Of a stretch of 64,000 nucleotides of DNA, positions 1 through 64,000 are shown piece after piece (the stretch's first letter is position 1; the number at the start of each line of letters is the position of its first letter). The stretch is from Nitrospirota bacterium. Its GTDB lineage: Bacteria; Nitrospirota; UBA9217. The stretch is taken from NCBI GenBank assembly GCA_963740085.1, contig CAVUCU010000007.1, positions 122,835 to 186,834 of the forward strand. Reading direction: 5' to 3'. The notes beneath the pieces are model-generated. The model ran no database searches. It saw only the letters and a program-made list of their open reading frames with translations, and was not told the DNA's origin. The translations under genes were made by a program, and so were the position numbers.

Positions 1-992
1 TCACGGTACTGAACAAAAGACCATATAACATCACCAATGCCTTCACAGACCCCATCGTGAGCGACAAACTCCGTGAAACGCTCAAAGTGAACAGCTTCGC
101 AACGGTCCCGCTTATTGCAAAGGACCGGGTCATCGGTGTCATCCTTGTGGACAATATGTTCACCCAGAGGCCGATCACCGATGGAGATATCCGTTTTCTC
201 ACCATGTTCGCGCACCAGGCCGCGCTCGCCATCGAAAACGCCATTTTCCACACAAATCTCGAGACCATGAACAAGGCCATGCGCGCAATGCACGAGCAGC
301 TTGTCCAGTCCGAGAAGATGGCGGCACTCGGCGCCATGATGGCCGAGATCACCCACGAGATCAGGAATCCGCTCGTCTCCATCGGCGGCTTCACCAGACG
401 GCTTGCGAAGAAGCTCAAGGACAACGAAGACAAAAAATATGTCGATATCATCCTGAGCGAGGTCACGAGGCTCGAGGGGATCATCCATGACAACCTTTCT
501 TACATCAAGGAGATGGCGCCGCAGCTCGCTGAAACCGACATCAACGGCCTCATCGAGGAGGTCCTGACCCTCTATGAAGACGAACTTGCCCAGCGGCACA
601 TCCGTGTCGAGCGGCATTTTACCGCTTCTCTGCCGCACCTTATGGTCGATACGCAGCAGCTCAAGCAGGGAGTGATCAACGTTCTCAAGAATGCCATGGA
701 GGCCATGGAGAACGGCGGCACGCTCTTCATCAGGACCTATGCGGTTCCTGACGATGAGGCGGCGGCAATCGAGATCGGGGACACGGGGCCCGGCATTTCA
801 GCCAAGGCCATGCATAATATTTTCAACCCCTACTACACGACGAAACCGCGGGGCACGGGGCTGGGACTGCCGATCACGAACAGGATCATTCAGTCCCACA
901 AGGGCAAGATCGAGCTGCGGAACCGGGACGGGGGAGGCGCCCTCTTTACGATCAAGCTGCCTCTCCCGGAGAAAAAGGACCCGCCATCCTGA
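1..992 (+). CDS. sensor histidine kinase, 5'-truncated at window edge (GAF-like region + HisKA + HATPase_c)
   Basis: The frame is open from nt 3 with no upstream stop. H-box 'AEITHEIRNPL' and G-box 'GLGLPITNRIIQSHKGKIEL' are present, with the N/G1 motifs of the HATPase domain. Confidence 0.85.
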   Translation, partial: TVLNKRPYNITNAFTDPIVSDKLRETLKVNSFATVPLIAKDRVIGVILVDNMFTQRPITDGDIRFLTMFAHQAALAIENAIFHTNLETMNKAMRAMHEQLVQSEKMAALGAMMAEITHEIRNPLVSIGGFTRRLAKKLKDNEDKKYVDIILSEVTRLEGIIHDNLSYIKEMAPQLAETDINGLIEEVLTLYEDELAQRHIRVERHFTASLPHLMVDTQQLKQGVINVLKNAMEAMENGGTLFIRTYAVPDDEAAAIEIGDTGPGISAKAMHNIFNPYYTTKPRGTGLGLPITNRIIQSHKGKIELRNRDGGGALFTIKLPLPEKKDPPS

Positions 993-1282
993 TCCATACA
1001 GTATGGTCCCTGGAAAATCAAAAGGTATGGGTCCTTTGCTGTTCTTTGTGCGCTTCGTGCCTTCGTGTGAGTATGTGCTTTAGGGTCTTGCGAGTTACGG
1101 TTCAACTTGCATTCATGCCGCGGAGCAGACAGAAAATCATAAGAGGAAGGGCATTTGCCTTTCACCCGTGATTGGATTCTCTCCGTTCACTCGGTCAACG
1201 CTGTGGCTAAAAATATTTTTCCGGTTTGTCAGGGTTACGTTTCAGAAATTCTGATTTCGAATTTACTGCCGAGGAGGTGCGA

Positions 1283-1633
1283 ATGAAAAAGATACTGGTT
1301 ATCGACGACGAGGAAAATATCCGGGAACTTTATAAAGAGGAGTTCATGGAGATGGGCTACGAAGTAATGACGGCTCACGACGGGGTTCAGGCGCTTGCGG
1401 CTATGGACACTACAAAGTTCGATCTGGCCACTCTGGACATGCGTATGGAAGAAATGGACGGCATAGAAACCCTTCGGAAGATGAAAGAGAAGGACAGCTC
1501 GCTTCCCGTCATTATCTGCACCGCTTACGAGGAATATAAGCACGACTTCGGAAGCTGGTGTTCCGATGCCTACGTAGTCAAGTCCTCAGACCTGTCTCTG
1601 CTCCGGGACACGGTGAAAAAGATCCTCGGATGA
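1283..1633 (+). CDS. single-domain response regulator (CheY-like receiver)
   Basis: 'MKKILVIDDEENIREL...LDMRMEEMDGIETLRKMK' carries the receiver acidic pocket and the phospho-acceptor Asp context. There is no output domain. The ORF-track start at 1226 is an N-terminal over-extension. Confidence 0.85.
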   Translation: MKKILVIDDEENIRELYKEEFMEMGYEVMTAHDGVQALAAMDTTKFDLATLDMRMEEMDGIETLRKMKEKDSSLPVIICTAYEEYKHDFGSWCSDAYVVKSSDLSLLRDTVKKILG

Positions 1634-2928
1634 GCGAAAAGACAGACACGCTCGAGGTGCTCATTGAAAAACTCGTCCACGGCGGCAGCGGGCTGGCGAG
1701 GCTGGACACAGGCCAGGCGGTCTTTGTTCCCGGTGTGCTGCCGGGAGAGCGGGTCTTCGTCACCATCAGGAAAAAGCGAAAAGGCGTTTTAGAAGCCGCC
1801 CTCGTCAAGGTCCTCACACCGTCGAAAGACCGCATCACGCCGCCCTGTAATGGAGAAATAGAATGTACCGGCGCAACCTGGGCGCACATCGCATACCCGT
1901 CCCAGCTTAGGCATAAGCAGGAGATCCTGCTCGACACGCTGAAAAAAATAGGTGGCATCGAGCCCGATCGCCTTCTTCCGATACTCCCCTCGCCCCACAC
2001 GGACCACTACCGGCTGCGGACTCAGTTCAATGTCCGGATGAAGGACAACCGGCAGCGCATCGGTTTTTTCCGCCAGGGTTCGTACGATCTCATTGAAGTG
2101 AACAATGCGTTCCTTATCCACCCCGTCATCGACGGGGTACTGAAGAACATCCGAACCCTTTCTGACAGGCTCCCGTTGCTCACCGAACTCCATATCAACG
2201 CCTCGCCGACGGGAGAGGTGCATCTCCTGCTCTTCAGCGAACAGCCGCTTTTCCCTGCAATGGACCCCTTTTTCGCTGACCTGAAAAGAATCTCACCCGA
2301 AGTGATCGGCATGACCGGATTCGCGGGCAGAAAAAAGGTCTCAGCCCTCGGCAGGAACCAGCTCACTCTCGAAATAGAAGGAATGACGCTCAAAGCCACT
2401 GAAGGGAATTTCTTTCAGGTAAACTGGGAGCAGAACAGGAACATGGTAAGGACAGTACTGGAATTTACCGAACTCACGGGGAACGAGACCGTGCTCGACC
2501 TTTACTGCGGCATCGGCAACTTCTCCCTGCCGCTCGCGAAGAAAGCAAAGGCCGTGATCGGCATCGAATCGGGTTATTCGGCGATCGAGGACGCGAAGGC
2601 GAACGCTGAGTTGAATGGTGTTCCAAATGCGGAATTCATTGCCGACGATATGCAGAAGGGATTAAAGGCCCTGATCCAGAGGAAGCTGCGCGCCCAAGTG
2701 ATCGTGCTCGACCCGCCGCGCGCCGGCGCTACAATCAAGACGCTCGAGCGCGTGCTCGCCTTTGTCCCTCAGAGGATCGTCTATGTCTCGTGCAATCCCT
2801 CGACGCTTGCACGGGACCTGAAATTCTTTCAACTCTTTGGCTTCCGCCTCGACCGTCTTCAGCCCGTGGACATGTTCCCCTATACCTATCATATTGAATG
2901 CGTGGCGGAAATGGTGAGGACGCAATAG
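1630..2928 (+). CDS. rlmD: 23S rRNA (uracil-5-)-methyltransferase RlmD/RumA family (TRAM + class I SAM MTase)
   Basis: N-terminal TRAM-like 'GQAVFVPGVLPGERVFV', SAM motif 'VLDLYCGIGNFSLPLA' and motif IV 'DPPRAGA' are present. The ATG at 1630 overlaps the regulator's stop (ATGA). Confidence 0.8.
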   Translation: MSEKTDTLEVLIEKLVHGGSGLARLDTGQAVFVPGVLPGERVFVTIRKKRKGVLEAALVKVLTPSKDRITPPCNGEIECTGATWAHIAYPSQLRHKQEILLDTLKKIGGIEPDRLLPILPSPHTDHYRLRTQFNVRMKDNRQRIGFFRQGSYDLIEVNNAFLIHPVIDGVLKNIRTLSDRLPLLTELHINASPTGEVHLLLFSEQPLFPAMDPFFADLKRISPEVIGMTGFAGRKKVSALGRNQLTLEIEGMTLKATEGNFFQVNWEQNRNMVRTVLEFTELTGNETVLDLYCGIGNFSLPLAKKAKAVIGIESGYSAIEDAKANAELNGVPNAEFIADDMQKGLKALIQRKLRAQVIVLDPPRAGATIKTLERVLAFVPQRIVYVSCNPSTLARDLKFFQLFGFRLDRLQPVDMFPYTYHIECVAEMVRTQ

Positions 2929-3493
2929 AAGCGGCAATTCTTTGAACCGACAGTCTTCCCCATCCGAGTAAAAAGTTAATATTGAACTTTGGTAATCACG
3001 AATAGATAAGGATGGGCGTAATTGTGGGTGTAGTAAGCCTAAAGTTATGGGTATATAACCCAACACGCACTTTGCTTTTTACTGAGGCATGATGAAATGG
3101 TTTCGTTTAAGGGATATAATGTTTATAAATATTACAAAAAAATTACCAATTTTCCATTTATTGACCGTTCACAAAGGCAAAGAGAGGAGCCGGGCATTTA
3201 GATTATCGTGTAATTGATTCTTCAAAATTCTTTGATGCTGATATTAACTTTTTGTTTTTATTATAATATTTATTCTCAGAAGTGGTTTCATTTATACACA
3301 CGCTGTTTTTTCTTTCACTCCCCCATAATCCCCACGAATCCATATGTACGATTGTCGAACAAACTTACACGAAAAAACATAATACTATTTTAGTACAAAA
3401 TTCAATCAGTTCTGTTTTGGCAATTCTTTTGCATTTTAATTCCATAGAGAAAGAGATTGAGCAGGTAATGTAACCAAAGTTCGGTGAGTATCC

Positions 3494-3700
3494 ATGAGCA
3501 AGCAAGAATTCATTAAAATTACCCGGGAACAGGAAAAAGAGATCAACCATATTTTGAACGACAGCTCTCTTTACCTGAGCATGTCTGCGGCAGAGAGACG
3601 AAAGCTCATACACTATCTCGTATCATCTTACTTTAACCTTCTACCTGTTGAAAACCGTCGGGCCCTTCCCACGGCAATGCGCACCGGATCGGCGATGTAA
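3494..3700 (+). CDS. hypothetical small protein (68 aa) in AT-rich region
   Basis: The ORF has a GGTGAG Shine-Dalgarno-like motif 7 nt upstream and sits in an approximately 35% GC segment. No recognisable domain. Confidence 0.3.
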   Translation: MSKQEFIKITREQEKEINHILNDSSLYLSMSAAERRKLIHYLVSSYFNLLPVENRRALPTAMRTGSAM

Positions 3701-3833
3701 ACCAGGATGCGTTACGTATTGCCCCTGGGAAATGAGTATATAATAAAGTGCCTTGTACCGTGAAAATGGTTTGGCCTAAATGGGCAATACGCCCCCTGCC
3801 ACACTCGCGGGCCCGAAACATTCGCCTCCCTTA

Positions 3834-3877
3834 ATGTCGGAAGCTTTGAGTATGATCGCTTCCGACATTTTTTTATT
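3834..3877 (+). terminator. rho-independent terminator (11-bp perfect stem ATGTCGGAAGC/GCTTCCGACAT, 13-nt loop, T7 tail)
   Basis: The hairpin plus T-run is directly visible in the sequence. Confidence 0.6.
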
Positions 3878-3928
3878 TCACCATCATCGCAAAGAACGAT
3901 CCACTCTTCTCTCGTCTGCATGCAACTC

Positions 3929-4357
3929 TTAAACAAACGAGACCATGCGGGTAGCCGCGGAGAAAACAAATACTCGATCCATATTGGATCCCGGATCGGC
4001 GGGAAAAACAAAGAATCCCGGCCGGCCCGGCTGATAGCCCTGCGTCGTTCCGACCAATTCCTCCCCGTCCTTGAATACCACCTTGATCTTTTTCCCCACA
4101 GCCGGCTTGACCGTGTCGAATGTTCTTTTCTCCTGGTATTGACTATCCCCGTCAAAGTCCTTCACAAAAAATACAGCCTTCAATACGTTGACGTAAACAT
4201 CAAGCGGCTTGGAACCGGCCGGGGCGTCATACGGCAGGAGATGGAAAATGTCCTTGTTGGGCATGAAATTGCTCGTATAACCCTTTGATATGCGGCCGTC
4301 CTGATAACGAACGACGATCTTATTTTGTATCATAACGATCCTTTCTTCAGCTTCCAA
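3929..4357 (-). CDS. uncharacterised conserved protein (142 aa), family A paralog 1
   Basis: It shares motifs with the 160-aa ORF at 30651-31133: 'VVRYQDGRISKGYTSNF', 'LKAVFFVKDFDGDS', 'GFFVFPADPGSNMDRVFVF'. It lies 36 nt downstream of the SRAP gene on the same strand. Confidence 0.6.
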   Translation of the reverse strand: MEAEERIVMIQNKIVVRYQDGRISKGYTSNFMPNKDIFHLLPYDAPAGSKPLDVYVNVLKAVFFVKDFDGDSQYQEKRTFDTVKPAVGKKIKVVFKDGEELVGTTQGYQPGRPGFFVFPADPGSNMDRVFVFSAATRMVSFV

Positions 4358-4393
4358 TAATGCATCGCCGGAATTCTGAAAAGAATGCCGTTT

Positions 4394-5062
4394 CTATCCG
4401 TCCAACGGTTCTATGCTTTCCGGCGAATCGTATTTAAAAGAGTTCACCTTTGGAGTAACAGGGAATAATTCCATCTCCTCTGATGGGTAAGGATTCAATA
4501 GCCCGGGAAGAACTGAACTATCCTGAACCCTGGGATCCAGCCATAGGTCATATTTGTCCGCCGGGGCAATGACCGGCATCCGCTCGTGAATGGGCATGAC
4601 CAACTGGTTCGCGCCGGTCGTTATGATCGTACTCATCGTGAGCAGTTCACCGTCCGGGGACCCCCAGGCGTTATACAGTCCGGCAAAGCCAAATGGCTTG
4701 TGTGACTTGAGCCTGACATAGAAAGGCTTCCTTGTCGTTCCTTCCTTTCGCCATTCGTAGAATCCATCAGCCACCACAAGACACCGCTGTTTCTCGAAGG
4801 CCGATTTGAACGCCTTGCTGCTTGCAACGGTCTCCGCACGAGCATTGATCATCCCGTAGCTGGCATCAAGGTCCTGGGACCAGGACGGCACAAAACCCCA
4901 TCGGGACTTGATAAGCCTCCGTTTACCATCGTTGACGACGATCAGAATGTCCTGACTGGGCGCGATGTTATAGTGGGGCGGATATTCAAGATCCCGGTCA
5001 GCGATCCCGAATATCTCCGCGATTACCTCAATGGCGCTATGTATCTCAAATCGTCCGCACAT
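4394..5062 (-). CDS. yedK: SOS response-associated peptidase (SRAP/YedK/HMCES family)
   Basis: The hallmark N-terminus 'MCGRF' (catalytic Cys2) is present along with conserved 'YNIAPSQ' and 'ADGFYEW' motifs. An extended -10 TGCTATACT and an AGGTGA RBS are visible upstream on the minus strand. Confidence 0.9.
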   Translation of the reverse strand: MCGRFEIHSAIEVIAEIFGIADRDLEYPPHYNIAPSQDILIVVNDGKRRLIKSRWGFVPSWSQDLDASYGMINARAETVASSKAFKSAFEKQRCLVVADGFYEWRKEGTTRKPFYVRLKSHKPFGFAGLYNAWGSPDGELLTMSTIITTGANQLVMPIHERMPVIAPADKYDLWLDPRVQDSSVLPGLLNPYPSEEMELFPVTPKVNSFKYDSPESIEPLDG

Positions 5063-5129
5063 AACCGGTCACCTAACCTGTTGTAAGTATAGCACGTTGC
5101 TGCAACCGCGCCCGGGATCCAGAAAACCC

Positions 5130-5159
5130 TTGACAGGTGAACGTTCGTTCACTTATACT
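5130..5159 (+). promoter_or_regulatory. lexA promoter: -35 TTGACA (5130-5135), -10 TATACT (5154-5159), LexA dyad GTGAACGTTCGTTCAC (5137-5152; Cheo-type GAAC-N4-GTTC at 5139-5150)
   Basis: The palindrome lies in the spacer of a sigma-70-like promoter. The ATG at 5166 sits 7 nt after the -10 element, so the lexA mRNA is probably leaderless. Confidence 0.55.
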
Positions 5160-5165
5160 ATCTTC

Positions 5166-5762
5166 ATGCCATCACCGATCGCTAAGGAAGAAAAGCACCG
5201 CTCCCGCATCCGGGACATTGCCCGTTTCCAGCAGAAAAACGGCAGGATGCCCAGTTTTTCAGAGCTCGGCGAGATAACCGGTCTGCGGTCAAAGAACGCG
5301 GTATTCAAGCTTGTAGGCAAGCTGGAAAAGCTCAAGGTCGTGGCGCGGGACAAGAAGGGCAGGCTTATTCCCGGTTCGATCGCCTGCCCTGTCAAGGTGC
5401 TGGGAACGGTCGAGGCAGGCTTCCCCTCTCCCGCGGAAGAAGAGCTGGTTGATACCCTTTCCCTTGATGATTTCCTGATCCAGAACCGGGAGGCAACCTT
5501 TTTGCTCAAGGTATCCGGCGATTCCATGTCCGGCGCGGGGATACTTGCGGGTGATATGGTCATCGTGGATAAGGGCCGGACGCCAAAGAGCGGCGATATT
5601 GTGATCGCCCAGGTGGACGGTGAGTGGACCATGAAGTACTTACGGAAGCGTGGTGACAACGTGACCCTCGTAGCCGCAAACCCCAAATACCAGCCCATCA
5701 AACCGAAGCGTGAACTCAAGATCTCGGGGGTCGTGACAGCCGTGGTGAGAAAATATAAATAG
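5166..5762 (+). CDS. lexA: LexA repressor (wHTH + S24 peptidase domain)
   Basis: The C-terminal 'VSGDSMSGAGILAGDMVIVD...KYLRKRGDNVTLVAANP' has the Ser/Lys dyad context. The N-terminal 'GRMPSFSELGEITGLRS' matches the DNA-binding region. The ORF-track start at 5031 is an over-extension. Confidence 0.85.
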   Translation: MPSPIAKEEKHRSRIRDIARFQQKNGRMPSFSELGEITGLRSKNAVFKLVGKLEKLKVVARDKKGRLIPGSIACPVKVLGTVEAGFPSPAEEELVDTLSLDDFLIQNREATFLLKVSGDSMSGAGILAGDMVIVDKGRTPKSGDIVIAQVDGEWTMKYLRKRGDNVTLVAANPKYQPIKPKRELKISGVVTAVVRKYK

Positions 5763-5783
5763 GGCAAGGCAAAAATGAATTAG

Positions 5784-6001
5784 TCTCACACGAAGCCACA
5801 AAGCCACGAAGAAAGGCGGAACTCGCAAATGTCCATACAACACAAGGATGGAATGACCGAGATGAATTTCGGTGAAGGTATGATGAAAGATGGCATATCC
5901 CGTATTCTGAACGGACAGGTAACATAGTACGAAAAATCATATCTCACACGAAGCTACAAAGAAAAAAGCTCCCCTTCGTGGCTTTGTGCCTTTGTGTGAG
6001 A
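5784..6001. repeat. MITE-like element with ~30-bp terminal inverted repeats (TCTCACACGAAGCCACAAAGCCACGAAG ... CTTCGTGGCTTTGTGCCTTTGTGTGAGA)
   Basis: The ends are reverse complements of each other. The internal 5942-5967 stretch repeats the left end. The motifs are related to the 12014/23135/53224 repeat family. Confidence 0.5.
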
Positions 6002-6190
6002 ACGATCTGTTTTTTACGAGGATCAAATTCCGTCTTGCGGAAAATTATGAACGATGTTAAGCTGAATGCGGATCGAAGCCGATGACATGCCGATACGGCT
6101 GCAGGCTAAAGCAGCACCTCTGGGAAAGCGCATACAGAGAGATGCTTCTTGTCCGAATAAATAAGTTAGGCTCTACTAAGGAGGAAATGA

Positions 6191-7270
6191 GTGGGCGTTG
6201 AGGAGAAAAACAGGAACGAAATCCTTTCCCGGGTAGTTGCCGCTCTCTTTGTGAAATCGAAGGGAGGGGAAGAGCTGTCATCCAATATCCATCGTCTCCG
6301 CGAGGAAATAAAGAAAGTGATCGAAGGTGAGGATACGATATTCGGAAAATTCCGTGGACTCGTGGAATCGTTCCGGGACATCATTCCTGAGGAGAAACAG
6401 CGTTATCATGCCGCTATCCAGGCATTGTCGACAACTTCGAAGCTAAGCCAGCAAGAGATCGTTAAGGCCGTCAACAATCAGTTCGAGGAGCTTAAAATAC
6501 TCGAGAAGGGTTTAATGCCTGCCCTCCCCGGTTGGCGCGACGAGCTTAAGGTCATGGAAACCAGATCGCGGGAGATGCGGGACGAGATATCGAAACTGCG
6601 TGAAAAAATAGGGCAGCTTGAGAGCGAAGAAAAAGGGATACTCACTGGCATGGCGGCACGGGAAAAGGAAATGGCGCTCGTCGAGAAGGCAGTGACCGAA
6701 CTTTTCACGGATTTGGGAGCGGAGATAACCTCTATCAAAAAAAAGGTTGAGGAATTTACTGCTGAAAGTGCGGCCTCTCAGCCAATCCCGGCCAAGGATT
6801 CTATGAAAAGTGATATTCCCCGCGAGGAAAAGGGAAGCGGCGAGCGGAAAAGCGAGATCCCCGAGTCTCCAGCACCGCAGGGTGCGGAATGGCAGAAAAA
6901 ATGCCCTATGTGCGGGGGGCGAATGGACTTCTACAGTCAGGAGGAAATGTGGCAGTGTTATTCCTGCGCATACGAAGAACTAAAAAAGGATGAAGCTCCG
7001 GGTGAAAGCGAAGAGAAAAGTGAGCCTGCGAACGCACCTCAACCCGCTCCGGCTTCGAAGCCGGGTTCCGGTCCATCTCCGCGCCGTGCCGTCCATATGG
7101 GATCCCTGTCTTCCGACGAAAACCAGGAACCAAGAGAGGAATCATCACTGTCCATTAACCAGCCATCGTCCAAAAAAAAGACCTGTCCGGTCTGCCGTAA
7201 AAAGATGGATTGGCACCAGAAGGAGAAGGCCTGGCGGTGCCCCTTCTGCGACTACGAGAGAAGTATCTAA
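6191..7270 (+). CDS. hypothetical coiled-coil protein with two C-terminal zinc ribbons (GTG start)
   Basis: AAGGAGG RBS sits 7 nt before the GTG start. The N-terminal approximately 200 aa is heptad-rich and charged. Zinc ribbons are 'CPMCGGRMD...CYSCAYEE' and 'CPVCRKKMD...CPFCDYE', separated by a Pro/Ser/Glu-rich linker. Confidence 0.6.
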   Translation: MGVEEKNRNEILSRVVAALFVKSKGGEELSSNIHRLREEIKKVIEGEDTIFGKFRGLVESFRDIIPEEKQRYHAAIQALSTTSKLSQQEIVKAVNNQFEELKILEKGLMPALPGWRDELKVMETRSREMRDEISKLREKIGQLESEEKGILTGMAAREKEMALVEKAVTELFTDLGAEITSIKKKVEEFTAESAASQPIPAKDSMKSDIPREEKGSGERKSEIPESPAPQGAEWQKKCPMCGGRMDFYSQEEMWQCYSCAYEELKKDEAPGESEEKSEPANAPQPAPASKPGSGPSPRRAVHMGSLSSDENQEPREESSLSINQPSSKKKTCPVCRKKMDWHQKEKAWRCPFCDYERSI

Positions 7271-7281
7271 GAGGGCGCATC

Positions 7282-8103
7282 ATGTCTGAAATCTTCGGTT
7301 TCGATGCATTCTCCCCTAAAGAAATCGCTGCGCGGGTCCAAACAATCGGCGTGGTCAAGGCTCGCCTGCCGCTAATTCCCATGCTGATGCTGAGTGTGCT
7401 GGCCGGAGCCTTTATCGCCCTGGGTGCGCTCTACTTTGTGATTGTCAAATCTGACCCCTCCTTGGGCTTTGCCGCCAAACAGGTGCTCGGCGGCGTGACC
7501 TTCTCTTTGGGGTTGATTCTCGTGGTCGTCGCAGGTGCGGAGTTATTCACGGGAAATAATCTGCTGGCGATGGCCTGGGCTGATGGAAAGATTTCCACCC
7601 TCGAGCTGCTGCAGAACTGGGCAATTGTTTGCGTCGGCAATTTTATTGGCGCAGCCGGACTTGCGCTCTTGGTTTTTCTCTCCCATCACCCTGAAATGAA
7701 CAATGGCGAAATTGCACAAGAGTATCTCAGGATTGCCTCAGCCAAGGTCGCCATGCCGTTCTGGACGGCCTTCTTTAAGGGCATCCTCTGTAATGTCCTG
7801 GTGTGCATAGCGGTATGGATGGCGCTTGCCGGACGAAGCGTTATCGATAAGGCTGTGGCAATTATATTTCCCGTGTCTGCTTTCGTTGCGGCAGGCTTCG
7901 AACATAGCGTCGCCAATATGTTCTTTATCCCGCTCGCGATGCTGCTGCAGAACTTCGACAACATAGGAGTGAACTCCAATACCATTACCTGGGTTGGTTT
8001 CTTCGGAAATCTGGTGCCGGTAATACTGGGTAATATTGTCGGCGGCAGCGTTCTGGTTGGATTAGTGTACCACCTCATCTACCGGCAAAAGCGGCATACA
8101 TAA
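7282..8103 (+). CDS. formate/nitrite transporter family protein (FocA/NirC-like)
   Basis: FNT signature regions 'LAGAFIALG', 'VVVAGAELFTGNNL' and 'GNFIGAAGLALLV' are present. Six TM helices are predicted by eye. Confidence 0.85.
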   Translation: MSEIFGFDAFSPKEIAARVQTIGVVKARLPLIPMLMLSVLAGAFIALGALYFVIVKSDPSLGFAAKQVLGGVTFSLGLILVVVAGAELFTGNNLLAMAWADGKISTLELLQNWAIVCVGNFIGAAGLALLVFLSHHPEMNNGEIAQEYLRIASAKVAMPFWTAFFKGILCNVLVCIAVWMALAGRSVIDKAVAIIFPVSAFVAAGFEHSVANMFFIPLAMLLQNFDNIGVNSNTITWVGFFGNLVPVILGNIVGGSVLVGLVYHLIYRQKRHT

Positions 8104-8244
8104 ACACATAAAATTCCCGACCCGAAGGAACCTATAGGGCCTTTCTCCCTGAGTATACCCTGTTTGAGTTGCTGGAGGAGGGAATGCAACGAAAAATACC
8201 CGGCCCCAAAGACTCCTGCTCGGATTGTTCTAAACTCTGGCGCA

Positions 8245-8901
8245 ATGATGAAAAATAAAGCGGTCATCTTTGATCTTGACGGTACACTGCTCGATACGCT
8301 TGAAGATATCGCATATGCGGCCAATCGGGTTCTGGCTTCGAGGGGTTTGCCTATCCGTCCGCTGGATGTCCACAGGGCCGCAATCGGAAACGGGGCCCGC
8401 CAGTTGATGGAACGTGTGTTGCCGGAAGGCAACCGCGATCCGAAGACGATCGAGGAATGTTTCGCGGCTTTCCGTAAAGAGTACGGAGAACATTGGAACG
8501 TCAAAACCAAACCCTATCCCGGCGTACCGGAAACGCTGGATGCCTTACAAGCACGCGGATTGAAGATGGCCGTCTTGTCCAACAAGCCGGCTGATTTTAC
8601 GCGTAAATGTGTATATGGAATTCTATCGAAATGGAAGTTCGATCCTGTGGTTGGTGCAGAGCGTGGAATTCCGAGCAAACCAGATCCTGCCGGGGCCCTT
8701 GATATCGCCAAACGCCTTGGTATTTCGCCGGAAGAATTCGTCTATCTTGGTGACAGCGGAGTTGACATGAAAACGGCAACCGCGGCAGGCATGTTCGCCG
8801 TAGGAGCATTGTGGGGGTTTCGAAGTCGTGAAGAGTTACAACAAGAAGGGGCAAAGGTATTGCTGGAACGTCCTCAGGATATTATAAATTTGTTCGAGTG
8901 A
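8245..8901 (+). CDS. HAD-superfamily hydrolase, phosphoglycolate phosphatase-like (subfamily IA)
   Basis: Motif I 'FDLDGTLLDT', motif II 'VLSNKP' and motif IV 'YLGDSGVDMKTATAAG' are present. Confidence 0.8.
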   Translation: MMKNKAVIFDLDGTLLDTLEDIAYAANRVLASRGLPIRPLDVHRAAIGNGARQLMERVLPEGNRDPKTIEECFAAFRKEYGEHWNVKTKPYPGVPETLDALQARGLKMAVLSNKPADFTRKCVYGILSKWKFDPVVGAERGIPSKPDPAGALDIAKRLGISPEEFVYLGDSGVDMKTATAAGMFAVGALWGFRSREELQQEGAKVLLERPQDIINLFE

Positions 8902-8995
8902 GGGTGAAAAGACCACGATCTATTGTACTTTTTTCGCCCTCCGTCTCCGCGTCCCCCCGTCACCGTGTCGGGTTTATCATCTATCGGAGTTGTTT

Positions 8996-10309
8996 ATGAC
9001 CGACCAATTCATATCCCTCTCCTCCTGGCCGCAGGCGATCATGCATATCGACGCCGACGCCTTTTTTGCCTCCTGTGAGCAGGCGATCCATCCGGAACTT
9101 AAAGGGAGGCCGGTGATCTGCGGCAAGGAGCGCGGCATTGTCGCCGCCGCGAGCTATGAGGCAAAGGCCCGGGGAGTCACTCGCGGGGTGCGGCTTTCGG
9201 ACGTGAAGAAGATCTGTCCCGATGCGGTCATTCTTCCGTCCGATTATGAGACCTACAGTCTCTTTTCCGTTCGCATGTTCGAGATCCTGCGGCGCTTTTC
9301 ACCTGATGTCGAGGAGTACTCTATTGATGAGGCCTTTGTCGATCTGACCGGCCTGAGACGAAGCTATCATGGCCCGTATGAAGTGATCGCCGAAAAAATG
9401 CGAACAGCGATCGAGACAGAGCTGGGGATCACCGTATCGGCCGGGGTAAGCCTTTCCAAGGTCCTGGCCAAGATCGGATCAAAGCACAATAAACCGAACG
9501 GTCTCACCATGATCCCGGGGAGAGATATTCATCGTTATCTGGAGAAACTGCCTGTCGAAAAGGTCTGGGGCATAGGGGCGAACACGGCGGCATTTCTGAG
9601 AAAGCACGGGATCACAACCGCTTTGCAGTTCACAAAAAAGGACGAGGGCTTCATAAAGAAGTTTCTGTCAAAACCCTACCAGGAGATCTGGCACGAGTTG
9701 AACGGCAGGAGCGTGTACCCGGTCACCACGGAGACAAAGAACAGCTACCAGTCGATAAGCAAGGCCAGGACCTTTACGCCGCCGTCCATGGATGAGGGTT
9801 TTGTATTTGCCCAGCTCTCCAAGAACCTGGAAAACGCATGCATCAAGGCAAGGAGGTACCGGCTGGCGGCCGCGCGGATCATTGTGTTCCTCAGGAAGCA
9901 GGATTTTACGAGCAGTGGAGTGGAAATTAAGCTGACCCGGCCTACCGCGTACCCGGTGGAACTGTTCGGGCTCCTGCGCCAGGGCTTTGAGCAGGTATTC
10001 GAATCCCGGGCCTTATACCGTCAGACAGGGGTCGTTCTTTCCGGCCTGGTCGCGGAGGGCGGGATCCAGTTCAGCCTTTTCGATGATACGACAAAGATAG
10101 AGAAGATGGCCAGGATCTACAGCGTCGTTGATGAGATCTCGGCGAAGTACGGAAAGCACACCATTCAGCACGCAGCGAGCCTGCCGACGAAGCTCCAGGC
10201 CCAGCACGAGGGAGAGCGGGGTGATGTCCCGGTAAGAAGAGCGGACCTGTTCAAAGGTGAGACCAGGCGACAGCGGCTGGGACTGCCCTTACTGCATATG
10301 AAGGTGTAA
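8996..10309 (+). CDS. Y-family DNA polymerase (DinB/UmuC-like translesion polymerase)
   Basis: 'MHIDADAFFASCEQ...GRPVICG...GIVAAASYEAKARGV...SIDEAFVDLTG' matches the Y-family catalytic core. GGAG RBS is 7 nt upstream of the ATG at 8996. Confidence 0.85.
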   Translation: MTDQFISLSSWPQAIMHIDADAFFASCEQAIHPELKGRPVICGKERGIVAAASYEAKARGVTRGVRLSDVKKICPDAVILPSDYETYSLFSVRMFEILRRFSPDVEEYSIDEAFVDLTGLRRSYHGPYEVIAEKMRTAIETELGITVSAGVSLSKVLAKIGSKHNKPNGLTMIPGRDIHRYLEKLPVEKVWGIGANTAAFLRKHGITTALQFTKKDEGFIKKFLSKPYQEIWHELNGRSVYPVTTETKNSYQSISKARTFTPPSMDEGFVFAQLSKNLENACIKARRYRLAAARIIVFLRKQDFTSSGVEIKLTRPTAYPVELFGLLRQGFEQVFESRALYRQTGVVLSGLVAEGGIQFSLFDDTTKIEKMARIYSVVDEISAKYGKHTIQHAASLPTKLQAQHEGERGDVPVRRADLFKGETRRQRLGLPLLHMKV

Positions 10310-10607
10310 CCGCTGCGCACGGCCGGTCCCCGGACATATCTGACACAGAAGCTGACACCCTTCACCCTGGAAAAGGCACTTGGACACGGAAGGGGCGGAT
10401 TAAGATATGATAAAAGCGGATGAAAATCAAAAGAAGGAATTCAACCGGGGGGTGAAATATAATCCAAAGAAAAAAATCCGATTCTATCCGGTCCTTATCC
10501 GATTTGATCCGTGGCACCTCTGTTGTCAGGTTCCCCCTCTCCCTGTCAGAGTGAATGCGTGGCTGAGATGAAAAGGCAAGGATAGATCAGCACAACAACT
10601 TCAGGCA

Positions 10608-11999
10608 TTATTTGTCGGGCCGGGTCTTTTTTTTCTTCTTTTTAACGAGGGTCGCTTTTTTTTCCGCCGGCGCGGCTCGCTTTTTATCCGGTTTAACTGC
10701 TCGCGGCGACGATGATGGTACGAACAGGGTCGTCGTGACCGAGGAGCTGACCAACGATGGTACGGGTACAGGAGAAGTCAAGCTCAACGATGAGCCGGCA
10801 GTGTCTTGCAGGAGCAGGGGCGCAGAATGAGTCAATCTAAGCGATGAACCCGGAGCATCCTGCTGGAGCGTTGTCTCCGGAGAGGTCGGTGTAATTGCCG
10901 TAGTTACAAGAGGCTGACTTACCAGGAAATTCGTCATCGATTGCTTTGCAGGAACAACGGTTTGACGAGGGAGGGTTTCTTTGGTCGATTTCGCCTGGTA
11001 GTGATAGAGCGTGGCTCCGGCAATAAGGAGAAGCACCGCCGAGGCAACGAGGGCACTCCTGAGCCATCCTCCACTCGTCGGCCTGCTGTTGATGATCCCG
11101 GCTTCCTGCTCCGGCATCGAGTCCAGGATATTCCGCGAGACGAGGTAGTCTGCAATGCGGCGAAGCGAGGCCGCCTTCGTGGTCCTGCCCGCAAGATATC
11201 TTCCCAGTTTTCTCTCGACCTCCAGCATTGAGCCGTAGCGCTGGTGTGGTTTTTTTCTGAGACACTTCTTGATGAGCCGCTGAAGTCGCCACGGAATTTC
11301 TTTGTTGACGCGGCGCGGAGCAAGGAACTTGTCTTTCAAGATCTTAACAGTGACCGAACGGGCATCCTCATCGCTAAAGGGCTTGACACCGGTAAACATC
11401 TCGTACAATACGACGCCGAAGGAAAAGATGTCCGATCGTACATCAAGCTGCTGACCGAGGATCTGCTCGGGTGACATATAGGCGGGCGTCCCGATGAGCG
11501 TGCCGGGCAAGGTCAGGGCCTCAAGGTTCCTGGTATGAGCGATGCCGAAATCCATGAGCTTGACCTCGCCGTTCCTCTTGATCATTATATTGCTCGGTTT
11601 GATGTCGCGGTGGATGAACCCGCGCATATGCGCATAATCCAGGGCATTGCTGACCTGAATGGCGATCATGATCCCCACATCGACCGGCAGGGCCCCGATC
11701 TTCCCGATCACGTCGGCAAAGTTGGCGCCGTCAACGTATTCCATAACGATGCTGTAGGTCGGTTTGTTCCAGTAATCGTAGATGTGAACGATATTCTCGT
11801 GCTGGAGCGAAGCAGCAACCCTGCTTTCGCGCTCGAACCGCTTGACGATCTGGACATCAGCATGATAGGCCTTCTTCAGTTCCTTGATGGCCACCGGCCG
11901 GCCAAGGGACTTCTGGACGGCCTTATACACTGTGGCCATGCCCCCGGCGCCGATCTCGCCCACGACTTCATATTCATCTTTTATCTGTTGTCTCGGCAT
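10608..11999 (-). CDS. Hanks-type Ser/Thr protein kinase with TM segment, Ser/Thr/Pro-rich linker and poly-Lys C-terminus
   Basis: Kinase motifs are 'GAGGMATVYKA', 'VAIK', 'HRDIKPSNIM', 'DFG' and 'APE'. The C-terminus is '...KKATLVKKKKKKTRPDK'. The ORF-track start at 12059 is an over-extension. Confidence 0.85.
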   Translation of the reverse strand: MPRQQIKDEYEVVGEIGAGGMATVYKAVQKSLGRPVAIKELKKAYHADVQIVKRFERESRVAASLQHENIVHIYDYWNKPTYSIVMEYVDGANFADVIGKIGALPVDVGIMIAIQVSNALDYAHMRGFIHRDIKPSNIMIKRNGEVKLMDFGIAHTRNLEALTLPGTLIGTPAYMSPEQILGQQLDVRSDIFSFGVVLYEMFTGVKPFSDEDARSVTVKILKDKFLAPRRVNKEIPWRLQRLIKKCLRKKPHQRYGSMLEVERKLGRYLAGRTTKAASLRRIADYLVSRNILDSMPEQEAGIINSRPTSGGWLRSALVASAVLLLIAGATLYHYQAKSTKETLPRQTVVPAKQSMTNFLVSQPLVTTAITPTSPETTLQQDAPGSSLRLTHSAPLLLQDTAGSSLSLTSPVPVPSLVSSSVTTTLFVPSSSPRAVKPDKKRAAPAEKKATLVKKKKKKTRPDK

Positions 12000-12013
12000 A
12001 ACGATATCCTTAT

Positions 12014-12150
12014 CCGGACAAGCCGGAACCAAATATGCCACAAAGACACGAAGGCACAAAGAAATTCATACAGAGGTTTGTGATTTACCGAGTCCCTAAT
12101 TCTTCGTGTTCTCTTTGAAGCTTGGAGCCTTCGCGGCTGAATTTTGTTTT
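12014..12150. repeat. intergenic repeat family copy A (CCGGACAAGCCGGAACCAAATATGCCACA...CACGAAG...TTCTTCGTG...GCCTTCGCGGCTGAATTTTGTTT)
   Basis: It aligns with copies at 23135-23332 and 53224-53390. It sits between the PP2C and kinase genes inside an operon. Confidence 0.5.
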
Positions 12151-12177
12151 ATTTTAAGAAGATTGATTTGTAACTGT

Positions 12178-12939
12178 CTAAACCTCCGTCACCCAAACCA
12201 CGACCGCCGTGATATTGTCAATGCCCCCGCCGTCGTTTGCCGCGGCCAGCAGCTTGTGTACAGCGTCGCGGGGTCCCGTTGTTGACAGGAGACCGATGAT
12301 CTCTGCATCATCAACCATTCCCGTCAGGCCGTCGGTGCACAGGAGCAGCCGGTCCTCCCGCTGCAGCGCGAGCGAGGTGATGTCCGCCTTCACCTCTTCA
12401 TCGATGCCCAGGGCCCGGGTGATCACATGTCGGTAAGGACTCGTCCTCGCCTGCTCGGGCGTAAGTGCGCCGGCGCGGAGCTGCTCTGCCACGAAAGAAT
12501 GGTCATTCGTCAGCTGCGTGAGCTTCCCGGACCGGAGGAGATAAGCACGGCTGTCACCGATATGAGCAATAAACATGCGGCCCTTCCGGAGCAGAAGTGC
12601 GGTAAGCGTGGTTGCCATACCTGCGAGCCCCGGATTGTGAGTGTGTACCGCGCGAATAGTACGGTTCGCGAGGTTGAGCGCATTCGTAAGCGCCATGGTT
12701 TCGGGATCTGCTCTGGACGTCACTCCTGCCGGAGGAGTCCTGTCCTTTTCTCCGAGCAGGTCCGGCATGGAAGCCGCGAGTGTCTCAACGGCCATGCGGC
12801 TCGCGACCTCTCCTCCCTCGTTCCCCCCCACCCCGTCCGCAACAGCATAGAGGCAGAATTCGTCGTTCAGCAGATACGCGTCTTCGTTATTGGTTCTCTT
12901 TTTACCGGTATCGGTCCCGCCGAAGGAGGCTATCTTCAT
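12178..12939 (-). CDS. PP2C-family Ser/Thr protein phosphatase
   Basis: 'GGTDTGKKRTNNEDAY', 'VADGVGGNEGGEVAS' and the C-terminal 'DGGGIDNITAVVV' are present. Confidence 0.85.
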   Translation of the reverse strand: MKIASFGGTDTGKKRTNNEDAYLLNDEFCLYAVADGVGGNEGGEVASRMAVETLAASMPDLLGEKDRTPPAGVTSRADPETMALTNALNLANRTIRAVHTHNPGLAGMATTLTALLLRKGRMFIAHIGDSRAYLLRSGKLTQLTNDHSFVAEQLRAGALTPEQARTSPYRHVITRALGIDEEVKADITSLALQREDRLLLCTDGLTGMVDDAEIIGLLSTTGPRDAVHKLLAAANDGGGIDNITAVVVWVTEV

Positions 12940-13353
12940 TTACCCGATCTCGTATGTCCGGCTCTTACCAATGTCTTCGAGTATAAACTGGAGAACAGTA
13001 TCTCCAACGCTGAATTTATCGCCATGGTGCAAGGTGGTCTCTTTGATGAGCGTCCCACTCATCCGCGTACCGTTCGTACTCTCCATGTCTCTGAGCCGGT
13101 AATTTCCTTCACCATACTCGATGGCCGCATGCTGACGCGAGACCTGGGCGTCCTTCAGGGCAATGTCGGCGCCCGCATCCCTGCCGATCACCGTGTTCTC
13201 CTTGGTGATCAGGAATTCCATGCCCTCCCCGTATCCCTTTATGATAACCACGGAGGCTTGAAACCTTTCTGGTATTTTTTTCAACGGCTGAGATTGCTTC
13301 TTTATTTGGGTCTTGTCATTCCCGGATCTCGATCCTGTCATCTTCCCCTCCAA
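12940..13353 (-). CDS. FHA domain protein
   Basis: 'TVIGRDAGADIALKDAQVSRQHAAIEY...YRLRDMESTNGTRM' is an FHA core. Its stop is immediately followed by the PP2C ATG (TAAATG). Confidence 0.8.
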   Translation of the reverse strand: MEGKMTGSRSGNDKTQIKKQSQPLKKIPERFQASVVIIKGYGEGMEFLITKENTVIGRDAGADIALKDAQVSRQHAAIEYGEGNYRLRDMESTNGTRMSGTLIKETTLHHGDKFSVGDTVLQFILEDIGKSRTYEIG

Positions 13354-13461
13354 CGTGACGTCATCAGCCTTCGAATATGATAGGGCAAACCCGGGAATAC
13401 GTCAAGACCAAACCCGGTTTTAAGGATTATCATTCCCTTCGCATTGTGATACAATGTCCCC

Positions 13462-14811
13462 ATGAAAAAGAAGGACCAGGAAAATTCACCATCGCGGCGG
13501 ACAACGAGCGACCAGACCAGGGCCCTGACCGGCCTGATCCGGAAGCCGCTTGTTCTGAAAAAAGCCCGCTTCGTGGTGAACCGTGGTCAGGACGAAGGCA
13601 AAGAGATGGTGCTCCAGGACCCCCGCGTCACGATCGGAACTCTCCGGGAGAACAATCTCGTGCTTACCGACACCACGGTTTCGCGCCAGCACGCCATCGT
13701 GGAGGAAACGGCGAAGGGCTACCTGCTCCGCGATCTCGACAGTACCAACGGCACCTTCCTCAACGGCGTGCGCGTCCGCGAGGGATATCTAGCAGCCGGC
13801 TCCCTCATCCGTCTGGGACAGACCGAGCTGACCTTCTCGCCCCTGGAAGAGCATCTCGAGAACCTTCGCAGCTCAGCGGACCGCTTCGGCGCGCTTATCG
13901 GTTCCTCTCCTCCCATGCAGGAGGTCTACGGTATTCTCGAGCGCATCGCACCGACGGACGTCACGGTCCTTCTGGAAGGCGAGACCGGCACCGGCAAGGA
14001 GCTTGCCGCCCGTGCAATCCACGCCAACAGCCGAAGGGCCGACAGCCCTTTTATCGTGTTCGACTGCGGCGCTGTAGCGCCGAACCTCATCGAGAGCGAA
14101 CTGTTCGGCCACGAGAAGGGCGCGTTCACCGATGCGGTCAAAGACCGTCAGGGTGCGTTCGAACTCGCGGACAAAGGCACCATCTTTCTTGACGAGATCG
14201 GGGAACTCTCCCTCGACCTCCAGCCGAAGCTCCTCCGCGCGCTGGACCAGCGCCAGACCAAGCGGGTGGGGGCCGACAAACCGGTCTCGATACACGTCCG
14301 GGTCATCTCCGCGACCAACAAGGACCTTGAAGAAGAAGTCAAGGCCGGACGATTCCGCGAGGACCTCTACTACCGCCTCTCGGTAGTGCGCGTAACCATG
14401 CCCCCGCTTCGGAAGAGGAAGGAAGACCTCGAAACCATCGCAGGGCTTTTGCTCGCGGAAATATCCGCGGAGATCAACAGGAAGATCACGGGCCTTTCTG
14501 CCGAGGCCTCTGCGGCGCTTGCCGCATATTCCTGGCCCGGCAATGTGCGCGAGCTCAAGAATGTCCTTGGGCGGGCCGCGGCGCTCTCCGACAGCGGGCG
14601 GATCGAGCCAAAGGACCTGTTCCTCTCCCAGGGGAAGAAGAACGTCACCCTCGAAGGTCTGAGCGGCAAAACACTGGAAGAGATCGAAAAGGCCGCTATC
14701 CATGCCACGCTCAAGTCAGTGAGCAACAATAAGACCGAGGCCGCCAGGGTGCTCGGCATCGCCTATTCAACGCTGTACGAAAAGATGAAGAAGTACAGGA
14801 TGAAGGAATAA
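13462..14811 (+). CDS. FHA-domain sigma-54-dependent transcriptional activator (FHA + AAA+ enhancer-binding domain + Fis-type HTH)
   Basis: FHA '[25 protein letters not shown]...[14 protein letters not shown]', Walker A 'GETGTGKE', 'GAFTDA' and a sigma-54 interaction module are present, plus a C-terminal HTH '[19 protein letters not shown]'. Confidence 0.85.
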
Positions 14812-15045
14812 CATTATAACAAGAGGTAAACTCCCAGGTCGGTTGCGGAGCGCAGCAGCGATAAGAGCGCGATTGCCGGATCAAATGGCGGTCCTCCGAT
14901 GCTCCAGGCGGCGCGGGCGAAGCGGAAGCGCCGCGAATGCTGTGCGTGTCCGGAAAATCGATGCCCCCTGCGCTCCTTGCGACTAAGCGAAGTAACTGAC
15001 CTGAGTAATTTCGAGAACAGTGTCTTTATCGAGGTAATCCAGAGA

Positions 15046-16248
15046 TCACCCTCCTATTCCCCGCTTCATCATCAGCACAGCGGCGATCGCACCGGCAATC
15101 ACGAGCGTCTCTATAAAAAGCCATGGCCACTTTTTCTTGAACGCGAGCTTCGGTTTCAAGGTCCCCTCTTCCGTCTTTATCGTGATCTGCGGCCGATACT
15201 CCCGGCCAAGTTTCAGCTTTCTGTTTTCCACGCGGAATAAAAGCCGCGCAGCATCCGGCCCGAACGACGCGGGCTTCGGCTTGATCCAGAGATCATCAGT
15301 TGACAAGGTCCCCGTTGATCCGCTGCACCCGAGAGCCATCACCGGAACGCTCACCCATGAGGTCTTTTTCCACCATGGTAGTCTTATCATTTTCCCCGGC
15401 TTGGCGTAAATGATCTTTCCCTTTCCCTTGACGGGCATGGACAGACCGAGCAAAACCTTCTGGATGGCAAGTTTCATAGCATTCGCGCTCTGGAAGCGCC
15501 TGTTCATGTCCGGTTCCAGTGCCTTCCTGATGATGGCAGCCGTCTCCCGGCTCAACCCCGGATTCAGCTGCCGCGGATCAGGAAAGTCAAGAGGATTTTC
15601 CGCAGGGTTCCGACCGGTGAGGCAATGATGCAGCGTGGCGCCGAGTGAAAAGATATCCGAGCGCACGTCGGTCTGGGCCGTGCCGTACTGTTCAGGCGCT
15701 GCATACCCCGGTGTCCCGTATACATAGGTGTCTTTGATCTTGTCATCCTTGAAGAACCGGGCGATGCCGAAGTCGATGAGCTTCACGCGTCCGTTGCGGT
15801 CGATCATGATGTTCGACGGTTTGAGGTCCCGGAACACGATCGGCTGCGGCTTTTGCACGCTCAGAAAGTGCATGGCCCTGCAGACCTGGAGCGCCCAGGA
15901 CAGCACCCGCAGCTCATCCATGGGTTTTCCTCTTTGCGCATCGAGCACCTGCTTCAGCGTATTGCCCCGGATGTATTCCATAACAATAGTGTAAGAGCCC
16001 AACCGGGAGAAGTAATCATACACTTTCGGAAGGTTCTGGTGCGTCAGACGCATGAGTATCCGGGCCTCGGTCTGGAACTGGGTGAGCGCTTCCCCGGGAT
16101 TTTCCGCGGACTGGTTGCCCGGCGTCAATTCCTTTGCAGCGAGCACCGTGCCTCTTTGGAGGCGGTCCGAGACCTTATATACGCATCCCATTCCGCCTCT
16201 GCCGAGGACACCGACGACTTCATATCTTTTTTTGAGAAGACGTTTCAT
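15046..16248 (-). CDS. Hanks-type Ser/Thr protein kinase with C-terminal TM anchor
   Basis: 'GRGGMGCVYK', 'AAKEL', 'FRDLKPSNIMI', 'DFGIA' and 'GTPGYAAPE' are present. The C-terminal hydrophobic stretch is 'WLFIETLVIAGAIAAVLMM'. Confidence 0.8.
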   Translation of the reverse strand: MKRLLKKRYEVVGVLGRGGMGCVYKVSDRLQRGTVLAAKELTPGNQSAENPGEALTQFQTEARILMRLTHQNLPKVYDYFSRLGSYTIVMEYIRGNTLKQVLDAQRGKPMDELRVLSWALQVCRAMHFLSVQKPQPIVFRDLKPSNIMIDRNGRVKLIDFGIARFFKDDKIKDTYVYGTPGYAAPEQYGTAQTDVRSDIFSLGATLHHCLTGRNPAENPLDFPDPRQLNPGLSRETAAIIRKALEPDMNRRFQSANAMKLAIQKVLLGLSMPVKGKGKIIYAKPGKMIRLPWWKKTSWVSVPVMALGCSGSTGTLSTDDLWIKPKPASFGPDAARLLFRVENRKLKLGREYRPQITIKTEEGTLKPKLAFKKKWPWLFIETLVIAGAIAAVLMMKRGIGG

Positions 16249-16329
16249 TGTAACCACCAGTAAGAAGTAATAGGTAATAGGTGAGATGTAACCCATCACC
16301 ATCACCCATTACTCATCACTCATTACTCA

Positions 16330-18612
16330 TTACGCTACTTTAACGCCGCACTTTGCGCAGAACTTCGCATTCGCTCTCATTGAAGAGCCGCAGCCGGCAC
16401 AGAGCCGGCCGGTTCCCTCGCTGAACACGATCGTCGACTGTCCCATGTCTATGACATCACCGTCCGCAAGCACCTGCCTGCCCGTGACCTTCTTTTTGTT
16501 CACATAGGTCCCGGCAATTGAGCCTTTGTCTTCAATGATATAGCGCCCGTTCTCCTGGATGACCTCCGCATGGTGCTGCGCAATATCTTTGTCCTTGAAC
16601 AGGCCGAGCATGTTCCGCTCGTCCCTGCCGATGGTCACGCTCGCGCCGATATCAATAGCCTTTTTCGTTCCCCTGCCCCGCACAAGGCTCAAGTGTCCGG
16701 TCTGATACTGCCGGTCCATCTTTCTGAGCGATATTGTCACGAACCCGGCGATGCTCATCAGGGGGATGACGAAGGCCCAGCCAGGCGTCATGCCGCCCGC
16801 GCCAAAGAGCGACGATTCAGGCTGAAAGTACGTACGCGCAGTACGTGGTCCAGTACCGACTGCAAGCGATACGTTCCTGAGATAGTCGGCCCGCTTCCCG
16901 GTCTGATACGTGATGACATATTCGTTGCGCATCCGGTTGCTGATGGTCAAATAAATCTCCGAGAGGCCGTCCGCCTCGGGAGTGAAAAAATAGGAGCCGC
17001 CGGTCTCTTGCGCTATCCGTTCGAGCCTTGCTTTCCGCACGTCCTTTCCGAGACCGATCACCGTGACCGAAACATAAGCCTTGGCGGCGGACTCGATCGC
17101 CTGGTCCATATCAAGCTCGCCGCGGTTTGCGATACCGTCGGTGAGGACGATCACGGCTTTTCTGCCAGAGACACCGCTGACCGCTTCAACTCCCCGGGCG
17201 ATGCCGTCAAAGAGCGCGGTATGGCCTCCGGGTTGAATGGTCAGAACGGCCTGTCTCAGAATGTTTCGGCTGCCGGTCAGGGACTCGAGCGCGTCCACCT
17301 CGTCACTGAAGGCGAAAAGGGCCGCCCGGTCGCCGGAATCCATGAGCGATATAAAACGCAGCACCGACTCTTTTGCGCGTTCAATTTTCTCTCCGGTCAT
17401 GGACTCGCTCCGGTCCAGCACGATGGCAAGGTTGAGCGGCTCGCGAAGTCCGTTCGCCCCGGCCATCTGCACACTGTCGATCAGGACAGGATAGTTGTTT
17501 TCCGTGATCGTTATATTTCCCCTGGTCAGCCCGAGCACCGGCTTGCCATGTTCATCAATACAGGACAGGTAGGCCTTGACCAGGGGAAAACCGCCCAGAT
17601 CAAACTGGGTGATCTGCACTGATGCCGGCTCGCCGGCCTGCGCCATCGTACCTCCTCCTGAAAAAATCCCAAGCAGAAGCATCACGATTGCCGCCGTGAC
17701 CGCTGCGGCTTTCGCAGGAACCTTGACCGTGGCTTTCTTCACCGCAGAGAACATGAGCAGGATACTGCCCACCCTGATGACATCGCCGTCGGCAAGCCTG
17801 CTGCTTCGCGTCATTTTCTGGTTGATGTATACGGCCTTGCCCTGTTCTTCGGTCTCAATGGAAAAGTGTCCGTTATTCCGCTTTATGACGGCATGCTGTA
17901 TGTTCACGCCTTCCGCACCCGAGAGACAGACATCGGAACGGTCGTCCCTGCCCACCATATTCAGGTCCTTCAGGAGTGAAAACTCTCTGCCGGCATGCCT
18001 TCCTTTGATGACCGTGACCGTTGCCGATATCAAGGCCTCTTCAACAAGACTTATGCAAGAACCTATGGACATTCCAAGCAGCGCAAGACCTGCAAGGGTG
18101 GACCATATCGATGTCACTGAAAGCGCGTTGAATATGCTCCCGCCGATCAGGCCGCCGAGCGAGCCGCCGATGAATCCATAGAGGGCCCGCTCGCGTGACC
18201 GGATCATCAGGCCGCCGCTCAGACCCACCGTGGCGCCGAGCATTGCCCATCCAAGGGCCACGGAAAGGGCTATGCCGACCGAAGCATTGAGTACCATGCC
18301 CTCGGCCACGATCAGTCCGAGCATGGTGAAGATCGTGTTGCCCAGGCCTGCTCCTGCTGCGCCTCCGAGCAGGCCGGCCATAGCGCCATAGAGAGAGCGC
18401 CTGAGCGCGGCCCTGAGCTGCCTGCCCGCTATCGCTTCGTGGCTCCAGATGAAGCCGCCGATGAACATCCCGGCGAGCGCCCCGCGCAAGATCTCCGCAA
18501 GCAATCCCGCTTCAGCAAAGTCCGAAGCCGAAAGGATGAAGAGCCAGGCAGCTGATCCACCGAGTGCGCCTGCCGCTCCGTACGAAAGGGTCTTATTTGA
18601 GAGCCTGATCAT
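16330..18612 (-). CDS. membrane protein with FHA - vWA (MIDAS) - TM - FHA - C-terminal zinc ribbon architecture (760 aa)
   Basis: N-terminal Gly-rich TM helices are followed by FHA1 'MVGRDDRSDVCL...QHAVIKRNNGHFSIE', a vWA with MIDAS 'VLDRSESMTGEKI...IVLTDGIANRG', a TM segment, FHA2 'VTIGRDERNMLG...HHAEVIQENGRYIIEDKGSIAGTYVN' and a zinc ribbon 'CAGCGSSMRANAKFCAKCG'. Confidence 0.8.
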   Translation of the reverse strand: MIRLSNKTLSYGAAGALGGSAAWLFILSASDFAEAGLLAEILRGALAGMFIGGFIWSHEAIAGRQLRAALRRSLYGAMAGLLGGAAGAGLGNTIFTMLGLIVAEGMVLNASVGIALSVALGWAMLGATVGLSGGLMIRSRERALYGFIGGSLGGLIGGSIFNALSVTSIWSTLAGLALLGMSIGSCISLVEEALISATVTVIKGRHAGREFSLLKDLNMVGRDDRSDVCLSGAEGVNIQHAVIKRNNGHFSIETEEQGKAVYINQKMTRSSRLADGDVIRVGSILLMFSAVKKATVKVPAKAAAVTAAIVMLLLGIFSGGGTMAQAGEPASVQITQFDLGGFPLVKAYLSCIDEHGKPVLGLTRGNITITENNYPVLIDSVQMAGANGLREPLNLAIVLDRSESMTGEKIERAKESVLRFISLMDSGDRAALFAFSDEVDALESLTGSRNILRQAVLTIQPGGHTALFDGIARGVEAVSGVSGRKAVIVLTDGIANRGELDMDQAIESAAKAYVSVTVIGLGKDVRKARLERIAQETGGSYFFTPEADGLSEIYLTISNRMRNEYVITYQTGKRADYLRNVSLAVGTGPRTARTYFQPESSLFGAGGMTPGWAFVIPLMSIAGFVTISLRKMDRQYQTGHLSLVRGRGTKKAIDIGASVTIGRDERNMLGLFKDKDIAQHHAEVIQENGRYIIEDKGSIAGTYVNKKKVTGRQVLADGDVIDMGQSTIVFSEGTGRLCAGCGSSMRANAKFCAKCGVKVA

Positions 18613-18725
18613 TTTAATCCTCCCTTAATCGATGGACGAGGGACGACCGCTCGCTTTCGCTCGCTCGGACGAAAGACGATTCTTTTGCGCGTCCGTCGTC
18701 CCTCGTCTCTCGTCCATCGTGATTG

Positions 18726-19169
18726 CTATGCCGCCTGGAGCGTCAATGCCAGCTTTCCGAATCTGAGCTCGTCGCCCGCTTTGACCATCTGTGGCGCATG
18801 GGGCTGGATCTTCTTCTTGTTGATATAGGTGCCGTTCGTGGAACCCATGTCCTCAACCGTGTAGTTTGCGCCCGACCGGTGAATGACCGCATGTTTGCGG
18901 GATACGCCCTTATCCATGCCGCCAAGATTGGTCAGGTCCAGATCCGGGAACACATCGCTGATGGGGTCCTCTCTGCCGATAATGATCTCGTCCTTAACAG
19001 GGATCTCGAGCGAGTTGCCATCGATGGACATGAGCACCAGACTTGTCCCTTCGCTGTCCATTTCAGCGGCCGTGTCCTTGCCTTCGATTACGGTTTCAAG
19101 CTTTGCTCCGCACTCTTCGCAGAAGAGCGCTCCTTCGATGTTTTCTATCTGACATGCTGTGCATTTCAT
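18726..19169 (-). CDS. zinc-ribbon + FHA domain protein (147 aa)
   Basis: 'CTACQIENIEGALFCEECG' is followed by FHA 'IIIGREDPI...SRKHAVIHRSGANYTVEDMGSTNGTYIN'. Confidence 0.8.
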   Translation of the reverse strand: MKCTACQIENIEGALFCEECGAKLETVIEGKDTAAEMDSEGTSLVLMSIDGNSLEIPVKDEIIIGREDPISDVFPDLDLTNLGGMDKGVSRKHAVIHRSGANYTVEDMGSTNGTYINKKKIQPHAPQMVKAGDELRFGKLALTLQAA

Positions 19170-19263
19170 GGTAATACCCTCCTTTTTTTAATTATGCATG
19201 GCGCATAGCGCATGGTGCATAGGGTTATGTCTCTCTGACTCCTGACTCCTGACTCCTCACGCC

Positions 19264-20529
19264 TCACTGCTTCATCGCCTGCGTCATTGCCTGGGTAAGC
19301 TTCCGTGTGCCGTACTCGAGTTTCTTGGTTCCTGCCGAGGTGAGCGCTCCGGTCTTCTTGAGCGAGAAGATCTCCCGCTCTGCTGCCTCAGCCAGGTCAT
19401 CCTCGCCCAGGTTCAGGAGCACGGTTGCCGCCGACTGGAGCTTCTGCGTGGCTGCCGCGATATTCCCCGCCTCCACCTCGGTGAGCGCCCTGGTCTGGAG
19501 CTTGAAGGCGCTCACCTTCTCTACCAGGTTCATCACCTCGGCGTTCACCTTCGCTGCGGCTGCAGCGTCCTTGGTAAAGGTGACGAACAAATCCGTCTTG
19601 ACGGAGCGGTCCTTGCTGTTCTGCGAGGGGAGGTCATAGCTGACCTCCACCTGCCCAAGTCGGAACTGACCCGCCTTTTGTGCGGGAATTCGCGCTTCTA
19701 TCAAAATTGACTGGCCTTTCCTGCCGTCAAGAGCACCGAGCTCGGTCATGACCGCGCCATTGCGCACGGCCCTCGTGCTCACATCGACGATCAGGGGAGA
19801 GGTGACATATACTTTGTACGGCTTCACACCCCGGCTCATGCGGGCCGTTACCCTGAGGTTCATCGCTGCAACGGCCTGCATGCCCTCCACTTCCTGTTGA
19901 AACGCATCAAGGATAGCGATGGGGTTCTGGATCCAGTGCGAGTTTCCCCGGGATTGCTCGGCAAGCCGGAGCAGGAGTTTCTCGTTCCATTCATTACCGA
20001 TGCCGATGCTCGTTATCGCGATGCCCTGCTTTCCTGCCTCTTCAGCAAGTTTGAGACACACGTCTTCGTCATCCCACGTCTGTCCGTCCGTAAGCAGAAG
20101 GATCCGGTTCACGCGGTCCTTTGCATGGCCCTTCTTCACCTCTGCCAGACCTGCCTTGAGCCCATCAGAGATCTGGGTGCCGCCGCGTGCGATCACGTTC
20201 GCGAGCTTGCCCTTGATCTCCTCGCGATTCTGCGCCGGTTGGCTCGGTATCAGCGTCTCGACCTGATCGTCAAAGATCGTGACGGAGATGAGGTCGTCAT
20301 CGCTCAAATGGTCCACCACGTATCCCACCGCTTCTTTTAAATTGTCCAGTTTCTCGCCATCCATGGAACCGCTCCGGTCGAGCACCAGGCTGAAGTTCGC
20401 CGGCATGTTGCCTGAAACCGGCCCGCTCCCGGCTTTGATGTCAACGAGAGCATAGATTGCCTGTTCCGTCTCTGTGGCCAGCACCGTGTCCTTGCTCATA
20501 ATGCATCGTACCTCTAATCCGTTCTTCAT
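19264..20529 (-). CDS. von Willebrand factor A domain protein (421 aa) with uncharacterised C-terminal helical region
   Basis: MIDAS 'LVLDRSGSMDGEKL' plus 'ISVTIFDDQV' and 'LLLTDGQTWDDE' are present. Confidence 0.8.
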   Translation of the reverse strand: MKNGLEVRCIMSKDTVLATETEQAIYALVDIKAGSGPVSGNMPANFSLVLDRSGSMDGEKLDNLKEAVGYVVDHLSDDDLISVTIFDDQVETLIPSQPAQNREEIKGKLANVIARGGTQISDGLKAGLAEVKKGHAKDRVNRILLLTDGQTWDDEDVCLKLAEEAGKQGIAITSIGIGNEWNEKLLLRLAEQSRGNSHWIQNPIAILDAFQQEVEGMQAVAAMNLRVTARMSRGVKPYKVYVTSPLIVDVSTRAVRNGAVMTELGALDGRKGQSILIEARIPAQKAGQFRLGQVEVSYDLPSQNSKDRSVKTDLFVTFTKDAAAAAKVNAEVMNLVEKVSAFKLQTRALTEVEAGNIAAATQKLQSAATVLLNLGEDDLAEAAEREIFSLKKTGALTSAGTKKLEYGTRKLTQAMTQAMKQ

Positions 20530-20597
20530 TGTCTATTCCTCCTTTGTCATTCGCATGGTGTCTAAGGCATGGAGCATAGGGTGCTGTCCTCCGCCCT

Positions 20598-21554
20598 CTA
20601 TCCCACCGTAACCACTACCGCGGTAATATTGTCCTTGCCGCCATGTGCGTTCGCCAACCGAACCAGTTCCTCACTCGCTGACCGTGCATCTTTTCCGGAT
20701 AAAACGGCCTGGTGAATGTCCTTATCTCTCACCTCTCCCCAGAGTCCATCCGTGCACAGCATGAGATGACCGCCCTTTTTCAGCTCCACCCGGAATGTAT
20801 CCACGGTGATATTCTCATCAGTCCCGATCGTGCGATAGAGCAGATTGGACTTGGGGTGGCCCCTTGCCTCTTCTTTCGTCATTTTCCCAATGGCAACCAG
20901 CTTTGCAACCAGGGAATGGTCCCGGGTGATCTGGGTGATGGACCGTTCTTCTATCCAGTAGACCCTGCTGTCCCCGACATTCGCGATATAGGCGGTATTG
21001 TCAATTACCAGCGCGAGACTGATCGTAGTCCCCATGTTCGATCCCCTGTGCGCGCCCTCTTTTTTCACTTCGCTGTTTGCCTTCCGCACGACATGCTCGA
21101 TGAGCTTGAGTGGGTTCTCGTTCTGCTCCAGATGTTCTTCTATTTCCCTGCAAGCGGTCTCCACCGCGATCCTGCTTGCAACTTCTCCTGCGTCGTGTCC
21201 GCCCATACCGTCAGCCACGACATACAAAGACGCTTTCCCGAAAGAAACACAGGAGAAGCTGTCCTCGTTCTGGGGCCTGACCATGCCCGTGTTCGTCAGA
21301 CCATGCCAGGCATCGGACACTGGTACGGGCACAGGACATCCGGCGTCAAGATCAGCCGCTGCACCTGTCTCAGGCCTCAGCCTCCGCGTATAGGCCGGTT
21401 GGAGCACCTGAGTCATTGATCTGGGTGTCTCTACGAAGGGAAATATTGCCCTTGCTTCAAGAACCTCGTCTGTCAATGTATGCTTTGCAGTTGCCTCCAT
21501 CTTCTCGCCCCTTGTAAACATATTTTTCATCCAGTTTATCCAACCATGTGCCAT
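20598..21554 (-). CDS. PP2C-family Ser/Thr protein phosphatase with N-terminal extension
   Basis: 'VRPQNEDSF', 'VVADGMGGHDAGEVASRIAVE' and 'HGGKDNITAVVV' are present. Confidence 0.8.
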   Translation of the reverse strand: MAHGWINWMKNMFTRGEKMEATAKHTLTDEVLEARAIFPFVETPRSMTQVLQPAYTRRLRPETGAAADLDAGCPVPVPVSDAWHGLTNTGMVRPQNEDSFSCVSFGKASLYVVADGMGGHDAGEVASRIAVETACREIEEHLEQNENPLKLIEHVVRKANSEVKKEGAHRGSNMGTTISLALVIDNTAYIANVGDSRVYWIEERSITQITRDHSLVAKLVAIGKMTKEEARGHPKSNLLYRTIGTDENITVDTFRVELKKGGHLMLCTDGLWGEVRDKDIHQAVLSGKDARSASEELVRLANAHGGKDNITAVVVTVG

Positions 21555-21609
21555 GGTCAGCTCCTGTTCTTTTCATCCGATTCTCAGCTCGCCATCTTGG
21601 TCTACTCAT

Positions 21610-21626
21610 TTGCATCTGCCATGCCA
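21610..21626 (-). promoter_or_regulatory. putative sigma-54 promoter (minus strand reads TGGCATGGCAGATGCAA; GG-N10-GC spacing correct) about 45 nt upstream of the PP2C/vWA/FHA/kinase operon
   Basis: The reverse complement of 21610-21626 matches TGGCAC-N5-TTGCA at 13/16 positions with invariant GG and GC. It is near-identical to the second site at 33919-33934. Confidence 0.5.
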
Positions 21627-22076
21627 GAATTGAAATGAACGATCGCGACGGCACACGGGCAGACAGAAGTCTTTACGATACAGACGGTTGTGGGTATTGA
21701 TGCTGCGGGTGTATTGCTCGGGTGGGGGGGATGATTCGCTGGAAATTATATGGTTATCGAAAGGGGGTATTCGATTTTCGAAGACTAGTGCACGGTAAAA
21801 CTAATTCTTGATTATATTGCACACATATTTATCGTTTATTACCTTGGCATGATTTTAGTTACAGCTAAGTCAATGCATACCTAAAAGGGAAGAATATTTA
21901 ACCGCGAAGGCGCCAAGTACGCGAAGAAAATCTATGGGCTTTTGTTTTAAACACGAAAGCTTTTTTGACGTCCTTTGCGACCCTGGCGCCTTTGCGGTTC
22001 AAAGACTTTGGTTTCGGCTTTTCCGGGTTAGGTAACATGACGGTTCGGAACCATCAACAATTAATTTTATGAGGTA

Positions 22077-22580
22077 CTAGTGTTCTTTGAGAAGGACTTC
22101 GGTGACAGCCTTGCGGCTCGATGCATGTTTCTGTGCCTTGGGATGACCGACGGCAACGACTGCCATGAGCTCCATCTCTTTTGGCAAACCGAGAAGCGTG
22201 CGCACCGCCTCGGCATTCTTGAGGATCTCCCCAAGCCAGACCGCACCCAACCCCATCGCGTGAGCCGCGAGAAGCATGTTCTGGATGCAGGCACCCATGG
22301 CCTGGTGATCCTTTACGTCGTTATACATTACCGTCCTGTCAACGAAAACGGCAATGCAGGCCGGCGCCCGTTCGATAACAAAGCCGTAGTTTGTCTGCTT
22401 GCCAAGCTCCTTCTTGACGTCTGTCTTCTGAACGATCACGAACCGCCACGGCTGGTTGTTCAACCCCGACGGCGCCCATGTCCCGGCCTTGATGATCTCG
22501 AGCAACCGATCCCGCTCAACAGTCTGTTCAGTAAATTCCCGAACGCTCCGGCGCGTATATATTCCTTCGAGAATATCCAT
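22077..22580 (-). CDS. nitroreductase family protein
   Basis: 'RRSVREF', 'AGTWAPSGLNNQPWRFVIV' and 'AMGLGAVWLG' are present. Confidence 0.8.
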   Translation of the reverse strand: MDILEGIYTRRSVREFTEQTVERDRLLEIIKAGTWAPSGLNNQPWRFVIVQKTDVKKELGKQTNYGFVIERAPACIAVFVDRTVMYNDVKDHQAMGACIQNMLLAAHAMGLGAVWLGEILKNAEAVRTLLGLPKEMELMAVVAVGHPKAQKHASSRKAVTEVLLKEH

Positions 22581-22583
22581 TCG

Positions 22584-23102
22584 TTATGGCTTCACCTGCT
22601 CGACAAATCTTCCCCGATAGGTGGCATGACCATCGCATTTTTCAAATACGAACTGGCAGATCCTGGTGCCCGGATAGAGCGCTAACGGACCATGTCCCAA
22701 ATTCACCATTTCCAGGACCTGATGGTTGGCAATGCCGGGATGCATAAAACCAGCGGTCACATGAACTGCCAGTCCAAAACGCGCAAATCTGCTTCTTCCT
22801 TCAAGACGGCCGGATATGTTGTCGGCAAGCGTGATCTTTTCTTTCGTGATACCCAGGATCATCTCATCCGGCTTGATAACGATATAATCGCCGTCTTTCA
22901 CGTGGACACCCCTGGTTATGTCCTGAAAATGAGAATCGTTTTTTATGTGATAGATCTTTGATCGCTTTTTAAAGATCCTGAAATCATTGCCGAGGGAAAG
23001 ATCGATTGAACCCGGTCCGATCTGCGATCTGTCGAGCGGTTCAACAATTATCGATCTCTTCTTTAAAGCCTTCTCTATTTCTTTTCCGATCAAGACGCTC
23101 AT
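22584..23102 (-). CDS. dcd: dCTP deaminase
   Basis: 'IGPGSIDLSLGN' and 'LEMVNLGHGPLALYPG' are dUTPase/dCTP deaminase-fold motifs. Confidence 0.85.
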   Translation of the reverse strand: MSVLIGKEIEKALKKRSIIVEPLDRSQIGPGSIDLSLGNDFRIFKKRSKIYHIKNDSHFQDITRGVHVKDGDYIVIKPDEMILGITKEKITLADNISGRLEGRSRFARFGLAVHVTAGFMHPGIANHQVLEMVNLGHGPLALYPGTRICQFVFEKCDGHATYRGRFVEQVKP

Positions 23103-23134
23103 GGTATGTTAGCCCCTTTGGTCATTATTTTTTC

Positions 23135-23332
23135 CTGACCCGGACAGGCTTGAACCAAATATGCCACAATGGCCAAAAAGAGGGCCACACTGAGACACCC
23201 TCGACAGATTCGTTCGAGGGCAGGCTTCGGCACGAAGAAGTTCAAATATAGGTTTGTGATTTAAACTCCTTAATTCTTCGTGTTTTCTTTGTGCCTTAGA
23301 GCCGTCGTGGCTGAATTTTGTTTCCATTGAGT
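23135..23332. repeat. intergenic repeat family copy B (contains an extra internal hairpin CCCTCGACAGATTCGTTCGAGGG)
   Basis: It aligns with copies A and C and lies between the C-N hydrolase and dcd genes on the same strand. Confidence 0.5.
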
Positions 23333-23419
23333 TGCCCGGGTAATCAGGTTGTCGCAGCCACGGGAAGGAAGATAGGCCGGGATGTATTTTTGTTTGAAAA
23401 GCCGGCGCACCCGGCAGAA

Positions 23420-24226
23420 CTACTTCACCAGTTCGCCGTACTCGCCGGGCTTGCGATTCCTGAGGAACCCCCAGGTCTCCGTGGCAGCTGCGCGCTCCGC
23501 AATGTCGATATCGGCAAGAACGATCGCCTCCTTGCTGCCGGCAAGCTCGGATGCCATCTCGCCCCAGGGGTCCACACAGAAGCTCCTGCCGTAGAACGAG
23601 ACGCCATCCTCCTGACCCACACGGTTGACCCGGAAGATGTACATATTGTTGGCGAAGGCGTTGGCGCATATGGCCCGCTCCCAGAGGCTGTGCGTATTGA
23701 GCGACGCGGCAGTCGGCGCGAACACGATCTCGGCGCCCTTGAGAGCGAGGACCCGGCTGCCCTCGGGGAAAAGGTTGTCCCAGCAGATCTGGACACCGAT
23801 CCTGCCCTGCGACGTCTCGAACACGGGGATCCCGGAATCTCCGGGAGAAAAGTAGAATTGTTCGCGGTACAGGGGGAGATCGGGAATGTGCAATTTGCGA
23901 TAGACGCCGAGCAGCTTGCCGCGATCAAAGACCGCCGCGCTGTTATAATACGTGCCGCTGACGGACTCGAAGAACGGGACGATGAGCACGGTCCCGGTCT
24001 TCTCGGAAACCTTCTGAAACCGGCCGAGCGTCTCGCCGAGAGAGCTGATCGCCCAGGAAAAGAGCGACTTGTTTTCCTGTTTCGGGAACCAGGTTGTAAG
24101 GAACAGCTCGGGATAACAGATGACACTGGCATCCTTTTCAGCCGCCACTTCGGCCATTTCCACGGCGCGCTGGATATTCCTTCCGACATCCTGACCAGCG
24201 CTGATTTGTATTCCGGCTATTCGCAT
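23420..24226 (-). CDS. carbon-nitrogen hydrolase (nitrilase superfamily) protein
   Basis: 'MRIAGIQISAG', the Glu context 'CYPELF', the Lys context 'YRKLHIP' and the Cys context 'GVQICWDNLFPE' are present. Confidence 0.8.
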   Translation of the reverse strand: MRIAGIQISAGQDVGRNIQRAVEMAEVAAEKDASVICYPELFLTTWFPKQENKSLFSWAISSLGETLGRFQKVSEKTGTVLIVPFFESVSGTYYNSAAVFDRGKLLGVYRKLHIPDLPLYREQFYFSPGDSGIPVFETSQGRIGVQICWDNLFPEGSRVLALKGAEIVFAPTAASLNTHSLWERAICANAFANNMYIFRVNRVGQEDGVSFYGRSFCVDPWGEMASELAGSKEAIVLADIDIAERAAATETWGFLRNRKPGEYGELVK

Positions 24227-24332
24227 GGAGATCTCATTTGCCTTGATGCACCAGATTCAGGGTTGGTCGCCTTGGAAGACAGGCCCTTCCTTCATGCTGT
24301 CAGACCCTTCAGACAACGTGCGGCTGCGGTAT

Positions 24333-24965
24333 CTACAGAATCAGTTCCATAATCTCATCAAGCGGTTTTCTATTCCGTGCAGGAGGGTCCTCATCCGGCA
24401 CGCCGATGGGCAACAGCGCAGCAATGAAGGTATCCTTGCCGTAACCCAATAATTTTTCGAAAGTTTCCTGCGCCACGAGCGGTCCGGTCATCCAGCAGGA
24501 ACCATAACCGAGCGCGTGGACCGCGAGCAGCATGTTCTGGATCGCGGCGGAAACGCTCTGCAAACCGGGCTGGGGCCGGAGCCGCATGATATCACCGGCT
24601 GAATAGCCCATCCTGGCAAGCAGACGGTCAGTTCCCGCGCTGTATTTTGCCATGAACACGGCGATCACGAGCGGGGCATTCTCAAAAAAAGTATAAAAGC
24701 TGCTCTTGTACGCGGCAAGCCGCTGCGCCTGCTTCTCGTTCTCGGCATAAGGGAGCATCCGGTCGACCATCTCCCGCGCCGCATCAGCCATCCTCTTGAG
24801 AAGCGCCTTGTCCCTGATGATGACGAACCTCCACGGCTGGGAGTTATTCGCGCTCGGCGCAAATCTCCCTGCATCGAGAATTTTGTTCAGGTCCTCATCA
24901 GGAACCAACGTCTGCTTGAACCGGCGGATGCTTTTTCTTCCCTGAATTGCGTCGAAGAGATCCAT
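24333..24965 (-). CDS. nitroreductase family protein (second paralog)
   Basis: 'RKSIRRF' and 'SANNSQPWRFVII' are present. Confidence 0.75.
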   Translation of the reverse strand: MDLFDAIQGRKSIRRFKQTLVPDEDLNKILDAGRFAPSANNSQPWRFVIIRDKALLKRMADAAREMVDRMLPYAENEKQAQRLAAYKSSFYTFFENAPLVIAVFMAKYSAGTDRLLARMGYSAGDIMRLRPQPGLQSVSAAIQNMLLAVHALGYGSCWMTGPLVAQETFEKLLGYGKDTFIAALLPIGVPDEDPPARNRKPLDEIMELIL

Positions 24966-25068
24966 AAGTTAGTACGGTTCACCGTTCAGAGTTCAAAGTT
25001 CAGAGTAGTTTTCAATTGATGGTGTTAGAACTACGAACTTTGAACTATGTACTCTGAACTCGGCTTTT

Positions 25069-26097
25069 CTACACCATCCCCGCCAGGTCCCGGATCAGCT
25101 TTTCCGAATCCTTCCATCCAAGGCACGGATCGGTGATGGACTTGCCATACACGTTCTCCGTTACCTTCTGCGTACCTTCTTCGATAAAACTCTCGATCAT
25201 GAAACCCCTGACCATGTTCTTGAGCAGCGAAGAATGGCGGCGGCTCTGCATCACTTCCATTGCGATCCGGGGCTGTTCGGCGAACTTTTTGTCGGAATTC
25301 GCATGGTTCGTGTCAACGATGATCGCCGGGTTTGTGAGTCCGCGCTTCTGGTAGGACTCGGCGAATAGCTTGAGGTCCTCATAGTGATAATTGGGGACCG
25401 CGAGGCCATGATAGTCAACTGCGCCACGAAGGACGGCGTGCGTGAGCGGATTGCCGGGGGTCTTCACTTCCCACCGGTTGTAGCTGAAAACATGGGGCGC
25501 CTGGGCTGCCTGGATGGAATTAAGCGTCACTTCCATGTCGCCCGATGTCGGGTTCTTCATGCCCACGGGAATATCGAGACCGCTGCACGTCAGCCGGTGC
25601 GCCTGATTCTCAACCGAGCGTGCGCCCACGGCAACATAGCTCAGGACATCCTCGAGGTAGGGATAGTTTCCGGGGTAGAGCATCTCGTCGGCTGCGGGAA
25701 TATGGGATTCCCTGAGCGCCCGGATATGCATCTTCCTGATCGCCTTGATCCCTTCGACGATGTTCGGCTTTTCCTGGAGTTTCGGCTGATGGGCCATGCC
25801 CTTGTACCCGATCCCGGTTGTGCGCGGCTTGTTGGTGTAGATGCGCGGGATGATGATGATCCTGTCCTTCACCTCGGCCTGGACCTTTGCCAGCCGCGCG
25901 ATGTAATCGCACACCGCCTCTTCATCGTGGGCCGAGCACGGCCCGATGATCAGGATGAACTTGTTGTTCTCGCCGCTGAACGCCGCCTTGATGTCCTGGT
26001 CGCGCTTTTTCTTGATTTCCACCAGCTCCGGGGAAAGTGGCATCGCTGCAAGGACCTCCTGGGGCGGAGGAATTTCTTGAACATATTCAAAGCTCAT
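25069..26097 (-). CDS. 3-deoxy-7-phosphoheptulonate (DAHP) synthase, class I
   Basis: 'IIGPCSAHDEE' and 'KPRTTGIGYKGM' are class I DAHP synthase hallmarks. The length (approximately 342 aa) fits. Confidence 0.8.
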   Translation of the reverse strand: MSFEYVQEIPPPQEVLAAMPLSPELVEIKKKRDQDIKAAFSGENNKFILIIGPCSAHDEEAVCDYIARLAKVQAEVKDRIIIIPRIYTNKPRTTGIGYKGMAHQPKLQEKPNIVEGIKAIRKMHIRALRESHIPAADEMLYPGNYPYLEDVLSYVAVGARSVENQAHRLTCSGLDIPVGMKNPTSGDMEVTLNSIQAAQAPHVFSYNRWEVKTPGNPLTHAVLRGAVDYHGLAVPNYHYEDLKLFAESYQKRGLTNPAIIVDTNHANSDKKFAEQPRIAMEVMQSRRHSSLLKNMVRGFMIESFIEEGTQKVTENVYGKSITDPCLGWKDSEKLIRDLAGMV

Positions 26098-26287
26098 ATC
26101 CGGTTCATCCCTTCTCTGCTCAGTTCGTTATGAGTGTGAGCGCGTGGCATGCAGTATAAAATCCAACCCCGAGTAAGTCAAGCCAAAAAACATAAAAAGG
26201 CCCCTCCTTCGGCACGAACATCCCTTGCCGGCGTGATCGACAAAAAACATCTGGCCTTTTTTGCCGTAATATTGTATAAATCTTGCC

Positions 26288-27214
26288 ATGGCAAAGAAAT
26301 TCTGGGCAAAATTCAAAGGCGGCAAGTTCGACCGCTCCGTCATCATCGGGATCATCATTGCCGTGCTCGTGATAGCGCTCACGCTCTGGGGCCCGCTCCG
26401 CAAATTCCGTGTGGCGGAGGAACGGAAACCCGCTGCACAGGCGCAGAAACAGGAATTGATCAAGAAAAAATCCGGGAAGAAAGTCAAGAAAGAAGCCCAA
26501 GCATTAAAAAATCAGGCTGAAAGTCTCGTTGCAGGGTCTTATGAAAGAACGGTCCCCGTCGCCATTGTGATCGACGATCTGGGGCAGGACGTAAAACTGG
26601 CGAAAGAGGTCCTCGCGCTGCCCGGAAAGCTCACCCTTGCTGTTATGCCGGGACTTGCGCAGTCAACTGCTATTGCCGAACTGGCAAAGCAGTCCGGCCG
26701 GGAGGTCCTTCTCCACCTGCCCATGGAACCCTTGAAGAACCATGAAAAAACACGATCTCCAGGCACCTTGAGCGTGGATATGACCCCCATGGCGTTCCTG
26801 AATACCGTGAACGACGATGTGGCGTCGGTACCCGGAGCTGTCGGCGTGAACAACCATGAAGGCTCGGCGCTGACGGAGAACCTTGAGGCCATGAAATTCC
26901 TGATGGCGGAGCTCAAATCACGCAATCTTTTTTTCCTCGACAGCATGACCACCCCGAAAAGCGTTGCCTATGCGACGGCCATCGAGTTTGGCATGAACGC
27001 CGCCAGGCGCGACGTATTTCTGGACAATGAAGGCGACAACCCGTTATATATCCGCGGACAGCTTGAAAAGCTGATAGAAATTGCCCGCAATCATGGCAAG
27101 GCCATCGGCATCGGGCATCCGCATCCGGCAACGCTCAGCGAACTCAGAAAGTGGCTTGCTGAGACCGGCGCCGAGGGGATCGAGATCGTGCCGGTATCAA
27201 GATTGATGCAGTAG
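26288..27214 (+). CDS. divergent polysaccharide deacetylase family protein (YibQ-like) with N-terminal TM anchor
   Basis: An N-terminal hydrophobic helix and Lys-rich linker are followed by 'VAIVIDDLG', 'GVNNHEGS' and 'IGHPHPATL'. Confidence 0.7.
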   Translation: MAKKFWAKFKGGKFDRSVIIGIIIAVLVIALTLWGPLRKFRVAEERKPAAQAQKQELIKKKSGKKVKKEAQALKNQAESLVAGSYERTVPVAIVIDDLGQDVKLAKEVLALPGKLTLAVMPGLAQSTAIAELAKQSGREVLLHLPMEPLKNHEKTRSPGTLSVDMTPMAFLNTVNDDVASVPGAVGVNNHEGSALTENLEAMKFLMAELKSRNLFFLDSMTTPKSVAYATAIEFGMNAARRDVFLDNEGDNPLYIRGQLEKLIEIARNHGKAIGIGHPHPATLSELRKWLAETGAEGIEIVPVSRLMQ

Positions 27215-27315
27215 AAGAACAGGGTCATGGGACATGGGTCATGGGTCAAAAAGCACTTATGCTTTCCTTGATCTTCGCCCCCTGACCCCTGCCCCGTGCC
27301 CCTTTCTTTAAACCC

Positions 27316-28320
27316 ATGTATACCCTCGGAATAGAAACCTCATGCGATGAAACCGCGGCTGCGGTGCTGCAGGACGAAAAGGTACTGTCAAACATAGTAT
27401 CCTCGCAGATCGACATCCACAAAAAATTCGGCGGCGTGGTCCCCGAACTCGCATCACGTGAGCACCTTAAGAACCTGATGCCTGTTATCCGCGAGGCGCT
27501 TACCTCCGCATCGGTTACACTCAAGGACATCAACCTCATCGCGGTCACGTACACGCCCGGCCTGATCGGCGCGCTGCTCGTGGGAGTGTCCGCTGCCAAG
27601 GCCATTGCGTATGCGAGCGGCATCCCCTTCATCGGCGTGCACCACGGTGAAGGGCACATCCTCGCGGCGCATATCGAGTATCCGGGTATCGGTTATCCTT
27701 ACATTGCCCTCCTCGTGTCGGGTGGACATACAGCGATCTACCACGTCAAGGGCCTCGGCGAATACCGTCTCCTTGGCCAGACGCGGGACGACGCAGCGGG
27801 CGAAGCCTATGATAAGGTAGCTAAGCTGCTTGGTCTCGAATACCCCGGCGGTCCGGTGCTCGACAAACTCGCCCAGGAGGGCAATCCAGGGACAGTCAAA
27901 TTTCCACGAGGCCATCTGGAGGGCTGCGACTTCAGCTTCAGCGGGCTCAAGACCGCGGTCAGAAACCACCTTGCCCTCTTCAGGAGCAAAGACAAGGGAC
28001 TCGACCCGGGCCTGAACATCAAGGACATTGCGGCCAGTTTTCAGGCTGCGGTCGTGGACACGCTCGTTAACAAGACCATGCAGGCGGCAAGCGGAACGGG
28101 CGTGGACAAGATCGTGGTTGCCGGCGGCGTGGCTGCGAACAGTCTGCTCCGGAAAAGAATGCTGGATGAAGCGGGGAAGCACGGCGCCACACTCTATCTC
28201 CCGGCTATGGGCCTCTGCATCGACAACGCCGCCATGATCGCCCTCGCGGGATATCTCCACCATCAACGCGGCGAGAACTCAAACCTTGACCTGAATCCCC
28301 GACCCGGCATGCCGCTGTGA
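27316..28320 (+). CDS. tsaD: tRNA N6-adenosine threonylcarbamoyltransferase TsaD
   Basis: 'MYTLGIETSCDETAAAVL', 'GVHHGEGH' and 'VAGGVAAN' are present. Confidence 0.9.
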   Translation: MYTLGIETSCDETAAAVLQDEKVLSNIVSSQIDIHKKFGGVVPELASREHLKNLMPVIREALTSASVTLKDINLIAVTYTPGLIGALLVGVSAAKAIAYASGIPFIGVHHGEGHILAAHIEYPGIGYPYIALLVSGGHTAIYHVKGLGEYRLLGQTRDDAAGEAYDKVAKLLGLEYPGGPVLDKLAQEGNPGTVKFPRGHLEGCDFSFSGLKTAVRNHLALFRSKDKGLDPGLNIKDIAASFQAAVVDTLVNKTMQAASGTGVDKIVVAGGVAANSLLRKRMLDEAGKHGATLYLPAMGLCIDNAAMIALAGYLHHQRGENSNLDLNPRPGMPL

Positions 28321-28330
28321 ATTATTCTCA
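28284..28330. repeat. direct repeat L (attL-like): last 37 nt of tsaD plus 10 nt downstream
   Basis: 43 of 47 nt match 31882-31928. Confidence 0.6.
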
Positions 28331-28685
28331 CATAGGCTGTTTGAAAACACCTAATTTATTCGCGCACTGCCACAATGCCATTTTCTTGTCGTGCGGTGCT
28401 GAGATTTTACCAACTTCACCTACTAGTCCGCAATTGCAGATAGACGAAACTATCGTTAAATACGGATTGTAAAGTGCACACATCGCCCGTAAATTTTTTT
28501 CATCTTTTGCGTCGAATGCCGTCCGCCGTATTGGCGCTAGTCGCGGTATCCTTCCGATGTCTGGTCTGTTCGAAGCTTGTCAGATCCGAAGAGCGGAAGT
28601 CGGTAGGATAGCACGTATACAACTATTCAAGCTCTCTGTTTGATACAACAAGGGAAGTCGCCCAGCCGCCGGGCAACCGAGGTTG

Positions 28686-29555
28686 TTAAGAGGTGGTTGA
28701 TGACAAATTCAAGATCTTGGATTTCACTACATTTTTACCGGTTTCCCTGGCCGAATTCATAAGATCTTCGGCCATAGCGATCAGTTCATCTAATGTGCAT
28801 GTCGGGCCGTCGCAGGTAACGACACCTGTACTGAATGCTACCGGCCAGCCCTTTTTTTTCACCATATCCAGAAGACGTTCCTGAACTTTATAAATGATAA
28901 CCGTGGCGTTCTCATTATTTGTTTCCGGCATAAGAACAGCGAATTTGGAACCCCCAAGTCTCGAAATTATATCTGTGAGCCGCAATGTTGACCCCATGAT
29001 CTGGGCTAATTCATGGAGGAGGTAATCGCCTGCAATATGGCCGAGGGTGTCATTTACCTGTCGTAAATTATCTATATCGATATATGCTAGAGTGAGAGGT
29101 AGTTTAGATATAGTCGATCTGCTGATTTCAATACGTGCCTGCTCATAAAAGAATTTGATATTAGCTACGCCCGTCAAATCGTCGGTGTCGGCATGTTCAT
29201 GTTCCTTTATCAATGATTTTTTTAAGGTTGCAATGGAATAGGCAACGATTAAAAACATACTTAGCACCAGTGTGGCGTTCCAAATGCGAACAGTGATATG
29301 AGAATAATTATGTCCAGACATCAGGTCAGACGTTGCCCAGGTGATAGCACTGAAAATTGATACCAGGACGGTAGGCATTCCTCCCACGTACCAAGCGATC
29401 AGTATGATGGGAAGAAGATAGAGCACATCTAGGGAAATATCATAGCTCGCTATAGTATCAAGACCGCCGATTGCCAATACGAGGAGCAATCCGAAAATCG
29501 TAAGAATTGATTTTGGGAGTTTTTCAGGGAATTCTATGATTTTCTTTATCCGCAT
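28686..29555 (-). CDS. membrane-anchored GGDEF-domain protein with degenerate active site (GGSKF) and intact RxxD I-site
   Basis: Four to five N-terminal TM helices are present. The GGDEF fold has 'RLTDIISRLGGSKFAVLM' (RxxD-xxx-RLGG then S-K-F in place of D/E-E-F). GC content is lower than the flanks. Confidence 0.8.
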   Translation of the reverse strand: MRIKKIIEFPEKLPKSILTIFGLLLVLAIGGLDTIASYDISLDVLYLLPIILIAWYVGGMPTVLVSIFSAITWATSDLMSGHNYSHITVRIWNATLVLSMFLIVAYSIATLKKSLIKEHEHADTDDLTGVANIKFFYEQARIEISRSTISKLPLTLAYIDIDNLRQVNDTLGHIAGDYLLHELAQIMGSTLRLTDIISRLGGSKFAVLMPETNNENATVIIYKVQERLLDMVKKKGWPVAFSTGVVTCDGPTCTLDELIAMAEDLMNSARETGKNVVKSKILNLSSTTS

Positions 29556-29792
29556 AACAGCCGATGCTTGCAGTGGTAGATAATATTAAATGATCTTCTT
29601 TGGCCCGCCCTGTAAGCTAGACCTCGGGTAACGGGATGAGCATTTTCTGTAAAATAGCACTCATCCTTATAGCTATTATTTCTTTGCAGATAATAGCTTA
29701 TGCCTATAAAAATTACTAGTTGAACTATGTACATGAATAGCGTGTTGAAAAAGTACAGGTTACAGGACGTTATATATGCTGCACTCTTCACG

Positions 29793-30593
29793 TTAGGTTC
29801 GACCCTCTGGTTGTTCACCTTCTCGTGCGACGCTGTTTTTCATTCTTACCCACTGGTCTATGAACGTTTGGAGCAACGTTTTATCCTTGTCCGTCAGATC
29901 GACAAACTCCGACCCTATATCATAGTGTGTTTGCCCCTTGTTTTCCTTCATGTGGCATGAAGCAATTCGTCCGATAAAATTGACCGCGGTGCCATCATTC
30001 AGAGACAATTCCATGGGGACCTTGCTTTCTATTGCCAGAGCCTGATCAGTCTGGATGAGCATGCCGCTGAGACTGATTGTTTTCACATTAAAATTCGCGG
30101 GATAGCTCAAAACATGCTCATTCAGACCGGTAATTTGAAATCTGACATTGAGCCTCCGCTCCTCCGGTAATGGCGCTTTTTCTTTTTGGTTTTGCACTAT
30201 TGATTTAAGAAAATCGGCGACCTGATCCGCTGAGCTCTCTTTAAACTGCATGCCTACAGCGTATATGGAGACACTTTCCCCGTTGTCTCTTGCCTCTATT
30301 CCCTTGAGCTCGGAACGGACTATAATGCCCGTTACATTGAGAGTCTTCCCTTTATCCTGGAGCTTGATCGTATATTCCCTGCCGGGATTCAGTCTCCGGT
30401 CCGATTTCAAGGCAACTCCGCCGAGACCGATATCAAGGATCTCCACTTTATCGGATAAACTCATCTTGCCCTTTAAGTCATTTAACTCCAGGTAGTATCT
30501 TTTATGTCGTCTCGTGTTGTTCATGATAGGTTTCTTCTCAATTGACAAGTTGTCAGAATACTCATTCTGAGAGCTCATGTCTACAAAAGCCAT
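29793..30593 (-). CDS. tandem PilZ-domain protein
   Basis: PilZ 1 has 'RRHKR' (RxxxR) and 'DIGLGGVAL'. PilZ 2 has 'RRLNVR' and 'ISLSGML' (partly degenerate). Confidence 0.75.
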   Translation of the reverse strand: MAFVDMSSQNEYSDNLSIEKKPIMNNTRRHKRYYLELNDLKGKMSLSDKVEILDIGLGGVALKSDRRLNPGREYTIKLQDKGKTLNVTGIIVRSELKGIEARDNGESVSIYAVGMQFKESSADQVADFLKSIVQNQKEKAPLPEERRLNVRFQITGLNEHVLSYPANFNVKTISLSGMLIQTDQALAIESKVPMELSLNDGTAVNFIGRIASCHMKENKGQTHYDIGSEFVDLTDKDKTLLQTFIDQWVRMKNSVAREGEQPEGRT

Positions 30594-30650
30594 GGATTAC
30601 TCCTGGCTTAATCAGTCTTGACCTGCGCAATCTATTCATGGTTCCATCCC

Positions 30651-31133
30651 TTACGTCATGATCGTGACGTTTTCGATCGCGCTCCCCACGACAAAGACCC
30701 TTTTGTTATTGCTATCTTCGTCAACGGGGATGAGGAAAAACCCCTTGGCCCCCTTGCCCAGCTTGGATAGGGAAAACCCCTTGTCCCAGGGGATCTCACC
30801 CTCGATGAACCCGACCAGCGATTCTTTATCGATGAACTTAACAAAAACCTTTCGGCCAAGGTTCTTCCTGCTCCCGAAAACCTTCCGTTCGACATATCGA
30901 CTGGAGCCCTCAAAGCTCTTGACGAAAAAAATCGCCTTCAGCTCTTCCATCGGGACGCGGTTTTCCTTGTTTGTCTGGTCACTCATGATGAGCGTGTCCG
31001 ATTCTATACTGAAATTTCTCACGAAGCCCTTCAAAAGTCTTCCGTCCCTGAACCTGGCGACGATCTTTTCTCCTTCATTATTTTTCAAACAGTCACCTCC
31101 GGAGCACCGATTAATTGTTCCCAGGATACTCAA
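30651..31133 (-). CDS. uncharacterised conserved protein (160 aa), family A paralog 2
   Basis: It shares motif blocks with the 3929-4357 product ('VARFRDGRLLKGFVRNF', 'LKAIFFVKSFEGSS', 'GFFLIPVDEDSNNKRVFVV'). Confidence 0.6.
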   Translation of the reverse strand: MSILGTINRCSGGDCLKNNEGEKIVARFRDGRLLKGFVRNFSIESDTLIMSDQTNKENRVPMEELKAIFFVKSFEGSSRYVERKVFGSRKNLGRKVFVKFIDKESLVGFIEGEIPWDKGFSLSKLGKGAKGFFLIPVDEDSNNKRVFVVGSAIENVTIMT

Positions 31134-31145
31134 TCTGGGAATAAT

Positions 31146-31481
31146 TCAACCAACAAACCGGCCAAGCAGTATATCCTCAAGATTGCGTCTTGCATCGAGG
31201 ACGGCGAGAACATATACAGTTTGGCCGGATATTCTGCAAATCATTCTCCAGGGGGCAATGATTATTTCCCGATAGAGAATAATGCCCTGTTCCTTCAACT
31301 CAGGCACAACAACGCGGCCTCTTTCCGGCAGGACATGCAAGCCAACCGCCTTCTTGCGCATTCTTTCCACTATCTTCAGCGCCTCATCGATACTGTCTTC
31401 GGCGATAAATCCGATGATTGAATCCAAATCATACTCAGCGGTGGCCGTCCATTTGACGGTAAAGTTACGACTCATCGGCAT
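31146..31481 (-). CDS. ParE/RelE-family type II toxin
   Basis: The approximately 110-aa product has a ParE-like composition ('WTATAEYDLDSI', 'ERGRVVVPELKEQGII'). It overlaps the upstream Phd/YefM gene by 17 nt. Confidence 0.65.
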   Translation of the reverse strand: MPMSRNFTVKWTATAEYDLDSIIGFIAEDSIDEALKIVERMRKKAVGLHVLPERGRVVVPELKEQGIILYREIIIAPWRMICRISGQTVYVLAVLDARRNLEDILLGRFVG

Positions 31482-31764
31482 TTCGCTGTTTCCTGGCCTT
31501 CAGCTTGTGCTCAAGACGTTTGAAAATATCCTCCTGTTCACTGGTCCTTCCAAGACGAATATCCTCTTCTCCCTGAGCAAGGACCTTCATCAAACCTATT
31601 GCGGACTTCATGCGCTCATACGATTCAGGGTCTTGCAGAACGGCGCGTGGTTCCCCGTTTTGCGTGATAATGACCGGCCTGTGCGTTTCATTGATCTGCA
31701 GCAATATATCCGCGGCCTTTGATTTGAGATACGTCACGGGTCGAATGTCTTCACTGATTTTCAT
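31465..31764 (-). CDS. Phd/YefM-family antitoxin
   Basis: 'MKISEDIRPVTYLKSKAADILLQINETHRPVIITQNGEPRAVL' is the Phd/YefM fold signature. The ORF-track start at 31833 is an over-extension. Confidence 0.75.
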   Translation of the reverse strand: MKISEDIRPVTYLKSKAADILLQINETHRPVIITQNGEPRAVLQDPESYERMKSAIGLMKVLAQGEEDIRLGRTSEQEDIFKRLEHKLKARKQRNADES

Positions 31765-31881
31765 TCTCCACCTCCTGTCCGAATAACGTACCATAAAAGG
31801 TCCTTTAACGCAAGCGGCTTTTTCGGTCATCAAATGACTTTACGCCCATGGGTTAAACTTTAAGCGTGGCGATATCTCCAG

Positions 31882-31928
31882 CCTTGACCTGAACCCCCGC
31901 CCCAGCATGCCGCTGTGAGTTATTCTCA
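31882..31928. repeat. direct repeat R (attR-like): diverged copy of the tsaD 3' end
   Basis: 91% identical to 28284-28330. It would encode ...LDLNPRPSMPL* in the tsaD frame. Confidence 0.6.
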
Positions 31929-32273
31929 ATTAATGCAAAATAGTTCTTGCTATTCCCTCATAATACTGTATTATGCACGTCGACTGTTTAACATTGCGGC
32001 AGGATTTGACTGAAGTACACACACACGTCATCATCTCTCTGCCCTTCATATCATCGATCTCTAACCCCCCTTGTTTTCAGCCCCCGCTCTGAAATCACAG
32101 CAGCACGTATGGTTGGCGAACGATGTAGTTATGCCGGTCATATTTGTGCTGGCGTCGTCTTCGCTCTCAGGGATACCTTTGTGCCCCTGCGGCCCGCACG
32201 CAAACCCTTAACGGGATTTCTGTTTCCGGAATGAATATATCTTCATTTCGGCGTAAGAGATCAAAGGAGTCGT

Positions 32274-33665
32274 ATGTCTTTTTCAAAATTGCAGCTCATC
32301 GAACCGATCCTGAAAGCAATAAAACTGTGCGGCTACACCACGCCCACGCCCATCCAGGAGCAGGCTATTCCCAAGGCACTGGCGGGTCAAGACCTGATCG
32401 CAACAGCCCAGACCGGGACCGGCAAAACCGCGGCCTTCGTGTTGCCGGCGCTCCAGCGTTTGAGCGTACCCTCCATAGCAGCGGGACGGTCCAAAGGACC
32501 CCGCGTACTCGTACTGACACCCACGCGCGAACTGGCCAATCAGATAACCGAGGCGGTCAGAACCTACGGCAAGTTCATGCGCATCCGGAGCGGCGCGATC
32601 CTCGGCGGCATGCCCTACTTCGAACAGCAGCGTCTTCTGTCCCAGCCGGTGGATCTGATCGTAGCCACACCCGGACGTCTCATGGACCATATGGAGCGGG
32701 GACAGATCAATTTCTCGCGCCTCGAACTGCTCGTGCTCGATGAGGCTGATCGCATGCTCGACATGGGATTCAGCGAGGCAGTGGACACCATCGCGGCCGC
32801 GACCCCGGCCACGCGCCAGACCATGATGTTCACCGCAACCATGGACAATTCGATGGCTAGGCTTGCCCAGCGTCTGCTCAAGGACCCGGTACGGGTCGAG
32901 ATCGCCGGCAAGAAGACCACCCTTGAAACGATCGAACAGCGCCTTCACGCGGCCGACGACATGCAGCATAAGAACCGCATGCTCAAACACCTGATCTCGG
33001 ACAGCGGCATGACCAGGGCGATCATCTTCTCGGGCACCAAACGAAACGCCGACCAGCTGGCGAACGAACTGCACGCCCAGGGCCACTCAGCCGCGGCGCT
33101 GCACGGCGACATGAGCCAGAACGCCCGCAACCGCACCATCATGAACATGAAGCGCGGCAAGATCCGGCTGCTCGTTGCAACAGACGTGGCCGCACGCGGG
33201 CTTGACGTCATCGGCATCACCCATATCATCAATTACGACCTTCCGAAGAATGCCGAGGACTACGTACATCGCATCGGTCGCACCGGGCGTGCAGGTGCAA
33301 CAGGCATCGCCATCTCCTTCGCGTCGTCCAGGGAAGTGGACTCCCTGCGCAGTATCGAACGCTATATCGGACAAAGCATTCCCCAGCAGATCATTGCGGG
33401 ACTGGAACCGGCGCGCCCCTTACGCCGGTCAAGCAGCGGGGGCAGTCCGACGCCGTCATCGGGGAAACGATGGCAGGGCGCCTCGACCGGCAAACGGTAT
33501 GGCCAGAACGCCGCACCCCGAAGTCCCTTTGGTTCGAAAACCACCCGTCGCTCGGATTCTGATGGCCGATTCTTCAGAGACGAGAAGAAGAGTGTCAAGC
33601 AGGATGGCGGGAAGTTTGGGGATTTCCGCAAGCCAAAGCAATACAGTCAGAGCCGGTGGACCTAG
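32274..33665 (+). CDS. DEAD-box ATP-dependent RNA helicase (RhlE-like) with basic C-terminal tail
   Basis: Q-motif, 'AQTGTGKT', 'PTRELA', 'DEAD', 'SAT' and 'HRIGRTGRAG' are present. Confidence 0.9.
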   Translation: MSFSKLQLIEPILKAIKLCGYTTPTPIQEQAIPKALAGQDLIATAQTGTGKTAAFVLPALQRLSVPSIAAGRSKGPRVLVLTPTRELANQITEAVRTYGKFMRIRSGAILGGMPYFEQQRLLSQPVDLIVATPGRLMDHMERGQINFSRLELLVLDEADRMLDMGFSEAVDTIAAATPATRQTMMFTATMDNSMARLAQRLLKDPVRVEIAGKKTTLETIEQRLHAADDMQHKNRMLKHLISDSGMTRAIIFSGTKRNADQLANELHAQGHSAAALHGDMSQNARNRTIMNMKRGKIRLLVATDVAARGLDVIGITHIINYDLPKNAEDYVHRIGRTGRAGATGIAISFASSREVDSLRSIERYIGQSIPQQIIAGLEPARPLRRSSSGGSPTPSSGKRWQGASTGKRYGQNAAPRSPFGSKTTRRSDSDGRFFRDEKKSVKQDGGKFGDFRKPKQYSQSRWT

Positions 33666-33692
33666 TCAAGATCAGGATATATCATTGCTCGG

Positions 33693-33725
33693 AAGGCGCC
33701 TCACCTTGAGGCGCCTTTTTTTTTA
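33693..33725 (+). terminator. rho-independent terminator (AGGCGCCTCA / TGAGGCGCCT stem + T9)
   Basis: The hairpin and T-run are visible 28 nt after the helicase stop. Confidence 0.6.
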
Positions 33726-33918
33726 CGATCATCTCCCTTTATTATTGTAGTGAGCGCCGTAAGCCTTCGGGTCGCCTCTCGATGCCTCTCCCTTTATTTC
33801 AGTAGAAACCTGGCGCACAGAACATTTTTTTGCATTCTTTAAAATTCGATCCGATATTTTCTCATCTTTGCAAAGCAACTTACTCCCCGCTTCTAAATAA
33901 ATTCAACCAGTTGCGTTT

Positions 33919-33934
33919 TGGCATGCTAGATGCA
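33919..33934 (+). promoter_or_regulatory. putative sigma-54 promoter TGGCATGCTAGATGCA (GG-N10-GC)
   Basis: It lies 40 nt upstream of the AAGGAGG-ATG of the first small membrane protein gene. It is near-identical to the minus-strand site at 21610-21626. Confidence 0.5.
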
Positions 33935-33973
33935 ATAACCAAAGCAAGACACTGCGAAAAGGAGGAAACGAAA

Positions 33974-34297
33974 ATGAAAAACACACTTGCAAGAAAAACA
34001 GCGTACATCGGGGCCGGTGCGGGTTTGGTGCTCTTCGCGATCTTCGGACTTCTCCCGGGCAGTTTGATTGGCGGAGCGGCCGGACTAAAATTAGTTGGTA
34101 TGCTCTTCAACCAGACTCTTGAGGCGGGGATCATCTCGCGGGGCATCGTACTGGCATCCATGCTCATGGGCGTCGTGGTCTCAGGTATCGCCGTCGTGAC
34201 GGCTACGTCAACCACAGGATGGCTTCTGGGAAGAGTGATAGAGGCATCGGTACACCAAGCCGATCCGGAAGCAGCAGTTGTCGTCAGAAATCAATAA
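33974..34297 (+). CDS. small glycine-zipper membrane protein (107 aa), paralog 1 of tandem pair
   Basis: AAGGAGG RBS is present. Two hydrophobic Gly-rich helices are predicted. It is similar to the downstream ORF. Confidence 0.6.
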   Translation: MKNTLARKTAYIGAGAGLVLFAIFGLLPGSLIGGAAGLKLVGMLFNQTLEAGIISRGIVLASMLMGVVVSGIAVVTATSTTGWLLGRVIEASVHQADPEAAVVVRNQ

Positions 34298-34351
34298 TCG
34301 GTCAAGAAGATCGAGATTAAACTAAACAGCTGAGGCTGGAAGGAGATTATC

Positions 34352-34669
34352 ATGAAGAACGAAACGGTAAAAGCGGGTATGAAGATCGGTGCAACGGTAG
34401 GTGGTTTGGTTTTCCTGGTGTTTGGCATCATGCCGGGGTTCTATTTCGGCAGCTTCGGAACTCTGGTCCTGCTCCAGAAGTTGATGGGAGGCCCGGTTGA
34501 GCCGACCCTCTTCGTCAGGGCCGCCGTGGTGATGGGAATCGTGGTTGGGATCGCCTGTGCAGCGACAGTGAGCGTTGTGATAGGAGGACTCGCCGGCACG
34601 GTCGCCGGGTATGTGGTATCGGCGCCTGCTGCATTGCGGGGGAAACAAGCTGCTGAGGAAAAAGCCTAA
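34352..34669 (+). CDS. small glycine-zipper membrane protein (105 aa), paralog 2
   Basis: GGAGA RBS is present. The helix layout and motifs match the 33974-34297 product. Confidence 0.6.
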   Translation: MKNETVKAGMKIGATVGGLVFLVFGIMPGFYFGSFGTLVLLQKLMGGPVEPTLFVRAAVVMGIVVGIACAATVSVVIGGLAGTVAGYVVSAPAALRGKQAAEEKA

Positions 34670-34812
34670 GTGCGACAGGGGAATCAATCGCCAGGAGTCA
34701 TGAGGACACCGGGAAACGAGCGCAGCACAGTAAACAACCAATAGCTATCAGCTATGAAGCTGAAACAGAAGGCGGTGAGCAATCACCGCCTTTTTATTTT
34801 TAGAGAGACCAC

Positions 34813-36159
34813 TTAGCGACCGGTAACACGCGGACGGCTCGGTTTAAACGTTCGCGTACCGGAGGGACGGGACGTACCAAAAGAACGCGGGGAAGCATCA
34901 TGCGGTCTTGCCCCGGCGTGTGCCGGTTTGTGGGTTTCCGCAACCTTACCCCTTGCAGGCTTTGTAACGGGACGCTCCCGGCGGCGCTGCGGTTCGCGCG
35001 GCGGGCGGGCAAACTCGGAATCCCGTGTCGGCGCGGCTTTTCTGTAATCAAAGTCTTTCAGGAACCGGCGCTCGACCTTCTCGCCGAGCACGCGCTCGAT
35101 GCTCCTGACCAGGGGCTCGTCTTCACGGGTAACAAAGGTGAATGCGTCGCCGGTTTTCGCGGCCCGGCCGGTCCGGCCGATACGGTGCGTATAAGCATCC
35201 GTGGTGTCGGGAATGTCGTAGTTGATGACATGGGATATGCTCGAAACATCGATTCCGCGGGCCGCGATATCGGTTGCCACAAGGATCTGATACGATCCGT
35301 CTCTGAACCCGTCGAGCGCCGCCTGGCGCTTGTTCTGCGACAAGTTGCCCTGGAGCGATGCGGCCCTGAAACCCGCCTTTTCCAGCTGTTGTCCAATGCG
35401 CTTGGCCCGGTGCTTCGTCCGCGTAAAGATCAGGATGGATTCCGTATCCGTATGTTTGAGGAGTTCCATGAGAAGCGCTGTCTTAAGATGCTGTTCGACC
35501 GGATAGAGCGCGTGCGATACCGTGTTCGCCGGTGCCGCATGGCCGATCTGCACCGTGACCGGGTCGTGCTGTACTTCGCGCACCAGTTTCCGGATGTCAT
35601 CGGGCATCGTGGCCGAGAACAACAGGGTCTGTCTTTTTGCCGGTACCTGCTTGATGATCTTCCGGATATCGGGCAGGAAACCCATATCGAACATGCGATC
35701 CGCCTCGTCCAACACAAGCACCTCCACATGCGACAAGTCGATCGTTTTCTGATTGAGGTGGTCGAGCAAACGGCCCGGGCAGGCCACGACGATCTCGACA
35801 CCGGCACGCAGTTTCTGTATCTGGGGGTTTACGCCTACGCCGCCGTAAATGGTCGCGCTGCGCAATTTCGTGTCGCGGCCGAGCGCGACAATGGCCACGT
35901 GCGTCTGCTCGGCAAGTTCCCGAGTCGGAGCTATGATCAGTGCGCGGACACGGCCGCGCGGTCCCTTCAACAGGTGTTCAAGGATCGGCAGAACAAAAGC
36001 GGCCGTCTTCCCGGTCCCCGTCTGCGCCAGACCCATGACATCGCGCCCCTGCAGGACCGGCGGGATCGCCTCGTTCTGAATTGGCGTCGGGGTGGTATAG
36101 CCGAGCGCCTTAATGCCGGCTGAGATGCTCGGATGGAACTTGAATGGCTCGAATTTCAA
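34813..36159 (-). CDS. DEAD-box ATP-dependent RNA helicase (second, RhlE-like) with Arg-rich C-terminus
   Basis: 'AQTGTGKTAAF', 'DEAD', 'SAT' and 'HRIGRTGRA' are present. Confidence 0.9.
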   Translation of the reverse strand: MKFEPFKFHPSISAGIKALGYTTPTPIQNEAIPPVLQGRDVMGLAQTGTGKTAAFVLPILEHLLKGPRGRVRALIIAPTRELAEQTHVAIVALGRDTKLRSATIYGGVGVNPQIQKLRAGVEIVVACPGRLLDHLNQKTIDLSHVEVLVLDEADRMFDMGFLPDIRKIIKQVPAKRQTLLFSATMPDDIRKLVREVQHDPVTVQIGHAAPANTVSHALYPVEQHLKTALLMELLKHTDTESILIFTRTKHRAKRIGQQLEKAGFRAASLQGNLSQNKRQAALDGFRDGSYQILVATDIAARGIDVSSISHVINYDIPDTTDAYTHRIGRTGRAAKTGDAFTFVTREDEPLVRSIERVLGEKVERRFLKDFDYRKAAPTRDSEFARPPREPQRRRERPVTKPARGKVAETHKPAHAGARPHDASPRSFGTSRPSGTRTFKPSRPRVTGR

Positions 36160-36250
36160 TGTGGCTCCTTACGATAAATGCTACAACATACTTCCGGGAA
36201 CACAAAACCGCCTGACAGCAGATAGCTTAATGTACACTCGTGTAGCTGGT

Positions 36251-36282
36251 TAATAAAAAAGGCCCCGGATCGCTCCGGGGCC
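36251..36282 (-). terminator. rho-independent terminator for the csp gene (GGCCCCGGA / TCCGGGGCC stem + T-run on minus strand)
   Basis: The hairpin sits 40 nt downstream of the csp stop and is followed by A7 on the plus strand (T7 on minus). Confidence 0.55.
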
Positions 36283-36321
36283 TTTGGAGTGGTTATATAA
36301 ATATTTTTTTTAGAGTCGCTC

Positions 36322-36522
36322 TTAGGCTTTGGCTACATTCGCCGCCTGAAGACCCTTGGGACCCTTTACGACTTCGAAGGTCACCTTGTCACCCTCGTTC
36401 AGGGACTTGAAACCGTCGCCCGAAATTGCCGAAAAGTGCACAAACACATCCTCACCGTTCTCCTGCGTGATAAAACCGAACCCCTTGCTGTTGTTGAACC
36501 ACTTCACTACACCGTTTGCCAT
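36322..36522 (-). CDS. cold-shock protein, CspA family
   Basis: '[15 protein letters not shown]' (RNP1) and 'VFVHFSAI' (RNP2) are present. The product is 66 aa. Confidence 0.9.
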
Positions 36523-36580
36523 TTCTGTTTCTCCTCTGTTTCTAAATTGAAATTGTCCGGGAATTTTCCGCGGATAGGTA

Positions 36581-36609
36581 AGAATACCGTTTTCCCCGTA
36601 CTATGTCAA
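36581..36609 (-). promoter_or_regulatory. putative sigma-70 promoter of csp (minus strand TTGACA-17 nt-TATTCT), giving an approximately 75-nt 5' UTR
   Basis: The hexamers were read directly. A long leader is typical for csp genes. Confidence 0.4.
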
Positions 36610-36668
36610 GCTGATAATTGCAAAAAACGACCCCTATAAAAAAGTTACCAGAACGGTGAACGTGCAAT

Positions 36669-39600
36669 TCAGCTTGCCGTTTTTTTTCTAGGCGTACCTC
36701 GCGACGTCCTGGCCTCCTTATATGACTTTGCCTGATGCATGAATGCCTCGATCCGGGTCAGTGTCTGGGAGTCGCCCTGTCCTTCGTAGGCGATATTCAG
36801 GAGGGGGATGTTATTGTGATCTTCGCGCACACGCTTCAACACGGCGCTCGCAATGGTGCCGGGCATGCACGTGAAAGGCATCACGTTCACAATGCCCGAA
36901 ACGCCGCGGTTGATGTAGTCGATGGCCTTTCCCACGGACAGCACGGCCTCCCCCTCGAATGAATAGTGGATGTAGGGTGCTGCAGTACGCAGGGTCTGTT
37001 CTATGCTCGGCTCGTGCAGGCTCCGGAGGTTGCCATTGAAACCGCTCAGGAGCCGGCGCTCGTCCTTGCTCTGAATCATACCGGTCATATATGCCTTGAG
37101 CAATGCATTCCATGACCGGTTCATCTTTGCCGACACCTTGGCCGTTGCGTTCACGTACAGGAGCCACTCGGAGATCGGCGCGACCCAGGCCTCGCCGCCA
37201 AGCCTCTCGATCTGCCGTACCACGTCCTCATTGCTGAACCGGTTGGAGCGGATATAGATCTCGCCCACCACGCCGATCACCGGCCTGGTACGCTCGGCGA
37301 TCTCGATGGCGGAGAAGTCCTCATAGACGTTACGCAGCACGGGAAGGAGGTCCGCCCTTCGCTCGATGGCAACGCTCACCGTATTCAGCGCGGTCTGATA
37401 GACCCGGTCCGTCTGACCCTTCCGCTTTTCGTAAGGCCGATATTCCCAAAGCGCCTTCTGGAGCATGTCCACGGCGAACACACCCCGCCAGCACATAAGC
37501 ACAAAATCCTTATCAAGCACCCGGACGTCATTATGGAGCGACTCATCCTGCATGGGAGAGAGGACCTCCACGCGGTCGAGCCCCAGGTTGTCGAGTACCT
37601 GGCGGTGGTAGCGGTTATATTGTCCGAAGCGGCAGGGTCCTTTTCCCGAAGGCATGAAGAAGGCGCTCCTGTCAGGATCGAAGCCGGGCCTGCGTGTTGC
37701 CTTGATCATATCGCCGGTCGTGAGGGCAAGGGGATAGCACTCGCGGCCCGAGCTGTGTTTTCTGCCGATCCGCACCGTCTCGTCGTCCGACTCGGGCAGC
37801 ACCTCGGTATCCACGCCGCAGGCACGGAACGCGGCAGAGAGCGCATGCGCGTGATCGGTCATCGGAGGGAAATAGACCTTTTTCGTGCGAAGCGTTCCCT
37901 TGCTCCGACTTTGGACCGAGAAGGGCCCGCGCGGTTTGCCCTGTCCCGCATTCTTGAGGCTGTCCAGGAACGCCTCGATCCTCGTGATCGCCCCGGCATC
38001 TGCGCTGTGCTCATCGATCTCGAGTTGGAGAAAGGGCTTGCCTGACATCTCATGCCTGAAGAAGTGAGTGATGAATGAATCCGGTCCGCACCCGAAGTTC
38101 GTGATATAGAGCGGGTAGAGGTTTGGATGTTCCCGGATGATCCTCCCCGCAGCCATGATCTTCTGCCCGGACAACCAGTACATGTTCTCAAGGCCAATAC
38201 TGTCCACGCTGTGGAGGGGCAGAAAATCCATGGGAATGGCCTGGATACCCAGATCGCGGATCTTGGAAGGCAGGTTCATGTTCACACCGGGGTCGCAGGT
38301 GTTATAGCTCCGGCCAATGAGCACGACTGCCTTTTCTCCGGGCTTGATCGCTGAAAGGACGGCACGACCATGCTCCTCAACGGCATGCAGAAATTTTTCC
38401 TGTGCCTGATGGGCGACCTGCTGCGCCCTCTTCACCGCCGCCCTGCCCTTGCCGAGCGATGCACCCAGCATCTGCATGCTCTTGTTGAAATGACGCTCGT
38501 CCTGCAGATAGAGAACCGGCTCGACCGTCTTGATGTCGCCGACGAGGACCGATGACCTGGCAATATACGGTAAAGCCTGGGCATAGGGACAGGCCTGTGC
38601 GTTCTTGTCCTGGTCCCCGGAGGCGGGAACACGGATAAAGCTCGGCAGGAACAAGATGTCCACTTTTTTATCGATAAGATCCTGAATATGCCCGAGCGCG
38701 ACCTTGGCGGGAAAGCAGGTCTCGGCCACAGTGACCTCGAGCGCCCGGTTGATCAGCGTCCGGTTCGTGCGATCCGACAGCACCACGCGGTAACCAAGCT
38801 CGGCAAAGAAGGTCTGAAAGAACGGCATGAAATCGTTCACATACAGCATGCGTGGAATGCCGATGCTCGGTGCATTCAGAGCCGGCTGCCGGTGTGCTGT
38901 TGCAGTGATGAGGAGGTCCTCGCGCTGCGCGAAAAGGTCCGTTGCCGCGCCGGAAGACGCCGTCTTTTTCTTTACGTCATACTTCTCGCACCGGCTGCCG
39001 TAAAAGAGCGGCTTCTCTCCGTCAAAGAGCACCCTGCGGATATTACAACGGTTCGGGCACTCGGCGCACTCGAAGGTCGTGACACGGTAATCACGCTTGC
39101 TCAGGTCAAAACCCTTAAAGGTACTTGCCCCCGAGCGTTCGCGCATGGCCAGGATAGCTACGCCGATCGCGCCGGTGACCTCATAATGCGGCGGAACCGT
39201 GATGGGCTTGTTCGTGATCGTCTCAAAGGCGGATACGACGGCCCTGTTCGCGGCAACGCCTCCCTGGAAGAAGATGCGGTCCCCAACGCGCTTGCCGGCC
39301 ACCACTTTATTGAGATAGTTGTAGACAATCGAGTACGCGAGTCCGGCGGTTAGCTCTTCCACACCCGAGCCGGTGTTCATGGAGTGTACCAGGTCGGACT
39401 CCATGAACACGGTGCAGCGCTCCCCGAACCTGCAGGGCGACTCTGCCTGGAACGCCCTGTTCTCAAACTCCTTCTTGATGTTTATGCCGAGCCGCTCTGC
39501 CTGCTCTTCCAGGAACGAACCCGTGCCCGCGGCGCAGGCCTTGTTCATTTCGAAGTCGACCACCGCTCCATCACGGAGGCTGATAAACTTCGAGTCCTGT

Positions 39601-40877
39601 CCTCCGATCTCGAAGATGGTGTCCACCGCAGGATCAATGGCAGCAGCGGCGGTTGCCTGGGCGGTGATCTCGTTCCTGACCACGTCGGCGCCTATCATAT
39701 CGCCCGTTAAATACCGTCCGGAACCCGTGGTGCCTGCCCCGAGGATCTTGACCCGTGAACCTATCTCCTCACCCACTTCTGCTAGGCCCAGCTTAACCGC
39801 TTCGATCGGCCTGCCTGCCGTAGGAAGATATCGTTTGGACAGCACCCGCATGTTCTTGTCGATCACGACCACATTGGTCGAGACGGACCCCACGTCCACT
39901 CCCAGATAGACCTCGATCAGACCATCCACGTCCGGTGAAGCATCGCAGTCCGGATTCGGCATGATGCCACGGGGCCTGGCAAGGGGTCTTACGCCGGAGT
40001 GGGCAATCTTTTCTCCCGAGGAGAGGTAGGCGTCAAGCGCGGACAAGCCGCGGTACTTAACATGATGACCGGACGGCTCCATGACCATGAGCCCCGCGCC
40101 TATCGCGCCCGAGGTGGTGAAGTGGCCGGGTACACGGATATCGGATTCCGACAGGGCAAGTACTTCGCGGAAGGCCCTGCGCATGCCGAGGTTCGCGGCA
40201 ACACCGCCCAGGAACAAGAGAGGCGTAAGGAACTTTTTGCCCTTGCCCACGGTGGCCTTGAAGTTCCTGGCCATGGCAAAACAGAGCCCCGCCACAATAT
40301 CGTAGTCCGGAGTGGCGCTCTGCTGGAGGTGGATCATGTCGCTCTTGGCGAAAACGCTGCACCGACCCGCGACACGCGGCGGCGACTTGGATTCGAGGGC
40401 GATGGCGCTGAACTCTTCGATGGTGAGGTGGAGACGTGAAGCCTGCTGATCGAGAAATGATCCGGTGCCCGCTGCGCAGGCTGCGTTCATGGAGAAGTCT
40501 TCGATCCTGACCCCCTGAGTGACCGCATCGCGGGCGAGGGTGATGAGCTTCGCGTCCTCACCGCCCATCTCGATGATGGTGCGCGCATCAGGATGATAAC
40601 GGCCGGCGAAGGCGGACTGAGCAAGGATCTCATTGATGAACAAAGCCCCCAGGGTTCCGGCAACCTGCTTCCCGCCGCTCCCGGTAATACCGGCAGCGAT
40701 GATTCCGTTCTCGGGAAATTGTGACGTCAGCGCCTGAAGCTCGTTCTTGAGAGAATTGAGCGGGTCCCCCTTGATGCGGGTGTACGTCTCGGAGAGCAGC
40801 GTCTTGTCCGCACGAAGGAGCGCGGTCTTGATGGTCACCGAACCGATATCGATACCGAGGAAGAGGTCTTTTTGCAT
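36669..40877 (-). CDS. 1402-aa fusion protein: two BadF/BadG/BcrA/BcrD (HgdC-like) ATPase modules plus two 2-hydroxyacyl-CoA dehydratase (HgdB/D-like) modules (CoA-substrate-specific enzyme activase family)
   Basis: Repeated acetate/sugar-kinase-fold 'GIDIGS(V)T' and 'AGTGS' motifs appear twice. Multiple Cys clusters are present. The Lys-rich C-terminus is encoded by a T8 tract. Confidence 0.75.
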   Translation of the reverse strand: MQKDLFLGIDIGSVTIKTALLRADKTLLSETYTRIKGDPLNSLKNELQALTSQFPENGIIAAGITGSGGKQVAGTLGALFINEILAQSAFAGRYHPDARTIIEMGGEDAKLITLARDAVTQGVRIEDFSMNAACAAGTGSFLDQQASRLHLTIEEFSAIALESKSPPRVAGRCSVFAKSDMIHLQQSATPDYDIVAGLCFAMARNFKATVGKGKKFLTPLLFLGGVAANLGMRRAFREVLALSESDIRVPGHFTTSGAIGAGLMVMEPSGHHVKYRGLSALDAYLSSGEKIAHSGVRPLARPRGIMPNPDCDASPDVDGLIEVYLGVDVGSVSTNVVVIDKNMRVLSKRYLPTAGRPIEAVKLGLAEVGEEIGSRVKILGAGTTGSGRYLTGDMIGADVVRNEITAQATAAAAIDPAVDTIFEIGGQDSKFISLRDGAVVDFEMNKACAAGTGSFLEEQAERLGINIKKEFENRAFQAESPCRFGERCTVFMESDLVHSMNTGSGVEELTAGLAYSIVYNYLNKVVAGKRVGDRIFFQGGVAANRAVVSAFETITNKPITVPPHYEVTGAIGVAILAMRERSGASTFKGFDLSKRDYRVTTFECAECPNRCNIRRVLFDGEKPLFYGSRCEKYDVKKKTASSGAATDLFAQREDLLITATAHRQPALNAPSIGIPRMLYVNDFMPFFQTFFAELGYRVVLSDRTNRTLINRALEVTVAETCFPAKVALGHIQDLIDKKVDILFLPSFIRVPASGDQDKNAQACPYAQALPYIARSSVLVGDIKTVEPVLYLQDERHFNKSMQMLGASLGKGRAAVKRAQQVAHQAQEKFLHAVEEHGRAVLSAIKPGEKAVVLIGRSYNTCDPGVNMNLPSKIRDLGIQAIPMDFLPLHSVDSIGLENMYWLSGQKIMAAGRIIREHPNLYPLYITNFGCGPDSFITHFFRHEMSGKPFLQLEIDEHSADAGAITRIEAFLDSLKNAGQGKPRGPFSVQSRSKGTLRTKKVYFPPMTDHAHALSAAFRACGVDTEVLPESDDETVRIGRKHSSGRECYPLALTTGDMIKATRRPGFDPDRSAFFMPSGKGPCRFGQYNRYHRQVLDNLGLDRVEVLSPMQDESLHNDVRVLDKDFVLMCWRGVFAVDMLQKALWEYRPYEKRKGQTDRVYQTALNTVSVAIERRADLLPVLRNVYEDFSAIEIAERTRPVIGVVGEIYIRSNRFSNEDVVRQIERLGGEAWVAPISEWLLYVNATAKVSAKMNRSWNALLKAYMTGMIQSKDERRLLSGFNGNLRSLHEPSIEQTLRTAAPYIHYSFEGEAVLSVGKAIDYINRGVSGIVNVMPFTCMPGTIASAVLKRVREDHNNIPLLNIAYEGQGDSQTLTRIEAFMHQAKSYKEARTSRGTPRKKTAS

Positions 40878-41212
40878 GAGCCTTTCCTTATGACGAACTT
40901 CAGGATTTGCGTGTTACGGCAATAAATAATTTACCACCCTGCCCGAAGAGATCGAAGATCAGGCTTGATGACGACCATGGATATTCTGAGAACCATCTCT
41001 GGTGTTCCATCGAGTGAACGGCAGACGATCTCGAACGGGGCAAAACCGGGATAGTATACTTTTATTATAGAAAGAACCGGGACGTTAGTCAATGCCCTGT
41101 GAGTAAAAGTCGGGTACTTTAATTGCGTCCGCATATTTGAGACATAAAAAGTAAATAGTAATGTGCCCGCGGTTAAAATAATGCTATAATATCTCGTTAT
41201 TTTACCGGGAAA

Positions 41213-41572
41213 GTGCACGTGTCTGCCCGCGCTCAGTACAACGAGGGAATGAAGCAGTTTAGCCAGAGAAACTTTTGGGGCGCAGAAGAGGCCTTCGAGT
41301 GGGCAATTCGCCTTGACCCCGGGAATGCGGAATACGTTTTTCGCAGGAGAATGACGCTCGCACGCATTCCGCGCAGGGGGCACGAAGCAGAAGAGCACCT
41401 GGTGGCGGCGATCGAGCAACAGCCGAAAAGAAGCGAGTACCATCTGGAACTTGGGCACTTCTACGCGAGAAGCGGACTGAAAGTGAAGGCGATCACCGCA
41501 TACCAGAATGCTCTGCAACTCGACCCGGATTCTGACAAGATCACCAAGGCCATTCAGAAAATCAGCGGATAG
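41213..41572 (+). CDS. TPR-repeat protein (GTG start)
   Basis: Two or three 34-aa TPR-like units are present ('AEEAFEWAIRLDPGNAEY', 'AITAYQNALQLDPDS'). Confidence 0.55.
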   Translation: MHVSARAQYNEGMKQFSQRNFWGAEEAFEWAIRLDPGNAEYVFRRRMTLARIPRRGHEAEEHLVAAIEQQPKRSEYHLELGHFYARSGLKVKAITAYQNALQLDPDSDKITKAIQKISG

Positions 41573-41593
41573 AAAATCCCCACCTCCGTCATA

Positions 41594-42355
41594 TCATCCC
41601 CTCGCGGACATCCTCACCATCCCGACGGGATTCGGAGAAGGACGCTTGTAACCTTTTTCCTGGACCACGACGTCCAGGGGCAGGCTCATCAGGTCGGCAA
41701 GATCCGGCGTCATGCGGCCGAGCAGTTTCCCGTCCACCGTCTTGACATATGATTTGCACGAATCACAGGCACGGACCGTAAATCCTTTTTCATTCCTGAC
41801 AAAGAAGGTGTTCAACAGTTTCGTATCCTTGTTGTGACAAACAGCACAACCGCCGGCATCACCCCGTCCTTTCGTACCGCAAAAAGAACAGTGCAGCTGG
41901 TGCAGGCCTTCCCTTGAGACGGACAACAGAGATGGCCGCGCGGCGCACACAGGACACCTTCCTTCTTCCCAAAAGCGGCCATCGCGCTGCAGGACCTCAT
42001 GCATCCCGAGAAAGTACGGCCTGCTTAAGAGAAAGAGAAGCATCATGAGATCGTCCTCGGGATAGGGGAGCGAGAAGGCCGGCACTTCGAGCAACGGGAG
42101 TCTCGTAAAATCGACCTCGCCAAGCTCCAGGGCCTGTTTCAGGGGGGACAGGCTGCCTTCGGGCAGATCAATGACAGGCTGGAAGCGCTCAACGATCCTG
42201 CCAACGAACTCCGGCGGATAAGCTTTCAGACCCGGTCTCGAAGGCATACCGAGTGTTTTCACCGCCTCCGCGAATTGGACGGACCTTTCATAGAACCTCA
42301 GTGTGTCCTCGAGATGCGGCTTTTTCGCGATAATTGATTCGATGATTGGGTCCAC
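41594..42355 (-). CDS. FdhE-like protein (four CxxC pairs)
   Basis: 'CPVCAARP', 'CSFCG', 'CAVCHNKD' and 'CDSCKSY' are present. The size is approximately 253 aa. No formate dehydrogenase structural genes are in the window. Confidence 0.5.
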   Translation of the reverse strand: MDPIIESIIAKKPHLEDTLRFYERSVQFAEAVKTLGMPSRPGLKAYPPEFVGRIVERFQPVIDLPEGSLSPLKQALELGEVDFTRLPLLEVPAFSLPYPEDDLMMLLFLLSRPYFLGMHEVLQRDGRFWEEGRCPVCAARPSLLSVSREGLHQLHCSFCGTKGRGDAGGCAVCHNKDTKLLNTFFVRNEKGFTVRACDSCKSYVKTVDGKLLGRMTPDLADLMSLPLDVVVQEKGYKRPSPNPVGMVRMSARG

Positions 42356-42521
42356 AGACGTCCTTCTTACAAGAATAAACTTGTTGAGAATTGCGGCGGT
42401 CCGGACCAGGAAAAAGACAAGACCGAGATACGTGCGCGGACTTATACGCCCGTAAATTTGTTCTCCGTCTCCTTGTCAGGGCTCATAAGGGATACAAGTA
42501 ACAGCCTATCTCCGAGAGGGG

Positions 42522-43787
42522 TCAATGCAGGAGGATGTACGAAATCGCACCACCTATATAGCCTATGAGGGCAAGAAAACTGATCCTTCGAACATACCAG
42601 AAAAACTCAATCTTTTCTATTCCCATGGCGGCAACACCGGCTGCTGATCCGATTATCAGGATCGAACCGCCTGTCCCTGCCGCGTAGGCAAGGAACTCCC
42701 AAAGGAACGAATCCGGTGGGAACTGCGTCATAGAATACATCCCCATGGAAGCGGCAACAAGCGGCACGTTGTCCACAATAGCGCTGACAAGTCCAAAAAT
42801 GGAAACAATAATCGCCTGGTTGCCCACCATCTTGTCGAGCCATTGGGCAAGCGAAGCCAGGATGTGCGAATGCTCGAGCGCCGCCACGGCGAGCAAGATC
42901 CCGATAAAGAACACCAGTGATGCCATGTCGATCCTTTGAAGTGCCGCCACCAGCGTCAAGTGCTGCTTCTCAAAGGCATTTTTACTGCGGTGAATCAGCT
43001 CTCCAGCCAGCCAGAGCAGGCCAAGACCGAACAAAATGCCCATAAACGGAGGTAAATGCGTCAGGGTCTTGAAGACAGGAACGGCGCATAATATGCCGAT
43101 GCCTGCGAAGAACATAAATCTCCTTTCAAATGAGGTTGTCTCATATTTGCCGCGGTTTTCCTCTGTCTTCGTAGGGATGACAATAGGTTTTCCACGAAGG
43201 AGATAACTGATTACAACCAACGGTACCATCAAATTGACCGTTGAGGGGATAAAAACGCCTTTTATGATCGCGAGAGCGGTAATCTGTCCTCCTATCCAGA
43301 GCATGGTAGTGGTCACGTCTCCTATGGGCGACCACGCACCACCGGCATTGGCAGCGATGACAATGATCCCCCCGAAGAACAACCTGTCTTCTCTCCGACC
43401 AAGCAGCTTCCGGTTTAAAGACATCATCACGATGGTGGTCGTCAGGTTGTCGAGCACGGCGCTGAGGAAGAACGTGACGAATCCTATCAGCCACAGGAGG
43501 GTAGTCATCCTGGTCGTCTTTATTTTTTCCGTAATGACGTTAAAGCCGTCATGGGCATCAACCACCTCAACGATCGTCATTGCTCCCATGAGGAAAAAAA
43601 CGATCTGCGCGGTCGCGGAAAGGGACTCATTCAATTGTTCGGTAACATGGCCGGTGAAGACTGCATAGATCGTCCATAACAGGCCGGCGCCTACCAGGGC
43701 AGGCGCGCTCTTATTGACCTTGAGCGGATGCTCGAGCGCGATTGCTGCATAGGCTATCACAAAAACAATAATCAGTACTGCGTTCAT
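42522..43787 (-). CDS. ArsB/NhaD-superfamily permease (NhaD-type Na+/H+ antiporter-like)
   Basis: Approximately 12 TM helices are predicted and the product is 421 aa, fitting the ion transporter (IT) superfamily. Confidence 0.7.
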   Translation of the reverse strand: MNAVLIIVFVIAYAAIALEHPLKVNKSAPALVGAGLLWTIYAVFTGHVTEQLNESLSATAQIVFFLMGAMTIVEVVDAHDGFNVITEKIKTTRMTTLLWLIGFVTFFLSAVLDNLTTTIVMMSLNRKLLGRREDRLFFGGIIVIAANAGGAWSPIGDVTTTMLWIGGQITALAIIKGVFIPSTVNLMVPLVVISYLLRGKPIVIPTKTEENRGKYETTSFERRFMFFAGIGILCAVPVFKTLTHLPPFMGILFGLGLLWLAGELIHRSKNAFEKQHLTLVAALQRIDMASLVFFIGILLAVAALEHSHILASLAQWLDKMVGNQAIIVSIFGLVSAIVDNVPLVAASMGMYSMTQFPPDSFLWEFLAYAAGTGGSILIIGSAAGVAAMGIEKIEFFWYVRRISFLALIGYIGGAISYILLH

Positions 43788-44370
43788 GGTGTAAAACCCT
43801 TTTCACGGTAGACAGAGATCGTTTACGTTCAGCGTTCTCACCGAGCGAATTATCCAGTGCGTCAGCATGAGACAATGGAGCAATAAAAAACTATATCAAG
43901 AAGAAACAATCATGAAGCATGGAGGGCTGATCAGACCGCTCGGACATTCTCCGGAACAGATCGGACGATCTGGCATTTGCAGGTAGATCGCCGGTAAGAG
44001 GAGTGAGCGCATACCGCGAGAAGAAACCACCATGAAAAGTTTTCGGATCCGTTGTCTCTTCATCAATGCCTCCTCATTTACTATAACAGCAAAAGTCAGT
44101 CGACTACAATGTCATGAACCAGCTCGCGCACAAAGGTAGTGATCCCTTTGGAAAACCGATCTGTCACAGGAGTACACTCCCTTCCCCGAAAAAAGGAGTT
44201 TCTTCACAACTGCCGGCCATATTCCCGCATGGGCATTTCGACTTGTTGCTTGATGACGCAGCTAGTGATCCGGGTCGTCTGCGTCTCAGGAATCTGTTAA
44301 AAAATAAGGAGCCGCCATTACTGACCGGCCCCCCTGAGGAGAGCGTTCAGAATATTTATTGAGAAGGACC

Positions 44371-46347
44371 TTACAGTTTTCCCTTCACCAGGTTATTCAC
44401 CACCGATGGATCAGCCAGCGTCGAGGTATCGCCGAGTTCATCTATCTGGCCGTGCGCGATCTTCCGCAGGATGCGGCGCATGATCTTGCCGCTCCGCGTC
44501 TTCGGGAGTCCGGGCGCGAACTGCAGCTTGTCCGGAGTGGCGATCGGCCCGATGACCGAACGGACATGACCGGTGAGTATCTTCTTGAGCTCATCGGTCG
44601 GCTTGAATCCGTCCTTGAGTGTCACGTAAACATAGATCCCTTCGCCCTTGATGTCATGCGGATAGCCGACCACTGCGGCCTCGGCGACCGCTTCGTGGCT
44701 GACGAGCGCGGACTCGACCTCGGCCGTGCCGAGCCGGTGTCCGGACACGTTGATCACATCATCTACGCGGCCCATGAGCCAGTAATCGCCGCTCTCGTCC
44801 ACCCGCGCGCCGTCACCGGTAAAGTACTTGCCCGGGAACCTGCTGAAGTAGACCTCTTTGATGCGCTTGTTCTCGGGATCGCCGTAGGTGCCGCGTAGCA
44901 TGCCGGGCCAGGGCTTATTGATGCATAGGTATCCGCCCTCGTTTGCACCGGCCGGCGAACCGTCTTCTTTTACTACCTGGGGTACGACCCCGGGGAACGG
45001 TCTCGTTGCCGAACCTGGCTTAGCCGTGATCGCGCCGGGAAGCCCGGTGATCAGGATTCCGCCGGTCTCGGTCTGCCACCACGTGTCAACGATCGGTACT
45101 TTTTCCCTGCCCACAAACTTATGGTACCACATCCACGCCTCGGGATTGATGGGCTCGCCCACGCTTCCAAGGACCTTCAGGGACGACAACTCGTGGCTGG
45201 TCACCCACTTATCCCCTTCTTTCATCAGGGCGCGGATCGCCGTGGGTGCGGTATAGAAGATATTCACCCGATGTTTGTCCACAATGTCCCAGAACCTGCC
45301 CGGATCGGGATAGCTCGGGATGCCCTCGAACATGAGCGACGTCGCTCCGTTCGAAAGCGGTCCGTAGAGGATATAGCTGTGGCCCGTGACCCATCCGATG
45401 TCGGCGGTGCAGAAGTGGATGTCCTCATCATGGTAGTCGAAGATCCACCGGAAGCTCAAATTGGTATAGAGCATGTAACCAGCCGTGGTGTGCAGCACTC
45501 CCTTGGGTTTTCCCGTGGAGCCGGAGGTGTAGAGGATGAAGAGCGGGTCCTCAGCGTCCATCTTCTCGGGCTCGCAATAATTGGCGATGTCCTTCCCTGC
45601 CATCTCCTCATGCCACCAGGTGTCCCTGCCCGGTTCCATGTTTATCTTGCCCGTGCCTGCCCGCTGAACCACGATCATGTCCTTGACCGTCGGGCATTCA
45701 AGGATCGCCTCATCGGCGTTCGCCTTCAAAGGCACGTACCGGCCGCCACGGACCCCTTCGTCCGCGGTGATGACCATGGATGACTGGCAATCCTGGATGC
45801 GGTCACGCATTGCCTTCGCGGAAAAACCGCCAAACACCACGCTGTGTATCGCGCCCACCCGGGCGCAGGCCAGCATGGAGATGGCAAGCTCCGGGATCAT
45901 CGGCAAATAGATGGTGACCCGGTCTCCCTTCTTGATGCCCTTCTTCTTGAGAACGTTGGCGAAGCGGTTCACCTCGGTGTAAAGCTGCTGGTAGGTGAAG
46001 GTCTTGTATTCCCCGCCATCTGACTCCCAGATGAGCGCCGCCTTGTTGCGCGTCGTAGTATTGATGAACCGGTCAAGGCAGTTCACCGAGGCATTCAACT
46101 TACCACCGCTGAACCACTTGATATACGGCTTGTGAAAATCATAGTCCAGGACCTTGTCCCACTTTTTGTACCACGTGAGGTTCTTCTCAGCCATCTCGGC
46201 CCAGAACTTGTCGGGCTCGTCTATGGACCTCTTGTAGATCTTTTCGTACTCCTTCATGCTCTTGATATGAGCTTTTGCGCTGAACTCCTTTGATGGGGGA
46301 AACTCTCTTTTTTCCGTTGATAGGACCTGGATGCTTTCATCAGCCAT
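44371..46347 (-). CDS. acs: acetyl-CoA synthetase
   Basis: 'MADESIQ...', AMP-binding '[13 protein letters not shown]', 'YWLMGRVDD' and the C-terminal Lys context are present. The true start at 46347 follows an AGGAG RBS. Confidence 0.9.
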
Positions 46348-46515
46348 GAAGAATTCTCCTTTCAAAATGGGGGGAATAAATAAAAAGCGGTGAAGCGGGA
46401 GATTGAATGGTCCTGTTCCCCGTTCACCGATACACCGATGCAAGTATAGCAATATTTTCCGCAGTTGTCCTGAAAAAACCGGACACCCTGTTTCCAGGGC
46501 ATCCGGTTGAACTGA

Positions 46516-48327
46516 TCATTTAAAATGTTCGATCTCTCTGGGATACCGGAGGTTCTGCACCATCTCCTGAACCTGCTGCGGCGGTTCCTTCGTCACCATC
46601 GAGATGACGAACATGACAATGAAGTTGATGCACATACCGATGGTGCCGATGCCTTCAGGCGAGATGCCCCAAAGCCAGTTGCTGGCATTGTTCGCCCCAG
46701 GATTGACGAACTTGAAGTAAATGATATACGCGGCGGTAAAGGCAATCCCGCTCAGCATGCCGAGCATGGCGCCTTCCTTGGTTGCCCGCTTCCAGAAGAT
46801 GCCCATGATGATCACCGGGAAGAAGGATGATGCCGCAAGACCGAAGGCAAAGGCCACGACCTGCGCCACGAATCCCGGAGGGTGGATGCCGAAATAACCG
46901 GCGATAACGACTGCCCCACCGGCCGAGGCCCTGGCCCAGATCAGTTCGCCTTTCTCCGAAATGTCCTTCTTTGCTATGGACTTGACAAGGTCATGTGAAA
47001 TGGCCGCAGCGATAACGAGAAGCAGTCCGGCGGCAGTCGAAAGAGCAGCGGCCAGACCTCCCGCAGCAACAAGGGCGATGACCCATGCGGGGAGCTTCGC
47101 AATCTCAGGGTTGGCAAGCACCATGATATCATTATCGATATACAACTCGTTCGTACTTTTATCGTCTAGGGGCGTCGTAACAATGTTCTCGCCGTACTGG
47201 CCGACCTTAAATGCGCCAGCCGCGTCCTTCTCAAATGCGACCTTGCCCTTGAAGGCATTGCCTTTTGCATACTGGATCTTGCCGTCGTTGTTCTTGTCCT
47301 TCCAGGCGACCAAACCGGTTTTCTCCCAGTTCTTGAACCAGGACGGGGCCTCAGCATAGGTCTTGTTGTTCAACGTGTTTATCATGTTGATCCGGGCAAA
47401 GGAAGCAACTGCCGGTGCCGTGGTGTACAGGATTGCGATGAAAAGCAGTGCCCAGCCGGCCGAAGCGCGGGCGCCCTTGATCGTCGGTGTCGTGAAGAAG
47501 CGGATGATGATGTGAGGAAGACCGGCGGTTCCGACCATGAGCGCGAAGGTGATCATGAACACGTCGATCGTGCTCTTCGCGCCTCCCGCAGTATAGGCCC
47601 TGAAACCGAGATCTATCTGGATCTGGTTAAGCTTTTCAAGCAGATAGCCACTGCCGGTCCCCAGAATCTTCATGCCGTTCTCGCTCAGACTGCTGCCGTA
47701 GCCGAACTGTGGGATCGGGTTGCCGGTGAGCATGATCGAAATGAAGATCGCCGGGATCATGTATGCCATGATCAGCACGCAGTACTGCGCCACCTGTGTA
47801 TAGGTAATGCCCTTCATGCCTCCCAGCACGGCATAGAAGAAGACGATGGCCATACCGATCAGAACGCCGGTGTTGATGTCCACTTCGAGGAAGCGCGAGA
47901 ACACCACGCCCACGCCGCGCATCTGACCGGCGACATAGGTGAATGAAACGAAGATCGCACAGACCAAGGCTACGACTCTCGCGGACTGCGAATAATATCG
48001 TTCACCCACGAACATGGGGACCGTGTATTTCCCGTATTTGCGCAGGTAGGGGGCCAGGAGCATGGCAAGCAGCACGTAGCCGCCTGTCCAGCCCATGAGA
48101 TACATGGAGCCGTCCCTGCCCATGAACGAGATAAGGCCCGCCATGGAAATAAAGGAAGCCGCCGACATCCAGTCGGCGCCGGTGGCCATACCGTTCAGTA
48201 CCGGATGTATCTGCTTGGCAGCAACATAGAACTCACCCGTCGTCTTGGCCTTCGCCCAGAAAGCGATGCCGATATAGAGGGCAAAGGATGCCCCCACAAT
48301 AATCCACGTCCATGTTAATATATTCAT
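46516..48327 (-). CDS. sodium:solute symporter family cation/acetate symporter (ActP-like)
   Basis: This is an SSS-family topology of approximately 14 TM helices ('GMATGADWMSAASFISMAG'). It is adjacent to acs. Confidence 0.85.
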   Translation of the reverse strand: MNILTWTWIIVGASFALYIGIAFWAKAKTTGEFYVAAKQIHPVLNGMATGADWMSAASFISMAGLISFMGRDGSMYLMGWTGGYVLLAMLLAPYLRKYGKYTVPMFVGERYYSQSARVVALVCAIFVSFTYVAGQMRGVGVVFSRFLEVDINTGVLIGMAIVFFYAVLGGMKGITYTQVAQYCVLIMAYMIPAIFISIMLTGNPIPQFGYGSSLSENGMKILGTGSGYLLEKLNQIQIDLGFRAYTAGGAKSTIDVFMITFALMVGTAGLPHIIIRFFTTPTIKGARASAGWALLFIAILYTTAPAVASFARINMINTLNNKTYAEAPSWFKNWEKTGLVAWKDKNNDGKIQYAKGNAFKGKVAFEKDAAGAFKVGQYGENIVTTPLDDKSTNELYIDNDIMVLANPEIAKLPAWVIALVAAGGLAAALSTAAGLLLVIAAAISHDLVKSIAKKDISEKGELIWARASAGGAVVIAGYFGIHPPGFVAQVVAFAFGLAASSFFPVIIMGIFWKRATKEGAMLGMLSGIAFTAAYIIYFKFVNPGANNASNWLWGISPEGIGTIGMCINFIVMFVISMVTKEPPQQVQEMVQNLRYPREIEHFK

Positions 48328-48417
48328 TCAATTCTCCTTTCAAGATACAGTGTCATCCACTGAGAAGGGCAGAAAGCTCTGCCGTATTCCGGCGGACACG
48401 GCCGCCGGGCGCCCACC

Positions 48418-48678
48418 CTACTTTTCGTGTACGTCGTATTTGATATCCAGATGGTTCATGAGCTTCACATAGACGAGGATGAGGATCACGAAGATGACCT
48501 CTGATCCCTGGTTCGCGAACCAGAACCCCAGCGGGAAGCCGGCAATCTTGATAGTGTCCAGCGCGTCGGCAAAAATAATACCGCAGAGATAGGAAACAGT
48601 GAACCAGATGCTGAGCAGGATCACAATGTACGTCAGATTCTCCTTCCAGTACGCTGCTTGATTCAATTTTGTAGCCAT
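48418..48678 (-). CDS. DUF4212-family protein, putative solute symporter small subunit
   Basis: The 86-aa two-TM protein carries 'GFPLGFWFANQGS' and sits immediately upstream of the SSS symporter. Confidence 0.6.
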   Translation of the reverse strand: MATKLNQAAYWKENLTYIVILLSIWFTVSYLCGIIFADALDTIKIAGFPLGFWFANQGSEVIFVILILVYVKLMNHLDIKYDVHEK

Positions 48679-48818
48679 ACGATTCCTCCTTTATACTCGC
48701 TTAGATTATGATCTTGCATATAGTCGCTGATAGTTCATACCTTGCTGATGCAATATCGTTTCTTCCCGTCACCCCCCTCCTGAAGAAAAAACATCCTATA
48801 CAAGCTTCATGGACACTC

Positions 48819-49544
48819 TCACGGGCTTCCTATTCTGAGCAGATCGTCCACGGTCCTTATGCCCCACTGCGGCAGTTCGCCGAGCATGCGCTGCAAGAGC
48901 TGAGCGGTAATGAACGCATCGCTCAGAGCATTGTGTGCATTCTGCACGGTTATATTATATTCTGCGGCGATCGAGAAGAGATCGCCCCTGTCCGGAGAAC
49001 CGCCGTGATAGGCGCAACGGTCTTCTTTCCTGGCAGCGATCCAATTGTAGAGTTTGTACGTATCAACCACCCGGTTCCTCAACGGCTTCCCGTACAGTTC
49101 CTTCATCTCCCGGTTCAGGAACTGGAGATCGATGGACACGACATGGCCTGCCATAAGCGAGTCATCGCAGAACTCAAGGAACTGCGGGAGCAGGGTGTCG
49201 ATCCGGGGCGATCCAGCCGCTTCCGTGGGCGTGATCCCGTGGATGATCACGCTCCCCGCGGTCAGTGCCGTGCGGGGATCGACCTGGCCGTAGAACGTTT
49301 CTCCCAGGAGTATCCTCCCGCCGCGTACCTTCACGGCTCCGATCGAGACAATGGAATCCTTTTTTGCCTTGAGTCCGGTGAGCTCCGTATCGAAGACCAC
49401 AAAGTTCGCGTTACGCAGGTCTTCAGCTTTATCTCCGGAGCGAAGCCCTGCGGACGACGTCCCTTGCCGCTGATCGGACTGACCTGCACCCGCCCCGTCC
49501 CTGCCGAAGAATGTGCTCGTATAGTGGATGAATGAACTTATCAT
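48819..49544 (-). CDS. DEDD-family 3'-5' exonuclease (DnaQ/Pol III epsilon-like)
   Basis: Exo I 'FVVFDTELTGL', Exo II 'MAGHVVSIDLQFL' and Exo III 'YHGG...HNALSDAFITAQL' are present. Confidence 0.8.
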   Translation of the reverse strand: MISSFIHYTSTFFGRDGAGAGQSDQRQGTSSAGLRSGDKAEDLRNANFVVFDTELTGLKAKKDSIVSIGAVKVRGGRILLGETFYGQVDPRTALTAGSVIIHGITPTEAAGSPRIDTLLPQFLEFCDDSLMAGHVVSIDLQFLNREMKELYGKPLRNRVVDTYKLYNWIAARKEDRCAYHGGSPDRGDLFSIAAEYNITVQNAHNALSDAFITAQLLQRMLGELPQWGIRTVDDLLRIGSP

Positions 49545-51556
49545 TACATCACGGTCCCGGGACTATACTGCTTCGTAACAGCGTCCTGCATGCGGCTGAG
49601 GAACTGGCATGTTTCTTTCAGCGTTCTCTTCTCGAGGTTGGACAAGGCATCGGGATTGATGAAGTTATCGGGTTCCTTGCCGTTCTCGATCTGTTCATAC
49701 TGGTGATGGATCCTGAGGAGTATCAGAAAATCGAAGGCCTGCTTCATTTCTTCGCCGAACTCCTTCACGACGGGATGGTTTTCCATGAGCGCGTCGATGC
49801 GCTCAAGCGTGGACGTTTGCGGCACTCCCTTCTCAAGACTATAAAGCCGGACAATGTCGAGGAAGGGGGCGATGCATTTGAACTTGAGGTTCAATTCATC
49901 CTTGTGCTCTCCCGTCTTTTCCACCACAAAGGTCTTGAAGAACCCGAGGGGCGGGTGAAGCATCACCGCCATGTCCGCCATGCGCTTCAGGAAAATGTCA
50001 TGCCCCTTCAGCGTCTCGCTCAAATGGCCCCGCAATGTTTCCGAAAGTACGGTATCGCCGTGGAGCCCCCGGAAATCGAACAGGATGGCAGAAAGCAAAA
50101 TGGCCTCTGACGTGGGGGTGTAGATCCATTCCCGGAAATACTCCTTCCAGACGCTGAGCGGTTTCCTCCATTTGGGGTTGCTCGCCATGTAGCCGCCCGG
50201 GCAGGGGGGAAATCCGCACTGGACGAGCGATTCGATCACGAGGGCGGAAAATTTCTCAAAATACTCCTCAGCAGCCCGGGCCTCATCATCGGTTCCCGGG
50301 TCCGCATAAATGAGCCCGTTGTCCTGGTCCGTTTTGAATGTCTGTTCCTTACGACCCTCGCTGCCGTACACCAGCCAGCAGTAGGCGAGCGGCGGCGGTC
50401 CCAGTTTCCTCTCGGCGAGTTCGAGCACTTTCCGAACCAGCCGGTCATTTATTTCCGTAAAGACCTTGGAGATATTGCTCGCCTTGGCCCCTTCCTTCAG
50501 CAGGAGTCCCACGATGCCGTTGATCTTCTTCGAAACCGGGACCAGTCCCTCGATGGTCTGCTGGCTCTCAATGTCCTTGGTGAGCGAGAGCGGAGAGGTG
50601 CCCTGGAGCATCATCAGATCGTGGTTCGTGATCACACCCATAAGCCGGCCGTCCTTGATCACGAGGATGTGGTGAATGTTATATTTGATCATTTTAAGGA
50701 CTGCCTCAAAACAGTAGTCCTGCGCATCCACCCGGATGAGGGTAGTGCTCATGATGTTCTTCACCTTTTCTCCAATGTCCCTGCCTTTCGCGACGATCTT
50801 CTCCCGCAAATCACGGTCGGTCAAAACTCCCAATGGCAATTTGTTTCTGTCCATGATAATAATGGAACTTATCCGGTTCTCGGACATGATGGCGGCCGCC
50901 TCCTGAACCGTCGTGTCCTCCTGCGTGGAAACCACGTTCTTGATCGCCAGGTCCCCCACCCGCGTCGTGAACAGAATGCGGTCGCTGCTGCTGTAAAACA
51001 TGCTCTTGTCCTGCATTTCGCGGTAGGTTTTGTCGAGGTAACGGGTGATATGGGATTGAAGGAAGAATTCAGTGAAGGAGAGATGCTGATCGAGCAGTTT
51101 CAAAACCATTTCCTGCCCCAGGAGGTAGCAGATCGTGTCATCGACAGCCACGACGTTGGTGCGCACCCGGTCTTTGCCGACCATGGACAGGAAACCGAAG
51201 GTGTCCCCCTCCCCCCGATAATCGATGATAATCTCTCCGCCGTCTTCCGAAACCAGGACGATCTTCACGCCTCCCTTTTTGATGATACGGAGCGCATCGC
51301 TCGGTGATCCGTCCTGTTTCAGAATCACCATGTACCTGGGGTAGAACTCCATGGACAGGTTTCGGGCAACGGCCTGGAGATCCGCATCGTCGAGGAACTG
51401 GAATGGCGGGACCTTCTTCAGGAAGGCAATCGCATCTTCAAGGATAATATTGTTTCCATGATTCGACGTTGCGTGGGATTTCATGTTCTCTACGTAAGCA
51501 AAATAAAGACCATATTTATGAATTGTAGAAAACTGTTTCCATTTCATTAGTTCCAA
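49544..51556 (-). CDS. cNMP-binding + CBS-pair + DUF294 (predicted nucleotidyltransferase) signalling protein
   Basis: An N-terminal cyclic-nucleotide-binding fold and two CBS motifs are followed by a pol-beta-like nucleotidyltransferase region with a C-terminal DUF294_C-like part. The stop overlaps the exonuclease ATG (TAATG). Confidence 0.8.
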   Translation of the reverse strand: MELMKWKQFSTIHKYGLYFAYVENMKSHATSNHGNNIILEDAIAFLKKVPPFQFLDDADLQAVARNLSMEFYPRYMVILKQDGSPSDALRIIKKGGVKIVLVSEDGGEIIIDYRGEGDTFGFLSMVGKDRVRTNVVAVDDTICYLLGQEMVLKLLDQHLSFTEFFLQSHITRYLDKTYREMQDKSMFYSSSDRILFTTRVGDLAIKNVVSTQEDTTVQEAAAIMSENRISSIIIMDRNKLPLGVLTDRDLREKIVAKGRDIGEKVKNIMSTTLIRVDAQDYCFEAVLKMIKYNIHHILVIKDGRLMGVITNHDLMMLQGTSPLSLTKDIESQQTIEGLVPVSKKINGIVGLLLKEGAKASNISKVFTEINDRLVRKVLELAERKLGPPPLAYCWLVYGSEGRKEQTFKTDQDNGLIYADPGTDDEARAAEEYFEKFSALVIESLVQCGFPPCPGGYMASNPKWRKPLSVWKEYFREWIYTPTSEAILLSAILFDFRGLHGDTVLSETLRGHLSETLKGHDIFLKRMADMAVMLHPPLGFFKTFVVEKTGEHKDELNLKFKCIAPFLDIVRLYSLEKGVPQTSTLERIDALMENHPVVKEFGEEMKQAFDFLILLRIHHQYEQIENGKEPDNFINPDALSNLEKRTLKETCQFLSRMQDAVTKQYSPGTVM

Positions 51557-52014
51557 TTATGCATGCTCACTGACTTACGGAAATTACAAGAAAATGCTGT
51601 TATTTACCTTTTCACGTTTTACTCGGCGACAATGCGATAAATTACATAAAATCAATATGTTTTGTTGTCTTCTCTGTAGCCTGTGACAAAAATAGCAGTA
51701 GAATGCATTATGGTGCATAATGGGAATTTATAGAGGTTCACACTTTATAAATATGGACTAAAAAAAATTCTTCACCGCGAATTCATATGATGAAGTCATA
51801 TACTTTAAGGCAGCCATCTCATCCGTAACTAATAGTAATATGCGCCGTGCAGGCAGGCTACTAAAGGTAACCGGGATGGCCGCCAGTAATTTCACACAGT
51901 ATACTTAAACTATGCTTATAATAAATCATCGTGATCACGCATCTGTCCAATTCACTTAACAACGGCTCGATCATTTGTTAGTATTGAACGAACCAATTAT
52001 TTGGGAAAGGTCAT

Positions 52015-52626
52015 ATGGCGGGAATAAACAAGTCTGGTGAAGACAAGGCGTGGGAGATACTTTCGACGCTGAAGCCGGCGGATGTCTGTAAAGCAGCATC
52101 AGTTGTCTATGATGCGACGTCCATAAGTTACCAGGTGACGTCATTCGGCATGAACTTTATCGTTTCCGAGCGAGACAAAAGGTTCTCAAGCCCGGCTTCG
52201 GAGAGCGATGTGCTGCTCGGAAGGCTCGGTTCCTTCTTCCGGCTCTCTGTCCTTTGGTATCTGGTTAGTGCCAAGGACATTGCCTGCACCAACAGGACCG
52301 TGAAACTCGAACACATCAGGGGCGGCGAGATATTCACCAGGGGATCACATGTCCTGCCGCTCGACAGTGTCGCGAACAAGTATGGGAACAACCGGGAAGG
52401 ATTTTTTGCAAAAGGGAAAGATCTTGGTGGTGAGATCATGACTTACGGGGACGCTTCGCTCCGGCTTGCGCCTTTGCCACGAATACCCGTCACCCTGGTG
52501 CTCTGGCTGGAGAACAACGAATTTCCCGCCCGTCTTGACCTGCTGTTCGATTCAACCTGTGTTATGCAATTGCCCACGGACATCATCTGGTCCATTGCCA
52601 TGATGAGCGTACTGATCATGCTCTGA
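52015..52626 (+). CDS. hypothetical protein (possibly DUF3786-like)
   Basis: The 203-aa product has no recognised catalytic motif. An RBS-like GGAAAGG precedes the ATG. Confidence 0.45.
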   Translation: MAGINKSGEDKAWEILSTLKPADVCKAASVVYDATSISYQVTSFGMNFIVSERDKRFSSPASESDVLLGRLGSFFRLSVLWYLVSAKDIACTNRTVKLEHIRGGEIFTRGSHVLPLDSVANKYGNNREGFFAKGKDLGGEIMTYGDASLRLAPLPRIPVTLVLWLENNEFPARLDLLFDSTCVMQLPTDIIWSIAMMSVLIML

Positions 52627-52738
52627 TCCGGTCCGGTTTGAACTTACCCCCGTGAAGATCCGGATGGAAAACGCTGATGGACTTCCCGTACATCCTCCTC
52701 TGGTTTTTTGCGTGCACGCACCGGCCGGTCCGATACCG

Positions 52739-53209
52739 TCATCGATTGTTGTTCTTTTCAATTATCTGCTTCGCCATGGACGCGAGTACACCATCCGGGC
52801 TCACGGTAAATGGCTCGACGGCCTGAATCGCCCTCGGTCCGCCTATCTGTCCCAAGCTGCGGATCGCGCTCTTCATCACGACGGGCGACTGATCAACAGC
52901 AAGCAACTGTATGAGAGGCGAGATCGCCTCGCGGGAACCGATCATGCCCAGCGCTTTTACCGCGCTCTTCCGCACCCGCTCTTCCGGGTCGCTGAACATG
53001 GCGATAAGCCGCGGCACAGCCTCATGCGAACCAAGCTCCCCGAGGGAATAGGCGGCGTTGTTCCTGACCGCCATGATTTTGTCGTCGAGCGCCTCTATCA
53101 AAGCCTTCTCGGCCCCCTTGCCCTTAAGCTTCCCGAGTTCGGCGGCGGCGTTCACCCGGACCATCCCGAGACCGTTCTTCAGATCATTGATCAAACGCTC
53201 AAGACTCAT
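52739..53209 (-). CDS. HEAT-repeat (PBS-lyase-like) protein
   Basis: Repeated approximately 30-aa units 'AVRNNAAYSLGELGSHEAVPRLIAM / VRKSAVKALGMIGSREAISPLIQLL / VMKSAIRSLGQIGGPRAIQAV' are present. Confidence 0.7.
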   Translation of the reverse strand: MSLERLINDLKNGLGMVRVNAAAELGKLKGKGAEKALIEALDDKIMAVRNNAAYSLGELGSHEAVPRLIAMFSDPEERVRKSAVKALGMIGSREAISPLIQLLAVDQSPVVMKSAIRSLGQIGGPRAIQAVEPFTVSPDGVLASMAKQIIEKNNNR

Positions 53210-53223
53210 CGCCTCCTCCTAAT

Positions 53224-53390
53224 CCGGACAAACCGGAACCAAATATGCCACACTGGCCAAGAAGAGGGCCACACTGAGACACGAAGACGCGAAGAAATTC
53301 ATGCGGAGGTTGTAATTCAATAATTCCTTAATTCTTCGTGTTTTCTTTGAGTCTTGGAGCCTTCGTGGCTGAATTTTGTTTCCATTTTGA
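53224..53390. repeat. intergenic repeat family copy C
   Basis: It aligns with copies A and B. It ends at the AGGAGG RBS of the HEAT-repeat gene and lies between two same-strand genes. Confidence 0.5.
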
Positions 53391-53418
53391 GAAGTTTTTT
53401 TATGTGCGGCGCGCATCC

Positions 53419-54768
53419 CTACCGTTCCCTCGGGATCCCCCACTTCTTTCTCTTCTCCCAGAGCGATTTCCGGGTGATCCAGAGCATGTCCGCAAGCTGC
53501 TGTTCGTTGAACTGGCCCTGGTATCTCTGGATGAATGCCTTGGTGTATTCCTCGATGGAAAGCTTTTTGTCAAAGACCTCCGCCTCGAACGATGCCGCCG
53601 CCGTGAGCCCCGCGGGCAGATGTGCGGGGGCGATGACGTCGCCGTCGGAAACAAGGATGGCGCGCTCGATGACGTTCTGGAGCTCACGGACGTTCCCCGC
53701 CCACTCGTAGTTCATCATGAGCTCCAGGGAATCGGGCGCGAGCTCTTTGACGGGTCTCCCCATCTCGTGAGAGTATTTCTCCAGATAGTGCGTTACCAGC
53801 GCCTTGATGTCTTCTTTCCGTTCCCGGAGCGGCGGGATCTGGAGCGAGATGACATTGATCCGGTAATAGAGGTCCTCGCGGAAGGCGTTCTGCTTTACCG
53901 CTGTCTTCAGGTCCTTGTTCGTCGCGGTGATGAACCGGATGTCGACCTTGCTGCCTTTGGTGCTGCCGACGGGGCGGATCACCTGGTCTTCGATGACCCG
54001 GAGCAGTTTGGCCTGGAGCGAGAGGCTCATGTCGCCGATCTCGTCGAGGAACACGGTGCCGCCCTCGGCTTCTTCGAGGATGCCTTTCTTGGTGGCGACC
54101 GCGCCGGTAAAGGCCCCGCGCACGTGGCCGAAAAGCTCGGTCTCGAGCAGGTTCTCGGGGATCGCGGAGCAGTTGATGGGGACAAAGGGCATGTCGCGGC
54201 GGGAGCTGTTGTGGTGGATGACCCGGGCAAAGAGCTCCTTGCCGGTGCCGGTCTCGCCGAGCAGCAGGACGCTGCTCTTGGCGTCCGTGACCTTCCGGAC
54301 CTCGTCGAGGATGGCCCGAAGCGCCGGGCTCTCGCCGATGATGCTGCTGAAGTCGTGCTCCTTCCCGATCTCGCGCTTGAGCAGCACGTTCTCGGCCTGG
54401 AGGCTCTTCTGACGGAGGGCGTTCCGGACGACCTGCTTGATCTCTTCGTGGATGACCGGCTTCATGATGTAGTCGTAGGCGCCCGCGCGGAGCGCTTTGA
54501 TGGAGGTGTCGAGCGACGCATAGGCGGTGACGACGATGACGATCTGGTCCGGGTCCTGTTCCCGCACCCGGGTGAGCATCTCGATGCCGTCCATGCCCGG
54601 CAGGATGATGTCCGTCAGGATGACGTCGTACACGCCGGTTTCAAGGAGGGCAAGGCCCTTCTCCGCCGACTCGGCCCCGTCCACCGTGTACCCTTCCTTG
54701 ACAAAGATGCGCTTGATGGACTCACGCAGCGTCTCTTCGTCTTCTACGATCAAGATGTTCCTGGACAT
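53419..54768 (-). CDS. sigma-54-dependent response regulator (NtrC/CbrB-like: REC + AAA+ enhancer-binding domain + HTH)
   Basis: 'ILIVEDEETLRESI...DVILTDIILPGMDG', 'GETGTGKE', 'GAFTGA' and the ESFELFGHVRGAF context are present, with a C-terminal HTH. Confidence 0.85.
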   Translation of the reverse strand: MSRNILIVEDEETLRESIKRIFVKEGYTVDGAESAEKGLALLETGVYDVILTDIILPGMDGIEMLTRVREQDPDQIVIVVTAYASLDTSIKALRAGAYDYIMKPVIHEEIKQVVRNALRQKSLQAENVLLKREIGKEHDFSSIIGESPALRAILDEVRKVTDAKSSVLLLGETGTGKELFARVIHHNSSRRDMPFVPINCSAIPENLLETELFGHVRGAFTGAVATKKGILEEAEGGTVFLDEIGDMSLSLQAKLLRVIEDQVIRPVGSTKGSKVDIRFITATNKDLKTAVKQNAFREDLYYRINVISLQIPPLRERKEDIKALVTHYLEKYSHEMGRPVKELAPDSLELMMNYEWAGNVRELQNVIERAILVSDGDVIAPAHLPAGLTAAASFEAEVFDKKLSIEEYTKAFIQRYQGQFNEQQLADMLWITRKSLWEKRKKWGIPRER

Positions 54769-54917
54769 CGAAGCCTCAATCAGAATAAAATGCAAAAGTC
54801 AAAATGCGAAAGGTAAAGTGCACCACCACATGAGACGCGGATGACAGGATTTCGTTCGGAGAAATCTTTTTGAGTTTCCTAAGCGGCCCTTTTCCTATAA
54901 GGCATGTGCCTCAGCGG

Positions 54918-57875
54918 TTAATTCTGATCATTAGTTTCAATGGGTATTTTAATAATAAACCGCGTCCCCTTGTCCTTTTCCGAATCGATCTCTATCGTCC
55001 CGCCGTGGTCCTTGATAATGCTATAACAGATGCTGAGTCCCAGACCCGTACCCTTCGTCGGCCCTTTGGTGCTGAAGAAGGGATCAAAAACCGCGTCCCT
55101 CGCCTCCGCGTCTATACCGTGTCCCGTGTCGGCAAAGCGCACCTCAACATGACTGTCCAGCTGTTTAATTGAGATATCGAGGTCCCCGCCGTCAGGCATT
55201 GCATCGCGCGCGTTCAGGATCAGGTTCAGGAAGACCTGCTGGATCTGGTCGGGGTCGATCTTGAGCTTCGGGGTATCCTGCACTTCCGTGCGAATCATCA
55301 CCTTCCGGAAGTTTTTGTCGTAGCGAACGAGGTTCAGCGTGTTCTCAAGGATGTCCTGAAGGCTCGTCGGCAATTTCTGGCGCGGGTAAAGCCGGGCGAA
55401 ATCGCCGAGGTTCCGCACGATCCGCGCGATCCGGTGTACGTGCTGATTGATCGTGCCGAGCGAATCCTTCTCAAAGGACGACAGGTCCTCGGTCAACAGC
55501 TCCTGAACCAGGGACGAGATGGACGCAAGCGGGTTGCCGACCTCATGGGCCACGCCCGCAGCAAGCCTGCCCACGCTTGCGTGCTTGGTGGCGCGGAACA
55601 GTTCCTCTTCGATCTTCTTCTTCTCGGTGATGTCCTCAAGAACGAGAACGTATCCCTTTTGCGCTCCCGTTAGCCTGCTGAGGTAGCCCTTCAGAGTGAT
55701 CTGGGGATCGAAGTTCCGACTGCAGGTAATTTCGCCCTCATGTACGTCAGGGTTGAATAGCCGCGGCTCCAGACACTTCAGCAGGTCTTTGGCCTGTTTG
55801 TTCAAAGCGTCGGACCTCTCCACGTCCGTTATCATGGTCATGCCGCTGTTCCAGTAGGTAACCTGCAGCGCCTCATCGAGGGTCGCCACGCCGAGCGGAA
55901 GACTTTCGATGATGTTCTCGCTGAACTCCTTGAGCATGGCAAGCTGCCGGTTCGCCTCGGCGAGTTCCTGTCGCGACAGCCGCAGGCTCCGGGATATCTG
56001 CCGAATAGAGTCCGAGACGCGGAGTGCGTCATCGTGCGTCAGGACCGTCTGGTCCTGGAAGACCAGGGTGCTGATGGACGGGCCGAGAGCGCCTGACAGG
56101 ATGCGTTCGGCCTCTTCCCTGAGCTTCAAAAGCCACTCGTTCGATATCGATTTGCGAGCTATGCTGTTCTTTTTCAAAAAACCGTCCACAGCTTCGCTCG
56201 CTTCGTGCTTGCCGATGTACTGACCCAGGATGTCCTCGATCTTTGCAATATCAGCGGGCCGGTGGGCCTGAGAGAACTGGAGCGGCGAATAGGAGTCAAC
56301 GAAGATTATGGCCTGGCGGGTCTCGGCATCGGACTGACGGGTGAAGATCGATACACCCACGAAGGAGAGGAGGTTCAGCAGCAGGCCCCAGAACAGTGAG
56401 TGGGTCCATCGGTCGAGGCCTGTGAGGCCGAAGAGAGCCGTGGGGTTCAGGAGCCTTGATCTGAAGATCTCTCCCATGACGCCTCCGGGTTCGATGATCC
56501 CGGCGCGCATGAGCGCAGGGATGAGAAGCGTGTATATCCAGACGCTGAAGCCGGCAATGATCCCGGCGATAGCGCCCTTCTTGTTGCCGCCTTTCCAGTA
56601 AAGGCCGAGCAGGATCGATGGGGCAAAGATCGTGACCGCCTCGAAGGACTTGAGCCCGATGTCCACAAGGGTGTAGTACTCACCGATGTAGACGGCAAAA
56701 GTATACCCGAGGAACACCAACCCCAGGATGACGGCCCGCTTGATGTTCAGCATCACCGCCGAAAAGTTCTTGAACGCCCTCAAATTCCATAACGTGGGCA
56801 TCACAAAACTGTTCATGACCATGGTGGACAGCGCCACGGACTCCACAATGATCATGGCCGTGGCAGCCGAGAATCCGCCGATGAACACAAAGATCGCCAG
56901 CAGCGGTTGGCCGTGGTGCAGGGGGATGCTCAGTACGAAATAGTCCGCTGTGGATTGGATATCCCCGAGCAGCAGCCCGCCGTAGGCGATGGGCAGCACG
57001 AAAATATTTATCAGGAACAGATAGAGGGGAAAGAGCCACATCGCCTTTTTGATGTGGTCAGCCGAATAATTTTCCACAACAGCCACGTGGAATTGTCGCG
57101 GCAGGAACATGATGGCCATCATGGACAGGAAGGTGAGGGATGTCCATTCAAGGAAGCTGACCGGCGATCCCTCGCCGATCTTCGTCAGTGAAGCATACTG
57201 CGTATGTGCAATTTTCTGGAAAATATCTCCGAAGCCGTTAAAGATCCCATACGTCACAAAAAATCCGACGCTCATGAATGCTACCAGCTTGATCGCCGAT
57301 TCAAAAGCCACGGCGAAGACCAGACCGCCGTGGCGCTCACTTGCATCGAGCTTTCGCGCACCGAAGATAACGGCAAACACGCCAAGGAGCAGCGAGATGA
57401 ACCAGCCCATAAAGTGGATGTCTTCGGGCCTGCCCGAGAGCAGGGAGAACGTCGATGTGATGGCCTTGAGCTGGAGCCCGAGATAGGGGGTGATGCCGAT
57501 AACTGCCACGATCGTGACCAGGACGGAGAGACCGACGGATTTGCCGTAGCGCGACGAAATGAAATCAGAGATCGTGGTGATCCGATTTTCCTTGGAAAGG
57601 TACACGATCTTCCTGAGCACGATCCACCAGAGCGCGGCCATGAGCGTGGGACCGATGTAGGTCGTGAGAAAGCTCAAACCCGAATTCGCCGCCCTGCCCA
57701 CGCTGCCGTAAAAGGTCCAGGAGGTGCAGTAAACAGCGAGGGAGAGCGAATAGATATAGGGGTTTGAAACCAGGCTCCTCCCCTGCTCTTCCTTTAGTTC
57801 CGCAAAATAGGCAACGGAAAAGAGGAGCAGGAGGTAGCCAAAGATGATGGTGAGCAGGATCCAGGGCGAGAACAC
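54918..57875 (-). CDS. hybrid sensor: N-terminal sodium:solute symporter (SLC5/SSS) domain fused to PAS + HisKA + HATPase histidine kinase (CbrA/CrbS-like; GTG start)
   Basis: Approximately 13 TM helices are predicted in the first approximately 500 aa. The H-box is 'AGVAHEVGNPL', and N/G boxes 'NLILNARDAM' and 'GTGLGLSI' are present. Confidence 0.85.
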   Translation of the reverse strand: MFSPWILLTIIFGYLLLLFSVAYFAELKEEQGRSLVSNPYIYSLSLAVYCTSWTFYGSVGRAANSGLSFLTTYIGPTLMAALWWIVLRKIVYLSKENRITTISDFISSRYGKSVGLSVLVTIVAVIGITPYLGLQLKAITSTFSLLSGRPEDIHFMGWFISLLLGVFAVIFGARKLDASERHGGLVFAVAFESAIKLVAFMSVGFFVTYGIFNGFGDIFQKIAHTQYASLTKIGEGSPVSFLEWTSLTFLSMMAIMFLPRQFHVAVVENYSADHIKKAMWLFPLYLFLINIFVLPIAYGGLLLGDIQSTADYFVLSIPLHHGQPLLAIFVFIGGFSAATAMIIVESVALSTMVMNSFVMPTLWNLRAFKNFSAVMLNIKRAVILGLVFLGYTFAVYIGEYYTLVDIGLKSFEAVTIFAPSILLGLYWKGGNKKGAIAGIIAGFSVWIYTLLIPALMRAGIIEPGGVMGEIFRSRLLNPTALFGLTGLDRWTHSLFWGLLLNLLSFVGVSIFTRQSDAETRQAIIFVDSYSPLQFSQAHRPADIAKIEDILGQYIGKHEASEAVDGFLKKNSIARKSISNEWLLKLREEAERILSGALGPSISTLVFQDQTVLTHDDALRVSDSIRQISRSLRLSRQELAEANRQLAMLKEFSENIIESLPLGVATLDEALQVTYWNSGMTMITDVERSDALNKQAKDLLKCLEPRLFNPDVHEGEITCSRNFDPQITLKGYLSRLTGAQKGYVLVLEDITEKKKIEEELFRATKHASVGRLAAGVAHEVGNPLASISSLVQELLTEDLSSFEKDSLGTINQHVHRIARIVRNLGDFARLYPRQKLPTSLQDILENTLNLVRYDKNFRKVMIRTEVQDTPKLKIDPDQIQQVFLNLILNARDAMPDGGDLDISIKQLDSHVEVRFADTGHGIDAEARDAVFDPFFSTKGPTKGTGLGLSICYSIIKDHGGTIEIDSEKDKGTRFIIKIPIETNDQN

Positions 57876-58052
57876 TTAACCTCCTCCGTCCTCTCGTTTT
57901 GAATATGTAGACGCAAGGAAAATGAGCCCGATAAAAACGAGCCAGATTATAAAGAGGTAGTAGGACAGGCTGTCGCGGAAGATAGAGAGGAAGGGCCCGC
58001 CGAAGAGCAAGACCCCTAGGCTGAACAAAAAGACCCAGATATCACGTTTCAT
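57876..58052 (-). CDS. possible small membrane protein (59 aa) immediately upstream of the SSS-domain kinase
   Basis: The hydrophobic 'WVFLFSLGVLLFGGPF...YLFIIWLVFIGLIFL' region suggests a membrane protein. Its C-terminal codons coincide with the kinase RBS. Small ORFs upstream of SSS genes are common. Confidence 0.4.
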   Translation of the reverse strand: MKRDIWVFLFSLGVLLFGGPFLSIFRDSLSYYLFIIWLVFIGLIFLASTYSKREDGGG

Positions 58053-58262
58053 CCCTTCACGTTCCTTTCCCTGATCGGCACTCGATATACTATCACAAAT
58101 TATCGTCAAATTCCATACGGGAAACAGGTCATTCATGACGGCGCAGGCTATCAACCGCCTTGATTTTGTAATGCACATCTGATAAGGTTGTGAGACTGCA
58201 TGTCACTATCCTTTTGTGCACGACCGCAGATAATCTACAGAGACACGAGGGGGTAACAAGCC

Positions 58263-58850
58263 ATGGCTGAAACAGACCTTCCCGATCCTGAAGACCTCGA
58301 AAAATTGGGCGCAAAGACCTTCACCAGACGTATTGCGTTGACCACGGCGGTCTTTGCCGTGCTTCTCGCCATCGCCTCCCTTGGCGGCAACAACGCCGCC
58401 AGGGAGATGATGCTCGCCCAGCAGCAGGCATCCGACCAATGGGCGCTCTACCAGGCAAAGACCATGCGTGAAAATCTGTACAAAATGAACGGCCTTCGCA
58501 TGGAGGCGGACCTCCTTGACCGGGGCCCGGCCATGAAACCGAACAGCAGGAAACTGTATGCATCCATGCTGAAGGACAGTAAAGTTGAAGAGGCAGGGTA
58601 CCGGGAGGGAAAAAAGAAGATCGAGGAGGAGGCGAGGCACCTTGAAGCGGAGCGGGACAAGAACCGCGCCAAAGACGCTTACTTCGATTATGCCGGGGTC
58701 CTCCTGCAGATATCCATCGTCATGGCATCTATCTCGATCCTCGCCGCCTCGCGTCAGATCTTCTCTTTCGCCATAGGCAGCGCTGCCCTCGGCACGCTCT
58801 TCATGCTGAACGGCTTTTTCCTGATATTTAAGCTCCCGTTTTTTCATTAA
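58263..58850 (+). CDS. hypothetical membrane protein (possibly DUF4337-like)
   Basis: It has a GAGGGGG RBS and N- and C-terminal TM segments flanking a charged helical region. Confidence 0.5.
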   Translation: MAETDLPDPEDLEKLGAKTFTRRIALTTAVFAVLLAIASLGGNNAAREMMLAQQQASDQWALYQAKTMRENLYKMNGLRMEADLLDRGPAMKPNSRKLYASMLKDSKVEEAGYREGKKKIEEEARHLEAERDKNRAKDAYFDYAGVLLQISIVMASISILAASRQIFSFAIGSAALGTLFMLNGFFLIFKLPFFH

Positions 58851-59070
58851 GTGATGCTGCGACGAGAGACGTCATCCAGCGTATCGCCGCCATGCGGTGC
58901 GCTTCACCCTAACACATCCCTTTCAGGTCTTCGTACTGTAATAGTGCTATACTTATAAAGGTAAAGGCGGAATTTAATCTTTCGTTCAAGTCTAATTCGC
59001 TATCGCTCATGGCTTAATGCCCTGTTAGACCTGTGCGGAGGGGAAAATAATAAACAGGGAGGAAACGGAT

Positions 59071-59532
59071 ATGAAAGCACAGATGGCAATCAACGGGATT
59101 CTAGTCAGTTTTTCATTTGTAGTATTATTGTCAGGATTCAACAGTGTAGCTTTGGGAAAATCACCGGCGGATAATTTAGCCATAAAGGGGTACGATACCG
59201 TAGCATATTTCCAGGCCGGCCAGGCACTAAAAGGCAATGGGTCATTTACCGTCCAGTGGCATGACATGACCTGGTATTTCTCAACCAAAGAGAACAGGGA
59301 TCTGTTTGCGGCCAGTCCGGAGAAATACGCCCCGCAATATGACGGTTACTGTGCCTGGGCCATGACGGAGTCACGGAAGGCCATAACCGATCCTGAAGTA
59401 TGGAAGATCGTTGACGGAAAGCTTTACCTGAATTGCAGCAAGTCGGCGTTTGAAAAATGGAGCAGGGATATTCCCGGCAACATCAAAAAGGCCGATATGA
59501 TCTGGTCAAAAATTGAGGGCGGAAAAAATTGA
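59071..59532 (+). CDS. secreted YHS-domain protein
   Basis: A signal peptide is followed by 'KGYDTVAYF...WYFSTKENRDLF...PQYDGYCAWAM'. Confidence 0.7.
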   Translation: MKAQMAINGILVSFSFVVLLSGFNSVALGKSPADNLAIKGYDTVAYFQAGQALKGNGSFTVQWHDMTWYFSTKENRDLFAASPEKYAPQYDGYCAWAMTESRKAITDPEVWKIVDGKLYLNCSKSAFEKWSRDIPGNIKKADMIWSKIEGGKN

Positions 59533-59559
59533 TCGCATGCCTTCTCAGATGAAAGCGGC

Positions 59560-60000
59560 ATGAATACGCGAAGCGAGGTATGGCCAAACGGAATTCCGGT
59601 GGTCAGCCAAAAAGCGCAACGGTCAAGAACAGTCACCGCCCGCGACATCGAGTTATTCACTGAGATAAGCGGCGACCACAATCCTTTGCATTATGATGAA
59701 GAGGTTGCCCGAACCACCCGCTTTGGAAGCATTGTTGTCCAGGGCGGCGTTACCAGCGCAATACTCAATGCGGTCGTGGCGGAGGACCTCCCCGGCCCGG
59801 GCACCGTATTCTTGCACGTTAACTGGGAATTCAAGGCGCCCGTTCGGCCCGGCGACACCCTCACCGGTGAAGTGACAATTAACAAGGTGCGTGAAGACAA
59901 GCCGATAACAGAGCTGGAGACCCGCGTAGTTCTCGCCGACGGCACCGTTGTCCTGGAAGGAACTGCTGTCTGTTACACGTTCCCCATTAAAAAGAAATAG
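59560..60000 (+). CDS. MaoC-like (hotdog-fold) dehydratase
   Basis: 'FTEISGDHNPLHYDEE' and 'GSIVVQGGVTSA' are present. Confidence 0.8.
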   Translation: MNTRSEVWPNGIPVVSQKAQRSRTVTARDIELFTEISGDHNPLHYDEEVARTTRFGSIVVQGGVTSAILNAVVAEDLPGPGTVFLHVNWEFKAPVRPGDTLTGEVTINKVREDKPITELETRVVLADGTVVLEGTAVCYTFPIKKK

Positions 60001-60103
60001 GTACTATGAACCACAACCGGACATGCGATGTCGCTGTGCGATTTGCCCACCTGCTCATCGGTTCTTTCTTTACATTCTTGCCCTGTTGTGATAAAAATCC
60101 CTC

Positions 60104-62854
60104 ATGAAATCACTACACTGGCTGGCAGGTTGCGCCTTCGTTCTGCTGCTCCTCTCCCCTGCCTACTCATCCTCTTCCTCCTTTTCCGGGATGACGATAA
60201 CCCGGATCGATTTCAAGGACGATCTCGGCCAGCCCTGGCCCAATCCCGGACAAGTGTTGCCGCTCATCCTGTTGAAGCCCGGGGACCGGTTCGCCGGTTC
60301 TACGATCCGCGACGGGATCGCGACGCTTTATCTGAAAAGGATCTTCAAGGATATCCGGGTCGAGGCCTTCCCTGACAACGGCGGTGTGCGGCTTGAATAT
60401 ATCGTGACGCCGATATCGATCGTGGATGAGATAGACATCCACGGCAACAGTACGGTCCCCTCGGGTACGATCCTGGACGCGCTCGCCGGTATCGAAGGGA
60501 AAGAACCGCGCGACGAGAAGCTTTTCTCGCTCAGGTCAGACATCCTCGCCCTCTACCAGGTAGAGGGATTTTATCATGCGACCGTGGCCTTCCGCACCAC
60601 GCCTCTCAAAGAACCGCATCGTGTTGCCCTCCATGTCTATATCCAGGAGTCAAGACCGACGCTGATCGCAGATATCGCCTTTTCCGGCAATGTCGTGTTC
60701 ACGGACAAACAACTCATCAGGGTCATGAAAAGCAAAAAAGGGTCGCGGCTGCGGCGAGATATCCTTCTGGACTCGGATATGAAAGCGATCATCAATAAAT
60801 ATACCGACAAAGGATATCCCGCGGCAAAGGCCGGACCTGTTGAATTGAGTTTCACGGAAAACAAGGTCATGGTGCATGTCCCGGTGAGCGAGGGCCCGCT
60901 CGTAACGGTCAGTTTCATCGGCAACCGCGAGTTCGGATCCAAAAAGCTGAAGCAAACCCTCCTGATCTGGACGGAACATGACATCTCGGACTCCGTTGTC
61001 GACAGCAGCATGGACAAGATAAAGGGCCTGTACCGTGAAAAGGGTTATGCCGATGTGGCCATGGAAGTTAAAAAATCCGGGCAGCCGGGCCGGCTCGACC
61101 TTGAGTTCACGGTCCATGAGGGGCCGCGGGTGATGGTGAAGGAGATCACGATCCGCGGAAATACCCTGTTTTCTGCCAAAGAGATCAAGAAGCAAATGGC
61201 CCTGCGGGAGCCGGGCTGGTTCACCTCACCTCCCTTTCAGGAGGACCTTCTGGACAGGGATGTTGAAGACCTCCGCAATCGATATCTTGATGCCGGCTAC
61301 TTGTCCGCAACCGTGAACCAGAACACGGTCAGAAACAAGGACCAGAGCGAGGCAACAGTAACCATCGAGATCATTGAAGGACCGCAGACAAGAACGGGCA
61401 GTGTCTCCTTCGACGGGAACACCGCCTTCACCACGGCGGAGCTTCAGAAAAACACCTATCTGAAACAGGGCGCGCCATTCAACGAACGTCTCATCGACGA
61501 GGACAAATACCGGATACTGATGATGTACTCTAACAAAGCCTACCTTTATGCCAGGGTGGAAGTGGAAAAAACCCCTCATGACGGGACCGTGGATGTTCGC
61601 TTCCGGATCACCGAGGATAGGCCGGTCAAGATCGGCAAGATCATTCTGCGGGGGAACATACGGACCAGGGATGACGTGATCATGCGCGAACTGCTCGTGA
61701 AACCGGGGGACCCTTACAACTACAGCGCCATTCTCAAGAGCCAGCAGCAGATCTACCGCTTCGGCTATTTCCGGGTTGCCCGGTTCGACCCCGTCCATCC
61801 GGGCGAAAAAGAATATATCATAGACTTGTTGTTCACGGTCGAGGAAAGGCCTGCGGGAGCTGTGGAGGTCAGCGTGGGTTACGGCGACCTGGACCGGCTC
61901 CGGGGTTCCGTGGAGGTCTCGTATCGGAACCTCTGGGGTACGGCACGGTACTCGAGCCTTCGGTACGAGCAAAGCGACATACTCAAGCGCGCGATCTTTA
62001 ATTTTCAGGAACCCTGGATCCTGGGCTATAAACTTGAGAACAAGTTCAGCCTCGTGTGGTCGGATTCAGAGAAACTGAACTCCGATACCCGCGAGATCTA
62101 TTATAAAACGCGCAAAACCGTGGCCTCCTTCGGCGTTGAAAAGACCTACGAGCATCTGAAGCCTTCGCTGACATACCAGTTCGAGAATGTCGTCAATTAT
62201 GACGTGCTGCAGGCGGCTCAGCTCACCCCGGAAGACAGCGGCCGCGTTCTGGTGAGCAGTCTCAGCCCGGCCGTAGTCCTGGACCTGCGCGATGATGTGT
62301 TCAATCCGAGAAAGGGTGCGCTCTACGGCATCGTCCTGAAAGAGGCGCTCCGGGAACTGTGGTCGCAGGCGGACTTCTCAAAGCTTACGGTCCAGGGCAG
62401 CTGGTTCTTTCCGCTTGGCACTGCCGTCGTGGCCCTGTCCGCTCGGGCGGGCATGGCCTGGCCGTTCCGCGATACCGCCGAGGTCCCGATCCATGAGCGG
62501 TTCTACGTGGGCGGAAGCACCACGGTTCGGGGCTACAAACAGGACGCCGTGGGGCCGAGCGTGGTGGGGCCGGACGGTCAACCGATCCCGACGGGAGGCT
62601 CGAGCATGATGGTGCTGAATCTCGAACTTCGATTGAACCCCGGGGAGGGATTCGGCGTCGTCTTCTTTACCGACGCAGGCAATGTGTGGCAAGGTCAGGA
62701 GATCAACGTAAAAGACCTCCGGTCCTCCTACGGCGCCGGGATCCGGTACGGAACTCCCGTAGGCCCCCTCAGGATCGATTACGGACAAAAGATACACCGG
62801 CTTCCCGGGGAAAGTCCGGGAGAACTTCATTTCAATATTGGCAATACCTTCTGA
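60104..62854 (+). CDS. bamA: outer membrane protein assembly factor BamA (POTRA repeats + Omp85 beta-barrel)
   Basis: A signal peptide and repeated POTRA units ('IRGN', 'FSGN', 'FIGN', 'FDGN') are present. The C-terminal barrel ends '...NIGNTF'. Confidence 0.9.
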   Translation: MKSLHWLAGCAFVLLLLSPAYSSSSSFSGMTITRIDFKDDLGQPWPNPGQVLPLILLKPGDRFAGSTIRDGIATLYLKRIFKDIRVEAFPDNGGVRLEYIVTPISIVDEIDIHGNSTVPSGTILDALAGIEGKEPRDEKLFSLRSDILALYQVEGFYHATVAFRTTPLKEPHRVALHVYIQESRPTLIADIAFSGNVVFTDKQLIRVMKSKKGSRLRRDILLDSDMKAIINKYTDKGYPAAKAGPVELSFTENKVMVHVPVSEGPLVTVSFIGNREFGSKKLKQTLLIWTEHDISDSVVDSSMDKIKGLYREKGYADVAMEVKKSGQPGRLDLEFTVHEGPRVMVKEITIRGNTLFSAKEIKKQMALREPGWFTSPPFQEDLLDRDVEDLRNRYLDAGYLSATVNQNTVRNKDQSEATVTIEIIEGPQTRTGSVSFDGNTAFTTAELQKNTYLKQGAPFNERLIDEDKYRILMMYSNKAYLYARVEVEKTPHDGTVDVRFRITEDRPVKIGKIILRGNIRTRDDVIMRELLVKPGDPYNYSAILKSQQQIYRFGYFRVARFDPVHPGEKEYIIDLLFTVEERPAGAVEVSVGYGDLDRLRGSVEVSYRNLWGTARYSSLRYEQSDILKRAIFNFQEPWILGYKLENKFSLVWSDSEKLNSDTREIYYKTRKTVASFGVEKTYEHLKPSLTYQFENVVNYDVLQAAQLTPEDSGRVLVSSLSPAVVLDLRDDVFNPRKGALYGIVLKEALRELWSQADFSKLTVQGSWFFPLGTAVVALSARAGMAWPFRDTAEVPIHERFYVGGSTTVRGYKQDAVGPSVVGPDGQPIPTGGSSMMVLNLELRLNPGEGFGVVFFTDAGNVWQGQEINVKDLRSSYGAGIRYGTPVGPLRIDYGQKIHRLPGESPGELHFNIGNTF

Positions 62855-63009
62855 TGAACAGGCCCCGGCAAAGCCTCTCCGTGATCTGTTGTCCGGACAT
62901 GGCACTCTGTACTTCCCTTCGTGCCGTCCGCTGTGGTATTATTCCCGCAGAAAACAGAGCGGCCCGGTATTATATATACGCCGAGCGCACGGAAAACCCG
63001 GACAACACA

Positions 63010-64000
63010 TGAAAAAACACAAAAAGAGCGGCGCCCGGTCTGAGGCGCAATTTACGGAGAGCGCCGTCAAGCTTAAACGCTCATCCCCTGAGCTGGAGCA
63101 AAAGCCGTTCGAGGGCACGAATGAATTAGCCGCCATTGACGCGGTCGCCCTCACGTTGAGCGAGGCCGGCAACCTCACGGACGTCCTTGCCAGGTCGCTT
63201 GACAGGATCATCACCAGCCTGTCCGGCCTGAAGCCCCGGGGAGGCGTGTTCCTGTGCGATCCCGACGGCGAGGTCCTGCGCCTGGTGACGCACAAGGGTC
63301 TCCCGCCGGAATTTGCGCGGCACGAGGAGACGATCAGGATGGGGGAATGTCTGTGCGGCATGGTTGCCCGGACCGGAGAGTTGCTGTTTACGCGGGATGG
63401 ATGCTCGGACCCTCGTCATGTGCGCAACAGGGGCGCAGAGGACCATGGCCACATCATCATTCCCATGAAATCGAGGGGTATTGTCCTGGGGGTCATGTTC
63501 CTCTACACGACCATGGATTTTGAGCTCAAGCCGACGGATATCCAGATGCTCGATGCGATCGGGGCACAACTCGGCCTGGCAGTCGAGAACTTCCGTTTTT
63601 ATACTGAGGTGAAGCAGTCAAGCGAGAAATACTGGGACCTCTTTGAGAACGCCCGGGATATCCTTTTTACCATGGACACCGGCTGCAGGTTTACCGCGGT
63701 GAACCGGACAGCGGAATTGTTTTCCGGTTATTCGAAGATGGAACTCATCGGGATGAATGTCAAGGATTTTCTCACTCCGTCGGCGGCCGCGATGGGGAAG
63801 GAACTGCTTGGCGGAGAAGAGATCAAATCGCGCCGGTTGATCGAGTTCGAGGTCATCAAGCGGGATACGAACCACGCGTTCCTTGAGGTGAGCCTCCGAA
63901 AGCTGTTTGTGAACCAGGTTCTGACGGGTTTCCAGGTTTCCGCGCGCGACATAACCGAGCAGAAGAACATGAGGGCAATGATCGTCAAGGCCGAACGCCT
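63010..64000 (+). CDS. GAF + PAS sensor protein, 3'-truncated at window edge (not in ORF track because there is no in-window stop)
   Basis: The frame is open from the ATG at 63010 to the window end. The GAF region is 'GECLCGMVARTGELL...GHIIIPMKSRGIVLGVMFLYT' and the PAS region is 'YWDLFENARDILFTMD...'. Confidence 0.7.

Follow-up and report, generated by a model that had tools for sequence, protein, structure and literature searches.

The Cheo box of LexA/DinR in B. subtilis and other Gram-positive bacteria reads CGAAC-N4-GTTCG; its inverted half-sites are set at a spacing of 4 bp and it overlaps the promoter. The mycobacterial box is likewise flanked by C/G and has the sequence TCGAAC-N4-GTTCGA. 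For lexA of M. tuberculosis, translation start and transcription start were found by experiment to coincide, which makes the mRNA leaderless (PMC2897130). A LexA motif of the form GGTT-N10-AACC was described for Geobacter (PMC8565304). A report on Geobacter sulfurreducens describes a lexA-(imuB-C)-polY arrangement in which lexA is autoregulated and co-transcribed with a Y-family polymerase gene, and it states that LexA of this organism does not bind the recA promoter (PMC6511836). According to two further reports, UmuDAb of Acinetobacter belongs to the UmuD-like S24 proteins, carries an additional DNA-binding part at its N-terminus, acts as a repressor of genes for error-prone polymerases and cleaves itself (PMC7273328, PMC3978071). 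In addition, gene neighbourhoods combining SRAP, DinB and LexA were described by Aravind et al. 2013 (PMC3765255). For Nitrospirae or Thermodesulfovibrio, no earlier description of a LexA motif was found in the searchable literature.

The locus presented here was placed in the Nitrospirota/Thermodesulfovibrionia by its homologues and related loci, which include Ca. Sulfobium-like relatives. We read the interval between two divergent genes, an SRAP/YedK-type gene and lexA, as the leaderless autoregulatory promoter of a lexA gene of the Nitrospirota (Thermodesulfovibrionia type) that ancestrally also drove the gene of a Y-family polymerase, and we give this reading a probability of about 0.82. 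Positions refer to the window, i.e. the whole stretch of 64 kb of DNA that was analysed. The elements in and next to the interval are:

4394 to 5062, minus strand: SRAP/YedK-type gene of 222 aa, starting with MCGRF (PF02586, 1.4e-70, residues 1-208)
5069 to 5074, minus strand: Shine-Dalgarno-like AGGTGA, 6 nt ahead of the ATG of SRAP
5086 to 5094, minus strand: extended -10 TGCTATACT of the putative SRAP promoter, upstream of the SRAP ATG at 5062 (sequence reading)
5130 to 5135, plus strand: -35 hexamer TTGACA of the lexA promoter (sequence reading and promoter scan)
5137 to 5152, no strand assigned: predicted LexA operator GTGAACGTTCGTTCAC of 16 bp, with the core GAAC-N4-GTTC at 5139 to 5150 (sequence reading)
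5154 to 5159, plus strand: -10 hexamer TATACT of the lexA promoter (sequence reading and promoter scan)
5166 to 5168, plus strand: ATG of lexA and predicted transcription start of a leaderless mRNA, after a 6-nt gap from the -10
5166 to 5762, plus strand: lexA coding sequence of 198 aa, with an N-terminal winged helix-turn-helix, the Ala84-Gly85 cleavage site, Ser120 and Lys157

A first-pass annotation of the window had already named the TTGACA hexamer, the GAAC-N4-GTTC dyad, an 18-nt spacer, TATACT and the lexA ATG. All of them were found at the positions it gave, including its distance from the -10 to the ATG: six bases lie in between and the A is the seventh base, which corresponds to the canonical +1 if the hexamer is taken as -12 to -7. 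Relative to this predicted start, the operator lies at about -29 to -14, within the 18-nt spacer between TTGACA and TATACT, and the promoter reached a score of 11/12 in a consensus promoter scan. Inverted GAAC and GTTC half-sites with a 4-bp spacing, as in Cheo-type motifs, are present. The C/G flanks of CGAAC...GTTCG are absent from the window site, which reads TGAAC...GTTCA like 65 of the 80 related loci described below. An Rfam scan found no RNA families in the window and thus gave no support for an RNA element. Since the predicted transcript begins only downstream of the dyad, the symmetry of the arms speaks for a dimeric protein and against an RNA hairpin. The number of matches by itself is not significant, as the 64 kb contain a single GAAC-N4-GTTC and shuffled sequences 1.19 matches per window on average; by simple arithmetic from this shuffle result, the probability that a single match falls into the region of about 100 bp upstream of lexA is about 0.002.

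The comparison set consisted of 80 loci on contigs from one genome per species, mostly Nitrospirota/Thermodesulfovibrionia MAGs, with LexA proteins 61-94% identical to that of the window. The dyad was found inside the promoter spacer in 80/80 loci. Two of the loci, L064 and L068, are labelled Thermodesulfovibrio and share this promoter. The -35 is TTGACA in 77 of the 80, the spacer measures 17 nt in 45 loci and 18 nt in 35, and the -10 is TATAAT in 59 and TATACT in 11 loci (together 70/80). The DNA upstream of the -35 is not conserved. A weight matrix of 24 bits was built from the 79 other loci only, with the window site left out; on it the window site scored 27.6 bits, and no other site of the window reached 8 bits. 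In the left arm A4, A5 and C6 are the same in all of these 79 loci, and in the right arm G11 and T12; T13 is retained in 77 and C14 in 78 of them. The first-pass annotation had pointed out that its LexA assignment would fail if the orthologous lexA promoters of the clade defined a different motif that is absent here. This comparison has now been run on 80 genomes; the orthologous promoters carry the same GTGAAC-N4-GTTCAC motif, with the window site among the top-scoring ones.

The outer operator positions vary between the loci, and do so together with the protein. Positions 2 and 15 are complementary in 75/80 loci, being T/A in 65, C/G in 8 and A/T in 2. The T/A operators belong to 65 sequences with SKN in helix 3, the eight C/G operators to proteins with SKS or SKD, and the two A/T operators to proteins with SKG. 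Each of the 13 proteins with a residue other than Asn has an operator that departs from T/A in one or both half-sites, and just 2 of 67 proteins with Asn deviate, each in one half-site only. In a neighbour-joining tree, residue and operator changed in at least five separate branches (L074/L080/L075; L017/L024/L037/L042; L043/L047/L055; L066; L077), with L071 as a half-site case. The same rule of residue and base accommodates B. subtilis and M. tuberculosis, whose LexA proteins recognise CGAAC..GTTCG and have Ser at this helix-3 position. It holds also for 11 LexA homologues of 45-49% identity on low-GC metagenome contigs, which lie beside GTGAAC..GTTCAC boxes and all contain SKNAV. Asn44 of the window protein aligns with Asn41 of E. 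coli LexA (BLASTP; RSKNAVFK opposite RSPNAAEE). Helix III of E. coli LexA contacts DNA through Asn41, Ser39, Ala42, Glu44 and Glu45 (PMC3091678), and Asn41 reaches operator position 15 via a bridging water (PMC5999292). At the level of sequence, the co-variation ties the downstream LexA protein to the dyad. By the same kind of evidence, boxes of this clade have T/A flanks in place of the C/G of classical Cheo boxes, the flank tracks the recognition-helix residue, and TGAAC...GTTCA can be regarded as a clade-specific variant of the Cheo class. The pairing of one residue with one base pair makes a clean natural specificity series.

The assignment of the protein to LexA is based on several observations. 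It matches the NCBIfam LexA equivalog TIGR00498 over residues 18-197 with 119.1 bits (cut-off 110.95) and PF00717 with 3.4e-30, and it aligns in full length with E. coli LexA in BLASTP, where Ala84-Gly85, Ser120 and Lys157 stand opposite Ala84-Gly85, Ser119 and Lys156 of the E. coli protein. The scissile Ala-Gly and the Ser/Lys dyad are invariant in 23 homologues, and the source annotation calls one close homologue LexA. The N-terminal domain is divergent, with a weak match of 14.2 bits to the Pfam LexA DNA-binding domain PF01726 (cut-off 23.7). In the AlphaFold model, N-terminal residues 11-70 form the order helix-helix-helix-strand-strand at pLDDT 72-85, helix 3 comprising residues 43-55; overall pLDDT of this model is low (49), and the topology of the N-terminal domain alone was used. 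A LexA-type DNA-binding domain and the S24 apparatus are thus present, together with a palindrome in the gene's own promoter as the site of a putative autoregulation. The cleavage domain is nearer to UmuD: NF007621 is matched with 126.2 bits (cut-off 110) over residues 83-195, the comparison with PDB entries gave UmuD as best hit (80 bits; LexA C-terminal domains 59-62 bits), and the GFPSPA motif past the Ala-Gly site matches UmuD. Such a UmuD-type S24 domain occurs here together with a neighbouring Y-family polymerase gene, though this gene is not adjacent in the window. Filing the protein as UmuD was ruled out by its N-terminal domain of about 80 residues, which aligns with the LexA helix-turn-helix, where UmuD has a short arm and no DNA-binding domain.

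The lexA mRNA is predicted to be leaderless, with its transcription start at the ATG. Six variable bases precede this ATG in the window, without a Shine-Dalgarno sequence. The leaderless start suggested by the first-pass annotation gains comparative support, as the spacing of 6 nt between -10 and start codon recurs in 63/80 loci (5-7 nt in 76/80), and the bases themselves vary freely among the relatives (ATCTTC, GAAACC, CTGATT and others). This conservation of the distance with variable bases argues for selection on spacing and not on a ribosome-binding sequence. The start codon is ATG in 78/80 loci and GTG in two. One locus (L013) has a GC-rich leader of 102 nt with a Shine-Dalgarno sequence and three loci have 9-10 nt from the -10 to the start codon; together with the GTG starts, these exceptions indicate that leaderless expression is not obligatory. 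In one further relative (L063), lexA is interrupted by an IS200-like insertion, and the promoter and the first codons are intact. A crude census of Shine-Dalgarno sequences at the ORFs of the window proved too noisy, and first and internal ATGs were compared instead. The strict leaderless signature, a -10 followed by 5-7 nt, precedes about 3% of non-lexA first ATGs and 0.7% of internal ATGs. Both SRAP (AGGTGA) and the polymerase gene (GGAG) carry Shine-Dalgarno-like sequences in the window. Leaderless starts therefore seem not to be the rule for genes of this clade. A leaderless lexA, documented experimentally in M. tuberculosis, would here be conserved throughout a clade, as predicted from the sequences.

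In the mechanism that we propose, a LexA dimer would bind the 16-bp GTGAAC-N4-GTTCAC palindrome in the spacer of a promoter with a consensus -35 and a near-consensus -10. Since the box fills this spacer, the bound dimer should exclude RNA polymerase and thereby block it, in the manner of classical LexA autoregulation. Upon DNA damage, RecA-stimulated self-cleavage at Ala84-Gly85 would relieve the repression. Transcription would then begin at the A of the lexA ATG and yield an mRNA with neither 5' leader nor Shine-Dalgarno sequence, which would be translated from its 5'-terminal AUG. The ancestral promoter would in addition drive the Y-family polymerase gene directly downstream, a gene which in the window would have moved 3.2 kb away. 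The region between lexA and this gene contains:

5771 to 6014, no strand assigned: MITE/REP-like element right after the lexA stop, with 41-nt inverted arms flanking 162 nt, followed by a T run
6191 to 7270, plus strand: coiled-coil/zinc-ribbon protein, within the 3.2-kb insertion
7282 to 8103, plus strand: formate/nitrite transporter, within the 3.2-kb insertion
8245 to 8901, plus strand: HAD phosphatase, within the 3.2-kb insertion
8996 to 10309, plus strand: Y-family DNA polymerase (matches to PF00817, PF11799 and PF11798)

In 74/80 relatives the polymerase gene follows lexA in the same orientation; in 42 of these 74 the two are no more than 60 nt apart, and in 61 no more than 300 nt. Position, orientation and short gaps point to an ancestral lexA-polY operon. 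The first-pass annotation had noted the absence of a similar dyad in front of the polymerase gene at 8996, and the scan of the window with the 79-locus matrix agrees; the ancestral operon with lexA accounts for a polymerase gene without a box of its own. As judged from the gene order, the polymerase was ancestrally co-transcribed with lexA, and 3.2 kb were inserted between the two in the window. All genes of this interval lie on one strand with both. The MITE/REP-like element, whose fold has a z of -5.8 and which is a possible terminator, is one boundary of the insertion that splits lexA from the polymerase. Related 20-mers are found at 1053-1072 and 5942-5961. Insertions of more than 1 kb between lexA and polymerase occur in eight relatives as well. 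On one metagenome contig (L170), a polymerase gene whose product is 59% identical to that of the window has its own free-standing GTGAACGATCGTTCAC box, which indicates that the box can act away from lexA.

Several other explanations have to be weighed against this reading. We regard it as extremely improbable that the palindrome arose by chance or serves a factor other than LexA. Chance alone would give one GAAC-N4-GTTC in 64 kb, but it does not explain a dyad that is found in all 80 orthologous promoters and whose two arms change together with each other and with the recognition helix encoded by the gene behind it. We also consider it very unlikely that lexA is read from another upstream promoter with a normal leader, or from another start codon, with an incidental match to -35 and -10. 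The mechanically defined ORF does reach upstream to an in-frame ATG at 5031, and some database gene calls are 208-232 aa long. However, in-frame upstream starts are not conserved, being missing in the close relatives L001 and L002, and the extended ORF would overlap the SRAP start as well as the promoter. Furthermore, the residues following the ATG at 5166 align with LexA helix 1, and both hexamers are kept with their spacing across the 80 genomes. A different question is whether the LexA box represses SRAP as well, which would make the interval a true bidirectional SOS control region. SRAP has its catalytic Cys at position 2, in the MCGRF start, and its extended -10 is kept as TGCTATACT or TGCTATAAT in the closest relatives L001, L002, L003 and L006; no recognisable -35 was found for this promoter. 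A common control would fit the 11/80 relatives in which SRAP lies head-to-head with lexA, with 47-77 bp between SRAP ATG and box, and SRAP-DinB-LexA neighbourhoods are a recognised association (PMC3765255). In L043, L047 and L055, SRAP itself looks leaderless (TGgTATTAT, 6 nt, ATG), and in L043 and L055 its promoter must fall within about 10 bp of the lexA -35. In the window, however, the box is about 58-73 bp away from the predicted SRAP start on its upstream side, outside the core promoter, i.e. beyond the -10 and any -35, so that the doubt over LexA control of SRAP voiced in the first-pass annotation was justified. No second box closer to SRAP was found, and SRAP is missing at this position in 69/80 relatives. 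On balance, repression of SRAP by the box appears rather unlikely.

The most serious alternative leaves the operator and the leaderless promoter as described and concerns the reach of the protein. According to it, the protein is a cassette-specific hybrid of LexA and UmuD, which controls only itself and the co-transcribed Y-family polymerase and is not a global SOS repressor; the regulon would be essentially one operon, and the lexA-polY operons of Geobacter or UmuDAb of Acinetobacter would be its parallels. This is a real possibility, which we place somewhat below even odds. It agrees with the higher score of the cleavage domain against UmuD than against LexA and its UmuD-like GFPSPA, with the polymerase gene directly after lexA in most relatives, and with the lack of other boxes: none of at least 8 bits was found elsewhere in the 64-kb window, and none reached 11 bits in 836 kb of flanking DNA. 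Extra exact GAAC-N4-GTTC cores numbered 13, against about 10 in shuffles, which corresponds to background, and none of them stands in a promoter-like context. No SOS genes were seen with Pfam among the ten largest other ORFs of the window. Some genomes, moreover, contain two copies with different operator types (L041, L080). The C/G-type copies without polymerase (L074, L080) were examined as candidates for a housekeeping LexA and set aside, as their surroundings are hypothetical and HTH-rich genes and not repair genes. On the other side, the protein passes the LexA equivalog model TIGR00498 and a close homologue is annotated as LexA, a second, canonical lexA is so far without example in these genomes, and the search covered a small and biased part of each genome. 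The free-standing polymerase box of L170 implies that the repressor is able to control a second promoter in trans. A metagenome scan with YGTGAACNNTCGTTCAC returned mostly chance matches in unrelated coding DNA, plus an unrelated long-palindrome repeat, and thus cannot define the regulon of this clade; its useful matches were L170 and low-GC contigs with the box, a small ORF and lexA. A further step, which we regard as doubtful, would be a minimal self-contained mutagenesis cassette across Thermodesulfovibrionia and neighbours, in which one protein fills the roles of LexA and UmuD. Its N-terminal domain would repress the cassette from a 37-bp leaderless promoter, and RecA-triggered cleavage would free a UmuD'-like C-terminal dimer to serve as accessory subunit of the co-transcribed polymerase. 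A single helix-3 residue would set the operator specificity (Asn for T/A, Ser or Asp for C/G, Gly for A/T). If this were true, paralogous cassettes could coexist in one genome without cross-talk.

Under the preferred reading, an autoregulatory leaderless lexA promoter, the locus provides the first well-supported, predicted LexA operator for Nitrospirota/Thermodesulfovibrionia, a group of which few members have been cultured, and a 79-locus matrix that is ready for defining the regulon in complete genomes. The understanding of the SOS response is unchanged by these results, which will not surprise a specialist. The switch is of a familiar kind, with a Cheo-class operator, a clade-specific T/A flank and a conserved leaderless lexA promoter; the co-variation of helix and operator and the ancestral lexA-polY operon are useful additions.

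Compared with the known systems, the outer positions of the window operator are GT...AC and not C...G as in the Cheo box; in eight relatives, whose helix 3 carries Ser or Asp, the operator reads CGAAC..GTTCG like the Cheo box itself. As in Geobacter, lexA and a Y-family polymerase would ancestrally form an operon, but the operator of the window clade is GAAC-N4-GTTC, and where Geobacter has an ImuB-C gene between lexA and polY, the two genes mostly abut in the relatives of the window and leave no room for it. The protein differs from UmuDAb, which was compared by its description, in an N-terminal domain that aligns with the LexA winged helix-turn-helix and in passing the LexA equivalog, and the operators are unrelated. 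As in the neighbourhoods of Aravind et al., SRAP adjoins lexA and a DinB-type polymerase is present; unlike there, SRAP is divergent and not part of the operon, and this holds in 11/80 relatives. The closest precedent is the lexA promoter of M. tuberculosis, which shares the GAAC-N4-GTTC type of SOS box and, as predicted for the window, autoregulation and the leaderless start (PMC2897130). In comparison with it, the window box has a T/A flank that is paired with Asn and not with Ser in helix 3, it fills the spacer between -35 and -10 of a consensus promoter, and the downstream partner of lexA is a Y-family polymerase gene.

Besides lexA, the window contains a second candidate for a leaderless transcript, judged from promoter spacing: the gene of a sigma-54 activator, where an extended -10 element (TGaTACAAT) is located 6 nt before the ATG. 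Two further features of the window adjoin the SRAP-lexA pair.

13462-14811, plus strand: sigma-54 activator gene (FHA, AAA+ and HTH_8)
3929-4357, minus strand: DUF6982 gene, on the same strand as SRAP and following it after a gap of 36 nt
5771-6014: MITE/REP-like element, directly 3′ of the lexA stop codon

SRAP and the DUF6982 gene may form an operon, since the same pair is present in two of the related lexA loci, L001 and L002. The repeat element consists of 162 nt flanked by inverted arms of 41 nt, which are 80% complementary, and is followed by a T run; its RNA fold has a z-score of -5.8, and related 20-mers are found at 1053-1072 and 5942-5961 of the window. The element may terminate lexA transcription, and it may also mark the insertion which separated lexA from the Y-family polymerase gene.

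Within the related loci, leaderless initiation may extend beyond the lexA side. In the SRAP-lexA intergenic regions of L043, L047 and L055, TGgTATTAT or TGgTATAAT is followed by 6 nt and then by the SRAP ATG, and from this arrangement SRAP, which is divergent from lexA, appears to be leaderless as well. Here, the SRAP promoter and the -35 element of lexA stand back-to-back, at most about 10 bp apart. Three loci carry an altered lexA gene or upstream region:

L063, 5149-6510: split lexA, with an insertion of roughly 720 bp after about codon 30
L013, 5858-6000: long lexA leader of 102 nt
L047, 1820-1862: partial tandem duplication of the -35 element plus half a box (TTGACAGCGAACGC TTGACAGCGAACGATCGTTCGC), upstream of lexA

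The insertion in L063 carries, in the orientation opposite to lexA, the gene of an IS200-like TnpA, and despite it the promoter, the LexA box and the first lexA codons are undamaged. L013 is the sole relative whose leader is long; its conserved promoter and box are separated from the lexA ATG by a palindromic insert, rich in GC, and by a Shine-Dalgarno sequence.

Some genomes possess the module in duplicate, namely L041 and L080 on one contig (CAVTNL010000001.1) and L056 and L059 in one MAG. The L041 copy combines a T/A operator (positions 2/15) with the helix-3 motif SKN and the polymerase, whereas the L080 copy has a C/G operator and SKS, is without the polymerase and is surrounded by hypothetical and HTH-rich genes. 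These differing operator types suggest insulated paralogues.

The box sequence was also found in metagenome contigs. Ten of these (L097, L109, L111, L133, L150, L151, L158, L172, L173 and L194) share the longer palindrome AGCGAACGTGAAC-TCTC-GTTCACGTTCGCT with similar flanks; this is a dispersed repeat, in which the box sequence is included through coincidence or descent. One further contig has the box in a promoter:

L083, about 1290-1306, minus strand: box within a promoter of the form TTGACA...TATAAT, which precedes an ORF

The N-terminus of this ORF resembles a tyrosine recombinase or integrase, and its first 60 residues gave no Pfam match. The same box is also present in 12 low-GC contigs, possibly of CPR/Patescibacteria (L082, L086, L094, L096, L104, L106, L123, L160, L166, L174, L184 and L187), within a promoter resembling TTGAC(T/A)...TATAAT; 3′ of it lies a conserved ORF, about 70 aa long, without a match in Pfam. 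In 11 of the 12, this ORF is followed by a lexA with 45-49% identity to that of the window; the exception is L094, in which the search gave no match to lexA.

Follow-up and report, generated by a model that had tools for sequence, protein, structure and literature searches.

The element described here occupies positions 5784-6001 of the window (the whole 64,000-nt stretch that was analyzed), where it lies between a lexA-like gene and an ORF for a coiled-coil/Zn-ribbon protein, as the original prediction had placed it. The features of this region are:

5166-5762, plus strand: LexA-like S24 peptidase gene, upstream of the element and co-oriented with it
5771-5783, plus strand: A-rich left flank, AAAAATGAATTAG, a weak extension of the inverted repeat
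5784-5811, plus strand: left arm, TCTCA followed by the octamers CACGAAGC CACAAAGC CACGAAG; identical in the full-length cassettes L111 and L112 (see below)
5829-5927, plus strand: GxxExxY (PDDEXK_3) gene remnant of 32 codons, MSIQHKDGMTEMNFGEGMMKDGISRILNGQVT and stop, with a deletion junction at 5862/5863
5942-5961, plus strand: inner left-type arm, TCTCACACGAAGCTACAAAG, which has the outer part of the right arm as its partner in a hairpin that encloses no gene, at the cassette's 3′ end
5974-6001, plus strand: right arm, CTTCGTGG CTTTGTGC CTTTGTG and then TGAGA, the reverse complement of the arm motif
6002-6014, plus strand: T-rich right flank, ACGATCTGTTTTT, partner of 5771-5783
6191-7270: coiled-coil/Zn-ribbon ORF, the downstream neighbor of the element

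The two arms pair at 26 of their 28 positions, and a repeat search extends the inverted repeat to 41 nt at 80% by taking in the left A-run and the right T-run; the terminal inverted repeats of about 30 bp that had been predicted are thus present, as is the predicted internal partial direct repeat, found at 5942-5961 and 95% identical to 5784-5803. Each 28-nt arm consists of TCTCA followed by three CACRAAGN octamers, and the element runs from TCTCACACGAAGCCACAAAGCCACGAAG at its left end to CTTCGTGGCTTTGTGCCTTTGTGTGAGA at its right end, with TTAG and ACGA as immediate left and right flanks. ACGA...TTTTTACGAG-like tails are also found 3′ of the right arm in gene-less copies elsewhere. The 20-mer TCTCACACGAAGCCACAAAG has 4 matches in the window at no more than 3 mismatches (0.01 expected), and the two-octamer pattern CACRAAGNCACRAAG has 9 (0.10 expected). 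The fold of the element region stands well above that of shuffled sequences on both strands (z -5.7 and -5.5), and the inner arm together with the right arm makes a separate 20-bp hairpin (z -4.7 for 5936-6006). A consensus scan found neither promoter-like nor terminator-like sites, the T-run beginning 9 nt past the stem. Rfam gave no match in the whole window at the gathering threshold, and at a permissive threshold the region 5600-6300 gave only chance-level snoRNA matches (E 3.7-4.9).

The neighborhood contains an SOS-like gene set between 4394 and 10309: an SRAP (YedK-like) gene on the minus strand (4394-5062), the LexA-like S24 peptidase gene (5166-5762), whose Pfam match is restricted to the S24 domain, and a Y-family polymerase (IMS) gene (8990-10309). 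The leader that precedes the Zn-ribbon gene (6015-6190) is conserved in relatives whether they have the cassette or not, and contains the palindrome TTCCGTCTTGCGGAA and ATGAACGATGNTAAGCTGAA; in this setting it may be an operator or a structured 5′ UTR.

The nature of the element becomes apparent from its relatives. The downstream Zn-ribbon protein has many homologues among Nitrospirota metagenome assemblies, and we fetched the DNA around several of them (these loci are given L-numbers). In three of the loci, L111, L112 and L113, the Zn-ribbon protein is 84-85% identical to that of the window, and the spacer between it and lexA contains the same left flank, left arm, inner hairpin and right arm, with an element of ~525 bp that carries an intact PF13366 (PDDEXK_3) ORF of 146-158 aa between the arms. 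In the alignment both window arms are identical to those of the intact orthologues, the counterpart of the inner arm is likewise found in L111 and L112, and the window, like L109, its 99% twin, lacks 309 bp of L112 and L111 in a single clean in-frame gap between 5862 and 5863. Residues 115-158 of the L112 protein match window positions 5862-5996 at 84% identity (tblastn, E 1.7e-19), and an HMM built from the family matches the window stub with E 3.6e-09. The proteins of the relatives, 127-158 aa long, belong to PF13366 (PDDEXK_3) and TIGR04256; P0128, a protein of the L112 type, scores 133 bits against NCBIfam TIGR04256 (cut-off 35; E 5.8e-39). We refer to them as GxxExxY proteins. On this alignment of sequences, any alternative to homology of the stub and arms with the L112 cassette is excluded.

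The 309-bp deletion corresponds to codons 12-114 of the L112 ORF, so that the stub at 5829-5927, where a 32-aa gene is called in L109, retains 11 codons from the beginning of the ORF and 21 from its end; translation in the family usually starts at the codon that lies here at 5853-5855. With the deletion went G24, E27 and Y30 as well as D67, E77 and K79 (P0128 numbering), the last three being invariant or nearly so across the family. The window copy thus retains the layout of a GxxExxY cassette, a 5′ arm of the form CTCN(CRCNRAGN)x~3 and an inverted 3′ arm around an ORF, and lacks both the intact GxxExxY motif and the catalytic D...ExK core, which makes it a dead remnant. It is unable to make the enzyme any longer, and could at most form a stem as a passive spacer or be acted on by a GxxExxY protein from another locus of the genome. 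The deletion junction, GGAATGACCGAGA/TGAATTTCGG, occurs in the window and L109 only, among all loci compared, including 65 metagenome loci with the same arm, which marks the window copy as a fossil formed in situ rather than an amplified MITE. Overall, we assign a probability of about 0.85 to the reading of the 218-bp element as a GxxExxY cassette that has been inactivated and reduced to a remnant. The body of the element had been predicted to be non-coding, which the in-frame remnant of 32 codons contradicts. The suggestion that it is the short form of a larger unit is borne out by the gene-bearing cassettes with the same termini in L111-L113. The idea of a cognate transposase, for example of the PD-(D/E)XK type, holds to the extent that the full-length form encodes a PD-(D/E)XK protein; that protein is not a member of any known transposase family.

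The exact 25-nt arm is found in 65 stretches of metagenome contigs with at least 34 distinct upstream contexts, mostly as gene-less hairpins. The copies with this arm that do bear a gene nearly all lie directly 3′ of lexA genes whose products are 77-94% identical to the window's LexA, and these lexA-linked cassettes (L111-L113, L114, L209/L233, L210, L235, L247, L251 and L260) represent ~10 lineages. Pairwise nucleotide identities of the GxxExxY gene and the adjacent lexA correlate with r 0.84, dS is near saturation, and dN/dS is 0.03-0.09 for GxxExxY, below the 0.09-0.22 of lexA, all of which implies that the cassette is an old resident behind lexA that selection has kept functional. The cassette is therefore co-inherited with lexA across a Nitrospirota clade under strong purifying selection, and the window copy reflects vertical inheritance with lexA, not a recent insertion. 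Vertical residence and purifying selection would also fit a gene that benefits its host as well as they fit a selfish one.

Among the closest relatives, the lexA spacer takes several forms:

L110 (LexA 98% identical to the window's): spacer without cassette
L195 (LexA 97% identical): spacer without cassette
L194 (LexA 97% identical): frameshifted CGCAAAG-type cassette in the spacer (1734-2218)
L254 (LexA 92% identical): intact CGC-type cassette beside a retained CAC-type left arm (480-1000)

Two of the three closest other relatives sampled thus have no cassette, and the third has one of a different octamer type. We had considered L110 and L195 as pre-insertion states and dropped this idea, as their LexA proteins are closer to the window's than those of the cassette-bearing relatives; the empty sites therefore look like secondary losses. 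The presence/absence differences among relatives that the original prediction had called for do exist. They reflect decay, loss and replacement, and at least once a cassette of another type reached this spacer independently: the CGCAAAG-type cassettes of L254 and L194 are replacements of, or nested insertions into, a cassette of the other type. The spacer is too diverged among the filled, empty and replaced alleles for the exact ends of the element to be defined from them.

Beyond this clade, a 90%-clustered collection contains more than 8000 homologues that are at least 76% identical to the protein of L112, and the GxxExxY family as a whole comprises 16,681 clusters at 50% identity (E <=0.001). 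From at least 542 confirmed GxxExxY loci, we took the 80 best, one genome per species, their proteins sharing 63-88% identity with the query. Among the source lineages are Nitrospirota, Chloroflexota, Planctomycetota, Verrucomicrobiota, Desulfobacterota, Gammaproteobacteria, Bacteroidota, Thermotogae and Bipolaricaulota; GxxExxY genes linked to octamer arrays occur in at least 15 phyla. Carriers include the cultured Pelotalea chapellei DSM 13688 and Lamprocystis purpurea DSM 4197, an 8.2-Mb Desulfatiglandales chromosome (OY759599.1) and the 2.06-Mb Nitrospirota contig of L196. The flanks of the gene contain three or more octamer units in 72 of these 80 best loci, against 25 of 1091 control placements (2.3%) at other positions within the same loci. 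The intact cassette measures ~0.45-0.55 kb and consists of a gene for a 127-aa protein of the PD-(D/E)XK fold and two inverted arms, each made of CTCN and about three CRCNRAGN octamers. The 5′ arm typically ends 0-16 nt ahead of the start codon (some called N-terminal extensions, such as THTKTQRHEE and SHEDTKTRRK, are the translated 5′ array), and the 3′ arm of roughly half the loci starts no more than 13 nt after the stop codon. The GxxExxY array system is widespread and strongly conserved. Tandem proteins with two GxxExxY domains (P0242 and similar, 266-295 aa) also occur among the family representatives.

The octamer varies with lineage (CACRAAG, CGCAAAG/CGCCAAG, CACGGAG, CGCAGAG), and its type is common to both arms of a cassette, with a concordance of 0.90 at position 2 and 0.83 at position 5. 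It also tracks protein similarity: identity is 71.9% within a type and 68.9% between types, a difference reached in 0 of 2000 permutations. In the 7 loci that have both a cassette and separate hairpins, the types agree in 17 of 19 comparisons, modestly above the 65% expected. The spacing between left and right arrays is bimodal, at 0-100 nt (gene-less) or 350-600 nt, and in all loci compared all but two of the 350-600-nt pairs contain GxxExxY; intermediate spacers with gene fragments are those of the window copy (162 nt) and L136 (138 nt). Gene-less pairs are much commoner than gene-bearing ones, and some loci have a complete hairpin on either side of the gene. Other cargo is found between arrays as well: an MNT-like nucleotidyltransferase in L232 (arm 1966-1990) and an ORF of ~130 aa in L034 (3034-3474). 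Arrays are present in 108 stretches of viral-labelled contigs, where no array pair with a spacer of 100 nt or more contains GxxExxY. Together with the other cargo, this suggests that arrays may be independent of the GxxExxY protein.

The 63-88% identity of the protein across many phyla implies horizontal spread. No homologues were found in phage records and only 7 on plasmids, mostly on records of 0.4-1.1 Mb, so that plasmids and phages are not the main carriers. A sequence search of the PDB with the GxxExxY protein gave no match, and its structure model is of moderate confidence (mean pLDDT 68). PADLOC gave just weak similarity to Cas4 or DRT-associated PD-(D/E)XK proteins, which we did not accept as evidence of a role in defense. 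In the searchable literature, PF13366 appears only as 'unknown' with 'multiple transfers' (PMC3424549). The searchable literature contained no account of the octamer strings or of the cassette of gene plus arrays; as NCBI names the protein family, the gene is known, while the architecture appears to be undescribed.

Several observations bear on how the cassettes might work. Target-site duplications are found neither at the window copy nor in 232 related array pairs, in which direct-repeat counts equal those of a shifted control, and the inverted repeat reaches just 2-6 nt past the arrays (CTCN/NGAG, GAAC/GTTC or GC/GC). We infer the mobility of cassettes and arrays solely from their distribution. 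In arms of three units, agreement between the two arms at octamer position 4 is 0.44, compared with 0.39 for non-cognate pairs, and at position 8 it is 0.40, compared with 0.31. With positions 2 and 5 agreeing and positions 4 and 8 nearly independent, conservation applies to the 7-nt motif, repeated in inverted arrays, and not to the perfect pairing of a stem; this is closer to what putative arrays of protein-binding sites would show than to a pure hairpin. On the sense strand of gene-bearing elements, G-U appositions outnumber A-C ones weakly (65 vs 43, p 0.04), and gene-less hairpins between co-directional ORFs have no bias (68 vs 59, p 0.48). In 55 loci the cassette reads in the direction of the nearest upstream ORF, compared with 9 in which it is opposed, and the purine-rich penultimate unit of the 5′ array is located where a Shine-Dalgarno sequence would be. 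Since the arms abut the ORF and leave little room for a promoter, this co-orientation points to expression by read-through, here from lexA.

Based on these observations, we propose the following working. Intact cassettes would be expressed by read-through, as part of transcripts that run on from the co-oriented gene ahead of them (here lexA), and the purine-rich 5′ array would serve as the ribosome-binding region. The nuclease would then recognize the octamer arrays, with three sites per arm in inverted orientation, and cut or recombine DNA there. Such array-directed activity could maintain and spread the gene-less pairs, and rarely the gene itself, without duplicating the target. By analogy, the RAYT transposase and its REPINs may serve as a model for the propagation step. 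We offer the chain from read-through to array-directed spread, as a whole, tentatively, as somewhat short of an even bet. We hold with similar reserve, as a possible but not yet probable generalization, that GxxExxY proteins are the trans-acting PD-(D/E)XK nucleases of a phylum-spanning CRCNRAGN repeat system, which would propagate hairpins, and rarely their own gene or small cargo, without duplication; this would make them a second, mechanistically unrelated counterpart of RAYT/REPIN. If the nuclease does act in trans in this way, the position of the cassette behind lexA in the Nitrospirota clade would mean that it is expressed with the SOS response.

Other explanations of the element differ in what they make of its arms. 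At one extreme the inverted repeat would be a chance product of low-complexity sequence without biological meaning. The simple, repetitive octamers are all that speaks for this, and it is refuted by the match counts in the window (4 against 0.01 expected, 9 against 0.10) and by the orthologous copies and the hundreds of related elements elsewhere. The original prediction read the element as MITE-like. A classical MITE would be an IS-derived, non-autonomous, multi-copy element, mobilized in trans by a transposase that recognizes its terminal inverted repeats of ~28 bp, and the element does have terminal inverted repeats, a small size, no functional coding capacity, an internal deletion relative to a gene-bearing parent and arms whose identical sequence recurs in many contexts. 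The target-site duplications that the prediction had pointed to are, however, lacking both here and in the 232 array pairs, and the shortened form has not multiplied, its junction being confined to the window and L109. Moreover, the window copy has full-length orthologues and descended together with lexA, and the parent codes for a 127-aa PD-(D/E)XK protein of no known transposase family. We therefore regard the MITE reading as largely refuted and highly improbable as an account of the element; it was partly right, in seeing a deletion derivative of a PD-(D/E)XK unit with a shared motif, and wrong about the mode, as an amplified and recently inserted element is not what the confined junction and the vertical inheritance with lexA describe.

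Two further explanations assign the arms a role in RNA. In one, the element is a cis-regulatory stem-loop of the host placed after lexA, i.e., a terminator, an attenuator or an mRNA-stabilizing hairpin, and the gene remnant is incidental. A very stable stem is possible on both strands, the arms lie between an A-run on the left and a T-run on the right (for REPIN doublets with such flanks, co-option for attenuation has been suggested; PMC3337134), the arms are still intact after the death of the gene, and the element lies between co-directional genes. Against this, L110 and L195 (LexA 98% and 97% identical) have the same flanking genes and are entirely without the element, the consensus scan found no terminator-like site, with the T-run 9 nt past the stem, and the conserved leader of the downstream gene has its start beyond the element and is retained whether or not a relative has the element; we consider such a function unlikely. 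In the other, the arrays would act as in the ORF-bearing intervening sequences of 23S rRNA, pairing in the read-through transcript so as to hide the ribosome-binding region and/or to be cut by RNase III, which would free the cassette mRNA. This would account for the strong co-orientation with the upstream gene (55 vs 9), for the purine-rich 5′ array that abuts the start codon with its penultimate unit in the Shine-Dalgarno position, and for the slight preference for G-U in gene-bearing elements (65 vs 43, p 0.04). Gene-less hairpins, however, have no such strand bias (68 vs 59, p 0.48), octamer positions 4 and 8 barely co-vary (0.44 vs 0.39 and 0.40 vs 0.31), so that the stem would carry regular mismatches, none of the compared loci lies inside an rRNA gene, and a role in RNA leaves the dispersal unexplained. 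We find this explanation doubtful. The remnant of a GxxExxY cassette thus remains our preferred reading of the element, with array-directed propagation as the tentative account of the family to which it belongs.

The closest analogue of the GxxExxY cassettes is the REPIN/RAYT system, of which the cassette is nevertheless not a member. In that system, REP doublets and REP-associated tyrosine transposases show long vertical persistence (PMC3337134, PMC3116915, bioRxiv 10.1101/2021.07.10.451892); inverted repeats stand on either side of the enzyme gene, doublets without a gene are scattered through the genome and far more numerous, and each enzyme has its own type of repeat (PMC3337134). The GxxExxY cassettes likewise have a short nuclease-type gene between inverted copies of a short repeat, dispersed intergenic gene-less inverted doublets that far outnumber the gene, a repeat type for each enzyme lineage, long vertical inheritance of the gene under purifying selection and, on some doublets, A-run/T-run flanks. 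They differ in that the GxxExxY enzyme is of the PD-(D/E)XK fold rather than HUH/Y1 (IS200/IS605-like), in that the arms are direct tandem octamers that are not self-complementary, unlike the palindromic REPs with their GTAG or CGTC tag, and in that the protein is 63-88% identical across many phyla. With MITEs such as Correia/NEMIS, Nezha and RUP, the window element shares its small size, intergenic position, terminal inverted repeats and origin by internal deletion of a longer coding element; it differs from them in having neither a target-site duplication nor a DDE transposase parent, and in that the deleted form is confined to a single locus.

Intervening sequences of 23S rRNA can carry a small ORF (the 'S23p' four-helix bundle, TIGR02436) in the loop of a long inverted-repeat stem, and these gene families are patchy, multi-copy and apparently selfish. 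The GxxExxY ORF also lies in the loop of an inverted-repeat stem and belongs to a patchy multi-copy family, but the protein fold differs, and none of the 261 compared loci is in an rRNA gene (one isolated match to a 16S motif, with 3 mismatches, we took as spurious). Integron cassettes are small promoterless ORFs that point the same way as the transcription reaching them from upstream and have imperfect palindromes (attC) as their boundaries. GxxExxY ORFs are similarly co-oriented and palindrome-bounded, in some loci with a complete hairpin on each side. In place of the R′′/L′′-L′/R′ organization of attC, however, they have octamer arrays, usually on both sides of the gene, and the loci that we read contained no integrase or attI near the cassettes. 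In cyanobacterial STRRs, tandem heptamers in intergenic DNA are often palindromically arranged, and IS1397 is an IS element that targets REP loops. Here too, repeat palindromes appear to act as landing sites, as in L254, where the CGC-type cassette adjoins the retained CAC-type arm; the octamer arrays differ from STRRs in period and sequence, and we know of no described link between STRRs or IS elements that target REP loops and GxxExxY genes.

The window copy itself is an ordinary fossil without obvious consequence. Its value is that it exposes an architecture in which a widespread, conserved small nuclease gene is tied to inverted octamer arrays, many pairs of which are gene-less. If the nuclease acts on the arrays, it would represent a new class of enzyme for the propagation of repeat elements and a sequence-programmable pair of nuclease and site, and it would explain a common source of breaks in metagenome assemblies and of spurious small ORFs (with peptides such as HKDTKTQR and LCAFV). 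The linkage to lexA provides a concrete regulatory hypothesis.

Related repeats are found elsewhere in the window:

1040-1075, minus strand: solo arm of the same type, ACTCA CACGAAGG CACGAAGCG CACAAAG, 48 nt after a histidine-kinase gene
12007-12149, minus strand: copy A, a decayed gene-less array pair with GC/CAC termini and conserved flanks, directly upstream of a Ser/Thr kinase gene
21899-22001, no strand assigned: gene-less hairpin of another octamer type, AAC/CGCGAAGG CGCCAAGTA CGCGAAG ... CTTTGCGAC CCTGGCGC CTTTGCG/GTT, fold z -7.4
23133-23323, minus strand: copy B, of the same family as copy A, upstream of a dCTP deaminase gene, with a nested insert of ~34 nt
53217-53381, minus strand: copy C, of the same family, upstream of a HEAT-repeat gene, with the same nested insert as copy B

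No partner arm was found near the solo arm at 1040-1075. The hairpin at 21899-22001, with CGCGAAG/CGCCAAG octamers and AAC...GTT termini, brings the array types in this genome to at least three. The original prediction had placed copies A-C and the element in one family. They do have the octamer motif in common, and the array predicted in copy A was located at 12039-12061, but copies A-C form a different, decayed and gene-less subfamily with GC/CAC termini and weak folds (z -1.2 to -2.3). Their conserved flanks include a small hairpin, CCGGACAAGCCGG, right before the ribosome-binding site of minus-strand genes. The arrays of copies B (23163-23198) and C (53247-53282) are interrupted by a mini-insert of ~25-34 nt, TGGCCAAGAAGAGGGCCACACTGAG, which also occurs in the left arm of the lexA-linked cassette of L254 (542-566), and different small GC-rich hairpins are inserted after the first array unit in L210, L165 and L180; smaller elements still would seem to use the arrays as places to land. 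The window also contains, at 24977-25059 and with a minus-strand ORF on either side, an inverted repeat built of tandem heptamers (TTCAGAG/TTCAAAG; fold z -3.8), and a 64-nt direct repeat, with copies 86% identical and 3.6 kb apart, at 28267-28330 and 31865-31928.

Follow-up and report, generated by a model that had tools for sequence, protein, structure and literature searches.

The spacer between a PP2C gene and a protein kinase gene in the 64-kb stretch of DNA analyzed here, referred to as the window, contains a sequence (12014–12150) that returns between other genes of the same stretch, which raises the question of what kind of element it is and what it might do there. An earlier note had listed at least three copies of 140–200 bp (12014–12150, 23135–23332 and 53224–53390, here copies A, B and C) and had read them as a transcribed intergenic repeat of the ERIC/BIME kind, with a mobile promoter or 5'-UTR module and a regulator-binding array as further options. 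The family proved to be real. In a MAFFT alignment, A, B and C are homologous and share long invariant blocks on the minus strand, and a profile built from these three recovered them with nhmmer at E-values of 2e-58, 8e-66 and 4e-68. The invariant 17-mer TGTGGCATATTTGGTTC occurs 3 times in the window, allowing at most 2 mismatches, compared with 0.01 expected occurrences based on 100 shuffles, and the matches among the three copies are not low-complexity sequence. The copies themselves thus stood, but their true extents are wider than had been given, and three more members (D, E and F) were found, so that the window holds six family members in 64 kb.

Copy A is a short form on the minus strand (12008–12177), identified by nhmmer, by a covariance model and by an ortholog in another contig (L037, 9718–9954). 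It comprises a leader (12150–12177), hairpin arms with their loop (12037–12137) and a tail (12008–12033), and it makes up the entire spacer from the PP2C stop codon (12178–12180) to the kinase ATG (12000–12002); the two flanking genes, at 12178–12939 and 10608–12002, respectively, are both on the minus strand. Copy B, a long form without leader (23134–23328, minus strand; nhmmer and covariance model), has its tail at 23134–23159, a GGCC hairpin module at 23169–23194, a CCCTCGA/TCGAGGG hairpin module at 23197–23229, and arms and loop extending to 23328. It lies between minus-strand genes for a C-N hydrolase (23420–24226) and a dCTP deaminase (dcd, 22584–23102). Copy C, an intermediate form detected by the same two methods (53218–53388, minus strand), has its tail at 53218–53243, a GGCC hairpin module at about 53253–53277, and arms and loop up to 53388, and is flanked on the minus strand by a sigma-54 activator gene and by the gene of a HEAT-repeat protein (52739–53209). 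Pfam searches confirmed these three pairs of neighbors as they had been named from the sequence.

Copy D belongs to a diverged subfamily and was found on the plus strand at 21878–22035 (nhmmer E 1e-10, covariance model E 1e-18), with the arms ACCGCGAAG GCGCCAAG TACGCGAAG / CCTTTGCGA CCCTGGCGC CTTTGCGGT and a tail at 22007–22032. Its neighbors, a PP2C gene (20598–21554) and a nitroreductase gene (22077–22580), are both on the minus strand, and the copy is antisense to both. Copy E, a degenerate member on the plus strand (about 1020–1239), was detected by an approximate search for the tail sequence; its remnants are arm-2 units, CTTTGTGCGCTTCGTGCCTTCGTG, at 1044–1067 and a tail-like sequence, TATTTTTCCGGTTTGTCAGGGTTACG, at 1214–1239, between genes for a histidine kinase (57–992) and a response regulator (1283–1633). 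Copy F, a diverged member on the plus strand (5783–6042; arm-unit array search, covariance model E 1e-4), contains a hairpin (5945–5998), an extra arm-1 array (5783–5811) and a tail-like hairpin, TTCCGTCTTGCGGAA, at 6028–6042, and is located between a LexA-like gene (5031–5762) and an ORF at 6191–7270. The right-hand extension of the source contig (8.8 kb) contained no additional copy. Copy F is part of an SOS-type cluster at 4394–7270 that consists of an SRAP peptidase gene (4394–5062, minus strand), the LexA-like S24 peptidase gene on the plus strand, the copy itself and the ORF, whose 359-aa product gave only sub-threshold zinc-ribbon matches of the IS1595, Cas12f-TNB or PriA type.

Flanking genes were called by a codon-usage score, together with the collections' own gene calls where available. 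All 6 copies of the window lie between co-directional neighbors, as the earlier note had claimed for its three, and same-strand gene pairs flank nearly all copies at the other loci too, where the element is often the whole spacer and abuts both stop and start codons. The further claim of a constant orientation did not hold. Five of the six window copies are sense to the flanking genes and copy D is antisense; elsewhere, about 8 copies are sense compared with 10–11 antisense. This mixed orientation removes the basis on which a mobile promoter or 5'-UTR module had been proposed.

Based on an alignment of more than 20 copies, the element is a mosaic of modules with a length of 130–250 bp. An optional 5' leader, GTCAGTTAAGAATCAAATTCTTTTCAAAAT, is present in A and not in B or C. 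Arm 1 consists of three or four units of 8–9 nt with the consensus CRCNAAG (in A–C, GCCACGAAG GCTCCAAG ACACAAAG ..CACGAAG), the loop between the arms is A/T-rich and 15–70 nt long, and arm 2 consists of three complementary units of the type CTTNGYG (CTTCGTGC CTTCGTGT CTTTGTGGC). Two optional small hairpins are inserted in arm 2 and recur in unrelated copies: GTGGCCCTCTTCTTGGCCA in B, C, L004, L013, L022 and L037a, and GCCTGCCCTCGAA...TCGAGGG in B, L009, L022 and L037a. The latter is the extra perfect hairpin (CCCTCGA...TCGAGGG) previously seen in copy B, which is hence a recurrent module. The 3' tail, TTTGGTTCCGG-CTTGT-CCGGGTTAGG (also written TTTGGTTCCGGCTTGTCCGGGTTAGG), is the best-conserved segment in every subfamily, and one copy, L013b, consists of arms only. 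Across 12 copies from very different subfamilies, the C, A, A and G of C.AAG are invariant in all three arm-1 units, as are the matching bases of arm 2; this invariance exceeds what a hairpin would need and suggests sequence-specific recognition by some protein. A small-peptide reading of the element (ATGGAAACAAAATTCAGCCACGAAGGC...) was rejected, as the ATG is absent in about 40% of the copies, there is no Shine-Dalgarno sequence, and indels of units interrupt the frame.

The element is an imperfect palindrome, in that every copy matches its own reverse complement, and a long interrupted hairpin of about equal stability is predicted on both strands. The inverted CACGAAG/CTTCGTG motifs can indeed fold as had been suggested. 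The arms of different subfamilies change together (GCCAC/GTGGC, ACCGC/GCGGT, CTCGC/GCGAG and ACCAC/GTGGT). In a 12-sequence alignment, 97% of the cells of the basal helix were paired, compared with 39–55% in slid controls, and double changes occurred at 3 basal-helix pairs (GC/AU/CG, CG/UA and AU/GC). The covariation score was reached by 0 of 500 shuffles, and RNAalifold agreed. These data show arms that form a hairpin maintained by compensatory changes. In most copies the hairpin of the tail lacks a counterpart at the 5' end, so that the element is not fully symmetric. The transcribed strand folded no better than its complement, with a mean difference of +1.5 kcal/mol and the transcribed strand favored in 4 of 14 copies. 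Given this lack of a strand advantage and the mixed orientation, the element behaves as a symmetric palindrome rather than as a leader or RNA gene with a set direction.

The search for copies in related genomes, which had also been proposed, found them in about a dozen metagenome contigs and in at least three MAGs of Nitrospirota. In a scan of one genome per species, the exact 27-nt pattern had five sites, all within the three MAGs, and a 20-mer was present in 16 contigs of JGI metagenomes, at least 4 of which duplicate MAG contigs or each other. The nhmmer profile and the covariance model verified full-length or partial elements at these loci and added extra copies there, giving more than 20 non-redundant copies outside the window. 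The carrier contigs have approximately 1 copy per 5–10 kb, and the density in the present contig is approximately 1 per 10 kb as extrapolated from 64 kb. Five related non-carrier Nitrospirota loci (about 80 kb), located via dcd homologues of 84–89% identity, contained 0 copies. Rfam gave 0 matches for the whole window at the gathering threshold, and the region of copy C, searched with a limit of E ≤ 10, gave chance-level matches only (E 0.13 and 3.7, far below threshold). Blastn returned no match in the 5,426 complete E. coli genomes searched, in which ERIC, REP/BIME and RU elements occur, and a plasmid search was likewise negative. Three exact tail matches in viral contigs all lie in GC-rich coding repeats and were discarded as chance matches. 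Full-text literature searches retrieved no description of such repeats for these uncultured Nitrospirota. The family is previously undescribed and was found in some uncultured Nitrospirota; it is a known kind of element and forms no new category. A public contig, contig_79659 of ENA ERZ25039463 (201.5 kb; L001/L041), is 99.6–99.8% identical to the window with 21 gap openings in 34 kb, differences that look as if a long-read assembly had been polished in another way or came from a variant strain.

The history of individual copies could be followed at orthologous sites. The FHA/VWA/PP2C/kinase/sigma-54-activator cluster of the window is also present in a MAG contig, CAKYSL010000043 (L037), whose PP2C/kinase junction is occupied by a long-form element (9718–9954) with both hairpin modules that A lacks. 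Over the shared columns, copy A and this ortholog are identical at 127 of 142 positions (89%). Between the same two contigs, the four-fold sites of the PP2C and kinase genes are identical at 227 of 312 positions (73%; Fisher 5e-5 vs copy A), those immediately adjacent to copy A have an identity of 0.68–0.71, and the other intercistronic spacers of the cluster are 45–71% identical. Four-fold identity along the kinase gene is uneven, ranging from 0.67 to 1.0. The constraint on copy A is real, although its support is modest, because it is read from one orthologous pair and because synonymous divergence varies along the kinase gene; it gives a hint of function at this junction. In the more distant orthologues L038 and L039/L040, leader-like and tail sequences are kept at the PP2C/kinase junction and the hairpin is absent.

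Two further spacers differ between the window and L037. The histidine kinase/response regulator junction holds the degenerate copy E in the window and vestiges only in L037, and the kinase/sigma-54-activator spacer holds a copy, L037b, in L037 and none in the window. Such presence/absence differences at orthologous sites are compatible with loss as well as with gain. Pairwise identities among A, B and C are 82–87%, no higher than to copies from other genomes, which indicates that the family is old; there was no sign of a recent transposition burst at this level of within-genome identity. As judged from the aligned sites, copies have been gained or lost over time, some have decayed and at least one has been maintained. 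The dcd route to an orthologous spacer of copy B, which started from 896 homologues, found none, and the neighborhood was not conserved in the seven that were inspected.

Other repeats were observed in the same DNA. Spacers of the FHA/VWA/kinase cluster contain short tandem repeats, e.g. (AGGAGTC)3, GACGAGGGACGACGGACG and GGGTGATGGGTG, at about 19169–19262 of the window and in neighboring spacers (L001 13841–13934, 14379–14491 and 16775–16801), and these spacers are nearly unalignable with their L037 orthologues (45–48% identity). A second, A/T-rich repeat motif, CATTTTGACTTTTGCATTTT, lies at 54790–54812 (minus strand), just upstream of the start of the sigma-54 activator gene. It is identical over 20 nt to a stretch at 10113–10135 of L010, a contig of a Nitrospirota MAG from Hainich, and also occurs in the flanks of L018, L009 and L004. 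At these loci, TTTGCA-rich arrays flank or interrupt palindromic elements, and in L018 such an array is nested inside the element. A 64-nt direct repeat that is unrelated to the palindromic family (...CCTTGACCTGAA.CCCCG.CCC.GCATGCCGCTGTGA.TTATTCTCA) is present at 28267–28330 and 31865–31928 with 86% identity. One of its copies is located at the 3' end of a TsaD-like gene, and the other separates the gene of an antitoxin from that of a DEAD-box helicase.

The conserved tail has a particular relation to translation starts. The earlier note had placed the end of the repeat immediately before the ribosome-binding site of the downstream gene, which is nearly right, but the AGG(A) that is positioned as a Shine-Dalgarno sequence lies inside the repeat, being its terminal part just 3' of a small CCGG hairpin. 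The ATG of a long ORF follows 5–8 nt past the tail in 5 of 20 non-redundant tails (copies A and C of the window, L037a, L008b and L010b). Four of these cases are independent, as L037a is the ortholog of A. In copy A, the tail AAGGA is located 8 nt before the kinase ATG, and in copy C the tail TAGGAGGAGG is located 8 nt before the ATG (53207–53209) of the HEAT-repeat gene. The predicted fold of copy A pairs AGGAUAU of the tail with AUAUUU of the element. Downstream of copy B, an 8-codon upstream ORF, ATGACCAAAGGGGCTAACATACCATGA (MTKGANIP; 23099–23125, minus strand), starts 8 nt after the AGGA of the tail, and its stop codon overlaps the start codon of dcd (ATGA), a start that is fixed by 172-aa homologues. 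The repeat may thereby have created a translational coupling of the upstream ORF to dcd. More generally, the tail probably serves as the ribosome-binding site of some downstream genes, judging from its position. In the Hainich contig, a single spacer (L010 9933–10216) contains two members with their tails outwards, a full copy and a fragment consisting of arm 2 plus tail, with a TTTGCA-rich array between them; the tail of the fragment gives AGGAG 5 nt before a 490-aa gene.

Comparison with known systems shows that the kind of element named in the earlier note fits, given the palindrome, the mosaic structure, the dispersal and the co-directional gene pairs, but membership in ERIC or BIME by sequence does not, based on the blastn search. 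Like ERIC/IRU (about 127 bp), the family is an imperfect palindrome found in presumably transcribed intergenic regions of operons in either orientation, with length variants that arise by indels at fixed points and with well-conserved copies of no coding capacity. Unlike ERIC, with which it has no sequence similarity and which belongs to another phylum, it has arms built of tandem 8–9 nt units and an asymmetric conserved tail predicted to end in a usable Shine-Dalgarno sequence. It resembles BIME in being a mosaic of recurring small modules, and REPIN in having two inverted arms that form one long hairpin. As with REP and REPIN-RAYT systems, its copies are extragenic, old and largely vertical in descent, and some are kept at orthologous sites. 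In contrast to these systems, a GTAG-type REP head is absent, each arm is built from repeated units that add up to about 25 nt instead of from one REP palindrome, and no RAYT was seen beside any copy.

The family also shares with Correia/NEMIS and bacterial MITEs a small, non-coding body that is bounded by inverted repeats, has length variants from internal deletions and is presumably co-transcribed. It is below 600 bp, multi-copy and non-coding, has terminal inverted repeats, and shows presence/absence at orthologous sites, all of which characterize bacterial MITEs. The ends of Correia elements donate promoters to the neighboring genes, and here the ends would donate a ribosome-binding site. 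Unlike Correia and MITEs, the family has no demonstrable target-site duplication and no known parent IS, and its copies are 82–89% identical rather than near-identical. BOX of Streptococcus pneumoniae (boxA-boxB(n)-boxC) is likewise modular and intergenic, has internal units that vary in number and is predicted to fold stably as RNA, but its sequence is unrelated and its units are about 45 nt long compared with 8–9 nt here.

The best explanation, to which we assign a probability of roughly 60%, is that of an old, lineage-restricted, dispersed, mosaic palindromic intergenic repeat of the ERIC/REPIN/MITE type that is co-transcribed within operons, i.e., a Nitrospirota counterpart of ERIC, REP/BIME/REPIN, Correia and BOX. 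What was observed directly comprises the membership of the copies in one family, the hairpin with its covariation, the distribution, the mixed orientation, and gain, loss and constraint at orthologous sites. The elements would have spread by transposition as non-autonomous elements, whose mobilizer would most obviously be a Y1/HUH or DDE transposase, and the family would by now be mostly old, vertically inherited and largely fixed. Because the copies lie inside operons, they would be transcribed with their neighbors within polycistronic mRNA, and the transcript is expected to contain an interrupted stem-loop of 30–40 bp in either orientation. Between cistrons, such a stem-loop could act as a decay barrier or as a processing site, and where a copy is sense, the AGG(A) at the end of its tail, by its position, would serve as the Shine-Dalgarno sequence of the downstream gene.

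Traces of mobilization were sought around the copies. At the loci examined, no copy has a transposase gene as a neighbor and no transposase with ends like those of the element was seen; neither a clean target-site duplication nor a clean empty site was detected. TA often occurs just outside both ends of the element and GGAT flanks L010, with boundaries that are not sharp; as a target-site trace, the TA is only suggestive. Y1 transposase genes were seen only in contigs that do not carry the repeat. In L027 (7501–8808 and 9054–9926), the gene for a 290-aa Y1 transposase (IS200-like/RAYT-like) directly precedes dcd, beside an IS110 transposase gene, and L028 (13553–13879) contains a 108-aa Y1 fragment. 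Genes of this type may point to the sort of enzyme by which such repeats are mobilized.

A different and tentative reading, possible although on balance unlikely, takes the element as a domesticated, portable module for intercistronic expression. The CCGG hairpin and the AGG tail would then act as the ribosome-binding site, in copy B via the coupled 8-codon ORF, and the long hairpin would be read by a dedicated protein or RNase that sets the relative expression of the cistrons. If this were true, purifying selection at sites of the PP2C/kinase type would explain why the element there has outlasted synonymous divergence. A related and likewise tentative possibility is that the family represents the first REPIN-RAYT-like system of long-term replicators described in Nitrospirota.

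We regard as somewhat less probable still that the inverted triplets of CRCNAAG units, the tail or both constitute an operator- or iteron-like array of double-stranded DNA sites bound by a regulator of the host, by a nucleoid-associated protein or by a transposase that has been domesticated, in which case the palindrome would reflect binding symmetry. The sites could also be those that the mobilizing enzyme recognizes. The four bases that are invariant in every unit of 12 copies beyond the requirement for pairing, a tail whose conservation exceeds that of all other segments in each subfamily, and the equivalence of both orientations with no strand asymmetry in folding would all fit such an array. 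However, the 8–9 bp spacing of the units is out of helical phase, and the compensatory changes in the outer helix are predicted by a folded hairpin but only loosely by two independent half-sites. The neighbors (a kinase, dcd, a HEAT protein, a response regulator and a LexA neighbor) have no common function, which makes a common regulon unlikely, and no candidate binding protein was identified.

An oriented cis-regulatory RNA, acting as a mobile 5'-UTR or leader for the downstream gene, or else a discrete structured small RNA made from the element strand, is very unlikely, even though 5 of the 6 window copies point to the downstream gene and AGG(A) precedes the start codon by 5–8 nt in several copies. 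In copy A, the tail can also pair with the Shine-Dalgarno sequence (AUAUUU/GGAUAU), and the leader contains a sigma-70-like match (TAGACA-18-TAAAAT) that is found in no other copy. Against these points, roughly one copy in two is antisense to its neighbors and the transcribed strand has no folding advantage; B and C lack the leader, whose consensus has a spacer of 20 nt, no terminator-like sites were found, and no Rfam family matches.

The segment TGGCATATTTGGTTCC, noted earlier for its likeness to a -24 element, is highly improbable as the -24/-12 element of a promoter cassette for sigma-54 (or another sigma factor): A, B and C share TGGCAT without variation and several sigma-54 activators are encoded nearby, but the -12 GC is missing in every copy, TGGCA is absent from diverged members that keep the rest of the architecture (copy D, L034b, L037b and L008b), and half of all family members face away from any gene. 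Integron-type attC sites, like the VCRs of Vibrio, are barely credible, for although the tail GTTAGGT/GTTAGGA fits the GTTRRRY core, ACCTAA-like inverse cores occur at the 5' end of copy D and L010, the imperfect palindrome has an attC-like size and the copies separate co-directional ORFs, the copies are dispersed over 50 kb in both orientations, their neighbors are conserved and syntenic (the FHA/VWA/PP2C/kinase cluster common to another MAG) rather than cassettes, the annotated neighborhoods contain no integrase and most copies lack the inverse core.

The dispersed palindromic repeats of Proteobacteria and Firmicutes are well documented, and the old, co-transcribed palindromic repeat that we favor would be their counterpart in Nitrospirota. 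A repeat of this frequency breaks short-read assemblies and could be used as a lineage marker, and the AGGA-ATG arrangement that it supplies confuses the calling of gene starts. The series of orthologous sites at which copies are conserved (A), decayed (E) or lost could make it possible to separate selfish relics from working parts of operons.

Follow-up and report, generated by a model that had tools for sequence, protein, structure and literature searches.

A -24/-12 element on the minus strand at 21626-21611 of the window (the whole 64,000-nucleotide stretch of Nitrospirota DNA analysed here) is very probably a real sigma-54 promoter, as judged by comparison with orthologous loci. Taken together with a conserved block farther upstream, it can be regarded with high confidence as a functional sigma-54 promoter with its own enhancer. 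The promoter would transcribe a five-gene operon, running from 21554 to 15046, for a phosphatase, vWA and FHA proteins and a kinase, and the FHA-type enhancer-binding protein (EBP) encoded next to the operon is likely to be the activator. The preliminary description of this DNA had proposed the same combination of promoter, upstream activator site and nearby FHA-type EBP, and the proposal passed every computational test, with the EBP gene syntenic in 10 of 13 loci.

The -24/-12 element and its conservation

The promoter region of the window contains:

21611 to 21626, minus strand: predicted -24/-12 sigma-54 promoter element, TGGCATGGCAGATGCA, with GG at 21625-21624 and GC at 21613-21612
21599 to 21601, minus strand: predicted transcription start, about 12 nt past the GC, placed by established sigma-54 geometry
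21561 to 21565, minus strand: ribosome-binding site AGGAG, preceding the ATG at 21554, with GGAG conserved in orthologs

Direct reading of the minus strand from 21626 to 21610 gives TGGCATGGCAGATGCAA, which bears out both the sigma-54-like motif that had been claimed there and its GG/GC spacing. The GG and the GC are separated by exactly 10 intervening bases, the canonical gap, and 14 of 16 positions agree with TGGCAC-N5-TTGCW, the two mismatches being C6 to T and T12 to A. The -12 region of the element reads ATGCA, not the canonical TTGCA. The GC lies 58 nt from the ATG of the PP2C gene (21554), and the predicted start at about 21600 would give a 5' UTR of about 46 nt, in agreement with the distance of about 45 nt given previously.

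The strict core TGGCAY-N6-TGCW is found twice in the 64 kb window, as compared to 0.61 expected occurrences. Both sites are intergenic, correctly oriented and 40-58 nt upstream of an ATG with a good ribosome-binding site, and they share the best score in the window, 15.58 bits, under a position weight matrix (PWM) that is our own approximation of the published sigma-54 consensus. The PWM scan that had been suggested was run on the window and on the orthologous loci. At 13.5 bits or above, there are only 19 matches in about 330 kb, 18 of which are intergenic and gene-proximal. The element ties for the best score in the window and is the top site of the whole locus, over both strands, in 11 of the 12 loci that were ranked by PWM.

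The comparison drew on 16 distinct orthologous loci from Nitrospirota for which upstream DNA was available; 14 of them are PP2C-derived (PP2C identity 51-79%). TtTGGCAyG-N4-ATGCA stands at the same place in all 16, and the distance from its GC to the PP2C start is 34-59 nt across the orthologs. Column information peaks only on TGGCA and ATGCA; the N4-5 spacer varies freely, the flanks are not conserved, and the intergenic sequence around the motif is otherwise unalignable between loci. The conserved columns are exactly the positions contacted by sigma-54 (TGGCA, TGC), and their spacing is invariant in every locus. This comparative evidence makes a chance origin of the motif very unlikely. The failure of the relaxed consensus TGGCAC-N5-TTGCW to be enriched at two mismatches in the window (22 found, 28 expected) would suit a chance match without function. 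However, the strict core is rare and the motif is kept in 16 of 16 loci amid sequence that cannot be aligned, and a chance match is effectively refuted, with almost no weight left to it.

Among the PP2C loci examined, the -24/-12 element was not found upstream of the Myxococcota and Chloroflexota PP2C genes. The probable clade-specific flavour of the sigma-54 -12 region, gATGCAa, would be useful for predicting regulons in Nitrospirota.

Use of sigma-54 by the organism is supported indirectly, because the window contains a second gene for a sigma-54 EBP (PF00158, 53419-54795) and a second strong -24/-12 site at 33919; rpoN was not found in the 64 kb window. For Nitrospira, sigma-54 regulators have been reported ahead of the nxr operons (PMC7522533).

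The probable upstream enhancer and the intergenic region

A near-invariant block, TTCGAAAATCGAATAC-N6/7-TTCGATAATCATA, lies upstream of the promoter in all loci (21782-21749 in the window). The intergenic features are:

21770 to 21782, minus strand: putative enhancer (UAS) site 1, TTCGAAAATCGAA, a perfect dyad TTCGA-AAA-TCGAA centred at about -176
21749 to 21761, minus strand: putative enhancer (UAS) site 2, TTCGATAACCATA, consensus TTCGATAATCATA, centred at about -155
21660 to 21702, minus strand: middle block, cATCAAtAcccACAACCatCtGTAtCATAAcGaCTT, moderately conserved, between enhancer and promoter

Site 1 carries about 2 bits per column across 14 loci. Its exact match is unique in the window, and each orthologous locus has a single copy of the site, in every case ahead of the PP2C gene. 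Site 2 is conserved in all loci, at a constant offset of 21-23 bp from site 1, or about two helical turns. The TTCGAAA-type repeats that had been suspected around 21730-21790 are real: no part of the intergenic region is more conserved than the dyads at 21782-21770 and 21761-21749, which stay in helical phase with the promoter.

In 14 loci, 152-157 bp separate the enhancer block from the -24 element; in two independent loci the separation is 144-145 bp, shorter by one helical turn. Phasing at a 10.5-bp period gives R = 0.69 (simulated p of about 0.001) for the first 14 loci, with independence overstated by the kinship among them. The closed complex at sigma-54 promoters needs an AAA+ activator. 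The activator is proposed to bind the bipartite enhancer about 155 bp upstream, at two 13-bp sites set two helical turns apart, TTCGA-AAA-TCGAA and TTCGA-TAA-TCATA, and to reach the polymerase through DNA looping, which would account for the helical phase of the enhancer-promoter distance. In the window, the insertion point of a 290-nt element coincides with the outer edge of the enhancer, and the unit from enhancer to ATG is intact.

Alternatively, a sigma-70 promoter, or read-through out of the nitroreductase/dcd genes upstream, might drive the operon. TGGCA-N7-TGCA and the upstream block would then serve as sites for regulators of the sigma-70 type, and any likeness to a -24/-12 element would be incidental. 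The -12 flank, ATGCA in place of TTGCA, would fit, as would the TATAAT that forms part of enhancer site 2 in the window and the upstream gene, after which no terminator was found and which lies on the same strand and abuts the enhancer in L083, L085 and L087. The TATAAT-like hexamer, however, is not conserved, with the key T6 lost in L088, L090, L057 and L007, and a sigma-70 promoter within the enhancer was rejected because the scan does not call one; scanning from 22060 to 21555, which takes in the DNA between enhancer and ATG, found no sigma-70-like site or hexamer pair. In L088 and L090 the upstream gene lies on the other strand, divergent from the operon, and the operon therefore needs its own promoter there. 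Conservation of the sigma-54 contact positions, at a spacing that is the same in all 16 loci and around a spacer that varies freely, and phasing at about 155 bp, which is typical of looping activators and not of sigma-70 class I or II, also argue for the sigma-54 promoter and make transcription by sigma-70 very improbable. Some read-through transcription into the operon is possible where the upstream gene, on the same strand and lacking a terminator, ends at the enhancer (L085, L083).

The middle block could be a site for a DNA-bending protein or a weak third activator site. An IHF site was considered there and dropped, given that by our own reading it agrees only in part with the consensus WATCAANNNNTTR. 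Further copies of the enhancer were sought in the window, where only two-mismatch matches at chance level were found, and none in the EBP intergenic region. With no copy beyond chance level, autoregulation of the EBP gene and control of the 33919 promoter through a second enhancer were both discarded. The heptamer GATAATC is common to enhancer site 2 and the -35 region of the EBP gene, probably by coincidence. Rfam at gathering thresholds found no RNA element in the 520-bp intergenic region.

The candidate activator and its signalling partners

The operon had been described as PP2C-vWA-FHA-kinase, and Pfam confirms the domains PP2C, vWA, Zn-ribbon-FHA, FHA-vWA-FHA and Pkinase in its five genes:

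20598 to 21554, minus strand: gene 1, PP2C phosphatase with an 85-aa N-terminal extension containing T48-QVL and T56-RRL (Pfam)
19264 to 20529, minus strand: gene 2, vWA protein, ArnB-like (Pfam; PDB 8s05_A)
18726 to 19169, minus strand: gene 3, Zn-ribbon and FHA protein, ArnA-like (Pfam; PDB 5a8i, 8s05_C)
16330 to 18612, minus strand: gene 4, polytopic membrane protein, FHA-vWA-FHA (Pfam; six TM-like segments)
15046 to 16305, minus strand: gene 5, Hanks-type Ser/Thr kinase with a C-terminal TM anchor (Pfam; TM at 393-411)

In the extension of gene 1, T56, R58 and L59 are invariant. The best PDB match for gene 2 is 8s05_A (2.8e-10, near full length), with 5a8j 'VWA2' at 1.9e-6; for gene 3, the best matches are 5a8i 'ARNA' (1.6e-9) and 8s05_C, and the canonical GR is retained. 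Therefore, the adjacent vWA gene, with its C-terminal extension, and Zn-ribbon-FHA gene can be called ArnA/ArnB-like, at modest sequence similarity.

The EBP gene lies beyond the far end of the operon, next to a second signalling operon:

13462 to 14811, plus strand: FHA-AAA+(sigma-54)-HTH_8 EBP, convergent with the five-gene operon, with a GAFTDA loop and an N-terminal T19-x-x-L
13427 to 13455, plus strand: sigma-70-type promoter of the EBP gene, TTATCA-17-TGaTACAAT (scan; conserved in 7 loci)
13377 to 13405, minus strand: sigma-70-type promoter of the second operon, TTGACG-17-TATCAT (scan, 10 of 12; conserved)
10608 to 13341, minus strand: second operon, for an FHA protein, a PP2C and a TM Ser/Thr kinase, divergent from the EBP gene (Pfam)
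12940 to 13341, 12178 to 12939 and 10608 to 12059, minus strand: genes of the second operon for the small FHA protein, the PP2C and the kinase, respectively

Pfam also upholds the claim that 13462-14811 encodes an FHA-domain sigma-54 activator, with matches to FHA, Sigma54_activat (PF00158, 2.4e-69), AAA_lid_14 and HTH_8 (PF02954, 5e-14). The FHA region matches PF00498 at 5e-16 and the YscD-type FHA-like family PF16697 slightly better, at 2e-18. In the ortholog alignment the Walker motifs GETGTGKE and FLDEIGE are invariant and the C-terminal Fis-type HTH is almost invariant, and the best PDB match is ZraR (1ojl, 9e-84, to the AAA+/HTH part). At the position of the GAFTGA loop, through which such activators contact sigma-54, the EBP of the window and about 110 of 120 homologs have GAFTDA, with the F and T retained. 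GAFTDA is among the variants said to retain activity and is carried by DVU2106 of D. vulgaris (PMC4641369).

The EBP gene adjoins the operon downstream in 10 of 13 informative loci (the window, L083, L088, L057, L009, L089, L090, L092, L094 and L096), even where the other surroundings have changed. The two are convergent, not divergent, and share no control region. Many Myxococcota-type loci also have an FHA-type EBP 2-5 kb from a PP2C; the one annotated (L026) contains RadC, TGT and a lone PP2C, and no vWA/FHA operon.

The FHA-AAA+-HTH_8 protein would be the most likely activator of the operon promoter. The link between this EBP and the enhancer is drawn from synteny and joint invariance, the sequences varying too little for covariation. 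A different EBP might bind TTCGA-N3-TCGAA, in which case the promoter and enhancer would still depend on sigma-54 and the FHA-type EBP would regulate other genes. The convergent orientation, without a shared control region, is compatible with such a division of labour, and at least one further EBP is encoded in the window. L007 and L093 retain promoter and enhancer with no EBP gene within the flank of about 4-10 kb, and in L095 the EBP is present but the operon is missing, two further strong -24/-12 sites lie close by, and there is no copy of the enhancer. Set against this are the retention of the EBP gene directly after the end of the operon in 10 of 13 loci, the near-invariance in the clade of both the EBP HTH and the enhancer, and the FHA domain and TxxL tail of the EBP, which draw on a signalling repertoire shared with the operon products. 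Binding of the enhancer by another EBP is therefore improbable.

In FHA domains, the Arg of the Gly-Arg in the beta3-beta4 loop contacts phosphate. The preliminary description had a Thr-phosphorylated partner bound through the FHA domain of the EBP. The FHA fold is there, and the pocket motifs SRQHA (Ser-x-x-His) and STNG (Asn-Gly) are kept and conserved, but the canonical phosphate-binding Arg is absent in 119 of 119 orthologs (T in 107, S in 9, A in 2 and K in 1). The EBP reads IG-T where Rv1747, FhaA and GarA read IGR or AGR, and 117 of the 119 orthologs have no basic residue within the next four positions. Given the missing Arg, this step is weakened, and it is doubtful that the domain reads a phosphothreonine partner.

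A feedback loop between the EBP and the kinase/phosphatase/vWA operon had also been proposed. The proposal missed the second operon, which is syntenic in L083, L088, L057, L090 and L094 and whose FHA protein (133 aa, with a canonical 'GR'), PP2C and kinase are the more obvious candidate for controlling the EBP. Sigma-54 control of the EBP gene or of the second operon was considered and rejected, given that both have conserved sigma-70-type promoters instead. This arrangement suggests a two-tier relay, not a simple autoregulatory loop. The -10 of the EBP promoter ends 6 nt before the ATG, so the EBP mRNA is probably leaderless.

In short, the EBP and the divergent FHA-PP2C-kinase operon would apparently be expressed constitutively from sigma-70-type promoters, the constitutive kinase, phosphatase and FHA set would control assembly of the activator, and the activator would then induce a second, membrane-anchored set for phospho-threonine signalling. 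The whole explanation, with a sigma-54 promoter, a looping enhancer, an FHA-type activator and a two-tier relay, is probable on the sequence evidence.

The N-terminal tail of the EBP is short and otherwise variable, with a conserved Thr-x-x-Leu. Control of the EBP by Thr phosphorylation of this tail can be suggested only tentatively, and it is somewhat unlikely that the EBP acts as a phospho-ligand, rather than a phospho-reader, in a two-tier relay from Hanks-type kinase to sigma-54. In such a relay, the TM kinase/PP2C pair (10608-12939) would set the phosphorylation of the Thr-x-x-Leu, and a canonical 'GR' FHA protein, either the 133-aa divergent one or the operon's own, would capture the tail. 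The Arg-less FHA-like domain of the EBP would serve as a module for phospho-independent assembly or autoinhibition, and release or capture of the tail would gate assembly of the AAA+ ring at the TTCGA-N3-TCGAA enhancer. The induced products would form a membrane ArnA/ArnB-like pThr complex, and the operon PP2C and kinase would feed back on the EBP tail. If true, the model would for the first time give an FHA-type sigma-54 activator a defined mechanism and target.

Comparison with known systems

In kind, this is an ordinary enhancer-dependent promoter and a well-supported bacterial switch. As in glnAp2/NtrC, nifH/NifA, pspA/PspF and zraP/ZraR, a GG-N10-GC core in a TGGCA...TGCA context lies about 12 nt before the predicted start. 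Classical sigma-54 systems likewise have an upstream enhancer of two neighbouring dyads that share one face of the helix, at about -150 to -180, and an AAA+ activator with a C-terminal Fis-type HTH. The -12 flank, in contrast, is ATGCA throughout the clade in place of TTGCA; the sensory domain of the EBP is of an FHA-like type, where classical activators have a receiver, GAF or PAS domain, and the EBP loop is GAFTDA; and the genes under presumed control are a Ser/Thr kinase and phosphatase signalling set, unlike classical sigma-54 targets.

FHA-type sigma-54 activators were described in 2005; Jelsbak, Givskov & Kaiser (2005, PNAS 102:3010) reportedly treat the FHA-domain enhancer-binding proteins of Myxococcus xanthus. 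Those proteins resemble the present one in the order FHA-AAA+(sigma-54)-HTH and in the idea that Ser/Thr kinase signalling feeds sigma-54 transcription. Here, by contrast, the host belongs to the Nitrospirota, the probable target promoter, enhancer and syntenic kinase and phosphatase partners can be named, and the canonical Arg is missing from the FHA domain. The Myxococcota-type FHA-EBPs that were sampled are about 40% identical, carry GAFTGA or GSFTGA and lie in a different gene context, with no such operon.

No enhancer sequence, target promoter or switching mechanism for any FHA-type sigma-54 activator was found in the literature. The locus is a compact and conserved test bed, with a 13-bp dyad enhancer, a phased -24/-12 promoter and the activator gene within 11 kb that also hold two kinase/phosphatase pairs and at least four FHA domains. 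It lends itself to asking how eukaryote-like Ser/Thr kinases communicate with sigma-54 transcription, even though the host lineage, uncultured Nitrospirota, is not tractable.

The gene content resembles DRA0331-0334 of Deinococcus radiodurans, where vWA, STPK, FHA and PP2C genes are described in one operon and kinase-phosphatase antagonism is modulated by FHA docking (bioRxiv 10.64898/2026.01.23.701218). Compared by description, that operon differs in gene order and fusions, and its abstract reports no sigma-54 promoter or EBP. A vWA gene followed by a Zn-ribbon-FHA gene recalls the ArnA/ArnB module for repression of motility in Sulfolobus acidocaldarius (PMC6509490). Among solved structures, the best matches of genes 2 and 3 include the ArnB paralog vWA2 (5a8j), ArnA (5a8i) and both chains of 8s05, and in each of the two systems the pair has Hanks-type kinases and phosphatases alongside and is linked to transcriptional control. 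The present pair, unlike ArnA/ArnB, is bacterial, of modest similarity (E of about 1e-9 to 1e-10), probably under a sigma-54 promoter and without a link to archaellum genes.

A variable N-terminal tail with Thr-x-x-Leu/Ile before an FHA domain and an output domain is shared with Bdellovibrio DgcB (PMC6733907) and mycobacterial GarA. DgcB and GarA have a canonical pThr pocket, whereas the pocket Arg is absent from all 119 orthologs of the Nitrospirota EBP, and because of this absence the readers of the EBP tail may instead be the remaining FHA proteins of the cluster, which are canonical.

Promoter and genes of the PP2C operon

The minus strand from 21626 to 21610 reads TGGCATGGCAGATGCAA, just as the preliminary description had it, with canonical spacing between the GG (21625-21624) and the GC (21613-21612) and two mismatches to TGGCAC-N5-TTGCW, both at non-critical positions. 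The PP2C reading frame starts with the ATG at 21554, 58 nt from the GC, and AGGAG lies 5' of it at 21565-21561. A predicted transcription start near 21600, 12 nt past the GC, would give a 46-nt leader, which makes the earlier figure of about 45 nt to the start codon a fair one.

The window shows no enrichment of the relaxed consensus (22 matches, 28 expected); the strict core, TGGCAY-N6-TGCW, is present just twice against 0.61 expected. An approximate PWM, our own rendering of the published sigma-54 consensus, was run on the window, and both strict-core sites share its top score of 15.58 bits, such that the flagged site ties for best. Across the window and the Nitrospirota loci (~330 kb), 19 matches score at least 13.5 bits, and the specificity of the PWM is supported by the fact that 18 of them are intergenic and gene-proximal. 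A promoter scan found no sigma-70-like hexamer pair between enhancer and ATG, and Rfam gave no matches in the window.

Orthologous loci were gathered from reference genomes and, by exact-protein look-ups, from metagenome contigs. DNA 5' of a PP2C ortholog is available for 16 distinct loci: the window and the related loci with the handles L003, L004, L006, L007, L057, L083, L085, L087, L088, L089, L090, L092, L093, L094 and L096. The 14 loci reached through PP2C have 51-79% identity in that protein. The window belongs to a 201.5-kb metagenome contig, and its nearest relatives are Nitrospirota MAGs. The motif TtTGGCAyG-N4-(g)ATGCA is present on the coding strand in all 16, with its GC 34-59 nt from the start codon, and is the top-scoring site of the entire locus (up to 21 kb, both strands) in 11 of the 12 loci that were ranked. 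When the loci are aligned on the motif, the columns of TGGCA and ATGCA carry close to the maximum information, and the N4 spacer and the flanks carry little; therefore, the sigma-54 contact bases are conserved rather than the whole region. No such -24/-12 site lies upstream of the PP2C genes of Myxococcota and Chloroflexota loci (at most 49% identity), which have neither the N-terminal extension nor the operon. This conservation, together with the enhancer block upstream, supports the proposal of a sigma-54 promoter for the PP2C operon, and we regard a functional promoter with an enhancer as very probable. In the contig L004, from a MAG labelled 'Betaproteobacteria' (5371-5571), the stand-alone vWA gene is absent and the Zn-FHA gene directly follows PP2C, although promoter and enhancer are kept.

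Pfam confirms the five-gene composition of the operon, and the architecture at 13462-14811 agrees with the claim of a nearby FHA-type sigma-54 activator, here called the EBP (enhancer-binding protein). A second operon, divergent from the EBP gene, had been missed.

Table. Features of the cluster; the five-gene operon and the EBP are assigned by Pfam
21782-21746, minus: putative enhancer block, conserved across loci
20598-21554, minus: PP2C (PP2C1)
19264-20529, minus: vWA protein
18726-19169, minus: Zn-ribbon-FHA protein
16330-18612, minus: FHA-vWA-FHA protein
15046-16305, minus: Ser/Thr kinase
13462-14811, plus: EBP, with FHA, Sigma54_activat (2e-69), AAA_lid_14 and HTH_8
13427-13455, plus: predicted sigma-70-type promoter of the EBP gene, TTATCA-17-TGaTACAAT
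13405 to 13377, minus: predicted sigma-70-type promoter of the second operon (FHA-PP2C-kinase), TTGACG-17-TATCAT
12940-13341, minus: 133-aa FHA protein, second operon
12178-12939, minus: second PP2C, second operon
10608-12059, minus: second kinase, second operon

Probable enhancer, spacing and upstream boundary

A motif-anchored view of the loci reveals a near-invariant block upstream of the promoter, TTCGAAAATCGAATAC-N6/7-TTCGATAATCATATAA, which falls in the window inside the interval (21730-21790) where TTCGAAA/TTTCGAA-type dyads had been suspected. Of its two sites, site 1 (TTCGA-AAA-TCGAA) forms a perfect dyad, and a degenerate copy of it, site 2 (TTCGA-TAA-TCATA), follows after 21-23 bp, or two helical turns. 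The enhancer 15-mer occurs as one exact copy per locus, including the window, and always upstream of PP2C. The T of TGGCA lies 152-157 bp from where site 1 starts in 14 loci and 144-145 bp from it, one helical turn less, in the separate loci L089 and L007; these would be two independent 10-11 bp indels of the kind that a face-of-helix constraint predicts. For the first 14 loci, the distances have a circular concentration of R = 0.69 at a period of 10.5 bp, a value reached by ~0.1% of uniform-distance simulations, in a statistic that overstates independence because the loci are related. Bending-protein sites are often found between enhancer and promoter, and a moderately conserved block there, 21702-21660, matches the IHF consensus only in part. 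The TATAAT within site 2 was ruled out as a promoter hexamer, given that it is not conserved across loci.

As to boundaries and ALTERNATIVES, the upstream gene's stop codon adjoins the enhancer in L083, L085 and L087. In the window, a MITE-like insertion of ~290 nt (21785-22076, minus strand) separates the enhancer from the nitroreductase stop codon, exactly at their junction, and the enhancer-to-ATG unit is intact despite it. The insertion is window-specific and bordered by duplicated CACTAG; nested inverted repeats lie within it (21878-21891/22021-22034 and 21897-21926/21973-22002), the latter pair with the motif AACCGCGAAGGCGCC. Related but diverged sequences lie in further gaps between genes of L088 (two copies), L095, L093 and L057, including the gap that separates the EBP gene from the second operon. 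Because the gene upstream is on the opposite strand in L088 and L090, the operon must have its own promoter there.

The likely activator and its possible control

In the window, L083, L088, L057, L009, L089, L090, L092, L094 and L096, the EBP gene directly follows the operon in convergent orientation; the genes that flank this pair vary, and L089 and L092 lack the second operon. Three loci depart from this arrangement. In L007 and L093, operon, enhancer and promoter are present and the flank that is available contains no EBP. In L095, the EBP is followed by an apparent inserted island (HNH and TIR-DnaB genes) instead of the operon, and the locus has no enhancer copy. The EBP is 72-92% identical over 120 cluster representatives, above the conservation of its neighbours; in the homolog alignment Walker A and B are invariant and the HTH nearly so, paralleling the invariance of the enhancer. 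Its AAA+/HTH part matches ZraR (1ojl) at 9e-84. The sigma-54 contact loop is GAFTDA in ~110 of 120 homologs, a variant listed among those said to retain activity and carried by DVU2106 (D. vulgaris regulome, PMC4641369). Synteny suggests that the neighbouring FHA-EBP is the likely activator of the operon promoter.

The EBP gene and the second operon are 120 bp apart, and this stretch has a conserved sigma-70-type promoter for each of them and no -24/-12 element. The extended -10 of the EBP promoter (TGaTACAAT) stops 6 nt short of the ATG with no RBS, an arrangement kept in seven loci that suggests a leaderless mRNA. The simple feedback loop of the preliminary description, in which the EBP drives the operon that controls it, keeps its sigma-54 promoter but says too little: since the EBP gene and the second operon carry sigma-70-type promoters and no -24/-12 element, a two-tier layout is suggested, in which kinase 2, PP2C 2, the small FHA protein and the EBP would form a constitutive sensing tier and the five-gene operon an inducible one.

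Phospho-FHA control of the EBP is plausible in outline, but the proposal that its FHA domain binds a Thr-phosphorylated partner is doubtful. The canonical Arg of FHA domains contacts the phosphate, and the EBP has IGT (residues ~58-62) where Rv1747, FhaA and GarA have IGR or AGR. All 119 EBP orthologs lack the Arg (T in 107, S in 9, A in 2, K in 1), and 117 have no nearby basic residue; SRxHA and TNG are kept. The GR is kept by three other FHA domains of the cluster, those of the small FHA protein and the Zn-FHA protein and the C-terminal one of the membrane protein. Sampled Myxococcota-type FHA-EBPs have G-S or G-G at a position equivalent by eye only, not by alignment.

Thr-x-x-Leu/Ile is a classic FHA ligand motif, and the N-terminal tail of the EBP, elsewhere variable, has a nearly universal (D/N)-x-T-E/Q-[V/I]-L (T19-R-A-L in the window). 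The tail might thus be the phospho-ligand, with the canonical FHA proteins as readers, a model that we infer to fit at least as well as binding of a pThr partner. A clade-specific N-terminal extension of PP2C1 has, within residues 45-60, two similar motifs, T48-QVL (SMT48QVL) and T56-RRL (YT56RRL); T56, R58 and L59 do not vary among 16 homologs. Both motifs are candidate docking sites for the cluster's many FHA domains. If the residual FHA pocket of the EBP suffices, a self-tail switch of the DgcB/GarA type is also possible, by analogy with DgcB (PMC6733907).

Other predicted sigma-54 sites and comparison with known systems

No rpoN was found within the 64-kb window, and the indirect evidence that the organism uses sigma-54 is good. 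A second EBP, an NtrC-type response regulator (REC-AAA+), is encoded at 53419-54795 (minus), downstream of an SSF-PAS histidine kinase (54918-57875, minus) with an N-terminal sodium:solute-symporter domain and a CbrA/CrbS-like architecture. Acetyl-CoA synthetase and SSF transporter genes lie nearby (44371-48327, minus); no strong -24/-12 site precedes these or the second-EBP/kinase genes. Besides the flagged promoter, the window also holds another top-scoring -24/-12 site and a plausible third. Sigma-54-dependent regulators have been described at Nitrospira nxr operons (PMC7522533).

The second top-scoring site, TGGCATGCTAGATGCA at 33919-33934 (plus), also of the gATGCAa flavour, is intergenic: a DEAD-box helicase gene and its terminator come before it, and an ATG with an AAGGAGG RBS follows 40 nt downstream. 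The site precedes tandem paralogous small membrane proteins of 107 and 105 aa (33974-34297 and 34352-34669), which have no Pfam match and are flanked by two DEAD-box helicase genes; the site has no copy of the TTCGA-N3-TCGAA enhancer. A third candidate, TGGCAATTCTTTTGCA at 3418-3433 (plus, 14 bits), lies in an AT-rich, ORF-poor stretch of ~1.4 kb, 60 nt before a 68-aa ORF (3494-3700) with a weak RBS; ~60 bp upstream is a two-mismatch relative of the enhancer dyad, TTCGACAATCGTA (3347-3359, minus). Within the island that replaces the operon in L095, very strong canonical sites stand in tandem 5' of small uncharacterised genes, TGGCACGTACTTTGCT at 13204-13219 (plus, 18.4 bits) and TGGCACTTATTTTGCT at 13275-13290 (plus, 15.9 bits). 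A strong site (~15 bits) precedes a RadC-like gene in the Myxococcota-type loci L026 (4281), L018 (4234) and L022 (4156), all plus; there the RadC-like gene is convergent with a longer (653-aa) FHA-EBP, a context that differs from that in Nitrospirota.

The adjacent vWA and Zn-FHA genes of the five-gene operon resemble archaeal ArnA/ArnB, a phospho-dependent regulatory module (PMC6509490), given their best solved relatives: 8s05_A (near full length) and also 5a8j 'VWA2', an ArnB paralog, for the vWA protein, and 5a8i 'ARNA' and 8s05_C for the Zn-FHA protein. The FHA-vWA-FHA protein is polytopic and both kinases have a TM segment; judged from sequence, the operon product is a membrane-associated phospho-threonine signalling assembly. 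A vWA/STPK/FHA/PP2C operon in which kinase and phosphatase act antagonistically is reported from Deinococcus (bioRxiv 10.64898/2026.01.23.701218).

The PP2C-operon promoter is the same in kind as classical enhancer-dependent sigma-54 promoters, and FHA-type EBPs are reportedly a described class, from work by Jelsbak et al. in 2005. Literature searches found no description of this Nitrospirota promoter-enhancer-EBP-kinase/phosphatase system. What is new is the specific conserved ensemble of promoter, enhancer, activator and kinase/phosphatase in Nitrospirota, along with the clade-specific ATGCA flavour of the -12 element, an FHA domain without its canonical Arg, and a TxxL tail that is conserved.
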